In this document: positions 1 to 39,632 of the stretch, piece after piece
Numbering within the stretch: the first letter of the stretch is position 1
Layout of the letters: the number at the start of each line of letters is the position of its first letter
Source: Minisyncoccota bacterium
GTDB taxonomy: Bacteria; Patescibacteriota; Minisyncoccia; Phycocordibacterales; JABAAK01
DNA: 39,632 bases
Assembly: GCA_958295675.1 (NCBI GenBank)
Contig: OY282360.1
Location: forward strand, 424,394-464,025
Reading direction: 5' to 3'
Position numbers and translations under genes: made by a program
Notes under the pieces: model-generated
What the model was told of the DNA's origin: nothing
The model's input: the letters and a program-made list of their open reading frames with translations, nothing else
Database searches by the model: none

Positions 1-69
1 TTTTGGTTCAACATTTGATTCAGTCGGCTCAGCATTCGGCGTGCCGGTTCTGGTTGGATTGATATTCAT
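1..69 (-). CDS. 5' end of a gene running off the window edge (MNINPTRTGTPNAEPTESNVDQ...)
   Basis: ATG at 69-67 with open frame to the edge; TATACT box upstream; too short to identify. Confidence 0.35.
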   Translation of the reverse strand, partial: MNINPTRTGTPNAEPTESNVEPK

Positions 70-142
70 ATAGCATCCATATAAAATAAACTAAAATAAA
101 GTATACACTGCATTTTTTCATAGTACAGTAAATTATCCACTT

Positions 143-2224
143 ATGGCATACTACACACTGTATATGAGGGTATCTCTCACAGCAGAAAAAGAAAGAATAT
201 ACGGAATACTATGCTGTATAAGCGTATTTTTGCTCGTCTATTGTGTGCCGTCAGCAATAAGCGTTACTGCCGAAACCAGTACACCGCCGATTATTCTTGC
301 CGGTATTCTTGATTTAGAGCAAATGAACGGCGGTGATTTAATATACAGTGCTGATGCGGGTTCATTGCTCCACGATCCAATGTTTGCATTACACGGCAAC
401 ACATACACAATAGCCGAAGTGCGGGTAAAACCGACTGAATTCCTACTGCGCATACAGCAGGAAGGACAGGAAACAGATGAACAATCCGTCCTGAACGGTC
501 ATTACATGGTATTCAAGAGAAATTTTTCCGTCATCGGATATATTGATGCGGTACATTTTGCGTCTGATACTGATGAGCCGAATCTTTCATCGGTGCTGCT
601 GTCCCGTGTGACCGGCTTACAGCAGGATGATTTTCTCAGACACATTACCTTTGAAATAACGCGAAAGAAACCGGATACAATAAACCGATATCCGGAAGAG
701 ATACAGCAGTTCGGAGATATAGAGCACGCGCTGACAGACGGATCGCTGACAATAGATCTAAGGGAATATTTTGCCGATCCGGAACGCAGCAATATAAGCG
801 CGGAAGTTGATACTGTCGGCGATTGTTGTATTGTTCGCGCTGAAACCGTGGAACACGCGCTGACCATAACACCAATTACCCCCGGTACTATAACAGCGGA
901 TATACGCGTGTACGATGCTACAGGTCTGATGACAACAAAAGAGATTGAAATCACCATCACTTCCGGCGATCCGGCATCCGCTGTTGATGTTATATCACCG
1001 CGCATAGTAACCGAAGGAGTATTGAAAGTTGTGTCATCTAGAGATCCTTCTATAAGTATCGTGATTGACCACCGGCAGGCCGCGCAGGAGGATTTGGAAA
1101 TAGTGTTCGGAGGAAACCGTGCCTGTGGTCAACTTACGGCGAACGATATTCATGGCACTACTGTCGGCGGTATGCCGGTTGGGACACTGTACACCGGCAC
1201 GCTTACCGGCGGTATCGCTGAAATGCCGGTTGTGTATTACGGATATGATACTGATGCGGATATCGGCCACCTCATCCCGTCAGTCATAGAAATGAATGAT
1301 ACGGTATTTAATATTAAAAAACTGATACACACATACGCGCATACACCGCGAATACAAATGCAAATTGAACCGGAGGATATTGAACAAATACCGACAGAAG
1401 ATATATTTGCCGAATACCACCTTGTGTTCAGAGGAAGAAACGGTATTGTGATCGGATCAGTTCCGATGGAAAAAACAGTATTGAAAGATGCCACATATCA
1501 TCTGAGCGCAGACAATATATTAGCGGTGCATCAAAAATGGTTTGATGGTACTGAGAACATGACGGTAGAAATTACCCGGACACGACCGGGCGAAATAGGC
1601 ACATTGTCACCTCAGACCTACACTATACCGATTAAAGGTCCGTCGGGTATCTATGACGGATGCGCGCTTTCAGTACTGGATACATCCGGTAATCGGGCAA
1701 ACGAATGGGTTCCGCTTTCTATTTTCACAATTTTCAGGAGTAAAGAAGAGGAAGAAGCGTTGTATCAGCAGGTGCGCGGACCGGCTATTCCGAAACAACT
1801 GCCGACACCGAAAAAACAGCATACTTTGTTCCGTTCCAGAGAGGAAATAAAATCACAGAGAACATTGATTGAAATGAGACGACTCGCGATTAAGTTAGCG
1901 GATCCTGGAGTAAGTATCAGCAGTGTGCAGCATGTGCCTATCGGCAGACGAGCGGAAATTCCCGAAGTGCGTGATTTGCAGATATTTTTGAATATAGCCG
2001 GTTATACCGTAGCGCATACCGGACCGGGTTCCAGAGGCAGTGAAACCATGTACTTCGGTCCGGCGACACAACGCGCGCTTGAAGCATTCCAAAAAGAAAA
2101 CAATATACCGGTAACCGGAGAATTTGACCAAAAAACACAGGAAACAATTCTTATTTTTGCCACACAGCACTTTTTATTAGAATCATCTGACGATATCTCA
2201 GACACCAGAAATATTGACCTATAG
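143..2224 (+). CDS. Large exported protein with duplicated domain, Ig/cadherin-like module and C-terminal peptidoglycan-binding domain
   Basis: N-terminal hydrophobic segment; 'DLREYFADPE...' Ig-like strand pattern; C-terminal 'VRDLQIFLN...YFGPATQRALEAFQKENNIPVTGEFDQKT' is PG_binding_1-like; start may be 164. Confidence 0.7.
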   Translation: MAYYTLYMRVSLTAEKERIYGILCCISVFLLVYCVPSAISVTAETSTPPIILAGILDLEQMNGGDLIYSADAGSLLHDPMFALHGNTYTIAEVRVKPTEFLLRIQQEGQETDEQSVLNGHYMVFKRNFSVIGYIDAVHFASDTDEPNLSSVLLSRVTGLQQDDFLRHITFEITRKKPDTINRYPEEIQQFGDIEHALTDGSLTIDLREYFADPERSNISAEVDTVGDCCIVRAETVEHALTITPITPGTITADIRVYDATGLMTTKEIEITITSGDPASAVDVISPRIVTEGVLKVVSSRDPSISIVIDHRQAAQEDLEIVFGGNRACGQLTANDIHGTTVGGMPVGTLYTGTLTGGIAEMPVVYYGYDTDADIGHLIPSVIEMNDTVFNIKKLIHTYAHTPRIQMQIEPEDIEQIPTEDIFAEYHLVFRGRNGIVIGSVPMEKTVLKDATYHLSADNILAVHQKWFDGTENMTVEITRTRPGEIGTLSPQTYTIPIKGPSGIYDGCALSVLDTSGNRANEWVPLSIFTIFRSKEEEEALYQQVRGPAIPKQLPTPKKQHTLFRSREEIKSQRTLIEMRRLAIKLADPGVSISSVQHVPIGRRAEIPEVRDLQIFLNIAGYTVAHTGPGSRGSETMYFGPATQRALEAFQKENNIPVTGEFDQKTQETILIFATQHFLLESSDDISDTRNIDL

Positions 2225-3757
2225 ATTATTTCTTCTGAGAAAATCAATATCCCGCTCAAACATGCGCGCATTTGAGACCACGGCACGGCAATAATTCAGC
2301 GCAATGCGGGATTCCCAGTTTTCTCCGGCATAGTAGCGGCGTGCTGCGCGGCATTCATCCCGTTCCGCACCGAGGTTACGCAGGTACAAAGCGGATGCAA
2401 AAAATGCATCCCGCGGATTCCACGGATCAGACGGTTTGTCTGATTTGGTCACTCGCCGCACAAGATCCCGGTTCGGTCGGTACTCCCATGATCCGCCATA
2501 AAAATTAAGTTGATTTATTGCATTACGCGTTGCGGGTCCGACTTCTCCCGTGCCTCGAGTACGATTGTACTGCTCTAAAATGCGTTTCTTATACCGCTCC
2601 TGAAACGCAACGATTGCCTTGCCGAGTGCCGGAGTATAGATGCTTTCCGCATCATCAGTATCCGTTCCACCGTTCTCCGAAACGGTAAAACCATTGTGAT
2701 TGAGAAAAGAACGCAATCGCCGCACATCATCACCGGTGCTGCCTACAACCATTCTTCTGTCACGCCGAATGACACCATCCGTCGGCAAGCAGGTATTTGT
2801 TTCAGTATTTATTAATCCGCCATAGCATACCCAGGTTGACGGGATAAACTGCGCCGGACCCATGGCACCGCCCCAGCCGAAACCGGGATTTGCTGAGACC
2901 GGCGTTGTTTCCGGATTATAACCTAACAGTTTTGTAATAACCGGAAAAAGCGGCTGATCACGGGTCGGGTGCATATCAGCGCGGTAAGTTCCGGAACCGA
3001 TATTGTGACCAAGATCAGATTCGTTCTTAATAAGACCGAGAAGAAAGGCAGGTCTGACACCGGTTGTTCTGGATGCCTGTTTTGCATATTCAAGAGCTTG
3101 TTCAAAAGAGATCGCGGCACCTCCGCGGAGTCCGAAAATATGACCTCGTATGGAAGCGGATCTGTTTGAATACACATTAATCCTATCCTCAATATCCTGC
3201 TCAAGTGATGACTGATGCGCGAGTATTACCTGTTTTTCTTCTAAGTAGCGCTGCACCTGTTCGGCAAATATCTGCTGCTGCCGCTGCATTGTCTCCTGTT
3301 CCTGCTGTTTCTTCTCTAAAAAAATAACTTGCTGCTCAAGAAGTATCACAAGTTCAGCGGCATCCTCCGCACTTCTTGTTTTTAATATTTCCTGAGCATG
3401 AGCAATTGCGCGCCGTATGTCGCTAATTTCTGTCTGCAACTCAACAATAGCGTGTCTGTTCAGCTGCATATTAAGCAACAAAGATTGCACTTCCCTATCA
3501 ATCAGCACAATGTTATGCTGAGCGCGCGTTTTTTCCTCTACCTGATTCTCTAATAGTGTTTCTGTCTCAAAAATCTTCTGTTCGCATATCGCAAGTACTT
3601 TTTCAAGTGTTTCCGTATCTGCATCGCTGTCAGCAACACAGGCATCTGTCTCTTCGGCATACGCAAGAAATACAGCACCGGTAAAAAAGAAAGAGGATAA
3701 TAAAAAAGTACACACCAATAGTGGTATGTGTTGCTGTCCGCGCTTCTCTGTATGCAT
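2219..3757 (-). CDS. Secreted coiled-coil lytic murein transglycosylase (SLT/MltB-like) with inserted PG-binding domain
   Basis: Signal-like N-terminus, long coiled coil, catalytic 'ES' followed by 'GAMGPAQFIPSTW' and 'DPWNPRDAFFASALYL'; start 3757 chosen from -10 spacing (ORF track 3763). Confidence 0.8.
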   Translation of the reverse strand: MHTEKRGQQHIPLLVCTFLLSSFFFTGAVFLAYAEETDACVADSDADTETLEKVLAICEQKIFETETLLENQVEEKTRAQHNIVLIDREVQSLLLNMQLNRHAIVELQTEISDIRRAIAHAQEILKTRSAEDAAELVILLEQQVIFLEKKQQEQETMQRQQQIFAEQVQRYLEEKQVILAHQSSLEQDIEDRINVYSNRSASIRGHIFGLRGGAAISFEQALEYAKQASRTTGVRPAFLLGLIKNESDLGHNIGSGTYRADMHPTRDQPLFPVITKLLGYNPETTPVSANPGFGWGGAMGPAQFIPSTWVCYGGLINTETNTCLPTDGVIRRDRRMVVGSTGDDVRRLRSFLNHNGFTVSENGGTDTDDAESIYTPALGKAIVAFQERYKKRILEQYNRTRGTGEVGPATRNAINQLNFYGGSWEYRPNRDLVRRVTKSDKPSDPWNPRDAFFASALYLRNLGAERDECRAARRYYAGENWESRIALNYCRAVVSNARMFERDIDFLRRNNL

Positions 3758-3839
3758 ATACATACAGTATATATCGTCAGTATATAATTTGAAATACGCA
3801 GATTAGAACAGGGATATAGGGTCAAATGGTACACTATTC

Positions 3840-5309
3840 ATGAAGCAATCAACTATGCCACAAGTACAAGAACACGATACAAAGAAAAAGGCATATTTTA
3901 TCGGCATCGCCGGCGCGGGAATGAGTGCCACCGCTCAACTTTTAAAAACACTCGGCTGGGAGGTGAGCGGTTCTGATCAGGGCGCGTATCCGCCGATTAC
4001 CACATATCTTGAGAAGCGCGGTATCCCGTACACAACTGTTTACAATAAAAATAATGTTCCTATGGATGCTGATCTTGTGGTTGTGGGAAAGCATGCAGGA
4101 CTTACTAAAGAAGAGAATGAGGAAGTCGCGTTTGTATATAACAATAATTTCACCATACAATCATTTCCTGAAGTTCTTAACAAACTAACAAAAGATACCG
4201 GCAATATCGTCTGTGTCGGCAGTCACGGCAAATCAACCTGCGCCGGCATACTGGCATGGTGCCTTGCCGAACAGGATCCGAGTTTTTTTATCGGTGCCGT
4301 GCCGTATAACCTTGAAACAAACGCGCAATCAGGCAAAGGAAACTTGTTCGTGCTTGAGGGTGATGAATATCCGGCATCAAACACGGACAATACTTCAAAA
4401 TTTCTCTACTACAACGCATCCGATGTACTCCTCACTTCCCTGGAGCATGATCACCTGAATATATTCAAAACACAGGAAGAGTACACTGCCCCATTTCTGC
4501 GACTTATTGAATCGCTTCCCACAAACGGTTTGGTAGTCGCGAGCGGCAAGGATAGACAGATACAAAAAACAATACCTCAGATACAAAGAAAAGTTATAAC
4601 CTACAGCACAGACGAGGATATAGAAACTGATTGGTACGCGAAAAACATCACCTATGGAGAAGAAACAACTTTTGATGTATACCGAGACCGGACTCATATC
4701 ACAACACTGACAACTACCCTACTCGGACAGCATAATGTAGAAAATATAATCGGTGCTTCCGTGTTACTGCTTGAGAAAAAATATAGTACCGAAAAAGATT
4801 TGCAGAAAAGAATACATACATTCACCGGCATTGAGCGAAGATTGGATAAAAAAATAACTGATTCAGTGATCCCGCTGTACGAAGGTTTCGGTTCATCACA
4901 AAGCAAGGTGCGCTCCGCAATAGAAGCGATAAAAACACATTACGATAACAAACGGCTTTTGGTTATCTTTGAACCGCATGCTATTTCATGGAGAAAAAAA
5001 GAATATACTTCCAAATACCAAAAACTTTTCAAAGAGGCGAACAAGGTATATGTCTATATTGACTCTGTCCCGGAACCGAAAGATAACACCACTATATCAG
5101 GCAGTGACATACTTACTCACATTCAAAAAGAAAGCGGTGCGGATGCGGTACAGCTTCACAAGGATTGCACTCCGCTTCTTCAGGAAATACAACAGGAAGA
5201 TATCATCCTGTTTCTTTCTTCGGGCAATATGGATGGCGCGCTTCAAACGCTTATTCAAACATTAAAACAGCAATTTTCACCAAGGCAAAACAGGAGAATA
5301 TCTGAGTAA
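3840..5309 (+). CDS. mpl: Mur ligase of the MurC/Mpl family, best fit murein peptide ligase Mpl
   Basis: 'FIGIAGAGMS', P-loop 'GSHGKST', 'EGDEY....D..SKFLYY', 'DHLNIF', 'FEPH'; the SKF segment resembles Mpl more than MurC. Confidence 0.7.
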   Translation: MKQSTMPQVQEHDTKKKAYFIGIAGAGMSATAQLLKTLGWEVSGSDQGAYPPITTYLEKRGIPYTTVYNKNNVPMDADLVVVGKHAGLTKEENEEVAFVYNNNFTIQSFPEVLNKLTKDTGNIVCVGSHGKSTCAGILAWCLAEQDPSFFIGAVPYNLETNAQSGKGNLFVLEGDEYPASNTDNTSKFLYYNASDVLLTSLEHDHLNIFKTQEEYTAPFLRLIESLPTNGLVVASGKDRQIQKTIPQIQRKVITYSTDEDIETDWYAKNITYGEETTFDVYRDRTHITTLTTTLLGQHNVENIIGASVLLLEKKYSTEKDLQKRIHTFTGIERRLDKKITDSVIPLYEGFGSSQSKVRSAIEAIKTHYDNKRLLVIFEPHAISWRKKEYTSKYQKLFKEANKVYVYIDSVPEPKDNTTISGSDILTHIQKESGADAVQLHKDCTPLLQEIQQEDIILFLSSGNMDGALQTLIQTLKQQFSPRQNRRISE

Positions 5310-5379
5310 ATAGGTTTCACAAGCGGATGGCGACATCGTCTAAAGACATATAAAATATATATAAAACAATATACACTAT

Positions 5380-5874
5380 ATGCATATGGAAGACAGGTAT
5401 TTACATGAAGTCGCCATTACCGGTATCATTGTTAAAGATAAAACATATCTGATCACTAAAAGATCAGCGAATAAAAAACGGTTCCCAAATATGTGGACAG
5501 TACCCGGAGGAAAATTAGAAACACAGGATTATATGCACTTACCGAAAGAAAGCAATGATTATTGGTATAATGTGCTTGAAAAAGTTCTTCGCCGGGAAAT
5601 TATGGAGGAGGTTGGCATACACATTAAAAATATTATCTATGTAACGAGTTTAGCAACGATACATAAAGATGGTAATCCTTCATTAGTGCTGTCCTGTATG
5701 GCAGATTATGATTCCGGTGATATTACACTTAAAAAAGATGAAAACGATGATTTTTGTTGGGTAACAGTTGAAGAAGCGAAGGAGTACAATCTCATTGACG
5801 GCATATATGATGAATTGGTTATGGCGGAAAATATGCGAACAGTACAAAAAAGTGAATGGAAAAGATATAATTGA
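5380..5874 (+). CDS. NUDIX hydrolase
   Basis: 'WTVPGGKLE...LRREIMEEVG' Nudix box; start may be 5386. Confidence 0.85.
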   Translation: MHMEDRYLHEVAITGIIVKDKTYLITKRSANKKRFPNMWTVPGGKLETQDYMHLPKESNDYWYNVLEKVLRREIMEEVGIHIKNIIYVTSLATIHKDGNPSLVLSCMADYDSGDITLKKDENDDFCWVTVEEAKEYNLIDGIYDELVMAENMRTVQKSEWKRYN

Positions 5875-5943
5875 TAAACTATGAGGTAATCTGTCGGAAA
5901 GATGGTTTGCCCACACCATGGTGCATATGCGGCGACCTCTATG

Positions 5944-6015
5944 TGACCCCACGGGGAATCGAACCCCGGTTTTCGCCGTGAAAGGGCGATGTCCTAGCCG
6001 CTAGACGATGGGGCC
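5944..6015 (-). tRNA. tRNA-Glu(TTC)
   Basis: Reverse complement folds as cloverleaf GGCCCCATCGTCTAGCGG...TCGCC-CT-TTC-AC-GGCGA...GGTTCGATTCCCCGTGGGGTCA; CCA not encoded. Confidence 0.95.
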
Positions 6016-6088
6016 GGATATGTATAGGATATACAAATACTACCATATATAAGACGACACATAAAGCGGGATATCGCAATGTCTATAG

Positions 6089-6162
6089 TGCTGACGGGTG
6101 GAATTGAACCACCGACCTTGGGTTTATGAGTCCCACGCTCTAACCAACTGAGCTACGCCAGC
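6089..6162 (-). tRNA. tRNA with CAT anticodon, probably elongator tRNA-Met (Ile2 not excluded)
   Basis: GCTGGCGTAGCTCAGTTGGTTAGAGC...CT-CAT-AA...GGTTCAATTCC; paired G1-C72 argues against initiator; G4-C69 argues against Ile2. Confidence 0.85.
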
Positions 6163-6221
6163 AGAAACGCGACACTTCTCGCGCACAATATAATCGTACC
6201 ATAAAACTATTTTCCACAATA

Positions 6222-6416
6222 TTATCCGGTTTTATCAATAAAAACAACACCCGCATTGGATGCAGATGTTGTTTCTTCAGAGATAGTATCAATGTCTTGA
6301 CTATCTGTAGATTCAGTGAAAATGGTGTTTCGGAGAGAAAGATGCGGATTAAGCGTCAGCAAAAAGTAGAGGACAAAGAGATTAGGCACAATGAGCAGAA
6401 CAACCCACAACTTCAT
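6222..6416 (-). CDS. Small hypothetical membrane/exported protein
   Basis: 64 aa, N-terminal hydrophobic helix, starts 5 nt after stop of upstream co-oriented gene. Confidence 0.5.
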   Translation of the reverse strand: MKLWVVLLIVPNLFVLYFLLTLNPHLSLRNTIFTESTDSQDIDTISEETTSASNAGVVFIDKTG

Positions 6417-6421
6417 GAATC

Positions 6422-7198
6422 TTAGTATGCTACTGCCGTTGAAGTGGCATCTACTGCGCTACCAGGCTGTGTCGCTTCACGCTGTTTCGCTTCAGTAAGC
6501 TCAGCAAGCAATTGCTGGATACGCGCGAGCATTTGCTGCACCTCTGCCTGTATCTCATCTGAGGTTCGTTCTCGCGGAGCATTCGCCCGGACAACCACTT
6601 CTTCAGCGGCAGATCCGGAACCTTGTTCCTGATTATTCTGAGTATTCAATGCAGTCATATCGGTCTCTTCTCCCCAGTGCCACTCAGGTGCGCGCACTTC
6701 GGATGACCTTCGATTTTCATCACTGTCCGCGTCGTCAGATTCCCGTTCTAATGCGGTTACTTCATCACGAAATTGATGCACTTTATTGCGAATGTAACTG
6801 CGCAATTCCCCCGCTTTCGCTTCAACCTGATCATGAAGATCTTCAAAACGGGATTGATCCGCTAACCCAAGAAAATCTTCATGCACCTCATCACCGTCAT
6901 CACTTAATTCGTTAATATCCCCGCGCAGACCGCGCAATGTCAGTTCCACAGCATCAGAACGGGATAAAAGACTGTCCCGGCGCAATTCAGCGCGAATATC
7001 AGAAATAGTGCCGGTGATACCAGATTCATCAAGCATGTCATCAAATTCACTGATTGCTTCATCATACTGATCATTAAGATATTCTAAGGACTCGTCATTC
7101 TCGGTGGCATAGACATGTATCGCCAGGAATGCGGAAGAAATAAAAGTAATAATAACAAATAATGAAAATAATAAAGAATGTGTTTTTGTATGTATCAT
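6422..7198 (-). CDS. Hypothetical exported acidic coiled-coil protein
   Basis: Hydrophobic segment ending 'HVYA', D/E-rich helical body, C-terminal 'IQAEVQQMLARIQQLLAEL'; start 7198 from -10 spacing (ORF track 7234). Confidence 0.65.
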   Translation of the reverse strand: MIHTKTHSLLFSLFVIITFISSAFLAIHVYATENDESLEYLNDQYDEAISEFDDMLDESGITGTISDIRAELRRDSLLSRSDAVELTLRGLRGDINELSDDGDEVHEDFLGLADQSRFEDLHDQVEAKAGELRSYIRNKVHQFRDEVTALERESDDADSDENRRSSEVRAPEWHWGEETDMTALNTQNNQEQGSGSAAEEVVVRANAPRERTSDEIQAEVQQMLARIQQLLAELTEAKQREATQPGSAVDATSTAVAY

Positions 7199-7405
7199 AT
7201 GCGCATAGTGTGCCATGCGCGCGCATAGCAACAAAATAGTAGTTCATGTGGAAAAGTGGAAAACAATCAATCCACCCACGGTATATGTTCGGTAAAGGCC
7301 CACATAAAAAGTATACCGACAAGAATCCAAAACATGACCATCAATATATTAAAATTTTCCATACTAACAGTGTTGCATACAGTTTTCCATCATACTGATC
7401 TTTCA

Positions 7406-8167
7406 TTACAGTGTGCTGAAGATGTACGAGCATCTTACTCTGTCCGGCCAAAATCCTTTTATGCTGTTATTAGACGGTTTAGAATCCCATCGTATACCGT
7501 CCGCCTCGCCGACAAAACCGCTGTTGTCTATGCAAAAGTAATCCTTAGTCGCGGTATCATTATCATCCCGTATGCGTGCCCACACCATAAAGTTAGAGTC
7601 GTTGCTCGTGCACCCCGCTTCCGGCACCTCTGACTGTATTGTGGTGCCACGCTTCACCCACCCTTTCGTCAGGGACCATTCATAATCAGGGTGCGCAGTG
7701 TGTGCGTTTGCGGGATCAGTGCGCTTATGCGCGGCGGCATGGACATACGCAAGATTATGCCCAACAACACCCACAAATTCTCCATATGAAGGAACTGGTC
7801 TGTTGCCTGATCCTACTGTCCATTGAAACATCTCCCATCCAGGAAGATTTTTTCCGGTAACTGTGTTGACTTCATTAAATATATTTTGCATGACCGCTTT
7901 CACTTCCGGATTGAGTGGAATACGCACTAAATTACCACTGGGTCTGCAGAATGTAGATATTCTGACTCTATCATCTCTCCGGTTTTTCAAAAGTAGTTTG
8001 GTATGCAGGGTACCCATCTGCCGTACATTATGTTTTATAGAGACAATATTGGCCTGCTCTGTTGAATTGCCGATACTCACCACCACAATACCCGCAAGAA
8101 TACCGATAATCGCGACAACAATGATAAGTTCTATGAGTGTAAAAGCAGTGTTGCACCTGAATCGCAT
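7406..8167 (-). CDS. Type IV pilin-like protein (prepilin N-terminal methylation motif)
   Basis: 'NTA|FTLIELIIVVAIIGILAGIVV' class III signal peptide; C-terminal Cys and 'YFCIDNSG'. Confidence 0.85.
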   Translation of the reverse strand: MRFRCNTAFTLIELIIVVAIIGILAGIVVVSIGNSTEQANIVSIKHNVRQMGTLHTKLLLKNRRDDRVRISTFCRPSGNLVRIPLNPEVKAVMQNIFNEVNTVTGKNLPGWEMFQWTVGSGNRPVPSYGEFVGVVGHNLAYVHAAAHKRTDPANAHTAHPDYEWSLTKGWVKRGTTIQSEVPEAGCTSNDSNFMVWARIRDDNDTATKDYFCIDNSGFVGEADGIRWDSKPSNNSIKGFWPDRVRCSYIFSTL

Positions 8168-8192
8168 ATACATTCAGTATACATTCTCAAAG

Positions 8193-9602
8193 TTACAAAG
8201 CGAGATAGTCCCGTGGATTGAGTTTCGCGCCCGGTGCGGATACGGGCACCAGAATACCTCTACAGAGACCTGCACGGGAAATCTGCTCATAGGAGACAAC
8301 TTGCACGCCATTTGAGTCGTACACACCGAAATGCAGATGCGGTCCGGTGCTGAATCCGGTGTTGCCGCTGTAACCGATTAAGTCGCCGGCGTTCACTTTC
8401 TGACCGAGCCGCACTTTCACCAGTGAAAGATGCGCGTACAGGGTACTGAGACCGAACGGATGTTTGATAAGAACCCATTTACCCCAGGATTGGCATCTGG
8501 GCACTAAGTCGGTATTACCCGTGCCGGTAACAATACCATCCGCGCTTGAGAGAAGCGCTGTGCCGGACGGTATGCCGAAATCAATACCGGCATGAAATGC
8601 ACTGCCATATTTGTGCGCGTTTCTGCGCGAGAAAGCTGTTTCACCGAATTCCTGGGTCACACGCGGCCGACCATCAAACGGAATACGCAACAAACCCGAC
8701 CGAGCTTTGGGCAACGAATCGGGATCACGCAGATACTCTATGCGTGATTCATATTCGTATAATTCCTGGAGTAGGGCAAGTCGCTCCGCCTGCTTTTCCC
8801 GTAATAATTTCTGATATTCTGTTTCATCATTTTTTGTCTTTTTTACCAGTGATTCTTTTTCTACAATTGAAAATTTATAGATTTGTCTTCGATCCTCAAG
8901 TTCACGCTGGCGTCCTTTCAGCGCGACGCGTTCGGCATGCACATCTTCCTTATTCTTTTCCATTTCTCTTGTTTCCCGCTCCAGATCATCCAAATGTGAG
9001 CGCAAAGAGGATGAATAACGATCTAACTCTTCCAAATGCCGCAATGCCTCAAAAAACGAAGGATTCAGAATAACAGAGACACTGTCACCGCGCAATTCAA
9101 ATTCATTCGCTCGCTGGTAGTTTTGTATAAGCACATTCCGCAAAATCCCGATATTCTCTTCGTTGTTATCAATTGAACTATTTAAAGAGGTAAGTTTGAG
9201 ATGTCCCTGATGAATATTACTTTCAGTAACATGTATCCGCGCTTCATTTCTCCTATTCGTCAATGTCAGGATATTCAGCTCACTCTCCAATGTGTCTTTC
9301 TTTTTATAAATCTGACTCAGTTCTCTGTTAATATTCTCAATCTCTTTCTCCGTGGTTTCAATCCGCTGCGCCCGATTGTTTATCTGGTCTTTTAATTTCT
9401 CAATTTCCGGATCCTCACGGATAAGAACAGCACCGTCAGATTCCTCATCCGTATCCACAGGCACATAGTCACCTTCCTGCCGATCAGTCCTTACGATAGT
9501 TTCCTGTGCTCGGACGACATGAAACAACAGTGAGGCAATGAAAAAAGAACCGCATAGTGCGAATACACAAATTGCTGCATACGCTTCATACCTCTTTCTC
9601 AT
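8193..9602 (-). CDS. Coiled-coil M23 family murein endopeptidase (EnvC/NlpD-like)
   Basis: Signal peptide, coiled coil, 'HAGIDFG', 'YAHLS', 'GNTGFSTGPHLHF' with intact Zn ligands. Confidence 0.9.
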   Translation of the reverse strand: MRKRYEAYAAICVFALCGSFFIASLLFHVVRAQETIVRTDRQEGDYVPVDTDEESDGAVLIREDPEIEKLKDQINNRAQRIETTEKEIENINRELSQIYKKKDTLESELNILTLTNRRNEARIHVTESNIHQGHLKLTSLNSSIDNNEENIGILRNVLIQNYQRANEFELRGDSVSVILNPSFFEALRHLEELDRYSSSLRSHLDDLERETREMEKNKEDVHAERVALKGRQRELEDRRQIYKFSIVEKESLVKKTKNDETEYQKLLREKQAERLALLQELYEYESRIEYLRDPDSLPKARSGLLRIPFDGRPRVTQEFGETAFSRRNAHKYGSAFHAGIDFGIPSGTALLSSADGIVTGTGNTDLVPRCQSWGKWVLIKHPFGLSTLYAHLSLVKVRLGQKVNAGDLIGYSGNTGFSTGPHLHFGVYDSNGVQVVSYEQISRAGLCRGILVPVSAPGAKLNPRDYLAL

Positions 9603-9653
9603 ATAATAGTTTCAGTATACTCGTACATTCAGGAAACATGGCGGTACGCCTTT

Positions 9654-11072
9654 CTATGCACTGCCGCTCAGTTCACGCAAACGCACAACGCCTTTCTTCA
9701 CACGCATCAGGGTCTGTTTTTTACCGATTGCCTGCGCGATAACAAAAGGTCCGGGACTTTTTTCCCGCCCGGACAGCGCGACCCTGAGCGGCCAAAGGAC
9801 ACGCGATTTCCCCTGCTCCTCGGCATATTTCCATACGGCATCCTGCACATGCTTCTCATCCCATTGCCGGTACGCGCTCACTGATTTAAGCAGCGCATGC
9901 GTGCGCTCCAGAGATGTGAGTATTTGATCAGCAGAATACTGTTCTTTCGTGCTGTCTTTCGGCAACAGTAATGCCGCGGGGTAATCAGGTGCGGTAAAAA
10001 AGAAATCATACTCGCCGTTATGAATTGATTCCCGAACCTCAGAAAACACAATCCCCCGTTCCCGCACTGTCTGCAGTATGGTCTGTATAGAACGGGGGTG
10101 CAGACGCGAGCGTACAGGAAAGCGTTTCACAAGAGCCGGCACCACTTCACCCCGAAGACGGTTTTCCGGCATGCGCTGTATGCACTGCTTATTGAACCAT
10201 TGTAGTTTTTTCTCGTCAAAAATCGCTTCCTTTTTTTGTATATGTTCCAAGGAAAACAGTTCTATGAGTTCCTCAAGCGTGAAAATTTCCCGGTCATCTT
10301 TCGGATTCCAGCCGAGCAGTGCTATGGTATTTATCAGCGCTTCCGGAAGGTATCCTTGCTCAACGAACGAGAGAACAGAAACAGCATCTTTCCGCTTTGA
10401 GAGCTTGCCGCCACTCGGTGAATGGATAAGCGGGATATGCGTATACATCGGCGGAGATATGCCGAGTGCTTTAATGAGCAGCACTTGACGGGGTGTGTTA
10501 ACAATATGATCATCACCGCGCAGCACATGCGTAACACCCATTTCCGCATCATCTATGACAACCGCAAGATTATACAGCGGATCATCAGTACTCCGCGCTA
10601 TGACAAAATCACCGAGATCAGATGTATCTATGGTGATATCACTGCGAACGGTATCTGTGAATGAAACTTTCGGGTTCGTGTTCCTGAAACGCACAACTTC
10701 AACTTCCCTGCTCGGATCTTTTTTTGACGGTTCCCGTGACACATACGCATGGTCGCTATCAAGCAGACGAGCAATATACTCTCTATGGATCTCTTTCCGT
10801 TCCGACTGGCGCGTGACAGTATCCGGATGCAGTGAAAGCCAGTGCAGCGCGCTGAGGATTTCTTCTTCGTGTTTTTCATCACTGCGTTCGCGATCGGTAT
10901 CCTCAAATCTGACGGCAAAAATACCGTTATGTTTTCTTGCGAACAGGAAATTAAAAAGCGCGGTACGCGCGGTGCCGATATGGAACGAACCGGTCGGACT
11001 CGGTGCTATGCGAGTGACTACCTTTCCGGAAATATCGGATGATGTGTCTGTTGTTATACCATTATGCTTCAT
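9654..11072 (-). CDS. gltX: Glutamate--tRNA ligase
   Basis: 'TRIAPSPTGSFHIG', 'RFEDTD', 'THVLRGDDH', 'KLSKR'; start trimmed to 11072 to avoid long overlap with murG. Confidence 0.95.
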   Translation of the reverse strand: MKHNGITTDTSSDISGKVVTRIAPSPTGSFHIGTARTALFNFLFARKHNGIFAVRFEDTDRERSDEKHEEEILSALHWLSLHPDTVTRQSERKEIHREYIARLLDSDHAYVSREPSKKDPSREVEVVRFRNTNPKVSFTDTVRSDITIDTSDLGDFVIARSTDDPLYNLAVVIDDAEMGVTHVLRGDDHIVNTPRQVLLIKALGISPPMYTHIPLIHSPSGGKLSKRKDAVSVLSFVEQGYLPEALINTIALLGWNPKDDREIFTLEELIELFSLEHIQKKEAIFDEKKLQWFNKQCIQRMPENRLRGEVVPALVKRFPVRSRLHPRSIQTILQTVRERGIVFSEVRESIHNGEYDFFFTAPDYPAALLLPKDSTKEQYSADQILTSLERTHALLKSVSAYRQWDEKHVQDAVWKYAEEQGKSRVLWPLRVALSGREKSPGPFVIAQAIGKKQTLMRVKKGVVRLRELSGSA

Positions 11073-12213
11073 GAGATTTGAGAATATCCGCGAGTAAGCG
11101 CGCGATTTTTTTTGCGGCATCCGGTGTCGCGAACGCTTTGGCCTGTTCAGATAAATGTTTTCGATTTTCCTCGGAATTGAGTATCGCATCAATTTGAGAA
11201 ACAAGCAGATGCGGGGAAAGATTCTGTTCCTCTATGACAATACCCCCTGCTGAGCGCGCATAGGCGTAGGCATTCTTGCGCTGATCATGCGACACATCCT
11301 CACGAATCGGCACAATAATGGAAGGTATGCCCCACGATGCTATTTCAAATAAGGTTCCGGAACCTGCACGGGTAATGATAACATCAGCAACGGAATAGGC
11401 GACGCGCATATAGTACGGATTGAAATAATCAATGGGTCGGTAGGTATTGATTTCCTTGAAAGCGCGCAAAAAACTGGCGGATTCTTCTTCAACGGATTTG
11501 ATATGTTGTTTGCCGGTCTGATGCAATACTTGGTATTTTTTAAGCAGAATAGGCAGCGCATCAATAACATTATCATTTATATACTTCGCACCGGAAGATC
11601 CACCGAGTGCCAAAACTGTCGGCACATCAGGATCAAGTTTCAATAATTCATGCGCTTCAGGATTCGGATTATACATCACTTCCCTGCGCATCGGCGCGCC
11701 GATTAACGCGGCACGCTCTTTCTGTTTTTCAGTCAGTTCATGTTCCGCTTCAGGGTATGCCACGGCAATATACTTCGCGAATGATGCGGACCATTTTGTC
11801 ACTCTCCCGAGTGCGGCATCCGATTCATGAATCACTACCGGAATACGCAACAAACGGGCGGCAAAAAGGGTCGGAAAACTCGCGTATCCGCCTTTACTGA
11901 ATACCACATCAGGAAAGATGAAAAAAAGATTCATCAGTGCCTTCATAATACCGAATGCTATGGAAGAGAGAGAGAGAAAATTTTTCACATGCGAGACAAT
12001 ATCTTTTGTTCTGCGCCGTTTTCCCGCGGGACAATACACATACGCTATGCCGTTTTCGTACAGCGCTTTCTCGTCATATTTCGTCGGACCGAAATAGTAC
12101 TTATGCGGCTGTACTAATTGATTCTCCTGCGCGTACACATCTATCTCCTCAGCAACAGCAATAAGAGGATAAAAATGACCGCCGGTACCGCCGCCGACAA
12201 AAACTATTTTCAT
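11062..12213 (-). CDS. murG: Lipid II N-acetylglucosaminyl transferase MurG
   Basis: 'MKIVFVGGGTGGHFYP', 'SKGGYAS', 'HESD', 'GGSSGA', 'RAGSG', 'DQRKNA'; real start 12213. Confidence 0.95.
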   Translation of the reverse strand: MKIVFVGGGTGGHFYPLIAVAEEIDVYAQENQLVQPHKYYFGPTKYDEKALYENGIAYVYCPAGKRRRTKDIVSHVKNFLSLSSIAFGIMKALMNLFFIFPDVVFSKGGYASFPTLFAARLLRIPVVIHESDAALGRVTKWSASFAKYIAVAYPEAEHELTEKQKERAALIGAPMRREVMYNPNPEAHELLKLDPDVPTVLALGGSSGAKYINDNVIDALPILLKKYQVLHQTGKQHIKSVEEESASFLRAFKEINTYRPIDYFNPYYMRVAYSVADVIITRAGSGTLFEIASWGIPSIIVPIREDVSHDQRKNAYAYARSAGGIVIEEQNLSPHLLVSQIDAILNSEENRKHLSEQAKAFATPDAAKKIARLLADILKSHEA

Positions 12214-12235
12214 ATATATCCAGTATATAGTATGT

Positions 12236-12272
12236 AAAAAAGAAAAAACCGCACTGCTTTTACAGTGCGGTT
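12236..12272 (-). terminator. Intrinsic terminator
   Basis: Perfect 10-bp stem AACCGCACTG/CAGTGCGGTT (12247-12272) followed on the minus strand by a T-rich run, just after the stop at 12281. Confidence 0.8.
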
Positions 12273-12280
12273 CTCTTCTG

Positions 12281-12634
12281 TTAGTGATTCGCGTGCCGTC
12301 GGGACAGGCGGACAAGCACATGAAACAGCAGGGCGAACAGCATCCCTGCCGCAATGCACACTAATGCCGGAACACTCATTTTCTCCAGCACGGCATCTTT
12401 GATGAGCGTACTCAAAAAAGAACCGCCAGGAACAAACACTAACGCAACGCCAAAAAAGGCATAACCGGCACAGCCGCCTGAAGTGATGCCATACAACGCC
12501 ATTTTCCGCGCAAGTTTCGGGTTGCCGTGCCGATGTCTCCATGATTCTGCTATCATGGACATAGCACAGAAAACGGATGAAACGCCAAGTACACACAGTG
12601 CAATCACTGTTGCTAGCCCGACTGTATCTTCCAT
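12281..12634 (-). CDS. Small multi-TM hypothetical membrane protein
   Basis: 117 aa with three hydrophobic segments; AAAGGAGG 5 nt before ATG; terminator downstream. Confidence 0.7.
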   Translation of the reverse strand: MEDTVGLATVIALCVLGVSSVFCAMSMIAESWRHRHGNPKLARKMALYGITSGGCAGYAFFGVALVFVPGGSFLSTLIKDAVLEKMSVPALVCIAAGMLFALLFHVLVRLSRRHANH

Positions 12635-12705
12635 GAAGACCTCCTTTCAGTTTGTAAAGAACCCTATATACAGAGTACTATACCGCCTGCTAACAGAACA
12701 AGGTG

Positions 12706-13872
12706 TTACACCAGCGATCCGCGATAGAGTTCCCGTTTTATCGGTTGCTGTTGAAGCACATTGAGAATAATACCGACTGCTACAAAGGTGAGAAGAAGCG
12801 AAGTGCCTCCGCGACTGAAGAATATAAGCGGTATACCGGTCGCGGGAAAACCGAGCACGACAAGTATATTCACAAAAAACTGGGCGGCAAACATAGTGGC
12901 GATGCCGACCACGATATATCTCCCGAATAAATCTTTTGTAAAATCAGCAACAGCATAGCAGAGAGTAAAGAAAAGAAGAAAAATGAAGATAAGCAGCAGC
13001 GAACCGATAAAACCGGTCTCAGCGGCAACAAGGGCAAAGATTGAATCAGTAGTCACTTCGGGAATATCAAGCTGAGCACTTTGGGAAACAAACCCGGGTC
13101 CCTGCCCGACCGCTCCGCCAACCCGGACGGCCTGCAAGTTTTGCAATGAGTGATACGCATCACCATACCTCTGTTCCGGCGTGAGTTCACCGAAATGCAA
13201 ATCATAGAATGTGGTGATACGGGTTGAAATGTATGACGGTCCGGCACTGATAAATCCGACACCGGCAATAGCGATGATAAGTATCATTATCCACCATTTC
13301 CACGGCAGGCGGGCGATAAGTGCCATACCCAGTACTGCCGCAACGATAATAAGGATGGTGCCGTAATCCGGCTGCGCCCAACTCGCGACAGCAAGAACAA
13401 AAAAAGCACCGAGTGTATACGCGATAAGATGTTTCACATTGCTCCGAACCTTTTTATGCGTGAACAAAAACGCGAAAAAAAGAATAAAGGCGATCTTCAT
13501 CACCTCGGAGGGCTGAAATTGGAGTAAACCGAAATCAATCCAGCGAACAGCACCATTTCGTTCAACAGCAAGCGGTGTCATTAGAATCAGCATGGCGACA
13601 CCGGTAAGTATGCTTATAGTGAATATAAAACGCCTGTACAACTGATAGCGGAAACGGGCGACTAAAAACATCAGACCGAAACCGAGCAAAAAGGCAAATA
13701 TTTGAATACCAAGTTGGATAAAAATGTTAATACTCGGATGATCAACCGCTTCCGCGATATACGCATAAAAAAGGAAAAAAAGGCCGATACAAAACAGGAC
13801 AACGGTCATAAAAATAATAAGACGGTACAACTGATCCCGATGAGTAATCCATGTACGAACAATGTTTCTCAT
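12706..13872 (-). CDS. ftsW: SEDS peptidoglycan glycosyltransferase FtsW/RodA
   Basis: 'NGAVRWI..G..QFQPSEVMK', 'QPDYGT', 'TDSIFA', 'PATGIPLIFFSRGGTS'; lies between mraY and murG. Confidence 0.9.
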   Translation of the reverse strand: MRNIVRTWITHRDQLYRLIIFMTVVLFCIGLFFLFYAYIAEAVDHPSINIFIQLGIQIFAFLLGFGLMFLVARFRYQLYRRFIFTISILTGVAMLILMTPLAVERNGAVRWIDFGLLQFQPSEVMKIAFILFFAFLFTHKKVRSNVKHLIAYTLGAFFVLAVASWAQPDYGTILIIVAAVLGMALIARLPWKWWIMILIIAIAGVGFISAGPSYISTRITTFYDLHFGELTPEQRYGDAYHSLQNLQAVRVGGAVGQGPGFVSQSAQLDIPEVTTDSIFALVAAETGFIGSLLLIFIFLLFFTLCYAVADFTKDLFGRYIVVGIATMFAAQFFVNILVVLGFPATGIPLIFFSRGGTSLLLTFVAVGIILNVLQQQPIKRELYRGSLV

Positions 13873-13876
13873 AGTG

Positions 13877-14917
13877 CTATAACAAAAGCAGCAATGATAC
13901 CCCGAATACAACACAAATAATAGTAACTAACATATATCGCAGCACAACCGATGAACCGGGTATGCCGATTGCTTCAAAATGGTGGTGCAATGGCGCTATA
14001 CGAAATAGTTTTTTCCCTGTCGCTTTCCTGTAAAGTAATTGCAGCACATTGGACACCCAGGTAGCGATAAGAATCCCACCGAAGATACATCCTATCCACA
14101 ACCCGGATCCGGAATCCGCGCAAACGGCAAGTAAGAAAGTGCTGATCGCGAAAAGAGTAGTGAGTGTGGTGATACCGGTTTCAGTGAGGTATGCTTTTGC
14201 CGGCGCATAATTCGCAAATAGCCACGGAATGAGCATACCGCCGGCAAGCAGTGACAGCAGGAGTACAACTGTATCACCCTGCAGCATGCTTACAATACCG
14301 ATACCGATAAATAGCACCAAGAAAATACTGCCCGACAGACCGTCCACACCGTCAATGACAGATGATATCTGCCAAAACAGACACCACAGCGTGAACAGCA
14401 CAGCCATAACCAAAGTACTGACAATCACATTTTCAAACGGCGCGAACGGAAGGAAAGTGATATGAGCAGGAAGGAGTGATGCGAAACCAAAACCGCAGAT
14501 AAGCATAATAACGCTATATAGCATCAAACGATCACGAATCCGCAGAGATTTTCGCTTGATAAGACCGATGTCCGTGAAGTCATCGTACAGCATCATAAGC
14601 GAGACCGCGGCGACAGTCAGCACAGCAAGCAACAGAATATCAGACCGAAGATACAACGCTAATGAAATACCGACAACAATCACCGTCGGCAGCAATGCTA
14701 ATCCTCCGACACGGGGAACACGCCGTTTCTTAATGCTTCGTTCCTCCCGTTCTCTGATTTTTTTGAATTCAGTCGCTTCCGTGCCGTACAGAGTTTTCTT
14801 CCTATCCCGCTTGTATGCGCGCATTTTTCTCAGTAACGGAATAACAACAGCAGTCACAAGCGCGCCGACAATAACAGACGACCAAAAAGTAATGAGCGCC
14901 AGCAAAGTAACATCCAT
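13877..14917 (-). CDS. mraY: Phospho-N-acetylmuramoyl-pentapeptide transferase
   Basis: 'PRVGG', 'YDD', 'DGVDGL', 'LFRIAPLHHHFEAIG'; multi-TM. Confidence 0.9.
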   Translation of the reverse strand: MDVTLLALITFWSSVIVGALVTAVVIPLLRKMRAYKRDRKKTLYGTEATEFKKIREREERSIKKRRVPRVGGLALLPTVIVVGISLALYLRSDILLLAVLTVAAVSLMMLYDDFTDIGLIKRKSLRIRDRLMLYSVIMLICGFGFASLLPAHITFLPFAPFENVIVSTLVMAVLFTLWCLFWQISSVIDGVDGLSGSIFLVLFIGIGIVSMLQGDTVVLLLSLLAGGMLIPWLFANYAPAKAYLTETGITTLTTLFAISTFLLAVCADSGSGLWIGCIFGGILIATWVSNVLQLLYRKATGKKLFRIAPLHHHFEAIGIPGSSVVLRYMLVTIICVVFGVSLLLLL

Positions 14918-14971
14918 ATAGTATTCAGTGTAGCAGACATATCTGCGAAGATAACGATAACACGGTATGAT

Positions 14972-16225
14972 ATGATGATAGGTATGAAAGAATACAAGGG
15001 TATGCGTTTATTTCCGCCTCGTGAGCATAAAAACTTGGAACGAATATTGAATGCTTGGACAAAAACGGCGAAAGCGTACGGTTTTCAGCAGTATAAAACC
15101 CCGCTTCTTGATCCTGAAGAACTCTATGCCGACAAAACCAGTGAGGAGATTATGCGTGAACAAACCTACCGATTCACCGACCGGGGCGGGCGCGACATAT
15201 TGCTTCGTCCGGAAATAACACCTGGTACGGCAAGCATGATCGTTGAACTACAGAGAAAGAGAATGCTGCGCGCACCGTATAAAGTATTCTCAATCGGCAG
15301 TGTCTTCAGATATGAAAAGGAACAGAAAGGAAGAAAGCGGGAACACATACAGTGCAATATTGATATATTCGGTGAACCAGCCATGTGGGCTGATGCGGAA
15401 ATAATAGAAGTCGCGTTTACCATGCTCAAAAATGCAGGTCTTCAAAAAAAAGATTTTGAGATACGGCTGAACGACCGCTCAGCAATGAACACAACGCTCA
15501 GAAATTTAAACATTCAAGAAGAAGTTCATTCGGATGTTCGGCGGCTATTTGATAAAAGGGATAAAATATCCGCACAAATATTTGAAGAAAATCTTAACGC
15601 GCTGACTGATATTTCCCTGAAAGCAATTGACGATGCGTTACTGCAAGAACCGGACACAGTACAAAAATTGAGAAACATGCTTCTGGAAGACATCCAAGCC
15701 GTATATAGTCCGAATACAGTCAGAGGATTTGATTACTACACCGGCATTGTTTTTGAAATATTTGCAAAAGATAAAAACATCGCAGAACGATCGGTTGTCG
15801 GCGGCGGACGCTATGACAATCTAATTGAAATATACGGCGGTGCGCCATTGCCCGCTGTGGGTTTCGGCATGGGTGATGTGGTGCTTACCGATTGTATAGA
15901 CACCCTTGCCGCGCAACCGGAAAGTAAAAATACTCCGGTTATTATTATATGTTCAATATCAGAAACAATGACACAACACGCCCGTGAAATAGGAGAAATA
16001 ATACGAAAGCACTTCCCTGTCTCATATATCGGCACAATTTCTGAAAACAAATTGACGGATGTGTATAAATACTACGAAAAAGAAGAAGTACATTTTGTTA
16101 TAGCAATTGATGAAAACAGGCAAATACATATAAGAACATTGCACAATCGAAAAACTACTACAATTGAAAATATAAGTGATACAATAAAATTTATTAAAAA
16201 AGAGTATGAAAGGATTAGTATTTGA
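14972..16225 (+). CDS. hisS: Histidine--tRNA ligase
   Basis: 'LRPEITP', 'FRYEKEQKGRKREHIQ', 'VRGFDYYTG', 'GGGRYDNL', 'PAVGFGMG'; start may be 14984. Confidence 0.95.
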   Translation: MMIGMKEYKGMRLFPPREHKNLERILNAWTKTAKAYGFQQYKTPLLDPEELYADKTSEEIMREQTYRFTDRGGRDILLRPEITPGTASMIVELQRKRMLRAPYKVFSIGSVFRYEKEQKGRKREHIQCNIDIFGEPAMWADAEIIEVAFTMLKNAGLQKKDFEIRLNDRSAMNTTLRNLNIQEEVHSDVRRLFDKRDKISAQIFEENLNALTDISLKAIDDALLQEPDTVQKLRNMLLEDIQAVYSPNTVRGFDYYTGIVFEIFAKDKNIAERSVVGGGRYDNLIEIYGGAPLPAVGFGMGDVVLTDCIDTLAAQPESKNTPVIIICSISETMTQHAREIGEIIRKHFPVSYIGTISENKLTDVYKYYEKEEVHFVIAIDENRQIHIRTLHNRKTTTIENISDTIKFIKKEYERISI

Positions 16226-16784
16226 TATAGAAACAAAAGATGTATTTGACGCTACGAAGAAAAAAGCACAGGATTTAGAAATAAGCGTTGTCGGTGTGTA
16301 CAGTTATTTAAATGATACATACGAAGCATATACACAGGAAACATTACCGGCATTATGGGATTTGCTGCGGAACATAGACACGCTCATAGGTTTTAATAAC
16401 AACCATTTTGATACCCCGCTCCTGAACAAATACGCTCCGATGGATTTAACAAAAGAATACAAAAGCATAGATCTTTTAGAAAGCGTGCGTATCTCACTCG
16501 GCAGAAGAATCCGTCTTGATTGGATTGCTGAAGGAACACTGGGCATCAAAAAAAGCGGAGACGGTCTGCAGGCAGTACGCTGGTGGCAGGAAGGGGAAGT
16601 GGAAAAGGTAAAAGAATACTGTCTTGATGATGTGAAAATCACCAGACAAATATTTGATTATGCAGCAAAAGAAAAAGAGTTGAAATATAATGATCTCGGA
16701 ACAGTCCACACAATTCCGATAGATACCTCTGAATGGAAAGATAAAGAAATGACACCGGAAGAGGCAACTGTTAGTTTATTCTGA
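16206..16784 (+). CDS. Ribonuclease H-like / DnaQ-fold exonuclease domain protein (YprB-like)
   Basis: 'VFDIET', 'IGFNNNHFD', 'YCLDDVKIT' acidic exonuclease motifs. Confidence 0.85.
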   Translation: MKGLVFDIETKDVFDATKKKAQDLEISVVGVYSYLNDTYEAYTQETLPALWDLLRNIDTLIGFNNNHFDTPLLNKYAPMDLTKEYKSIDLLESVRISLGRRIRLDWIAEGTLGIKKSGDGLQAVRWWQEGEVEKVKEYCLDDVKITRQIFDYAAKEKELKYNDLGTVHTIPIDTSEWKDKEMTPEEATVSLF

Positions 16785-16790
16785 TATGGA

Positions 16791-16799
16791 TGGTATAGT
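16791..16799 (+). promoter_or_regulatory. Extended -10 promoter (TGgTATAGT) of repeat-protein paralog A
   Basis: Same TGGTATAGTGC is conserved upstream of paralog B; 8 nt to ATG in both. Confidence 0.6.
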
Positions 16800-16807
16800 G
16801 CGTATGT

Positions 16808-17923
16808 ATGAATATGGCAGAACGCTGTACAGATTTGTGGAAACAATACAGAATATTCGGAACACTGAAAGACCAGTACATGAAAACTCTTTCTCACCAC
16901 GGTATGCATTCAACAGAAGCAGGAACAGCGAGAGAAAGATTTGATATAAAAAAGAAAGAAATTCTCACTACGATTGACGAGATCAACAAACTTCCTGCGT
17001 TTCATGTTACTCGTGTTTTGAAAGGATTATGGGAACGCAAAGAAGCTCAACCTCAGTATATTGCCGGTGCTCTTATTGGTATTGGCACGCCCGAATCGAT
17101 GAGAATGCGGAAAGAACTATTGCATGTAATGGGTACTCATCCAGTAATGGGTACTCATCCAGATGTTATTCTTAGTCTTGTAGGAGTCGGTACTCCTGAG
17201 GCAATGGCGATGCGAAGAGAATTTTTAGAAAACGGTGTTGATCCGGGCATTGTCGTCAGAAGTTTAGTCGGTATCGGTACTCCTGAGGCAATGGCGATGC
17301 GAAATGAATTCCTAGAAAAAAATGTTGATTCCATGCGCGTCACCTACAGTCTTGTCGGGGTCAGCACACCGGAAGCAATGACAATGCGAAAAGAATTATT
17401 AAAAAAAGGGGTTGATCCTATGTATATCGCCCACAGCCTTGCAGGAGTCAGCACACCGGAAGCAACAACGATGTGGAGGAAAATATTAAGAAAGATTCTT
17501 AATAGGAAAGATTCTGTTCATTGTGCTCTTGGTCTTATCGGAGTCAATACAGATGAAGCAATGAGAATACGAAGAAAACTGCTAAAGAAAGAAAAAGATT
17601 ATGATTTTATTGTCAGAAGTCTTGCCGGTGTCACCACCGCCGAAGCAATGAGAATGCGAAAGGAATTGCTGAAAAAAATTCATCCTGTCGCCATTGCTCA
17701 GAGTCTGGCAGGGGTCAGCACACCGGAAGCGAATGAAATGCGGGAAAAACTTCAGGAAAGAATGTTGATTCATGAGAATCTTGCTCAGAGCTGCGTCGGT
17801 GTACACACCGAAGAAGTAGAAGAATTCAGACAAAAATATTTTATCGGCGATGAATTAGCATCAAGCTATGGAAGTAGAAGTGTCGAAGAAGCAATTATCT
17901 GTCGATATGGCTACGAACAGTAG
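16808..17923 (+). CDS. Uncharacterised alpha-helical (HEAT-like) repeat protein, paralog A
   Basis: Nine ~29-aa repeats 'SLxGVxTPEAMxMRxxLL'; N-terminal ~90 aa and C-terminal CRYGYEQ shared with 28552-29715. Confidence 0.85.
   Translation: MNMAERCTDLWKQYRIFGTLKDQYMKTLSHHGMHSTEAGTARERFDIKKKEILTTIDEINKLPAFHVTRVLKGLWERKEAQPQYIAGALIGIGTPESMRMRKELLHVMGTHPVMGTHPDVILSLVGVGTPEAMAMRREFLENGVDPGIVVRSLVGIGTPEAMAMRNEFLEKNVDSMRVTYSLVGVSTPEAMTMRKELLKKGVDPMYIAHSLAGVSTPEATTMWRKILRKILNRKDSVHCALGLIGVNTDEAMRIRRKLLKKEKDYDFIVRSLAGVTTAEAMRMRKELLKKIHPVAIAQSLAGVSTPEANEMREKLQERMLIHENLAQSCVGVHTEEVEEFRQKYFIGDELASSYGSRSVEEAIICRYGYEQ
17126..17161 (+). repeat. Exact 18-bp tandem duplication (VMGTHP x2)
   Basis: GTAATGGGTACTCATCCA twice, in frame. 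Confidence 0.95.
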
Positions 17924-18011
17924 TATTGTATAAAACTAATGAAAGATGGAATAGATGTAGATAACTGCACACTTATGCCGCAACCACTTAACACATTTAA
18001 TCAATAAAAAA

Positions 18012-18039
18012 ATCCCACCAGCGTTTCCACCGGTGGGAT
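18012..18039 (-). repeat. 28-bp hairpin boundary repeat, copy 1 (terminator-like)
   Basis: Minus strand ATCCCACCGGTG-GAAA-CGCTGGTGGGAT then T-run. Confidence 0.9.
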
Positions 18040-18066
18040 AAGTGAGAGTGTGCCAACAGATCTACT

Positions 18067-18207
18067 TTAGTGAACACGCGGTGTATTGTTGTTAGCAATC
18101 GCCGCCGATCACACCCGCAAATCAGCATCCTTTGTCAGTTTGGCGAGGACTGCCAGCGGTGTGTTGGGGTGGCAAGCAATGCTCACTCGAAATAGCTTCA
18201 GTTTCAT
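18067..18207 (-). pseudogene. Minimal LRV-repeat cassette with premature stop
   Basis: MKLKLFRVSIACHPNTPLAVLAKLTKDADLRV*SAAIANNNTPRVH*; TGA at 18111-18109 aligns to CGA in paralogs 26619-27002 and 27178-27483; GGGAGG SD intact. Confidence 0.75.
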
Positions 18208-18265
18208 GTTGACCTCCCGCGGTCTCCGTGTGAAAGAGCAGAAAACAATCTGCCATCTGATATAC

Positions 18266-18294
18266 AATATACAGGTATTAGTGCAATACGTCAA
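18266..18294 (-). promoter_or_regulatory. Sigma70-type promoter TTGACG-N17-TATATT
   Basis: Same layout and spacing at 19222-19250 and 27626-27654. Confidence 0.7.
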
Positions 18295-18335
18295 GTATCC
18301 CTCACAGAATATTCTTGTTTTCAATATATAAAAAA

Positions 18336-18363
18336 ATCCCACCAGCATTTCTACTGGTGGGAT
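18336..18363 (-). repeat. 28-bp hairpin boundary repeat, copy 2
   Basis: Minus strand ATCCCACCAGTA-GAAA-TGCTGGTGGGAT then T-run; compensatory G-C to A-T change next to loop. Confidence 0.9.
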
Positions 18364-18410
18364 AAGTGAGAGAACGCTCCTAGTGGGAGAAGGCGAAGAA
18401 ACTATACTAC

Positions 18411-19163
18411 TCAATCCCTATTTTCTTCTTGCCAATTGGGATTCTTGGCAACCGCCCCACGAACTTTTGAGCTGGAATCTTCTGACAGTTTTTTGAGGAG
18501 ATTCAACGGTGTGCTAGCGTTCTTGGCGACTTCCAATCGCACCTGCCAATGTGTATCCTTTGCCAGTTCGGCAAAGATTGTCGGTGGTATGTTTGTGCTA
18601 TCCTTTTGAGCAAGCACCGCTCGCACCCGCCAATTCGCATCCTGTACCAGTTTGGCGAGAACTTTTGATGGTGTACTACCGTTACCAAAAACCGCCTGAC
18701 GCACACGCTGATCCGCATTCTGTGCCAGTTCAACAAGAGCTTTCGGTGGTGTGCTGCCGTTGGAAGAAACTGCCTGCCGAACAGTCACAGCTGCATCTTG
18801 TGCCAATGTGGCGAGAACTGCCGGCGGTGTGCTACCGTTGGAAGCAACTTCATGCCGCACTGACCAATACGCATCTGTTGCCATGTCAGCAAGGACTGCC
18901 GGCGGTGTGTTGATGTGGCGAGCAACCGCAAGCCGCACCCGCCAATTCGCATCCTGTGCTAATTGTGCAAGTACTCCTTGTGGTATGCAATCGTGGAAAG
19001 CAACCACTTCTCGCACCTGCCAATGTGTATTGTTTGCCAGTTCGGCAAGAAGTTTTGGCGATATATTTTTGGCGAGAAGTTTTGGCGATGTATTTTTATG
19101 GCGGACAAGCAATCGCAAAACGAGTACGAACACACGCAAATCCACAAATAGCTTCAGTTTCAT
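18411..19163 (-). CDS. LRV (leucine-rich repeat variant)/HEAT-like repeat protein, 250 aa
   Basis: 26-aa repeats 'NxxTPPxVLAxLAxDxxWxVRxxVA'; start 19163 after AGGGGG SD (ORF track extends into the leader). Confidence 0.85.
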   Translation of the reverse strand: MKLKLFVDLRVFVLVLRLLVRHKNTSPKLLAKNISPKLLAELANNTHWQVREVVAFHDCIPQGVLAQLAQDANWRVRLAVARHINTPPAVLADMATDAYWSVRHEVASNGSTPPAVLATLAQDAAVTVRQAVSSNGSTPPKALVELAQNADQRVRQAVFGNGSTPSKVLAKLVQDANWRVRAVLAQKDSTNIPPTIFAELAKDTHWQVRLEVAKNASTPLNLLKKLSEDSSSKVRGAVAKNPNWQEENRD

Positions 19164-19321
19164 GTTGACCCCCTGTGGTCTCCGCGTGAAAGAGCAGAAA
19201 ACAATCTGCCATCTGATATACAATATACAAGTATTAGTGCAATACATCAAGTATCCCTCACAGAATATTTTTGTTTTCAATATATATAAAAAAATCCCAC
19301 CAGCGTTTCCACTGGTGGGAT
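19146..19321 (-). repeat. ~175-bp direct repeat; partner 18190-18363
   Basis: See partner. Confidence 0.9.
19222..19250 (-). promoter_or_regulatory. Sigma70-type promoter TTGATG-N17-TATATT
   Basis: Homologous to 18266-18294 and 27626-27654. Confidence 0.65.
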
Positions 19322-19342
19322 GGGTTGAGGAATGATTCCTCT
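19294..19342 (-). repeat. 28-bp hairpin boundary repeat, copy 3, with adjacent palindrome GAGGAAT-N-ATTCCTC
   Basis: Hairpin 19294-19321 is the exact reverse complement of 28454-28481; 49-bp match to 28433-28481 with 2 mismatches. Confidence 0.9.
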
Positions 19343-19454
19343 ACACACAAGTAACTACGGTGTATTGTAGTATTTTCACAAAAAGATGAAAGTATAAACA
19401 ATAGTGTTCGGCAGCATACTTATCAAGAAAATAATACGATATACTGACTGATAT

Positions 19455-20192
19455 ATGAAACAAACATCGTCGCCAAAGGAAGAAAAAAATGGGGTACTCT
19501 CACTCTTCACGGATATACTTATCATTGCCATTACCCTTATGATAAGTACAGTTCTGCTGATGCAGCATAACACTATCATAAGCGCGGTAGCAGATAACCG
19601 AGAAGACCGATACCACCGACCGGTTGATCCGAAGGCAGATCTCATCTTTGGTAATCCAAATGCGGATATATTCATTGTTGAATACGGCGATCTTGAGTGC
19701 CCGCACTGTCGTGATTCTCACGCGCACATACAAACTCTAATAAAGAGTGACTGGGGTATTTCAGGCACAGTCGCATGGGTATGGAGAAATGGGTTTCATC
19801 TTGCCCGTTCGTCAGTAGAAAAAGCAAAAGCACTTGAATGCGTCCGTTTGCACGCCGGAGAACGAGCAAACAATAAGGCATGGGCATTTATGGAAGAATC
19901 GCTCAGTGGAGGTATATACGAAAACAAATATCCTTTGGAACGATATCGGGAAATCGCGGAACAATTAGACATTCCGTTTGAGCGTGTAGAAATCTGTAGA
20001 AAAAATAATGAAGTTGCGCGGCAAATGTCACAGGCGATAACAGATATTGAAGAATTGAACATCACTGAAACCCCGTACATTCAATTCATCTCAGGAAACG
20101 GTGAACTGCTGTTTGAAAGTGTTGGTTTACTCACCACTTCACAGCTTGAAAGTTTTATCGCAAAAATAATTCACAGCAAGCAAGAAGATTAA
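19455..20192 (+). CDS. DsbA-family thioredoxin-domain protein, membrane anchored
   Basis: TM helix, 'GNPNADIFIVEYGDLECPHC', cis-Pro loop 'TETP'. Confidence 0.85.
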   Translation: MKQTSSPKEEKNGVLSLFTDILIIAITLMISTVLLMQHNTIISAVADNREDRYHRPVDPKADLIFGNPNADIFIVEYGDLECPHCRDSHAHIQTLIKSDWGISGTVAWVWRNGFHLARSSVEKAKALECVRLHAGERANNKAWAFMEESLSGGIYENKYPLERYREIAEQLDIPFERVEICRKNNEVARQMSQAITDIEELNITETPYIQFISGNGELLFESVGLLTTSQLESFIAKIIHSKQED

Positions 20193-20194
20193 TA

Positions 20195-21562
20195 TTACCC
20201 ACGGATCTCTTTTTTGATAGTATCAGTCAATGCAGAAATAGCTACTCTATTCTGTTTCATAGAATCCCGCTGACGAACGGTAACACTGTCGTCTTTCAGG
20301 GTATCATAGTCCACAGTCACCGCGAACGGCGTACCGATTTCATCAGTCCGTCTGTATCGCTTGCCGATAGCACCGGTTTCATCGTAGTGTACGCTGAAAT
20401 GCGGGGCAAGCATTGTGTATATTTCCCGCGCTTTCTCCGGCAAACCATCTTTTTTCATAAGAGGAAGAACGGCAACAGTAATAGGAGCAAGTGAGGGACG
20501 CAGCCGCAATACTACCCGTTCACTGCCGTCCGGTAATTCCTCAACGGCATACGCATCATGTAACACCGCCAAAAACAAACGACCAATCCCGATTGAGGTT
20601 TCAACAACATGCGGGACAATATGCTTATCGGTATCCTGATCAAAATAAACAAGTTTTTCTCCTGTATGCTTTGTGTGCTGCATTAAATCATAATCTCCAC
20701 GATCATGAATACCCTCTAACTCCTTCCAGCCGAATGGATATTTATGCTCTATATCCTCCGCAGCGCGGGCGTAAAACACAAGCCGTTCATGCGGTGTGAT
20801 TCGCAGATGTTCTTTCTGCAAACCGAGATTCTGCAAACTCTCCAGTCGAATACGGCGGAATTCTTCAAAAAACTTCCCGCTCTCCCCTTCCCGAACAAAA
20901 TACTGCATTTCCATCTGCTCAAACTCCCGGGTACGGAATAGAAACTGCCGCGGTGATATCTCATTGCGAAACGCTTTTCCTATCTGCGCGATACCGAACG
21001 GTAATTTAAGATGCATCGTATCCAGCACCTGCTTAAAATTCACATAGATACCCTGACAGGTCTCACCGCGCAAATATACATCTTCAAAATTATCAGCAGC
21101 TCCTATATTTGAAGTGACCAACAGGTTCTGAAATTCAGGTTCCTCTAAATCATTCGGGTCACATCCTTCCGGCTTCAAATTGCTTCTATGTTTCTCAAAT
21201 ACTTCACGAAATTCTTCAAGAGTCATTCGTTCGTCAGCGGAAACACCTATATCTTCAAGAAGGTGATCAGCGCGAAACCGCTTCCCTGTCTTTCCGCACA
21301 CGGTTACAGGATCAGAAAAACCATCGGTGTGTCCGGATGCTTTCCACACTTTTGGATGCATCACGATACCTGCATCAAGACCGACAATATCCGAACGCAT
21401 GCGTACCATAGTATTCCACCAATCCTGCTTCAAATTACGCAACAATTCAACGCCAAGCGGACCATAATCGTACACACCGCCAAACCCGCCGTATATCTCT
21501 GAAGAAAGAAACACAAAACCACGTTTCTTTGCAAACGAAACTAATGTCTCAAGTGTATGCAT
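20195..21562 (-). CDS. glyQS: Glycine--tRNA ligase (single-chain homodimeric type)
   Basis: 'KKRGFVF.SSEIYGG', 'YDYGPLG', 'LRGETCQG', 'FRNEISPRQFLFRTREFEQME', 'IGKRYRRTDEIGTPF'; start 21562. Confidence 0.95.
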   Translation of the reverse strand: MHTLETLVSFAKKRGFVFLSSEIYGGFGGVYDYGPLGVELLRNLKQDWWNTMVRMRSDIVGLDAGIVMHPKVWKASGHTDGFSDPVTVCGKTGKRFRADHLLEDIGVSADERMTLEEFREVFEKHRSNLKPEGCDPNDLEEPEFQNLLVTSNIGAADNFEDVYLRGETCQGIYVNFKQVLDTMHLKLPFGIAQIGKAFRNEISPRQFLFRTREFEQMEMQYFVREGESGKFFEEFRRIRLESLQNLGLQKEHLRITPHERLVFYARAAEDIEHKYPFGWKELEGIHDRGDYDLMQHTKHTGEKLVYFDQDTDKHIVPHVVETSIGIGRLFLAVLHDAYAVEELPDGSERVVLRLRPSLAPITVAVLPLMKKDGLPEKAREIYTMLAPHFSVHYDETGAIGKRYRRTDEIGTPFAVTVDYDTLKDDSVTVRQRDSMKQNRVAISALTDTIKKEIRG

Positions 21563-21569
21563 AGCAATA

Positions 21570-22505
21570 TTAGTATACCTTTTTTTCCTGCTCAATCTCT
21601 TTATGCAACAATAGGAGTTTTTTCATATCTTCAAACCGACCGGTACGGGTTGAATCCAAAACGACAAGAGCGAATAAGGTGTCATTGCGCTCAACGACCA
21701 TAATAAGTGCGCCTCCGGCGATATCTGTGTATCCGGTTTTTGAGAGTAAAATACGCTCCGATAACGAACCAATAAGCTCATTTGTATTTTTCGCGTCGTA
21801 TTGAATACCATCTAGAGAATAAAAAGAACCTTTTTCATGTACTGTTTGTTCGGCGAGTTCCGGTTGATCATTGACGATAATACCGGCAATTTTTGCCATA
21901 TCAAACACCGAACTTTCAGAACCGGCGAGTGTATCATGCGCGTCTAATCCGGTTGGATTGATGAAATGAGTGTGAACAAGCGCATGTTGCCGGACAAAAT
22001 CATTCATAAGATCAACAAGAGATGTCCCTGTTTTATCCTCAATCGTTCTGCCGACCGCATTGATCCCTCTATTGGAGGAAGTGATGAGAGAGTACGCGAG
22101 CAAATCCGAGGTATGCCAGGTATCGCCAAGTCGGAGCGGTGTTGTCGCTTCTATCTCAAAATCAACAGAATCCAATACTGTGATGTCTGTCTCATCAAGA
22201 CGAGGGTATGCGAGCAGTGCCGCTGTCAATTTTGTAATGGAAGCAATTGATTTCGGGGTTGTGATATTTTTCCCGGCGACAACTGTATCTCCGGTAATAT
22301 TATAGATAACCGCGGCATCAGCGGACACCTCATCGGTAATATGATAATAAGAGTCCTCTACATGCGGTCTGACGACAAAATCATCGGTAATAAAAAAAGC
22401 GATGAGATAGACAATCAAAAAAACAGCAATGAAAGCGGAACACGAAATAACATATGTCGGATACATACTTCGCGTTTCATCTTGTCTGACTCCGTTCTGA
22501 TCCAT
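21570..22505 (-). CDS. D-alanyl-D-alanine carboxypeptidase (peptidase S11)
   Basis: SxxK 'ASITK', SxN 'SSN', 'FINPTGLD', 'KTGYT'. Confidence 0.9.
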   Translation of the reverse strand: MDQNGVRQDETRSMYPTYVISCSAFIAVFLIVYLIAFFITDDFVVRPHVEDSYYHITDEVSADAAVIYNITGDTVVAGKNITTPKSIASITKLTAALLAYPRLDETDITVLDSVDFEIEATTPLRLGDTWHTSDLLAYSLITSSNRGINAVGRTIEDKTGTSLVDLMNDFVRQHALVHTHFINPTGLDAHDTLAGSESSVFDMAKIAGIIVNDQPELAEQTVHEKGSFYSLDGIQYDAKNTNELIGSLSERILLSKTGYTDIAGGALIMVVERNDTLFALVVLDSTRTGRFEDMKKLLLLHKEIEQEKKVY

Positions 22506-22590
22506 ATTGTATATATTGGAATAGTATACCCCATATTTATTGCTGTTTCATCAAATTTTTAAAAACATAGAGATTAGACGAAGTGCTTAA

Positions 22591-23130
22591 CTATTCCTCC
22601 ATCTTCTTCTTAGTCGCGCGCAAACCTTCTAAAATATCCCGTCTGACAGTTTTGTAGTCCGGCAGGTCTTTTGTTTTTTGGAGTCCGAGGTGCGATAAAA
22701 AATCAACCGTCACAACAAGCATTTTCTTGCCGCCTTCTTTTTGTTCCTGAATGAGACCTCGCACCGCCAAACGCCGAACGGTATATTGTGTATTCACACC
22801 GCGCAGGAAATCAAGATCAACTTTTGCTATCGGTCCGGCATAGGCAATGATAGATAGAGTTTCCTGAGATGCCTTTGATAACGGAGCATTCTGATCTTCC
22901 GATCGGGTATGTTGTATAAATTCTCTTAGAGCAGGATTAGTCGCGAGCGCGACTCTGGATCCGTCGTCAAGAACCGTCACACCGCTATCTCGACAGGTAT
23001 CACGCAGTTCATTGATAAGATCTTCCAAACGGTCGTCTCCACACCCGATAAGGACGGATAAACGCTTTTTAGAAATCGGCGCGCCGTTAGTAAATAGAAT
23101 TGCCTGTAATTGTGCTAACGCATTATTCAT
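22591..23130 (-). CDS. scpB: SMC-Scp complex subunit ScpB
   Basis: 'LQAILF', 'LSKASQETLSIIAY', 'FLRGVN', 'FLSHLGL....LP'. Confidence 0.9.
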   Translation of the reverse strand: MNNALAQLQAILFTNGAPISKKRLSVLIGCGDDRLEDLINELRDTCRDSGVTVLDDGSRVALATNPALREFIQHTRSEDQNAPLSKASQETLSIIAYAGPIAKVDLDFLRGVNTQYTVRRLAVRGLIQEQKEGGKKMLVVTVDFLSHLGLQKTKDLPDYKTVRRDILEGLRATKKKMEE

Positions 23131-23858
23131 AACATTGCTCTTCGTTCCTGTTTTGTCAGCAGGATATCATCAAATTCTTTTCCCTGTTCTGCCGTGAGAA
23201 GATCCTTGCGCATTAGCTCAAGAATCGCAAGAAATGAAACTATCTTCTCCTGTTTTTTTCGTCCTGACACCACACTACTGAATGAAACTGATATACGGTT
23301 GGTCAGTGTATCAAGAACACGGCTGATAACTGCTTCTATAGAAATAAGCTTGCGCGCTTTTTTCCGTAGAGGAAGCCTGAAAGATGAAAGATCTTTAATA
23401 ACTAAAAGCGCATTTCGATGCACACTTGCCGATGTACATGAGGCATCGGGAGCAAAAATAATCTCTTGTTCATGTCCGGGCGGAGAAATAGGAAATGAAT
23501 ATATATCCCAATGATCAAGTGACGGCACAGCATGTTTCTGGATGTAACTGTACAGGCGCATTCTGTCTTCCAACACAGCAACATCAACTTCTTCTTCCTT
23601 AGTGTATTCTAAAAGCGGTAACAGTGATTTTGATTTTATAAGCACCAAAATAGAGGCGATATGCACAAAACGAGCAATTTCCTCAGCCGGTACTTTTGCC
23701 GCTTGTCGTATATGTGAAATATAATCAGCGGTTATTTTTGCCAGTGAAATAGTATTTATCTGAAGTTTTCGCCGTTCTATCAATTGGTATAACAAATCAA
23801 GCGGACCCTCAAACTGGTCCAGAGAAACAATAAAATTAGTATTGCTCGTGTTATTCAT
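23127..23858 (-). CDS. scpA: Segregation and condensation protein ScpA
   Basis: 'FEGPLDLLYQLI', 'IKSKSLLP', 'IVSFLAILEL'; adjacent to scpB. Confidence 0.9.
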   Translation of the reverse strand: MNNTSNTNFIVSLDQFEGPLDLLYQLIERRKLQINTISLAKITADYISHIRQAAKVPAEEIARFVHIASILVLIKSKSLLPLLEYTKEEEVDVAVLEDRMRLYSYIQKHAVPSLDHWDIYSFPISPPGHEQEIIFAPDASCTSASVHRNALLVIKDLSSFRLPLRKKARKLISIEAVISRVLDTLTNRISVSFSSVVSGRKKQEKIVSFLAILELMRKDLLTAEQGKEFDDILLTKQERRAML

Positions 23859-25185
23859 ACAGCCGTGTATCAATACGTCCGCGATCGCGCGGAAACAGAG
23901 CGGCCTCTTTCGCGTTCGCCAATCCGAGCATTTTTGCGGTCAAGCGTTCCAATCCGACAGCCATCCCTCCGTGCGGGGGCATGCCGTATTTAAATGCCTG
24001 CAGATAAAAACCGAATGTTTTTTCGGGATCTGTACCGGGAATCTTTTGTCGTATTTTTTCAACCAGCGTTGCATAGTCATGTATCCGCTGTCCGCCGCTG
24101 CTGATTTCCACGCCACAAAAAAGAAGATCAAAACTTTTAGTATAACCGGGATCATTTTCATCCTCGTACGCGTACATTGGCCGCTTTTCAACAGGATAAT
24201 GGGTGATAAAAATAAAATCAGAATTAAACTGTGAAAGAGCGTATTCGCATAACAAACGCTCATGCTCAGGAGTGAGATCCGGTTCTCCCTCGCAAGCAAT
24301 ATCAAACTCCTTCTCAAGTATGCGCTGTGCTTCTGTTAATTTTATAGAAGGAAAATCATGAGCAGGAAGCGCGGGGATCTCTGCATCAAGTACTGCAAAC
24401 TCCCGCTTCACCTCCTGTGCAAGTGTTTCAACAACAGAACGCATACATCCTTCAAGCATACGCATGACATCAGTGTGATCCGAGATATATCCCATTTCAA
24501 AATCTAAACTCGTATATTCATTGGTGTGCCTGGAGGTACTATGTTTCTCCGCCCGAAAAACTTCCCCGACACAAAATACCCGCTCAAAAACACCTGTCAT
24601 AATCTGCTTATACAACTGCGGACTGGTCGCCAGCGACACCTTTTTATCAAAATAATTAACAGAAAAAACTTCGGCTCCTCCTTCCGCATCACCACCGACA
24701 ATACATGGCGCCTGAAACTCAATAAAATCATGTGTAACGAGATATTCCCTGAACGCGCGGACAATACAGGCCTGCGTACGGAATACAGCACTATCTTCGT
24801 CGCGTCGCAATGTGATAGGACGATAATCAAACTTGGTATCTACATTTACAGCACTTTGTATATCAAACGGCAATTCATCAGCATGGGATAAAACAGTCAA
24901 TGTTTCAATAACAAATTCAATATCTCCGTTATCGCCTTCGGTTCTATTTTTCTCCGGACGCTCCTGTACCGTACCAACTAACGAAAGCACACTTTCCGGT
25001 GAAACTCTCTTCGCTTCCGTGAACAAGGTATGCGAATCAGACATAAAACACTGAACACTGCCGGAACGGTCAACAAGGTCAATGAACAACATTTTGCCAT
25101 GGTCACGCAATGAAGCAACTTTCCCGGAAACAGAAACTGACGAACCTGCATGACTGTGCAAATTTGCTATGAGAGTTCTCTCCAT
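23851..25185 (-). CDS. aspS: Aspartate--tRNA(Asp/Asn) ligase, short non-discriminating type
   Basis: OB fold, 'AEGGAEVF', 'SPQLYKQ', 'FRAEKHSTSRH', 'EISSGGQRIH', 'GMPPHGG'; no GAD insert. Confidence 0.9.
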   Translation of the reverse strand: MERTLIANLHSHAGSSVSVSGKVASLRDHGKMLFIDLVDRSGSVQCFMSDSHTLFTEAKRVSPESVLSLVGTVQERPEKNRTEGDNGDIEFVIETLTVLSHADELPFDIQSAVNVDTKFDYRPITLRRDEDSAVFRTQACIVRAFREYLVTHDFIEFQAPCIVGGDAEGGAEVFSVNYFDKKVSLATSPQLYKQIMTGVFERVFCVGEVFRAEKHSTSRHTNEYTSLDFEMGYISDHTDVMRMLEGCMRSVVETLAQEVKREFAVLDAEIPALPAHDFPSIKLTEAQRILEKEFDIACEGEPDLTPEHERLLCEYALSQFNSDFIFITHYPVEKRPMYAYEDENDPGYTKSFDLLFCGVEISSGGQRIHDYATLVEKIRQKIPGTDPEKTFGFYLQAFKYGMPPHGGMAVGLERLTAKMLGLANAKEAALFPRDRGRIDTRLYE

Positions 25186-25208
25186 ACCGTCATAGTGTAG
25201 CACAGCAC

Positions 25209-26228
25209 TCACCTAAACCATTTTTGCTTATGCGGAATACCGAGCCCGAGCATGCGACGCACTTCATTAAGACGATCAGTAAATAATGTATCCATTTTCT
25301 TCCGATGCTGTCCGAGTAAGCGATCAATATAGCTGCTATTATTCTCTAATTTGGCATATGTTTCCCGCGCATCTTTGAAATAATCAAGATAAGCATCAAC
25401 AAGCATTTCTTTCAATTCCTTGTAGGATATCTTTCCATGAAGACATTTATTCGCCACATCCCCGTATTTTTCTCGTGACAAAAGCAATTCAAGGTATGAA
25501 CAAATGGTGCAATTGTCCGGTCGTATTGGTTGACCTGCAGGAGTAGAATCGGTCGTGATGCCCATAATGCGTTTCCGTATCTCCGTCTCGTCGGCAAATA
25601 TCGGCAGAACATTATCATATGATTTACTCATTTTCCTGCCATCAATACCGGGCACAACAGCGGTCTCTTTTACAACCTGTTCCTGTGGTTCAGAAAAATA
25701 TCGTGTTTCAGTAAGCATATTAAACTTACGCGCAATTTCCCGCGCCATCTCCACATGCTGAACTTGATCCTTGCCTACCGGCACCGTATTAGCACCAAGC
25801 AATAAAATATCCGCTGCCATAAGCACTGGATACAAAAAAACGCCGAGACCGGGTTCTTTCTCCTGCTGCAACGCATCCTTATACGCATGTCCGATAGTAA
25901 GGAATTGGTGTTTCAGGAGACAACTGAAAATCCAAGTCAATTCAGTAATTTGCGGAAATTCCGACTGTCGATATATAACTGTTTTTTTCGGATCAACACC
26001 TAACGCCACATATGCGCGGATAACATCGTGTGAATACTTTTCAAAAAGATTGCTATCATGCCGGCTATCCGCATCGCTGCAACCGGTAAGTGCATGTAAA
26101 TCAGCAAGAAAAACAAACATTTCTCCGGAATCCTGTAGATCAACTATCTGACGAATAGTGCCGAAATAATTGCCGAGATGTATACTTCCGGTCGGTTTAA
26201 TACCTGTAATAATCTTTCTGTTTGCCAT
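25209..26228 (-). CDS. trpS: Tryptophan--tRNA ligase
   Basis: 'TGIKPTGSIHLGNY', 'YPVLMAADIL', 'VPVGKDQ', 'KMSKS'. Confidence 0.95.
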   Translation of the reverse strand: MANRKIITGIKPTGSIHLGNYFGTIRQIVDLQDSGEMFVFLADLHALTGCSDADSRHDSNLFEKYSHDVIRAYVALGVDPKKTVIYRQSEFPQITELTWIFSCLLKHQFLTIGHAYKDALQQEKEPGLGVFLYPVLMAADILLLGANTVPVGKDQVQHVEMAREIARKFNMLTETRYFSEPQEQVVKETAVVPGIDGRKMSKSYDNVLPIFADETEIRKRIMGITTDSTPAGQPIRPDNCTICSYLELLLSREKYGDVANKCLHGKISYKELKEMLVDAYLDYFKDARETYAKLENNSSYIDRLLGQHRKKMDTLFTDRLNEVRRMLGLGIPHKQKWFR

Positions 26229-26285
26229 ATATGATAGTATATCGTACTTTCCTATTAACTTTTATTAAGAATCAGTCCTCAATTC

Positions 26286-26313
26286 ATTCCACCAGTGGAA
26301 ACACTGGTGGGAT
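26286..26313 (+). repeat. 28-bp hairpin boundary repeat, copy 4
   Basis: ATTCCACCAGTG-GAAA-CACTGGTGGGAT then T-run; no co-oriented gene directly upstream. Confidence 0.9.
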
Positions 26314-26327
26314 TTTTTTATATATTT

Positions 26328-26511
26328 AGGGTGTATACTCTGACTTGCTATTTTAAGGGTTTACGATTTATCGGTAAGTTATCAACATCGTTGCTATTGT
26401 GCGAGGTATACTGTGATTAAGAATAATAAGTATTATGCCAATAAACTTCACTGAAAGCACTCTGTTTACCAGCGATAACCTACCGATGTGGTATGTCAAG
26501 GGATACACCCC
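26328..26511. mobile_element. Putative MITE-like non-coding insertion (~184 bp)
   Basis: Imperfect terminal inverted repeats GGGTGTATactcTGAC / GTCAagggATACACCC, subterminal ATCGGTAAGTTATC / GATAACCTACCGAT, flanked by ATATTT direct repeats; absent from the paralogous leader near 27075. Confidence 0.6.
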
Positions 26512-26629
26512 ATATTTTTAAGGTTTATTTTTTTAGAAAACATGATATACTGTATTAGGCGATGGAAGATTTCTCTTTCATCCGGGTCAACGTCAACTGA
26601 AGCAAAGGAGGGCTATACATGGGTAAAAC
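26512..26629 (+). repeat. ~115-bp leader direct repeat (extended -10 TGaTATACT, stem-loop, AAAGGAGG, MGKT start); partner 27078-27188
   Basis: Near-identical to partner apart from a GTCAAC duplication and a few substitutions. Confidence 0.85.
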
Positions 26630-27002
26630 GGCAGATTTGGGAGTACGGTTAGAAACTGCCAAGGACCGTCGCACATCAACCGAAGAACTCACGCGACTCG
26701 CTAGGGATGTAGATTGGCGGGTGCGAGGGGAGGTTGCCCAACGCGGGGAAACATCAAAAAAGACTCTCATCAATCTTGCGGAAGATCCAATTTGGATAGT
26801 GCGGTACCATGTTGCCCTCAATGACAACACACCGTCAGAAACGCGTACACAACTTGCTCAAGATGAAGACTGGCAGGTGCGGCAAGCGGTTGCTCGTCAT
26901 GGCAGCACACCTCCGGAAACGCTTGTGCGACTAACACAGGATGTGGATCAGCGGGTTCGAGCGGCAGCGATTGCTAACAACAACACGCCGCTTTCTCACT
27001 AA
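26619..27002 (+). CDS. LRV/HEAT-like repeat protein, 127 aa
   Basis: ~4.5 26-aa repeats 'TxxExLxxLAxDxDWxVRxxVA'; AAAGGAGG SD. Confidence 0.85.
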   Translation: MGKTADLGVRLETAKDRRTSTEELTRLARDVDWRVRGEVAQRGETSKKTLINLAEDPIWIVRYHVALNDNTPSETRTQLAQDEDWQVRQAVARHGSTPPETLVRLTQDVDQRVRAAAIANNNTPLSH

Positions 27003-27029
27003 AGTAAATCTGTTGGCACACTCTCACTT

Positions 27030-27057
27030 ATCCCACCAATGGAAACACTGGTGGGAT
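27030..27057 (+). repeat. 28-bp hairpin boundary repeat, copy 5
   Basis: ATCCCACCAATG-GAAA-CACTGGTGGGAT then T-run; 26951-27057 is an ungapped 107-bp inverted homolog of 18012-18118. Confidence 0.9.
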
Positions 27058-27177
27058 ATTTTTTGTATATTTTGTATATATTTCTAAGGTCTATTTTTTA
27101 GAAAACATGATATGCTGTATTAGGCGATGGAAGATTTCTCTTTCATCTGGGTCAACTGAACCAAAGGAGGGCTATAC

Positions 27178-27483
27178 ATGGGTAAAACAGTGAGTTTGAA
27201 AGCACGATTGAGAGCCGCCAGAGACCGTGACACAGCGCCGGAAATCCTTGCAAAATTGGCGACAGATGTGAATTGGCGGGTGCGATTAGCAGTTGCTTCT
27301 AATGGCAATACACGATTTAAAGTCCTCACCAAACTGGCAGAGGATGCGGATTGGTTAGTGCGACAGTCAGTTGCTTACAATAACCGAACACCACTGAAGA
27401 TGCGTGTACGGCTGATGGAGGATACGAATTGGTGGGTGCGAGCGGCGGCGATTGCTAACAACAACACGCCGCGCTTTCGCTAG
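27178..27483 (+). CDS. LRV/HEAT-like repeat protein, 101 aa
   Basis: Exactly one 26-aa repeat shorter than 26619-27002; same MGKT start and AAAIANNNTP end. Confidence 0.85.
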   Translation: MGKTVSLKARLRAARDRDTAPEILAKLATDVNWRVRLAVASNGNTRFKVLTKLAEDADWLVRQSVAYNNRTPLKMRVRLMEDTNWWVRAAAIANNNTPRFR

Positions 27484-27533
27484 AATAGGTCTGCTGGTAC
27501 ACTCTTTTTCGTTGTGAGAGTGTTCCTCAACTC

Positions 27534-27561
27534 ATTCCACCAGCGTTTCCACTGGTGGGAT
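27534..27561 (+). repeat. 28-bp hairpin boundary repeat, copy 6 (core inverted)
   Basis: ATTCCACCAGCG-TTTC-CACTGGTGGGAT then T-run; loop reads TTTC instead of GAAA. Confidence 0.9.
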
Positions 27562-27625
27562 TTTTTATATACACTAACTAAATTACAAAAAACTTTAAAA
27601 AATATTTAAGGAATAAGTCAAGTGA

Positions 27626-27654
27626 TTGACATATTATACTAATACATATATATT
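27626..27654 (+). promoter_or_regulatory. Sigma70-type promoter TTGACA-N17-TATATT
   Basis: Consensus -35, 17-bp spacer, homologous to left-array promoters. Confidence 0.75.
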
Positions 27655-27714
27655 ATATATCAGATGGCACATTGCCTTTCCCCCTTTCACACAGAGATCG
27701 AAGGAGATTCTCAC

Positions 27715-28413
27715 ATGAAACTATGCACACTTTTGAGTGCGTTTGTATGCACCCTGTTTCTGAGCGTTTCGGCACATGCCGAACAGAGGATCAATCACAA
27801 CACACCACCAGAAGTTCTCGCCGTCATGGCAGAGGATACAAATGTGCGTGTTCGGCGAGAGGTCGCTCGCAATGACAACACACCGCCGGCATCGCTCGCC
27901 GTCCTGGCAAAGGATGCGGATGTGGGTGTCCGGCAATGGATTGCTGGCAACGACAACACACCGCCGGCATCGCTCGCCGTCCTGGCAGAAGATACAGGTG
28001 TGTATGTTCGGCGAGGGGCTGCTGGCAACGACAACACACCACCGGACATTCTCACCAAACTGGCGAAAGATGAAAATGTACATGTTCGGGCAGCACTTGC
28101 TTCCAACGGCAGCACACCGCCGGCATCGCTCGCCGTTCTGGCGACGGATGTGGATGTGTATGTTCGACGATTGGTTGCTGGCAATGACAACACACCGCCG
28201 GCATCCCTCGCCGTTCTGGCGACGGATGCGGATGCGTCTGTTCGGCGTACGGCTGCTCGGCATCCCAACACGCCGCCGGCAACGCTCGCCATCCTAGCGA
28301 CGGATGCAAATATGCGTGTTCGGCGAGAGGTCGCTCGCAATGACAACACACCGCCGGCATCCCTCGCCGTCATGGCAGAGGATGTAAATGTACAAGCGAT
28401 TCTTGTGGAATAA
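27715..28413 (+). CDS. Secreted LRV/HEAT-like repeat protein, 232 aa
   Basis: AAGGAG SD, Sec-type signal MKLCTLLSAFVCTLFLSVSAHA|EQ, ~8 26-aa (78-nt) repeats 'NDNTPPASLAVLAxDxxxxVRxxxA'. Confidence 0.85.
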   Translation: MKLCTLLSAFVCTLFLSVSAHAEQRINHNTPPEVLAVMAEDTNVRVRREVARNDNTPPASLAVLAKDADVGVRQWIAGNDNTPPASLAVLAEDTGVYVRRGAAGNDNTPPDILTKLAKDENVHVRAALASNGSTPPASLAVLATDVDVYVRRLVAGNDNTPPASLAVLATDADASVRRTAARHPNTPPATLAILATDANMRVRREVARNDNTPPASLAVMAEDVNVQAILVE

Positions 28414-28432
28414 CTACTCATCCATTCGCTCA

Positions 28433-28481
28433 AGAGGAATTATTCCTCAACTCATCCCACCAGTGGAAACGCTGGTGGGAT
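28433..28481 (+). repeat. 28-bp hairpin boundary repeat, copy 7, with adjacent palindrome GAGGAAT-N-ATTCCTC
   Basis: ATCCCACCAGTG-GAAA-CGCTGGTGGGAT at 28454-28481 then T-run. Confidence 0.9.
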
Positions 28482-28551
28482 ATTTTTTATTCTTTTTGTT
28501 TTTAGCTTGATATATCAAACTATTATACTCCTATACTTTTTTAGAAAAATA

Positions 28552-29715
28552 CTATTGTTCATAGCCATACCGACAGACAAGTGTATTTACAATCACACTA
28601 TTGGTTGCATAACTGAACGGCAATACAGCATCGGATAGGTATTTTTTTCTGAATGCCTCAGCTTCACCAGTATGTACACCGGCAAGACTGTAGGCAATCT
28701 CTCTTATATTAAGACCATTTTCCATTAACTCCTTCCGCAATGCCATCGACTCCAGTGTACCGACACCTGCGAGAGACATAGCAACGCAATACAGTTTTGA
28801 TGTTTCAGGTGAAAGGATACCTATCGAAAAAGAGCGGGAAGTAGTATATCCCAAATCAAAACTATCTTCCAATATCTCCTTCCGCATCGTCATTGCTTCA
28901 GATGTTTTAATGCCAACAAGACTGGTCACTATAATCACAGGATGAACTTTATTTTGTCTAAATATCTTCTTTCGCATCGCCATCGATTCTGATGTCTCAA
29001 CACCAGGAAGACCAATATCAATTCGTCCAGTGGAATCATTTTCTAATAATTTCTCCCACATCACCATCGCCTCAGGAGTATCAACGCCACTGAGACCATC
29101 AGCAATATCTCGTAAATCAATATTTTCTTTAAACAACTTATTCCGCATCGCCATTGACTCTGGTGTACCGACACCTACGAGACTTTGAGCAATCGCACCA
29201 GAATCAACAACACCCCGTTCCAGCAAATCTGCCCGCATTGCCATTGACTCTGGTGTACCGACACCTGCGAGACTTCGAGCAATCGCACCAGAATCAACAA
29301 CACCCCGTTCCAGCAAATCTGCCCGCATTGCCATTGACTCTGGTGTACCGACACCTGCGAGACTTCGAGCAATCGCACCAGAATCAACAACATCCTGTTC
29401 AAGCAAATCTTTCCGCATTCTCATCGATTCGGGTGTGCCAATGCCGACAAGGGCGTCGACAATATATTCAGGGTCAGTTTTTTTGCGTTCCCATAATCCT
29501 TTCAGCACACGAGTGACATGAAACGCGGGAAGTTTGTTAATCTTTTCAATCGTGGCTAGAATTTCCTTCTTTTTTGTGTCAAATCTCTCTTTCGCTATTT
29601 CTGCTTCTGTTGAATGTATACCGTGGTGGAAAAGATTTGTTATGTACTGCTCTTTCAGTGTTCCGAGTATGCTGTACTGTTTCTGGAAATCTGTGCAGTG
29701 TTCTGCCATGTTCAT
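28552..29715 (-). CDS. Uncharacterised alpha-helical (HEAT-like) repeat protein, paralog B
   Basis: Nine ~29-30-aa repeats; homologous to 16808-17923; start 29715 by alignment. Confidence 0.85.
   Translation of the reverse strand: MNMAEHCTDFQKQYSILGTLKEQYITNLFHHGIHSTEAEIAKERFDTKKKEILATIEKINKLPAFHVTRVLKGLWERKKTDPEYIVDALVGIGTPESMRMRKDLLEQDVVDSGAIARSLAGVGTPESMAMRADLLERGVVDSGAIARSLAGVGTPESMAMRADLLERGVVDSGAIAQSLVGVGTPESMAMRNKLFKENIDLRDIADGLSGVDTPEAMVMWEKLLENDSTGRIDIGLPGVETSESMAMRKKIFRQNKVHPVIIVTSLVGIKTSEAMTMRKEILEDSFDLGYTTSRSFSIGILSPETSKLYCVAMSLAGVGTLESMALRKELMENGLNIREIAYSLAGVHTGEAEAFRKKYLSDAVLPFSYATNSVIVNTLVCRYGYEQ
29150..29419 (-). repeat. 90-bp tandem repeat, ~3 copies
   Basis: Units start 29150, 29240, 29330; encode 'VVDSGAIARSLAGVGTPESMAMRADLLERG', near-identical at DNA level. 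Confidence 0.95.
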
Positions 29716-29745
29716 ACACATGCACTATACCACACTCATCATGTA

Positions 29746-30156
29746 CTACCGTTTACTCCACTGCGGAGCGCGGCGCGCTTTACGCAGTCCAAACTTCTTT
29801 CTTTCTTTCTTTCTAGGATCTCTGGTCAGAAAACCAAGAACTTTAAATCGTTTTCGATCTTCCGGATTATGTGCGACAAATGCACGGGTAAGCCCGTGAC
29901 GGATTGCCTCTGCATGTGACGAAATACCTCCGCCTTTCACAACAATAGTCGCTCCTATATCTTTATACTCCTCATTTTCTTCAAACGGCTGAAGTGCGGT
30001 TTTGAGAAGTTTTTCTGTCGGCAAGTATTCCTCTATGGGCTTTCCGTTCACCTGCACTATCTTATTAATTTTTGAAATACGAACACGAGCGACTGAAGTT
30101 TTTCGTCTGCCTATCGCTTCTATATACCCGCCTCGTTGTATGTGATTCTCTACCAT
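29746..30156 (-). CDS. rpsI: 30S ribosomal protein S9
   Basis: 'GRRKTSVARV', 'LTRDPRKKERKKFGLRKARRAPQWSKR'. Confidence 0.97.
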   Translation of the reverse strand: MVENHIQRGGYIEAIGRRKTSVARVRISKINKIVQVNGKPIEEYLPTEKLLKTALQPFEENEEYKDIGATIVVKGGGISSHAEAIRHGLTRAFVAHNPEDRKRFKVLGFLTRDPRKKERKKFGLRKARRAPQWSKR

Positions 30157-30160
30157 AGTA

Positions 30161-30520
30161 TTAACCTTGTATGTGTAATTTCTTCATCTTAACACGCCTG
30201 AGGCGATTATCAGGAAGCATGCCATACACCGCCCTGCGAAGCACTTCCTGATATCCTTTATCAATAATAACCTGCTCCAAAGTTTCTTCTCTACGACCGC
30301 CAAAATAACCGGTATATCTATCATATACCTTGCCTTTCTTTTTTCTCTCGGTAATCTGCATGTGAGACACATTAGAGACCTCTACAATCACATCAGAGGG
30401 ATGATTCGGTACATACATAACAGTATTCTTACCATTAAGCACAGTGGCGATATCAGATGCAAGCCGACCGAGTCGTTTTCCGGTCGCATCAAAAGTAATT
30501 TTTTTTGTTATCGCATTCAT
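30161..30520 (-). CDS. rplM: 50S ribosomal protein L13
   Basis: 'DATGKRLGRLAS', 'YTGYFGG', 'AVYGMLP'. Confidence 0.95.
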   Translation of the reverse strand: MNAITKKITFDATGKRLGRLASDIATVLNGKNTVMYVPNHPSDVIVEVSNVSHMQITERKKKGKVYDRYTGYFGGRREETLEQVIIDKGYQEVLRRAVYGMLPDNRLRRVKMKKLHIQG

Positions 30521-30523
30521 ACA

Positions 30524-30877
30524 CTATACAAACTCAATAATAGCTGTTGTCCGTCCTGATCCGGGAATGCGTTCAAATTTAATTATCCGGGTGTAGCCAC
30601 CCTTTCTATCCCGATACTTAGGACCTAAATCCCGCATAAGTTTGCTGACTATCATGGTATCATTGTTGAAACGGGAAAGCAAAAAACGACGGTTTGCTAA
30701 GGTATCTGAGGATGCTCTTGTTACTAATTTCTCAACATACGGACGGACACTCTTCGCTTTCGCTTCAGTAGTGGTGATGCGTTCGTGTAGAATAACAGAG
30801 CGTGATAGAGAACGCATCAGATGCTTCCGTTGATCCCGTTTTCTTCCGAATTTTCGTGTTCTGCCCTGATAACTCAT
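30524..30877 (-). CDS. rplQ: 50S ribosomal protein L17
   Basis: 'HERITTTEAKAK', 'RKGGYTRIIK'. Confidence 0.97.
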   Translation of the reverse strand: MSYQGRTRKFGRKRDQRKHLMRSLSRSVILHERITTTEAKAKSVRPYVEKLVTRASSDTLANRRFLLSRFNNDTMIVSKLMRDLGPKYRDRKGGYTRIIKFERIPGSGRTTAIIEFV

Positions 30878-30883
30878 ATATAA

Positions 30884-31831
30884 TTAGTCCCTATCCTTAA
30901 GTACAACACCTCTATCCTCAAGACAGTCCTTAATTTCCTCAACCGCTTTCACACCTATACCGGGAAGATCACGGATACCGGAAACTCCTTTCTTCAGAAT
31001 ATCCATGACTGTCTTTATATTATTACTTTCAAGAATAGATGTGACACTCGCACTCAACTCTAAATCTTCAATGTTAATGGTTTTCATGTTATCCTCCGCT
31101 TCTTTTTCCATTTCTTTCATTCTATCACCATCATCCGCTTGAAACCCGAGCATCGCTTCAAACTGAAATATCATAGTACGCAGCACTTTTTCAAGTGCAT
31201 CCCGCGGTGTAATTGTGCCGTCAGTTTCAATAAAAATATTGAGGCGATTAAAATCAGTCCTGTCGCCGACACGCATATTATGCACTTCATATGATGATCG
31301 TTTCACAGGAGAAAAAATAGCATCCACAACTATTGAACCGACAGATGAATCTTCACTGAAATCTTCACGCGGACGAAATCCGACACCGCTATGCACATCC
31401 GCTTCAATCTGCAGTTCTGCTGTACTGTCAGTTATTTCAGCGATCACAATATCTTTATTAATAATATCCAATTGTGACGGTACTTCAAAATCACCTGCCA
31501 CAACAATACCTTTACCTTTTTTCTTCAGAATCATTGTTTGCGGAAAAGTATCAGTATTCGCTTTTACCCGTATATTTTTCATATTCATGATAATAGTAAG
31601 CACATCAGGTTTTATACCATCTATGGTTGAAAATTCATGTGGTACACCGCGAATACGGATTGTAGTGATTGCAGCCCCGGAAACGGAAGAAAGAAGCATG
31701 CGACGAAGCGCATTACCAAGTGTGTTGCCGTATCCGGGATACAAGCCGGATATTTCATAAGTGCCTTCTGTGTCCGTCTCTTCAACCATTTCCGGTTTTG
31801 AAGGGATTGCTATGTTCAAATACTCAGTCAT
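30884..31831 (-). CDS. rpoA: RNA polymerase subunit alpha
   Basis: 'GYGNTLGNALRRMLLSS', 'HEFSTIDG', 'DAIFSPV', 'RVGDRTDF'. Confidence 0.97.
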   Translation of the reverse strand: MTEYLNIAIPSKPEMVEETDTEGTYEISGLYPGYGNTLGNALRRMLLSSVSGAAITTIRIRGVPHEFSTIDGIKPDVLTIIMNMKNIRVKANTDTFPQTMILKKKGKGIVVAGDFEVPSQLDIINKDIVIAEITDSTAELQIEADVHSGVGFRPREDFSEDSSVGSIVVDAIFSPVKRSSYEVHNMRVGDRTDFNRLNIFIETDGTITPRDALEKVLRTMIFQFEAMLGFQADDGDRMKEMEKEAEDNMKTINIEDLELSASVTSILESNNIKTVMDILKKGVSGIRDLPGIGVKAVEEIKDCLEDRGVVLKDRD

Positions 31832-31848
31832 ATATACAGTAAGTAAAG

Positions 31849-32463
31849 TTAACGGGAGTAATATTCCAAAATAATAGGAATTGAAAAAATATCGTCACTG
31901 ATAACCGGTTTCTCGGAAACGGCACCTTGACGGGACCTTGCATTCCAGGAAACCCAACCGACACGCGGACGGATAAAACTACCGGAAAGCATGGATTCAA
32001 AGAGCGGTATGCGCAAGCTTCCTTCGCGAATACTGATAATATCACTATCACAAACCTGATACGATGGGACGGTAATCTTTCGATTATTCACCAAAAAATG
32101 TCCGTGTGAGACCATTTGTCGCGCCATTCGCCGTGTCGGTGCAAGACCAATCTGGTACACAACATTATCAAGGCGACGCTCTAAAAGTTCACCCAGCGTA
32201 TCTTCAGCAGAACTATCTCGCACCGAAACTGCTTTTTTGACATAGTTCTTTAATACGCGCTCAGAAATACCGTACAAATAACGAACTTTTTGTTTTTCGG
32301 CAAGCTGTTTGGCGTAATCAGAGAGTATGCCGCCGCCACGACCACGACCACGACGTTTTGGAGTACGCTGTTGTTCACGCAAAACAAACTTCTGTGACTG
32401 ACACTTTTCAAACAGAGGTGCTTGAAGACGACGACTGATTTTATATTTTTTTACTTTCTTCAT
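31849..32463 (-). CDS. rpsD: 30S ribosomal protein S4
   Basis: 'SDYAKQLAEKQK', 'LERRLDNVVY', 'ARQMVSHGH'; start 32463. Confidence 0.97.
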   Translation of the reverse strand: MKKVKKYKISRRLQAPLFEKCQSQKFVLREQQRTPKRRGRGRGGGILSDYAKQLAEKQKVRYLYGISERVLKNYVKKAVSVRDSSAEDTLGELLERRLDNVVYQIGLAPTRRMARQMVSHGHFLVNNRKITVPSYQVCDSDIISIREGSLRIPLFESMLSGSFIRPRVGWVSWNARSRQGAVSEKPVISDDIFSIPIILEYYSR

Positions 32464-32467
32464 ATAA

Positions 32468-32905
32468 TTACACTCGTCTTGGTTTTTTTCTGCGCGGACC
32501 GTTGTGCGGTACAGGAGTCCTGTCTCGTATTGAATGTACCGCAAAACCTCTGTTCAAAAATGAACGAAGTGCGGATTCTCTTCCGCCGCCAACACCTTTT
32601 ACAATAATATCTATATCCCTCACCCCGATTACTGTCGCCTTCTCTGCAATTGCGTCGGCAACTTTCGCCGCGGCATAAGGTGTTGCTTTCTTTGCGCTAC
32701 TAAAGCCAAGCGTGCTACTTGTGACCCACATCACAACATTACCGTTTTTCTCAGTGAACAACACTTTGGTATTGTTAAAAGATGCTTCAATAAAAACAAT
32801 GCCTTTGCCGATCTTCTTCTTAGGAATCTTTGCCAAAACTCTGGAACGCTTTCCAGAATCAGCCCTTCCTTGCTCCGCTTTGTTCGCTGTCCGTTTCTTA
32901 CCCAT
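32468..32905 (-). CDS. rpsK: 30S ribosomal protein S11
   Basis: 'ASFNNT', 'TPYAA', 'DRTPVPHNG'. Confidence 0.97.
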   Translation of the reverse strand: MGKKRTANKAEQGRADSGKRSRVLAKIPKKKIGKGIVFIEASFNNTKVLFTEKNGNVVMWVTSSTLGFSSAKKATPYAAAKVADAIAEKATVIGVRDIDIIVKGVGGGRESALRSFLNRGFAVHSIRDRTPVPHNGPRRKKPRRV

Positions 32906-32906
32906 A

Positions 32907-33284
32907 TTACTTCTTCTGTAATTTCACACGACCGGAACCCATGGTTTTTCTCGGACCCTTTCTTGTCCGTGCATTTGTCTTTGTCTTCTGACCGCGAACC
33001 GGCAAACCAACGCTATGCAAATAACCACGCAATGTTCGCATGTCTTTCAGGCGTTTTATATCCCGTGACATGGAACGCCGTAAATCTCCCTCAACAGTAA
33101 ACGATTCAACTTTTTTGCGCAACAGCATCTCTTGTTCCGGAGATAAATTCTCTGCCTTAAAAGAGGGGTCAATTGCCAACTCATTCAAAATGGCAAGAGA
33201 TCTGGAACGACCAATACCATACACTGTGGTAAGTGCAATTGAGAGATGTTTTTTTTCTGGTACATTTACTCCGACAATACGCAT
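32907..33284 (-). CDS. rpsM: 30S ribosomal protein S13
   Basis: 'RIVGVNVP', 'VEGDLRR', 'GLPVRGQKTKTNARTRKG'. Confidence 0.97.
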   Translation of the reverse strand: MRIVGVNVPEKKHLSIALTTVYGIGRSRSLAILNELAIDPSFKAENLSPEQEMLLRKKVESFTVEGDLRRSMSRDIKRLKDMRTLRGYLHSVGLPVRGQKTKTNARTRKGPRKTMGSGRVKLQKK

Positions 33285-33287
33285 AAA

Positions 33288-33404
33288 TTATTTCTGCCGC
33301 ATTTTTCTGCGGGGATTTACCTTATTAATAAGATACAAACGACCCTTTCTTCGCACAATCTTATCGTGTCGATCCTGTTTCTTAATGGAAGTTCGTACCT
33401 TCAT
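33288..33404 (-). CDS. rpmJ: 50S ribosomal protein L36 (Cys-free form)
   Basis: [38 protein letters not shown] at the end of ORF 33288-33626; between infA and rpsM. Confidence 0.93.
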
Positions 33405-33429
33405 AATGCATGGTATATCAATGAGATAA

Positions 33430-33651
33430 TCATAGACGGCGAATAATGCGCGCTCTTTCCCCTTGAGAATCCAAAACAAGAGAGACCTTATCGCCCACAA
33501 GAATTTTGATGCGGTTAGTCCGCATTCGCCCTGACAGGTAAGCAAGTACTTGGTTATCTGTGCCTTCCACTGTAACACGAAACAAAGTGTTCGGAAGTGT
33601 CTCATCAACACTGCCCACGACTTCACTAATTGTATTTTTTTGTGTTGTCAC
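33430..33651 (-). CDS. infA: Translation initiation factor IF-1
   Basis: '[10 protein letters not shown]', '[16 protein letters not shown]'; GTG start. Confidence 0.95.
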
Positions 33652-33664
33652 AATGGATAAAGAA

Positions 33665-33694
33665 ATTATAACACGATATAAAAAAAATATGCAA
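33665..33694 (-). promoter_or_regulatory. Putative promoter of the infA operon: TTGCAT-N18-TATAAT with extended TG
   Basis: Consensus -10 at 33670-33665, 13 nt upstream of infA. Confidence 0.55.
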
Positions 33695-33817
33695 GGATAT
33701 GTGAATAACTAATACAATTAAGAGTAGATTCAAAAATACCATTAAAAAAATATATGTCAATAAATCTACAAAGACGGGGGATCTGCTCTCGTTAGCTTAT
33801 GTAATGAAAAAATAGAT

Positions 33818-35788
33818 TCAAGGCGTGACGGAAGGACACAGTGCATGAATTTCAGATTCAATATCGCTAAATACTCGTTCAACTCTCTCCTGTTCTTTTG
33901 ATGAGGCTATTTGTTCTCTTTGTTCGCTATTCATTTCACTAACATCAGGAAGAGCATGTTCAGGTGGCTGACCGAAAGCATACTCAGCAGTTTTTTCTTT
34001 ATAAATAAAGTTTTTTGCTGTGTCATCAAAACCGGTATCCTCCCTGAAAAAGTTGTAGAGATCATGGAATACTCCGCGTATAAAGTTACGATCTTTTTCG
34101 CTATCGTCAGGTATGCTATTAACATACTCTTCTAAATGGTAATCCAAGGGTTTTCGATACGCATCTTTCTGCCACGCATCCAAAATATTGATAAGGTTGC
34201 GTACGGAAGGCACGTATTTCTCCAGTTGAAAACTTCCTTGAAACTCCTCATCATTGAGTTCAATATCTGTCTTTTTGCCGGAAAAATTATCCTGTAATGC
34301 GCGGGATGCTTTTGCAAGTTCCCATAACTTGTCCATGGATTCATCAGAAAGGTGTATATTACCCTTCCTGTCCATAACTTTAGCGAGAAAAAGATGAAAT
34401 AGTTCATTGCTATTTTTCCATTTATTGTTTTCAGTTCGCTCTTCCTCTTCATTATTCAGTACGAGTGATCCTTTTGTATGCTGGGGCAAATAGTCATATG
34501 TGATTTCCTTCATTCTATTTCGTAAAGCAGGACTGATATCCTTGACGCCAACATACACTGCTTGTGAAGAATCCGTTTTGAGGTTACCCGTAAAGATAAC
34601 ATTAAACCCTTTCCTTACATGCACTTCTTTACCTCCATTGTGGCGTAAAGTAATAACACTCTTCTCTCTATCAGAACCCATTCTCACAGAGGAAAGAATA
34701 TGGTTAAGCGAAATAAGGGTTTCGTGTGGTATTGCGTTCGCTTCGTCAATGATTAAAACCTTGCCTTCTTCCATTGCTTTATAAACAGGACCATACTCAA
34801 ATTTAGTACTCACACCGCCCTTCTGGAGATTCGCGTTGACTTCAGCCATTATAATATCCCATTCTCTATCAGACGCTTTAGCAAATTCTTCAGAATCTGA
34901 AAATGTATGTTCATTTTCCTTAAGCCAGTCCTGAAATCTTGCTTTTGCTTCAGCTGTTACTTTCTCCGATGAATCAGATTCAGTAGCGGAGGAATCCAAT
35001 ACATACCGACCGAATAAATCCATGCGCGTAACATTTTCATCACCGCTAATCAAATAATACATATCTCCTTTTTCCTTTCCTTCTTCCCCATATTTCAGCC
35101 CATGTATATTACAATATGATTCCTCAGCAGCTTGCTTGGCGAGTTCTGTCTTACCGCCACCGGTATGACCTGTAAGATAAACGGGTTGCGCTTCATAAAT
35201 ATTTTTTAACACTTGATCCATTACATGTTGCACATACGGAGTTTTGACCAATTCAGCGCGCTGCAAAGCTCTCTTATATTTTCGTAAAATAAGAAGATGG
35301 TGAACATACCATAACTCAGGGTTACTGTCCAGCATGGTCTCTAATTCATTTTCCTGCTTTTCCCGCATTTTTTGCACTGCTGAAAGCGCACCCTCAATCT
35401 GAGAACTTGTAAGTCCACGACGGGTTAAATTCAGGTATTCTTGTAAAAATTTCTCCTCCAGATCTTCTGTTTGTCTTCTATCTTTCAAAAGAGAGCGGTA
35501 TTCCTTTGAACGCATATTCTCCTGTTTCACATCCATCAGCAATTGTTCCTCTTCACTTTGCGGAGCAACATATTCTTCTTCCGTTTCCGGTATAGCACTA
35601 ACCATGTCATCAATGTCAACAACACCGTATTTAACACCCAGTGCTCGATACGCTCCATGCTCATCTGCAAGCATTTCCGAAACCTCTGATCCTACACGAT
35701 TATCACCAAAACGATTCACTCTCTGTTCTTCCCGGTTTGCTAACCGACTTCGTACCGCATCTTTGGTTTTTCTTTCAAAGACATCCAT
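33818..35788 (-). CDS. MoxR/dynein-related AAA+ ATPase
   Basis: Walker A 'GHTGGGKT', Walker B 'LIIDEAN', sensor 'FNVIFTGN', Arg finger 'SPALRNR', 'PSVRNL'; long helical N-terminus. Confidence 0.85.
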   Translation of the reverse strand: MDVFERKTKDAVRSRLANREEQRVNRFGDNRVGSEVSEMLADEHGAYRALGVKYGVVDIDDMVSAIPETEEEYVAPQSEEEQLLMDVKQENMRSKEYRSLLKDRRQTEDLEEKFLQEYLNLTRRGLTSSQIEGALSAVQKMREKQENELETMLDSNPELWYVHHLLILRKYKRALQRAELVKTPYVQHVMDQVLKNIYEAQPVYLTGHTGGGKTELAKQAAEESYCNIHGLKYGEEGKEKGDMYYLISGDENVTRMDLFGRYVLDSSATESDSSEKVTAEAKARFQDWLKENEHTFSDSEEFAKASDREWDIIMAEVNANLQKGGVSTKFEYGPVYKAMEEGKVLIIDEANAIPHETLISLNHILSSVRMGSDREKSVITLRHNGGKEVHVRKGFNVIFTGNLKTDSSQAVYVGVKDISPALRNRMKEITYDYLPQHTKGSLVLNNEEEERTENNKWKNSNELFHLFLAKVMDRKGNIHLSDESMDKLWELAKASRALQDNFSGKKTDIELNDEEFQGSFQLEKYVPSVRNLINILDAWQKDAYRKPLDYHLEEYVNSIPDDSEKDRNFIRGVFHDLYNFFREDTGFDDTAKNFIYKEKTAEYAFGQPPEHALPDVSEMNSEQREQIASSKEQERVERVFSDIESEIHALCPSVTP

Positions 35789-35838
35789 ATATTAAAGTAT
35801 ACAAGAAATAACAAGAGATAACCAGTTTTTCCACAAAA

Positions 35839-38064
35839 TTATCTCCTGATTTGACCGGCAACAATATTACGGAGTGTTTCAGCAACACAATCAGGCAATT
35901 TTCGGACATCAGAACCAACTTCAAGACCTTCCGTACTCCATACTTTTCTAAACGATCTATGCTCATCTTCATGAGCATCACCAATTTGAAATGCGCGCGT
36001 AACAGCTCCTATATGCCGCATACGATCCAACTCAACTTTCGCAGCATCAATGACATGATGACCGCCATCGGTAATCATAAAGACAATATCAAGTGCTTTG
36101 TTCATCCGAATTCTCTCAACATGCTCACTACTCTCCTCTATTGACTCTCTCGCTGCTCGAAGCGGCAAATGATCTACATTTCCACCGTCGGCGATAAATG
36201 TATCCAATGCCCTTGCAATATTAACACTCTCATCTTCATTGCTGTTCCTATGAAACGGCTTGACCTCTTTCACATAGCTTTCAAAAATAAAGACCTGTGT
36301 GTCCACTTTTGTCCGTATTGCTCCCGGCTTATTTCTTTGCCACCTGATAAGTGCGCGAAAATTCCTTAGTGAGGTTAACAGGAGAACAACACTCTCCTTA
36401 AGAACATCAATGCGTTCACCAGACATTGACCCTGATATATCAGCCAAAATGCGTAAATTCAATTCCTCAGGAAAGGTAATCTCTTGCTCTTTGATTTCCC
36501 ACCGTTTAAATATCTGCGCACTATCCGGATTTCCGGATAAAATCTGAGGATACTGCTGTACAAGTATATCCATATTAATATCATCTCCACTCTCATGCGC
36601 ACCGCCAAGACGGCGTACATTCTTAATGGTCTGTTGTATCGTAAGTAACTCTTTCCAAAACAAAGTCATCCTTTCTATTTCCGGCTGTAATTTTTCCTGT
36701 ATGCTGCGCAACTGAGCCATTAATCCTTCGGTTAGATCATGCTCTTCCTCAAGCATCTTATCTCGCTGCGCCCGAATCCGATTTTGTTTTTCCTGATTGG
36801 ATAAATTATCCCATTCTTTCTTTTTCTTTTCCTCTTCATTCTCCGCATCTATTTCCTCCTGCCGTTCTTCCAAAGCATCAATAATGTCATCTTCATCAAC
36901 CTGATCAAAACTCTTTTTCTGTTCAAATTCATCGTATTCATTTTGAAAGGGCAAATCAAAAGGATTAGAATCACCGCCCTTTTCGCTCCCATCATTATCA
37001 CCTTGCCTTTCTTGCCCTCTTTCTTGTCCTCTCTCTTGTCCTCTTTCTTGTCCATCTTGTCCTTCTTGTCCTTTCGATTCCTCAGGAAGATTCGGATCCC
37101 AATCATCAATATCTTTAGACAGTAAATCCAAAAAAATCGACTCTATCACATATCTCAATCCTGTGTGCCTCTGCTGTACCGGTATGGGTCTCAAGCGCGA
37201 TCGTTTTACCGCCTTATTTAAATATTGCTGAAAGGTAATCTGCTTATCCATATACATGACTTGATCATCAAACACTTTCTGCACTTCGTCAGATACTGTC
37301 ACAGTTTCATCAGAAACCATATCTTCTCGAAGTATCTTATACAGAAACTGGAGATGGCGAGGTAATTCAGTATAATCAGTTTCTGAAAACAATTTTTCAC
37401 GGTATAAGGCAGTCACTTCGTCCTGATCATTACGCTTACCGACAGTTCGCTCAAATCTCGGTGCATCTAGAGCAACTTCATTATTAACATACACATCATC
37501 AAAAATGTTAAAATAAATAGAAAAAGCACGCCGAACAACAGTATCCACGGCCCGCACAGTCCCCTTGTTTTTCATACCGGTTGGAATTTCTCTTGTTACC
37601 GATTCAATAATATCAGGATGTGATTCGCCAAATTTCTCTTTAATTTTATGCAATATCCGGTCTCCGAATTGCCTTCCTTTTTCAATAGAATACTCCACAT
37701 TATAGCGCAACATATTTTCCGGAGATTCATAAAAATCAGAATAATGTTTTAATTCATGTAAAACAGCAAAAAATACCTGTTCGTCAGAGTATCCATTTTC
37801 AAAAAACCATTTATAATCAACAGAAACTTCCTGGTTCATAAGATTAAAATAAAAACCATCGCCGAGAATAAACTTGACACGCCCGCCGGCAAAATGATCA
37901 AACAATATTTTATGTTCATCCAAGAAGGTCTGCATTCTTTCTCTCGCCGCCACAAACTTCGGATCTATTTGCTCCTTATCGTCCTTTCCAGTATCAGTAA
38001 TATTAAAATCATTCCCTCTCTTTTCTTCTATCCGATTGATAGGCCGATCAATTCCTAATTTCAT
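35839..38064 (-). CDS. vWA-domain protein with N-terminal HEXXH metallopeptidase-like domain
   Basis: 'LHELKH', 'FNIFDDVYVN', acidic linker, MIDAS 'DISGSMS', 'MITDG'; directly upstream of the AAA+ gene. Confidence 0.8.
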   Translation of the reverse strand: MKLGIDRPINRIEEKRGNDFNITDTGKDDKEQIDPKFVAARERMQTFLDEHKILFDHFAGGRVKFILGDGFYFNLMNQEVSVDYKWFFENGYSDEQVFFAVLHELKHYSDFYESPENMLRYNVEYSIEKGRQFGDRILHKIKEKFGESHPDIIESVTREIPTGMKNKGTVRAVDTVVRRAFSIYFNIFDDVYVNNEVALDAPRFERTVGKRNDQDEVTALYREKLFSETDYTELPRHLQFLYKILREDMVSDETVTVSDEVQKVFDDQVMYMDKQITFQQYLNKAVKRSRLRPIPVQQRHTGLRYVIESIFLDLLSKDIDDWDPNLPEESKGQEGQDGQERGQERGQERGQERQGDNDGSEKGGDSNPFDLPFQNEYDEFEQKKSFDQVDEDDIIDALEERQEEIDAENEEEKKKKEWDNLSNQEKQNRIRAQRDKMLEEEHDLTEGLMAQLRSIQEKLQPEIERMTLFWKELLTIQQTIKNVRRLGGAHESGDDINMDILVQQYPQILSGNPDSAQIFKRWEIKEQEITFPEELNLRILADISGSMSGERIDVLKESVVLLLTSLRNFRALIRWQRNKPGAIRTKVDTQVFIFESYVKEVKPFHRNSNEDESVNIARALDTFIADGGNVDHLPLRAARESIEESSEHVERIRMNKALDIVFMITDGGHHVIDAAKVELDRMRHIGAVTRAFQIGDAHEDEHRSFRKVWSTEGLEVGSDVRKLPDCVAETLRNIVAGQIRR
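37001..37071 (-). repeat. 9/12-bp degenerate tandem repeat in the vWA protein linker
   Basis: Encodes GQEGQDGQERGQERGQERGQERQG. Confidence 0.85.
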
Positions 38065-38139
38065 ATACAAAAGTATTATCCTATAGAAAAATACTGATAT
38101 AAAAACTTTTACACAATATAAACAGAAAAAGGAAATCTG

Positions 38140-38787
38140 TTATGTTCCGGAATTTTTCGTATTCTCACGATATGTATCTATATTTTTATGATGCCCGGAA
38201 CAAAGCACTGCAGGGACACTGAATGTTTTACCATCATACACAAATGACTCGGGACGGGTATACACCTTCCCTCCTGCAATTCGCATATTCTCATGTGACA
38301 TCCTGTTCCCTAGTACGCCCGGCAGTTCTCTGGCAACCGCATCAGCAACAAGCAATGCGGGGATTTCACCGCCGGTGAGTATAAACGAGCCGACAGACAC
38401 ACCATCCGCACCGGTCGCATCAGCAACACGCTCATCTATACCTTCATAATGCCCGCATAGAAGGATTATATTATCGTATGCTGCATATTCCTTCGCCTGT
38501 TTCTGTGTGAACAATAAACCGCTCGGGGTGAAAAAAATGGTTTTTCTTGTCCCCGAGTGCAGTTTAATCCGTTCAAAACATTGAAGAAATGGATATGCCT
38601 TCAGCACCATACCGGGACCTCCTCCATACGGACGATCATCAGCCCGTTTAAGGTCTGAGATTTCATCAAGAGGGTTATAATAGTACACCTCCAAAATACC
38701 TTGTTCTGCAGCCCTACCGAGAATAGAATGCTCAAAATAGGGCTTACATACATCAGGAAAAAGCGAAACGATATGCACTTTCAGCAT
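38140..38787 (-). CDS. trmD: tRNA (guanine37-N1)-methyltransferase
   Basis: 'DDRPYGGGPGMV', 'CGHYEGIDERV', 'FILTGGE', 'YTRP'. Confidence 0.97.
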   Translation of the reverse strand: MLKVHIVSLFPDVCKPYFEHSILGRAAEQGILEVYYYNPLDEISDLKRADDRPYGGGPGMVLKAYPFLQCFERIKLHSGTRKTIFFTPSGLLFTQKQAKEYAAYDNIILLCGHYEGIDERVADATGADGVSVGSFILTGGEIPALLVADAVARELPGVLGNRMSHENMRIAGGKVYTRPESFVYDGKTFSVPAVLCSGHHKNIDTYRENTKNSGT

Positions 38788-38796
38788 ATCCCTCCG

Positions 38797-39069
38797 CTAC
38801 ATTCCGCCTGCACCACCACCCTTGTCCGGTTCTTCTATAACAACACTAATCTTTGCTTCGTGCTGGCCGCCGTATGCATGCATAATTGTGCGAATAGCTG
38901 TCGCCATCCGACCCTGAGCACCGATCACTTTGCCCATATCACTAGGATCAACGCTGAGTGTGAGTTTCACACCCTGTTTGTCAACTTCCTGCTCAACACC
39001 AACTTTATCGGGATTATCAACAACTTTTTGAACAATTTCTTTCAGAAACTGTGATTCTTCTTTCTCCAT
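38797..39069 (-). CDS. khpA: KH-domain RNA-binding protein KhpA
   Basis: 'VDNPDKV', 'DMGKVIGAQGRMATAIRT'; between rpsP and trmD. Confidence 0.9.
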   Translation of the reverse strand: MEKEESQFLKEIVQKVVDNPDKVGVEQEVDKQGVKLTLSVDPSDMGKVIGAQGRMATAIRTIMHAYGGQHEAKISVVIEEPDKGGGAGGM

Positions 39070-39101
39070 ATACTATTTATTTATTTGTACCAATTACTAT
39101 T

Positions 39102-39602
39102 TCATCCTTCCTCAGAAGGATTCTTTTTTTTGTTCTGTGTGCTATTGTCAGCAATATCAACAGAAGAGACGGCGGTATCGTTCTTCTCAGTCATCGGCTC
39201 TTCATTCTTCACAACAGCACCATTACTACCGCTATCAGCAGAAACTGTTTCACCGGAAGTATCATTTGTAATCGCAGTATCAGTTTTAACAGAATCTTCT
39301 GTCGCTTCGTCTTTCTGTTCTTTCTGCACAGGGGTTTTCTTCGGCAGGGCATTTCGCTTGACACCCTTTATAACTCCGTTAACAACAAGAATATTATGCA
39401 TAGTATCAGAAACTTGTGCTCCCTTTGAAATCCAATAAGTAATTCGCTCCTTATTAAGCACAGTCATCTTACGGATAGTATCATATGTCCCGAGTAATTC
39501 AACGGGTTTCCCTTTCTTAACTGCTATTTTAGAATCAACCACAACCACTCTGTATGATGGATTGTTTTTCCTGCCAATTCGCTGTAACCGAATCTTTAAC
39601 AT
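39102..39602 (-). CDS. rpsP: 30S ribosomal protein S16 with long C-terminal extension
   Basis: 'MLKIRLQRIGRKNNPSYRVVV', 'WISKGAQVSDT'. Confidence 0.96.
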   Translation of the reverse strand: MLKIRLQRIGRKNNPSYRVVVVDSKIAVKKGKPVELLGTYDTIRKMTVLNKERITYWISKGAQVSDTMHNILVVNGVIKGVKRNALPKKTPVQKEQKDEATEDSVKTDTAITNDTSGETVSADSGSNGAVVKNEEPMTEKNDTAVSSVDIADNSTQNKKKNPSEEG

Positions 39603-39632
39603 AATCAATTATAATACATGATACAGAATAAA

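Follow-up and report, generated by a model that had tools for sequence, protein, structure and literature searches.

The window, a stretch of 39,632 nt, holds two arrays of LRV-repeat genes on either side of a housekeeping core (19455..26228) with DsbA-like, glyS, D-Ala-D-Ala carboxypeptidase-like, scpB, scpA, aspS, and trpS genes. The core genes were named from similarity read by eye, except for the DsbA-like gene, which was named from Pfam. The left array lies on the minus strand and begins with a leading hairpin of 28 nt, H19294 (19294..19321). It continues with an LRV gene of 250 aa from MKLKLF (18411..19163, about 8–9 repeats of 26 aa), hairpin H18336 (18336..18363), a truncated LRV ORF of 32 aa with about one repeat (18109..18207), and hairpin H18012 (18012..18039). 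The right array lies on the plus strand and begins with its own leading hairpin, H26286 (26286..26313), followed by LRV127 (26619..27002, about 4 repeats), H27030 (27030..27057), LRV101 (27178..27483, about 3 repeats), H27534 (27534..27561), LRV249 (27715..28413, 232 aa from MKLC, about 8 repeats), and H28454 (28454..28481). This gene order agrees with the original prediction for both arrays, and all seven hairpins were recovered at the positions it gave.

The four intact window genes matched the Pfam LRV family PF01816 with E-values of 1e-13 to 5e-31 and scores of 50.5–105.4 bits, against a gathering cut-off of 21.6 bits. LRV127 and LRV101 were without a signal peptide, and LRV249 showed a putative signal-peptide N-terminus when read by eye. 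The units differed in repeat number as predicted, from about 1 to about 8–9 repeats with a 26-aa period (about 1.5 to 8 in the prediction). A separate promoter had been proposed for each unit. Sigma-70-like promoters were found by consensus scan for three units: P1 of the 250-aa gene (TTGATG-17-TATATT, 19222..19250, minus strand) and its sister copies at 18266-18294 (minus strand) and 27626-27654 (plus strand, 11/12 matches). LRV127 and LRV101 showed only a −10-like box, read by eye. The distance from a hairpin to the next start codon ranged from about 100 to 305 nt, and the promoter types varied.

The 5' part of the truncated ORF, from promoter to codon 6, was 93.8% identical to that of the neighbouring 250-aa gene. 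Its 3' part was 85% identical to the end of LRV127, and an in-frame TGA stood ahead of the usual C-terminal tail of the family. Judged from these identities, the truncated gene is a chimera, with its breakpoint inside the coding repeats and not at the hairpin.

Inserted modules around the housekeeping core

The left array and GIG_L form a module at 16782..19342 (minus strand), and the right array and GIG_R form a homologous, inverted module at 26269..29741 (plus strand). GIG_L (371 aa, 16808..17923, plus strand) has repeats of about 29 aa with the motif '..GVGTPEAMAMR..' and no Pfam family. GIG_R (389 aa, 28552..29721, minus strand) is its paralogue, with 57% amino-acid identity over residues 1–308. 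Each GIG gene is the outer gene of its module and converges on the LRV array, so that H18012 lies between the array and GIG_L, and H28454 between the array and GIG_R. Neither module is present at the corresponding site in G001, the closest relative, where a 192-aa ORF, the core (DsbA-like, glyS through trpS), and rpsI are contiguous without LRV genes. This contiguity indicates that the two window arrays belong to inserted modules. Across five same-genus genomes, the LRV query gave one weak match and the GIG query none. Inverted repeats between the modules covered an outer 334 nt at 84% and an inner 57 nt at 91% identity, and the alignable promoter regions were just 76–79% identical.

From this layout, the leading hairpins are read as the inner edges of two homologous inserted modules, each made of an LRV array and a convergent GIG gene and inverted with respect to each other. 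H19294 has an S-type 5' flank, whose small hairpin (GAGGAAT..ATTCCTC) occupies 19322-19342, and is followed by a T-run at 19287-19293. In H26286, which lies 57 nt from the trpS start codon, the S-type 5' flank is degenerate and runs from about 26269. Both leading copies start within about 2–4 nt of one point, which is the start of the small hairpin. No trace of a gene was found upstream of either copy. As predicted, the leading hairpins abut divergent genes, and it had also been claimed that they have no adjacent gene to terminate. However, the stop codons of the convergent glyS and DsbA-like genes are only 2 nt apart, which makes H19294 the first strong minus-strand terminator downstream of the trpS-to-glyS string.

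Anatomy and distribution of the hairpin

All seven window copies fold into a 12-bp stem with a 4-nt loop (GAAA in the consensus) followed by a U-run. The stem is a perfect, GC-rich 12-4-12 palindrome with a GNRA-type tetraloop and no extrahelical bases. With flanks, the folding energies were −18.5 to −29.8 kcal/mol (z-scores −2.8 to −6.2), and H19294, with the consensus 28-mer, gave −29.8 kcal/mol (z −6.0). H28454 also has the consensus sequence. In H18336 both sides of the loop-closing pair are changed, from G-C to A-U; in H18012 one A-to-G change results in a G-U pair, and H27030 has one A-C mismatch in the stem. In H27534, the central 10 nt (the loop with its two closing pairs) run in the opposite orientation to those of the other copies. 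Its loop reads UUUC in gene sense, while its 5' flank and T-run keep the gene sense. Contigs from three runs of one sample covered H27534 with 0 differences.

The 28-mer occurred seven times in the window with 0–2 mismatches, and none was expected (0 in 100 shuffles). The original statement that it is found nowhere else in the window was correct, but the genome holds five more copies, giving 12 sites in four loci, every one beside LRV genes. Four extra copies lie in a third LRV array and one degenerate copy lies at genome position 390608. A generic terminator after unrelated genes, named at the outset as the outcome that would speak against the prediction, did not appear in the genome-wide search, because the hairpin is LRV-specific. 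Ten of the 12 copies stand directly after a co-oriented LRV ORF, 27–50 nt past the stop codon. A 22-mer of the hairpin was found in 0 of 40 relatives, and public collections gave only unrelated single matches.

The third array lies about 10 kb past the window end and has four genes and four hairpins without a leading copy; its first promoter begins right behind the stop of the upstream gene. The pattern of N genes with N+1 hairpins was therefore seen in the two window arrays but not in the third, and the extra copies are the inner ends of the inserted modules.

In gene sense, 5–7 T were present within 8 nt 3' of the stem in 12/12 copies, with no T-run on the opposite side. Across the 12 copies, 140/144 stem cells were paired. 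The 14 variant cells comprised seven one-sided, three two-sided, and four unpaired changes. These counts qualify the claim that most stem changes are G-U or compensatory; covariation did not exceed chance, as the observed score was reached in 63/500 shuffles. The consensus U-G pair and the seven one-sided changes pair on the gene-sense strand only, and this asymmetry favours RNA on that strand. The conserved module spans about 56 nt, from the small upstream hairpin through the 12-bp stem with GAAA loop to the U-run. Stem-loop, U-tract, and location at the 3' end of a co-oriented unit were all found, with the two leading copies as exceptions to the last. From this anatomy, the 28-mer is most likely a form of intrinsic (Rho-independent) terminator, and termination in vivo is predicted at the hairpins. 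It resembles known intrinsic terminators in its GC-rich 12-bp stem, GNRA-type tetraloop, 5–7 U, and position 3' of co-oriented ORFs, and also in wobble pairs that suit the transcribed strand. Unlike them, it is near-identical at 11 sites though the flanks have diverged to random level, two copies are without a gene directly upstream, and one has an inverted loop.

Explanations for the repeated hairpin

We consider it probable (about 0.7) that the 28-mer is the terminator of LRV genes, copied with them during expansion of the family, and not a dedicated exchange site. Plain duplication of gene plus terminator, which the original prediction had kept as its fallback, came out as the best-supported reading from the terminator anatomy, the position of 10/12 copies after LRV ORFs, and the parallel arrays. 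The module would close every independently transcribed LRV-repeat gene of one clade. Tandem and segmental duplication would have expanded the repeat-protein families with the module copied alongside the genes, and recombination among coding repeats would have altered the repeat number within genes. The window arrays would then belong to two old homologous inserted modules, inverted and flanking the housekeeping core. Each leading hairpin is a complete terminator module at an inner edge and would most likely be what a lost upstream unit left behind. Its retention may reflect an insulator role, in that it would still stop transcription from reading through into the array. Other repeat-gene arrays in the genome have their own conserved terminator families: 32/89 stringent terminator-like hairpins could be sorted into 11 repeated groups, which go with tandem arrays, and about 15 sites that follow LRV and LRR-like repeat genes belong to a second hairpin family (CCCCRAACAY...). 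This indicates that co-amplification of gene and terminator is general in this genome.

The other proposal of the original prediction, a repertoire of cassettes that can expand and be exchanged at the hairpin, was not borne out. Neither IntI nor HUH was found, the third array is without a leading hairpin, the chimera breakpoint lies in coding repeats, and the contigs gave the reference order only. No recombinase had been visible to the original prediction. The genome profile search returned no integron integrase; the single PF00589 protein is Xer-like and scored 127 bits against the integron-integrase model TIGR02249 (cut-off 265). No Y1/HUH (RAYT) transposase (PF01797) was matched in the genome, which is 92% complete, no invertase was found near the arrays, and the one large serine recombinase of the genome lies about 400 kb from them. 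It is therefore highly improbable that a dedicated enzyme moves the hairpin, either as a small REP/MITE-like mobile element or as an attC site of integron type; this explanation was largely refuted by the missing enzymes and the LRV-only distribution. It would account for the sharp limits of this short, palindromic, intergenic repeat, and for the N+1 copies that flank two arrays with a folded, single-strand-type site at every boundary of short genes, as in integrons. But attC sites have extrahelical bases and an R/L box layout, whereas the stem here is perfect with a U-run behind it, and integron cassettes are mostly promoterless, whereas the units here have three scanned promoters and two by-eye −10 boxes. 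REP/BIME elements, short imperfect palindromes, likewise lie in intergenic 3' regions and can stabilise or terminate transcripts. Here only 12 copies exist, all with one gene family and none dispersed in unrelated contexts, and the 22-mer search of relatives and public collections also stands against mobility. Improbable, too, is specific recognition of the hairpin as an operator for a dimeric DNA-binding protein or as a protein-bound RNA stem-loop that coordinates regulation of the family. The perfect palindrome, the 7/11 copies upstream of the next unit's promoter (both leading copies included), and conservation beyond what structure alone demands agree with it, and it would account for a hairpin ahead of the first gene. 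Against it are the variable hairpin-to-start distances and promoter types, the absence of an LRV gene downstream of three copies, the lack of a copy ahead of the third array's first gene, and the asymmetric U-G pair that favours gene-sense RNA; no candidate binding protein was found.

The terminator module could also be a portable homology or recombination junction, which is compatible with copying of the terminator alongside its genes and adds to it; we regard this addition as unlikely. About 36–56 nt of near-identity together with the palindrome would let RecA, which is present in the genome, or replication slippage duplicate, delete, convert, or invert units between hairpins, within and among the three arrays, giving cassette-like shuffling without a dedicated recombinase. 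Mean pairwise identity was 0.8–1.0 in the hairpin and only 0.25–0.35 (random level) beyond about −20 and +36, and from structural selection alone more compensatory turnover would be expected than was seen. Within the arrays, just one long stretch of recent origin was seen (176 nt at 93.8%), and its start coincides exactly with hairpin position 0. H19294 is a mosaic: its S-type 5' flank matches that of H28454 at 94.8% identity, and its P1-type 3' flank resembles that of H18336. Variants A40 and T25 (alignment columns) are common to right-array neighbours with different flank types, which hints at local conversion from just two sites. The loop flip of H27534 shows DNA-level events at the palindrome. 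In chloroplast genomes, passages of PMC12928735 (citing Kim and Lee 2005) describe flip-flop inversions driven by hairpin-forming inverted repeats of 11–24 bp, and a 22-kb inversion driven by a 53-bp pair. The likeness to the cases in those passages is a loop found in both orientations between stem arms (27534 versus the other 10 copies), but the hairpin here is a bacterial putative terminator with only one flipped copy. Other results disagree with a junction role: the leading boundary of the third array is not at a hairpin, the other breakpoint of the truncated gene is within coding repeats, and selection for a strong terminator could give equal conservation. Contigs from four runs of one sample bridged each hairpin in reference order, and no rearranged joints at hairpins were present in these public contigs (2–10x depth, with rare variants dropped); the odd contig joints that were checked matched paralogues at other genome positions. 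Anchoring of recombination on the hairpin is a possibility that these results do not prove. Rather unlikely is the wider proposal that the module of about 56 nt doubles as the junction of a recombinase-free cassette system, in which the near-identical palindrome would offer RecA or replication template switching a fixed anchor for duplicating, deleting, converting, and moving whole promoter-to-terminator LRV units among the three arrays. The leading copies, as an inverted pair of 57 nt, could then flip the housekeeping core of 6.9 kb, and the terminators would be kept identical as shuffling sites for a fast-evolving binding-protein repertoire in a minimal symbiont genome. Should identical terminators indeed guide recombination, gene units could be shuffled by simple means, with no recombinase involved.

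Repeat-protein families in a small genome

If it is a terminator duplicated together with its genes, the hairpin is in itself nothing unusual; its setting is more informative. LRV genes take up about 22 kb (3%) of the 0.72-Mb genome, probably that of a Patescibacterium, in addition to LRR-like and GIG repeat-protein arrays. In the search with LRV and GIG queries, these two families were nearly or wholly missing from the five same-genus genomes. Units running from their own promoter to a terminator, with constant ends and variable repeats, fit lineage-specific, rapidly diversifying binding proteins. Mycoplasma Vlp/Vsa-type lipoprotein arrays are variable repeat-protein gene families with constant ends. 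Like them, the tandem paralogues here share promoter, 5' UTR, signal-peptide region, and 3' end while repeat number varies; unlike them, several members are without a signal peptide and the repeat type is LRV (PF01816). Here the repeats number from 1 to about 19, and some proteins carry signal or lipoprotein peptides. Some members of this diversifying set of binding proteins are probably surface-exposed, and the set is relevant to the way in which ultra-small bacteria interact with hosts or partners.

Hairpin copies and the terminator module

A search of the window for ATYCCACCAGTGGAAACRCTGGTGGGAT with up to three mismatches recovered the seven hairpin copies of the original prediction, at 18012, 18336, 19294, 26286, 27030, 27534, and 28454 (each named here by H and its start position). 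The pattern had no match across 100 dinucleotide-preserving shuffles of the window. The ORF listing and Pfam also bore out the predicted layout of two arrays of LRV-repeat genes. The left array, on the minus strand, runs H19294, a 250-aa LRV gene, H18336, a 32-aa truncated LRV ORF, and H18012; the right array, on the plus strand, runs H26286, the gene LRV127, H27030, LRV101, H27534, LRV249, and H28454. All four intact LRV genes matched PF01816 far over the cut-off, and the window genes carried about one to about nine repeats with a 26-aa period. Sequence comparison showed that the truncated ORF is chimeric: the 176 nt between hairpin position 0 and codon 6 match the neighbouring gene at 93.8% identity, and the final 100 nt together with the hairpin match the end of LRV127 at 85%. 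One breakpoint therefore lies within the coding repeats.

In the gene-sense fold, each copy forms a 12-bp stem with a GAAA tetraloop (inverted in H27534) followed by 5–7 U, and upstream of it are a short spacer and a small, weaker hairpin (GAGGA..TCCTC or a variant). In a conservation profile of 11 good copies anchored on the hairpin, mean pairwise identity was 0.8–1.0 over positions 0 to +31, about 0.4–0.7 over −20 to −1, and 0.25–0.35 outside −20 and +36. As identity is confined to the hairpin and its near flanks, the common unit is a terminator module of about 56 nt. Standard pairs filled 140 of the 144 stem cells across 12 copies; the variant cells were one-sided and of G-U type (7), two-sided (3), or unpaired (4). 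Covariation was no higher than in shuffles (63/500 reached the observed score). The consensus U-G pair is a C-A mismatch on the other strand, and the structure therefore favours the gene-sense transcript. No other strong terminator-like site lies in the 14.5 kb around the arrays. At the gathering threshold, Rfam found only two tRNAs in the window.

The window sits in a single 724,510-bp contig of 46.9% G+C, in which the 22-nt hairpin core occurred at 11 sites with up to two mismatches, and a reversed control pattern at none. Outside the window, the remaining four copies make up a third array on the minus strand (genome 474379–478271), with a hairpin after each of its four LRV genes. A twelfth, degenerate copy with six substitutions, at genome 390608, is also 3′ of an LRV gene. 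LRV genes adjoin all 12 sites, and in 10 of them a same-orientation LRV stop codon lies 27–50 nt before the hairpin. The hairpin is therefore not the generic genome-wide terminator that would have spoken against the original prediction. The third array has no leading copy. Upstream of it lies a holB-like gene, and the array's first promoter begins right at the end of that gene's stop codon. In a synteny comparison of this array with the closest same-genus genome (G001), rpoB was not adjacent to the holB-like gene there. Directly 5′ of the −35 box of the third array's first gene is a run of nine G (genome ~478990–479010; L041 ~5100–5110), a possible slipped-strand tract that is interrupted in the sister promoters.

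Leading copies and the two inserted modules

The leading copies H19294 and H26286 abut divergent genes, as stated originally. The stops of the convergent DsbA-like gene (plus strand) and glyS (minus strand) are 2 nt apart (window 20192–20195), and no terminator-like hairpin was found between them. H19294 is therefore the first strong terminator that minus-strand transcripts running from trpS to glyS would reach, and H26286 is the first strong plus-strand terminator-like site after the DsbA-like gene. The DsbA-like and glyS transcripts would each run antisense through the other gene. The spacer of about 200 nt between H26286 and the LRV127 promoter (26314–26510) contains TATACT, which resembles a −10 box, and potentially an ORF of 28 codons (~26436–26522), and a diverged variant contig covered 26361–26511 in three of the four runs.

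The G001 genome, whose TrpS is 67% identical to that of the window, carries a 192-aa ORF, the DsbA-like gene, glyS, a carboxypeptidase-like gene, scpB, scpA, aspS, trpS, and rpsI contiguously, with nothing intervening. Five same-genus genomes gave one weak LRV match in all and no match to GIG_L and GIG_R, the outer repeat-protein genes that converge on the LRV arrays; among 200 further genomes of the order, just four showed weak matches to the GIG repeats. Since the G001 core is contiguous and LRV and GIG are nearly absent in these relatives, the window genome carries two insertions (~16782–19342 and 26269–29741), homologous to each other and in inverted orientation. On the outer side, each is bounded by the promoter and 5′ part of its GIG gene, which match between the two paralogues over 334 nt at 84%; on the inner side, each ends in its leading terminator module (57 nt at 91%), and 6,930 nt separate these two. 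With only 57% of residues identical between GIG_L and GIG_R, either the duplication happened long ago or each module was acquired separately.

Each leading copy begins at about −17 to −21 and comprises the module in full, so that both inserted modules end inwards in an entire terminator module, and nothing recognisable as an upstream gene remnant was seen beside either. Where a genome is streamlined, deletions could trim a decayed upstream unit until only its one still-useful part was left. We consider it probable (about 0.7) that the hairpins are a family of predicted intrinsic terminators amplified together with the LRV genes in a lineage-specific expansion, and that the one hairpin in excess of the genes in each window array stems from the two homologous inserted modules. 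Literature searches on LRV repeats in the candidate phyla radiation and in Patescibacteria brought up no earlier description.

Exchange at the hairpin

An integron-, REP- or MITE-type mechanism of exchange at the hairpin was not supported. The recombinase search yielded one Xer-like tyrosine recombinase (127 bits with the integron-integrase model vs. a cut-off of 265) and one large serine recombinase at 39 kb of the genome; RecA is present, and no Y1/HUH transposase was found in the genome, which is 92% complete. Integron, REP, and MITE readings were rejected on the lack of an integron-class score and of a Y1/HUH transposase, and because units have promoters of their own and every copy adjoins an LRV gene. 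The Logan contigs of four runs, all from one sample (depth 2–10x), bridged all seven window hairpins in reference order. Odd joints that looked like rearrangements, such as 18325/26515 and 18832/28384, were rejected as cross-mapping, as their segments match paralogous loci at genome 390597–390632 and 478737–478769. The 22-mer core was absent from 40 relatives. Four stretches among public metagenome contigs and five among genome contigs carried it, and in all nine the flanks were unrelated and showed no similarity to LRV or GIG.

The most interesting remaining reading, though in our judgement an unlikely one, is that the identical palindromes act as recombination anchors. The hairpin is conserved far above every flank, alignable promoter regions (76–79%) included, and the right-array copies have two variants in common despite different flank types. 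The outer boundary is the same in both leading copies, and the sole recent long tract, the 176 nt of the truncated ORF, begins exactly at a hairpin. All four oddities fit either concerted evolution and module-anchored recombination or strong purifying selection on an exceptionally strong terminator, and the breakpoint within the coding repeats of the truncated ORF stands against an anchor at the hairpin. A literature search on terminators, tandem arrays, and gene conversion found nothing for bacteria of this kind.

In H27534 the central 10 nt, comprising the loop and two closing pairs, are inverted, so that the loop reads UUUC in the gene sense; the 5′ flank and U-run keep the gene-sense orientation. 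Contigs from three runs of the one sample covered the flip without differences. For hairpins of chloroplast DNA, flips of the loop between stem arms are well known (PMC12928735). The flip at H27534 shows that DNA-level events do occur at the hairpin palindrome.

Other repeat-gene arrays and features near the insertions

LRV-like coding sequence amounts to about 22 kb of the genome in 10 merged intervals, and further LRV arrays (347–349 kb, 350–354 kb, and 385–391 kb) carry conserved terminators of their own. Among 89 stringent terminator-like hairpins in the genome, 32 form 11 repeated groups. A second family, CCCCRAACAY-loop-RTGTTYGGGG (about 15 sites, with compensatory variants), sits after LRV genes and after an LRR-like repeat family at 396–404 kb. 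Because several arrays show their own terminator families, constant ends (promoter, 5′ UTR, and N-terminus; C-terminus, 3′ UTR, and terminator) around a variable repeat core are the rule in this genome. The large plus-strand LRR-like array (genome 396000–404000; L042 11200–19200) consists of 21–22-aa 'LTSAKGLTLPEEIGGDL' repeats, in genes ranging from one repeat to a 799-aa protein; terminators of the second family, together with the 5′ flank belonging to them, are shared between these genes and neighbouring LRV genes. A minimal one-repeat gene between two hairpins in this region parallels the truncated ORF of the window. Between H19294 and the DsbA-like gene, CCGAACAC (19404–19411, minus strand) is similar to one half of a second-family terminator and has a degenerate partner after it; it may be what is left of another unit.

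GIG_L (16808–17923, plus strand, 371 aa) and GIG_R (28552–29721, minus strand, 389 aa) each converge on an LRV array. These paralogues have repeats of about 29 aa with the motif GVGTPEAMAMR; nothing meaningful was found in Pfam, which gave no family, or NCBIfam, and the ESM Atlas gave no usable match for GIG_L. Before the SD of LRV127 and LRV101, the 5′ UTR holds a conserved stem-loop, GATGGAAGA-TTTC-TCTTTCATC (26561–26582 and 27126–27147). A related unit at genome ~390540 has GATGAGAG..CTCTTATC at the same place, and comparison of the sequences suggests a compensatory change in this stem. Each GIG gene has, a few nt 5′ of its start codon, an extended −10 box of the TGnTATAGT type. In GIG_L, GIG_R, the DsbA-like gene, and trpS, the −10 box lies only 5–11 nt before the start codon, with no SD (16780–16810, 19430–19457, 26228–26250, and 29720–29745). 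The G001 orthologues likewise have a near-start −10 box without an SD, a pattern suggesting that mRNAs of the genus are leaderless or nearly so.
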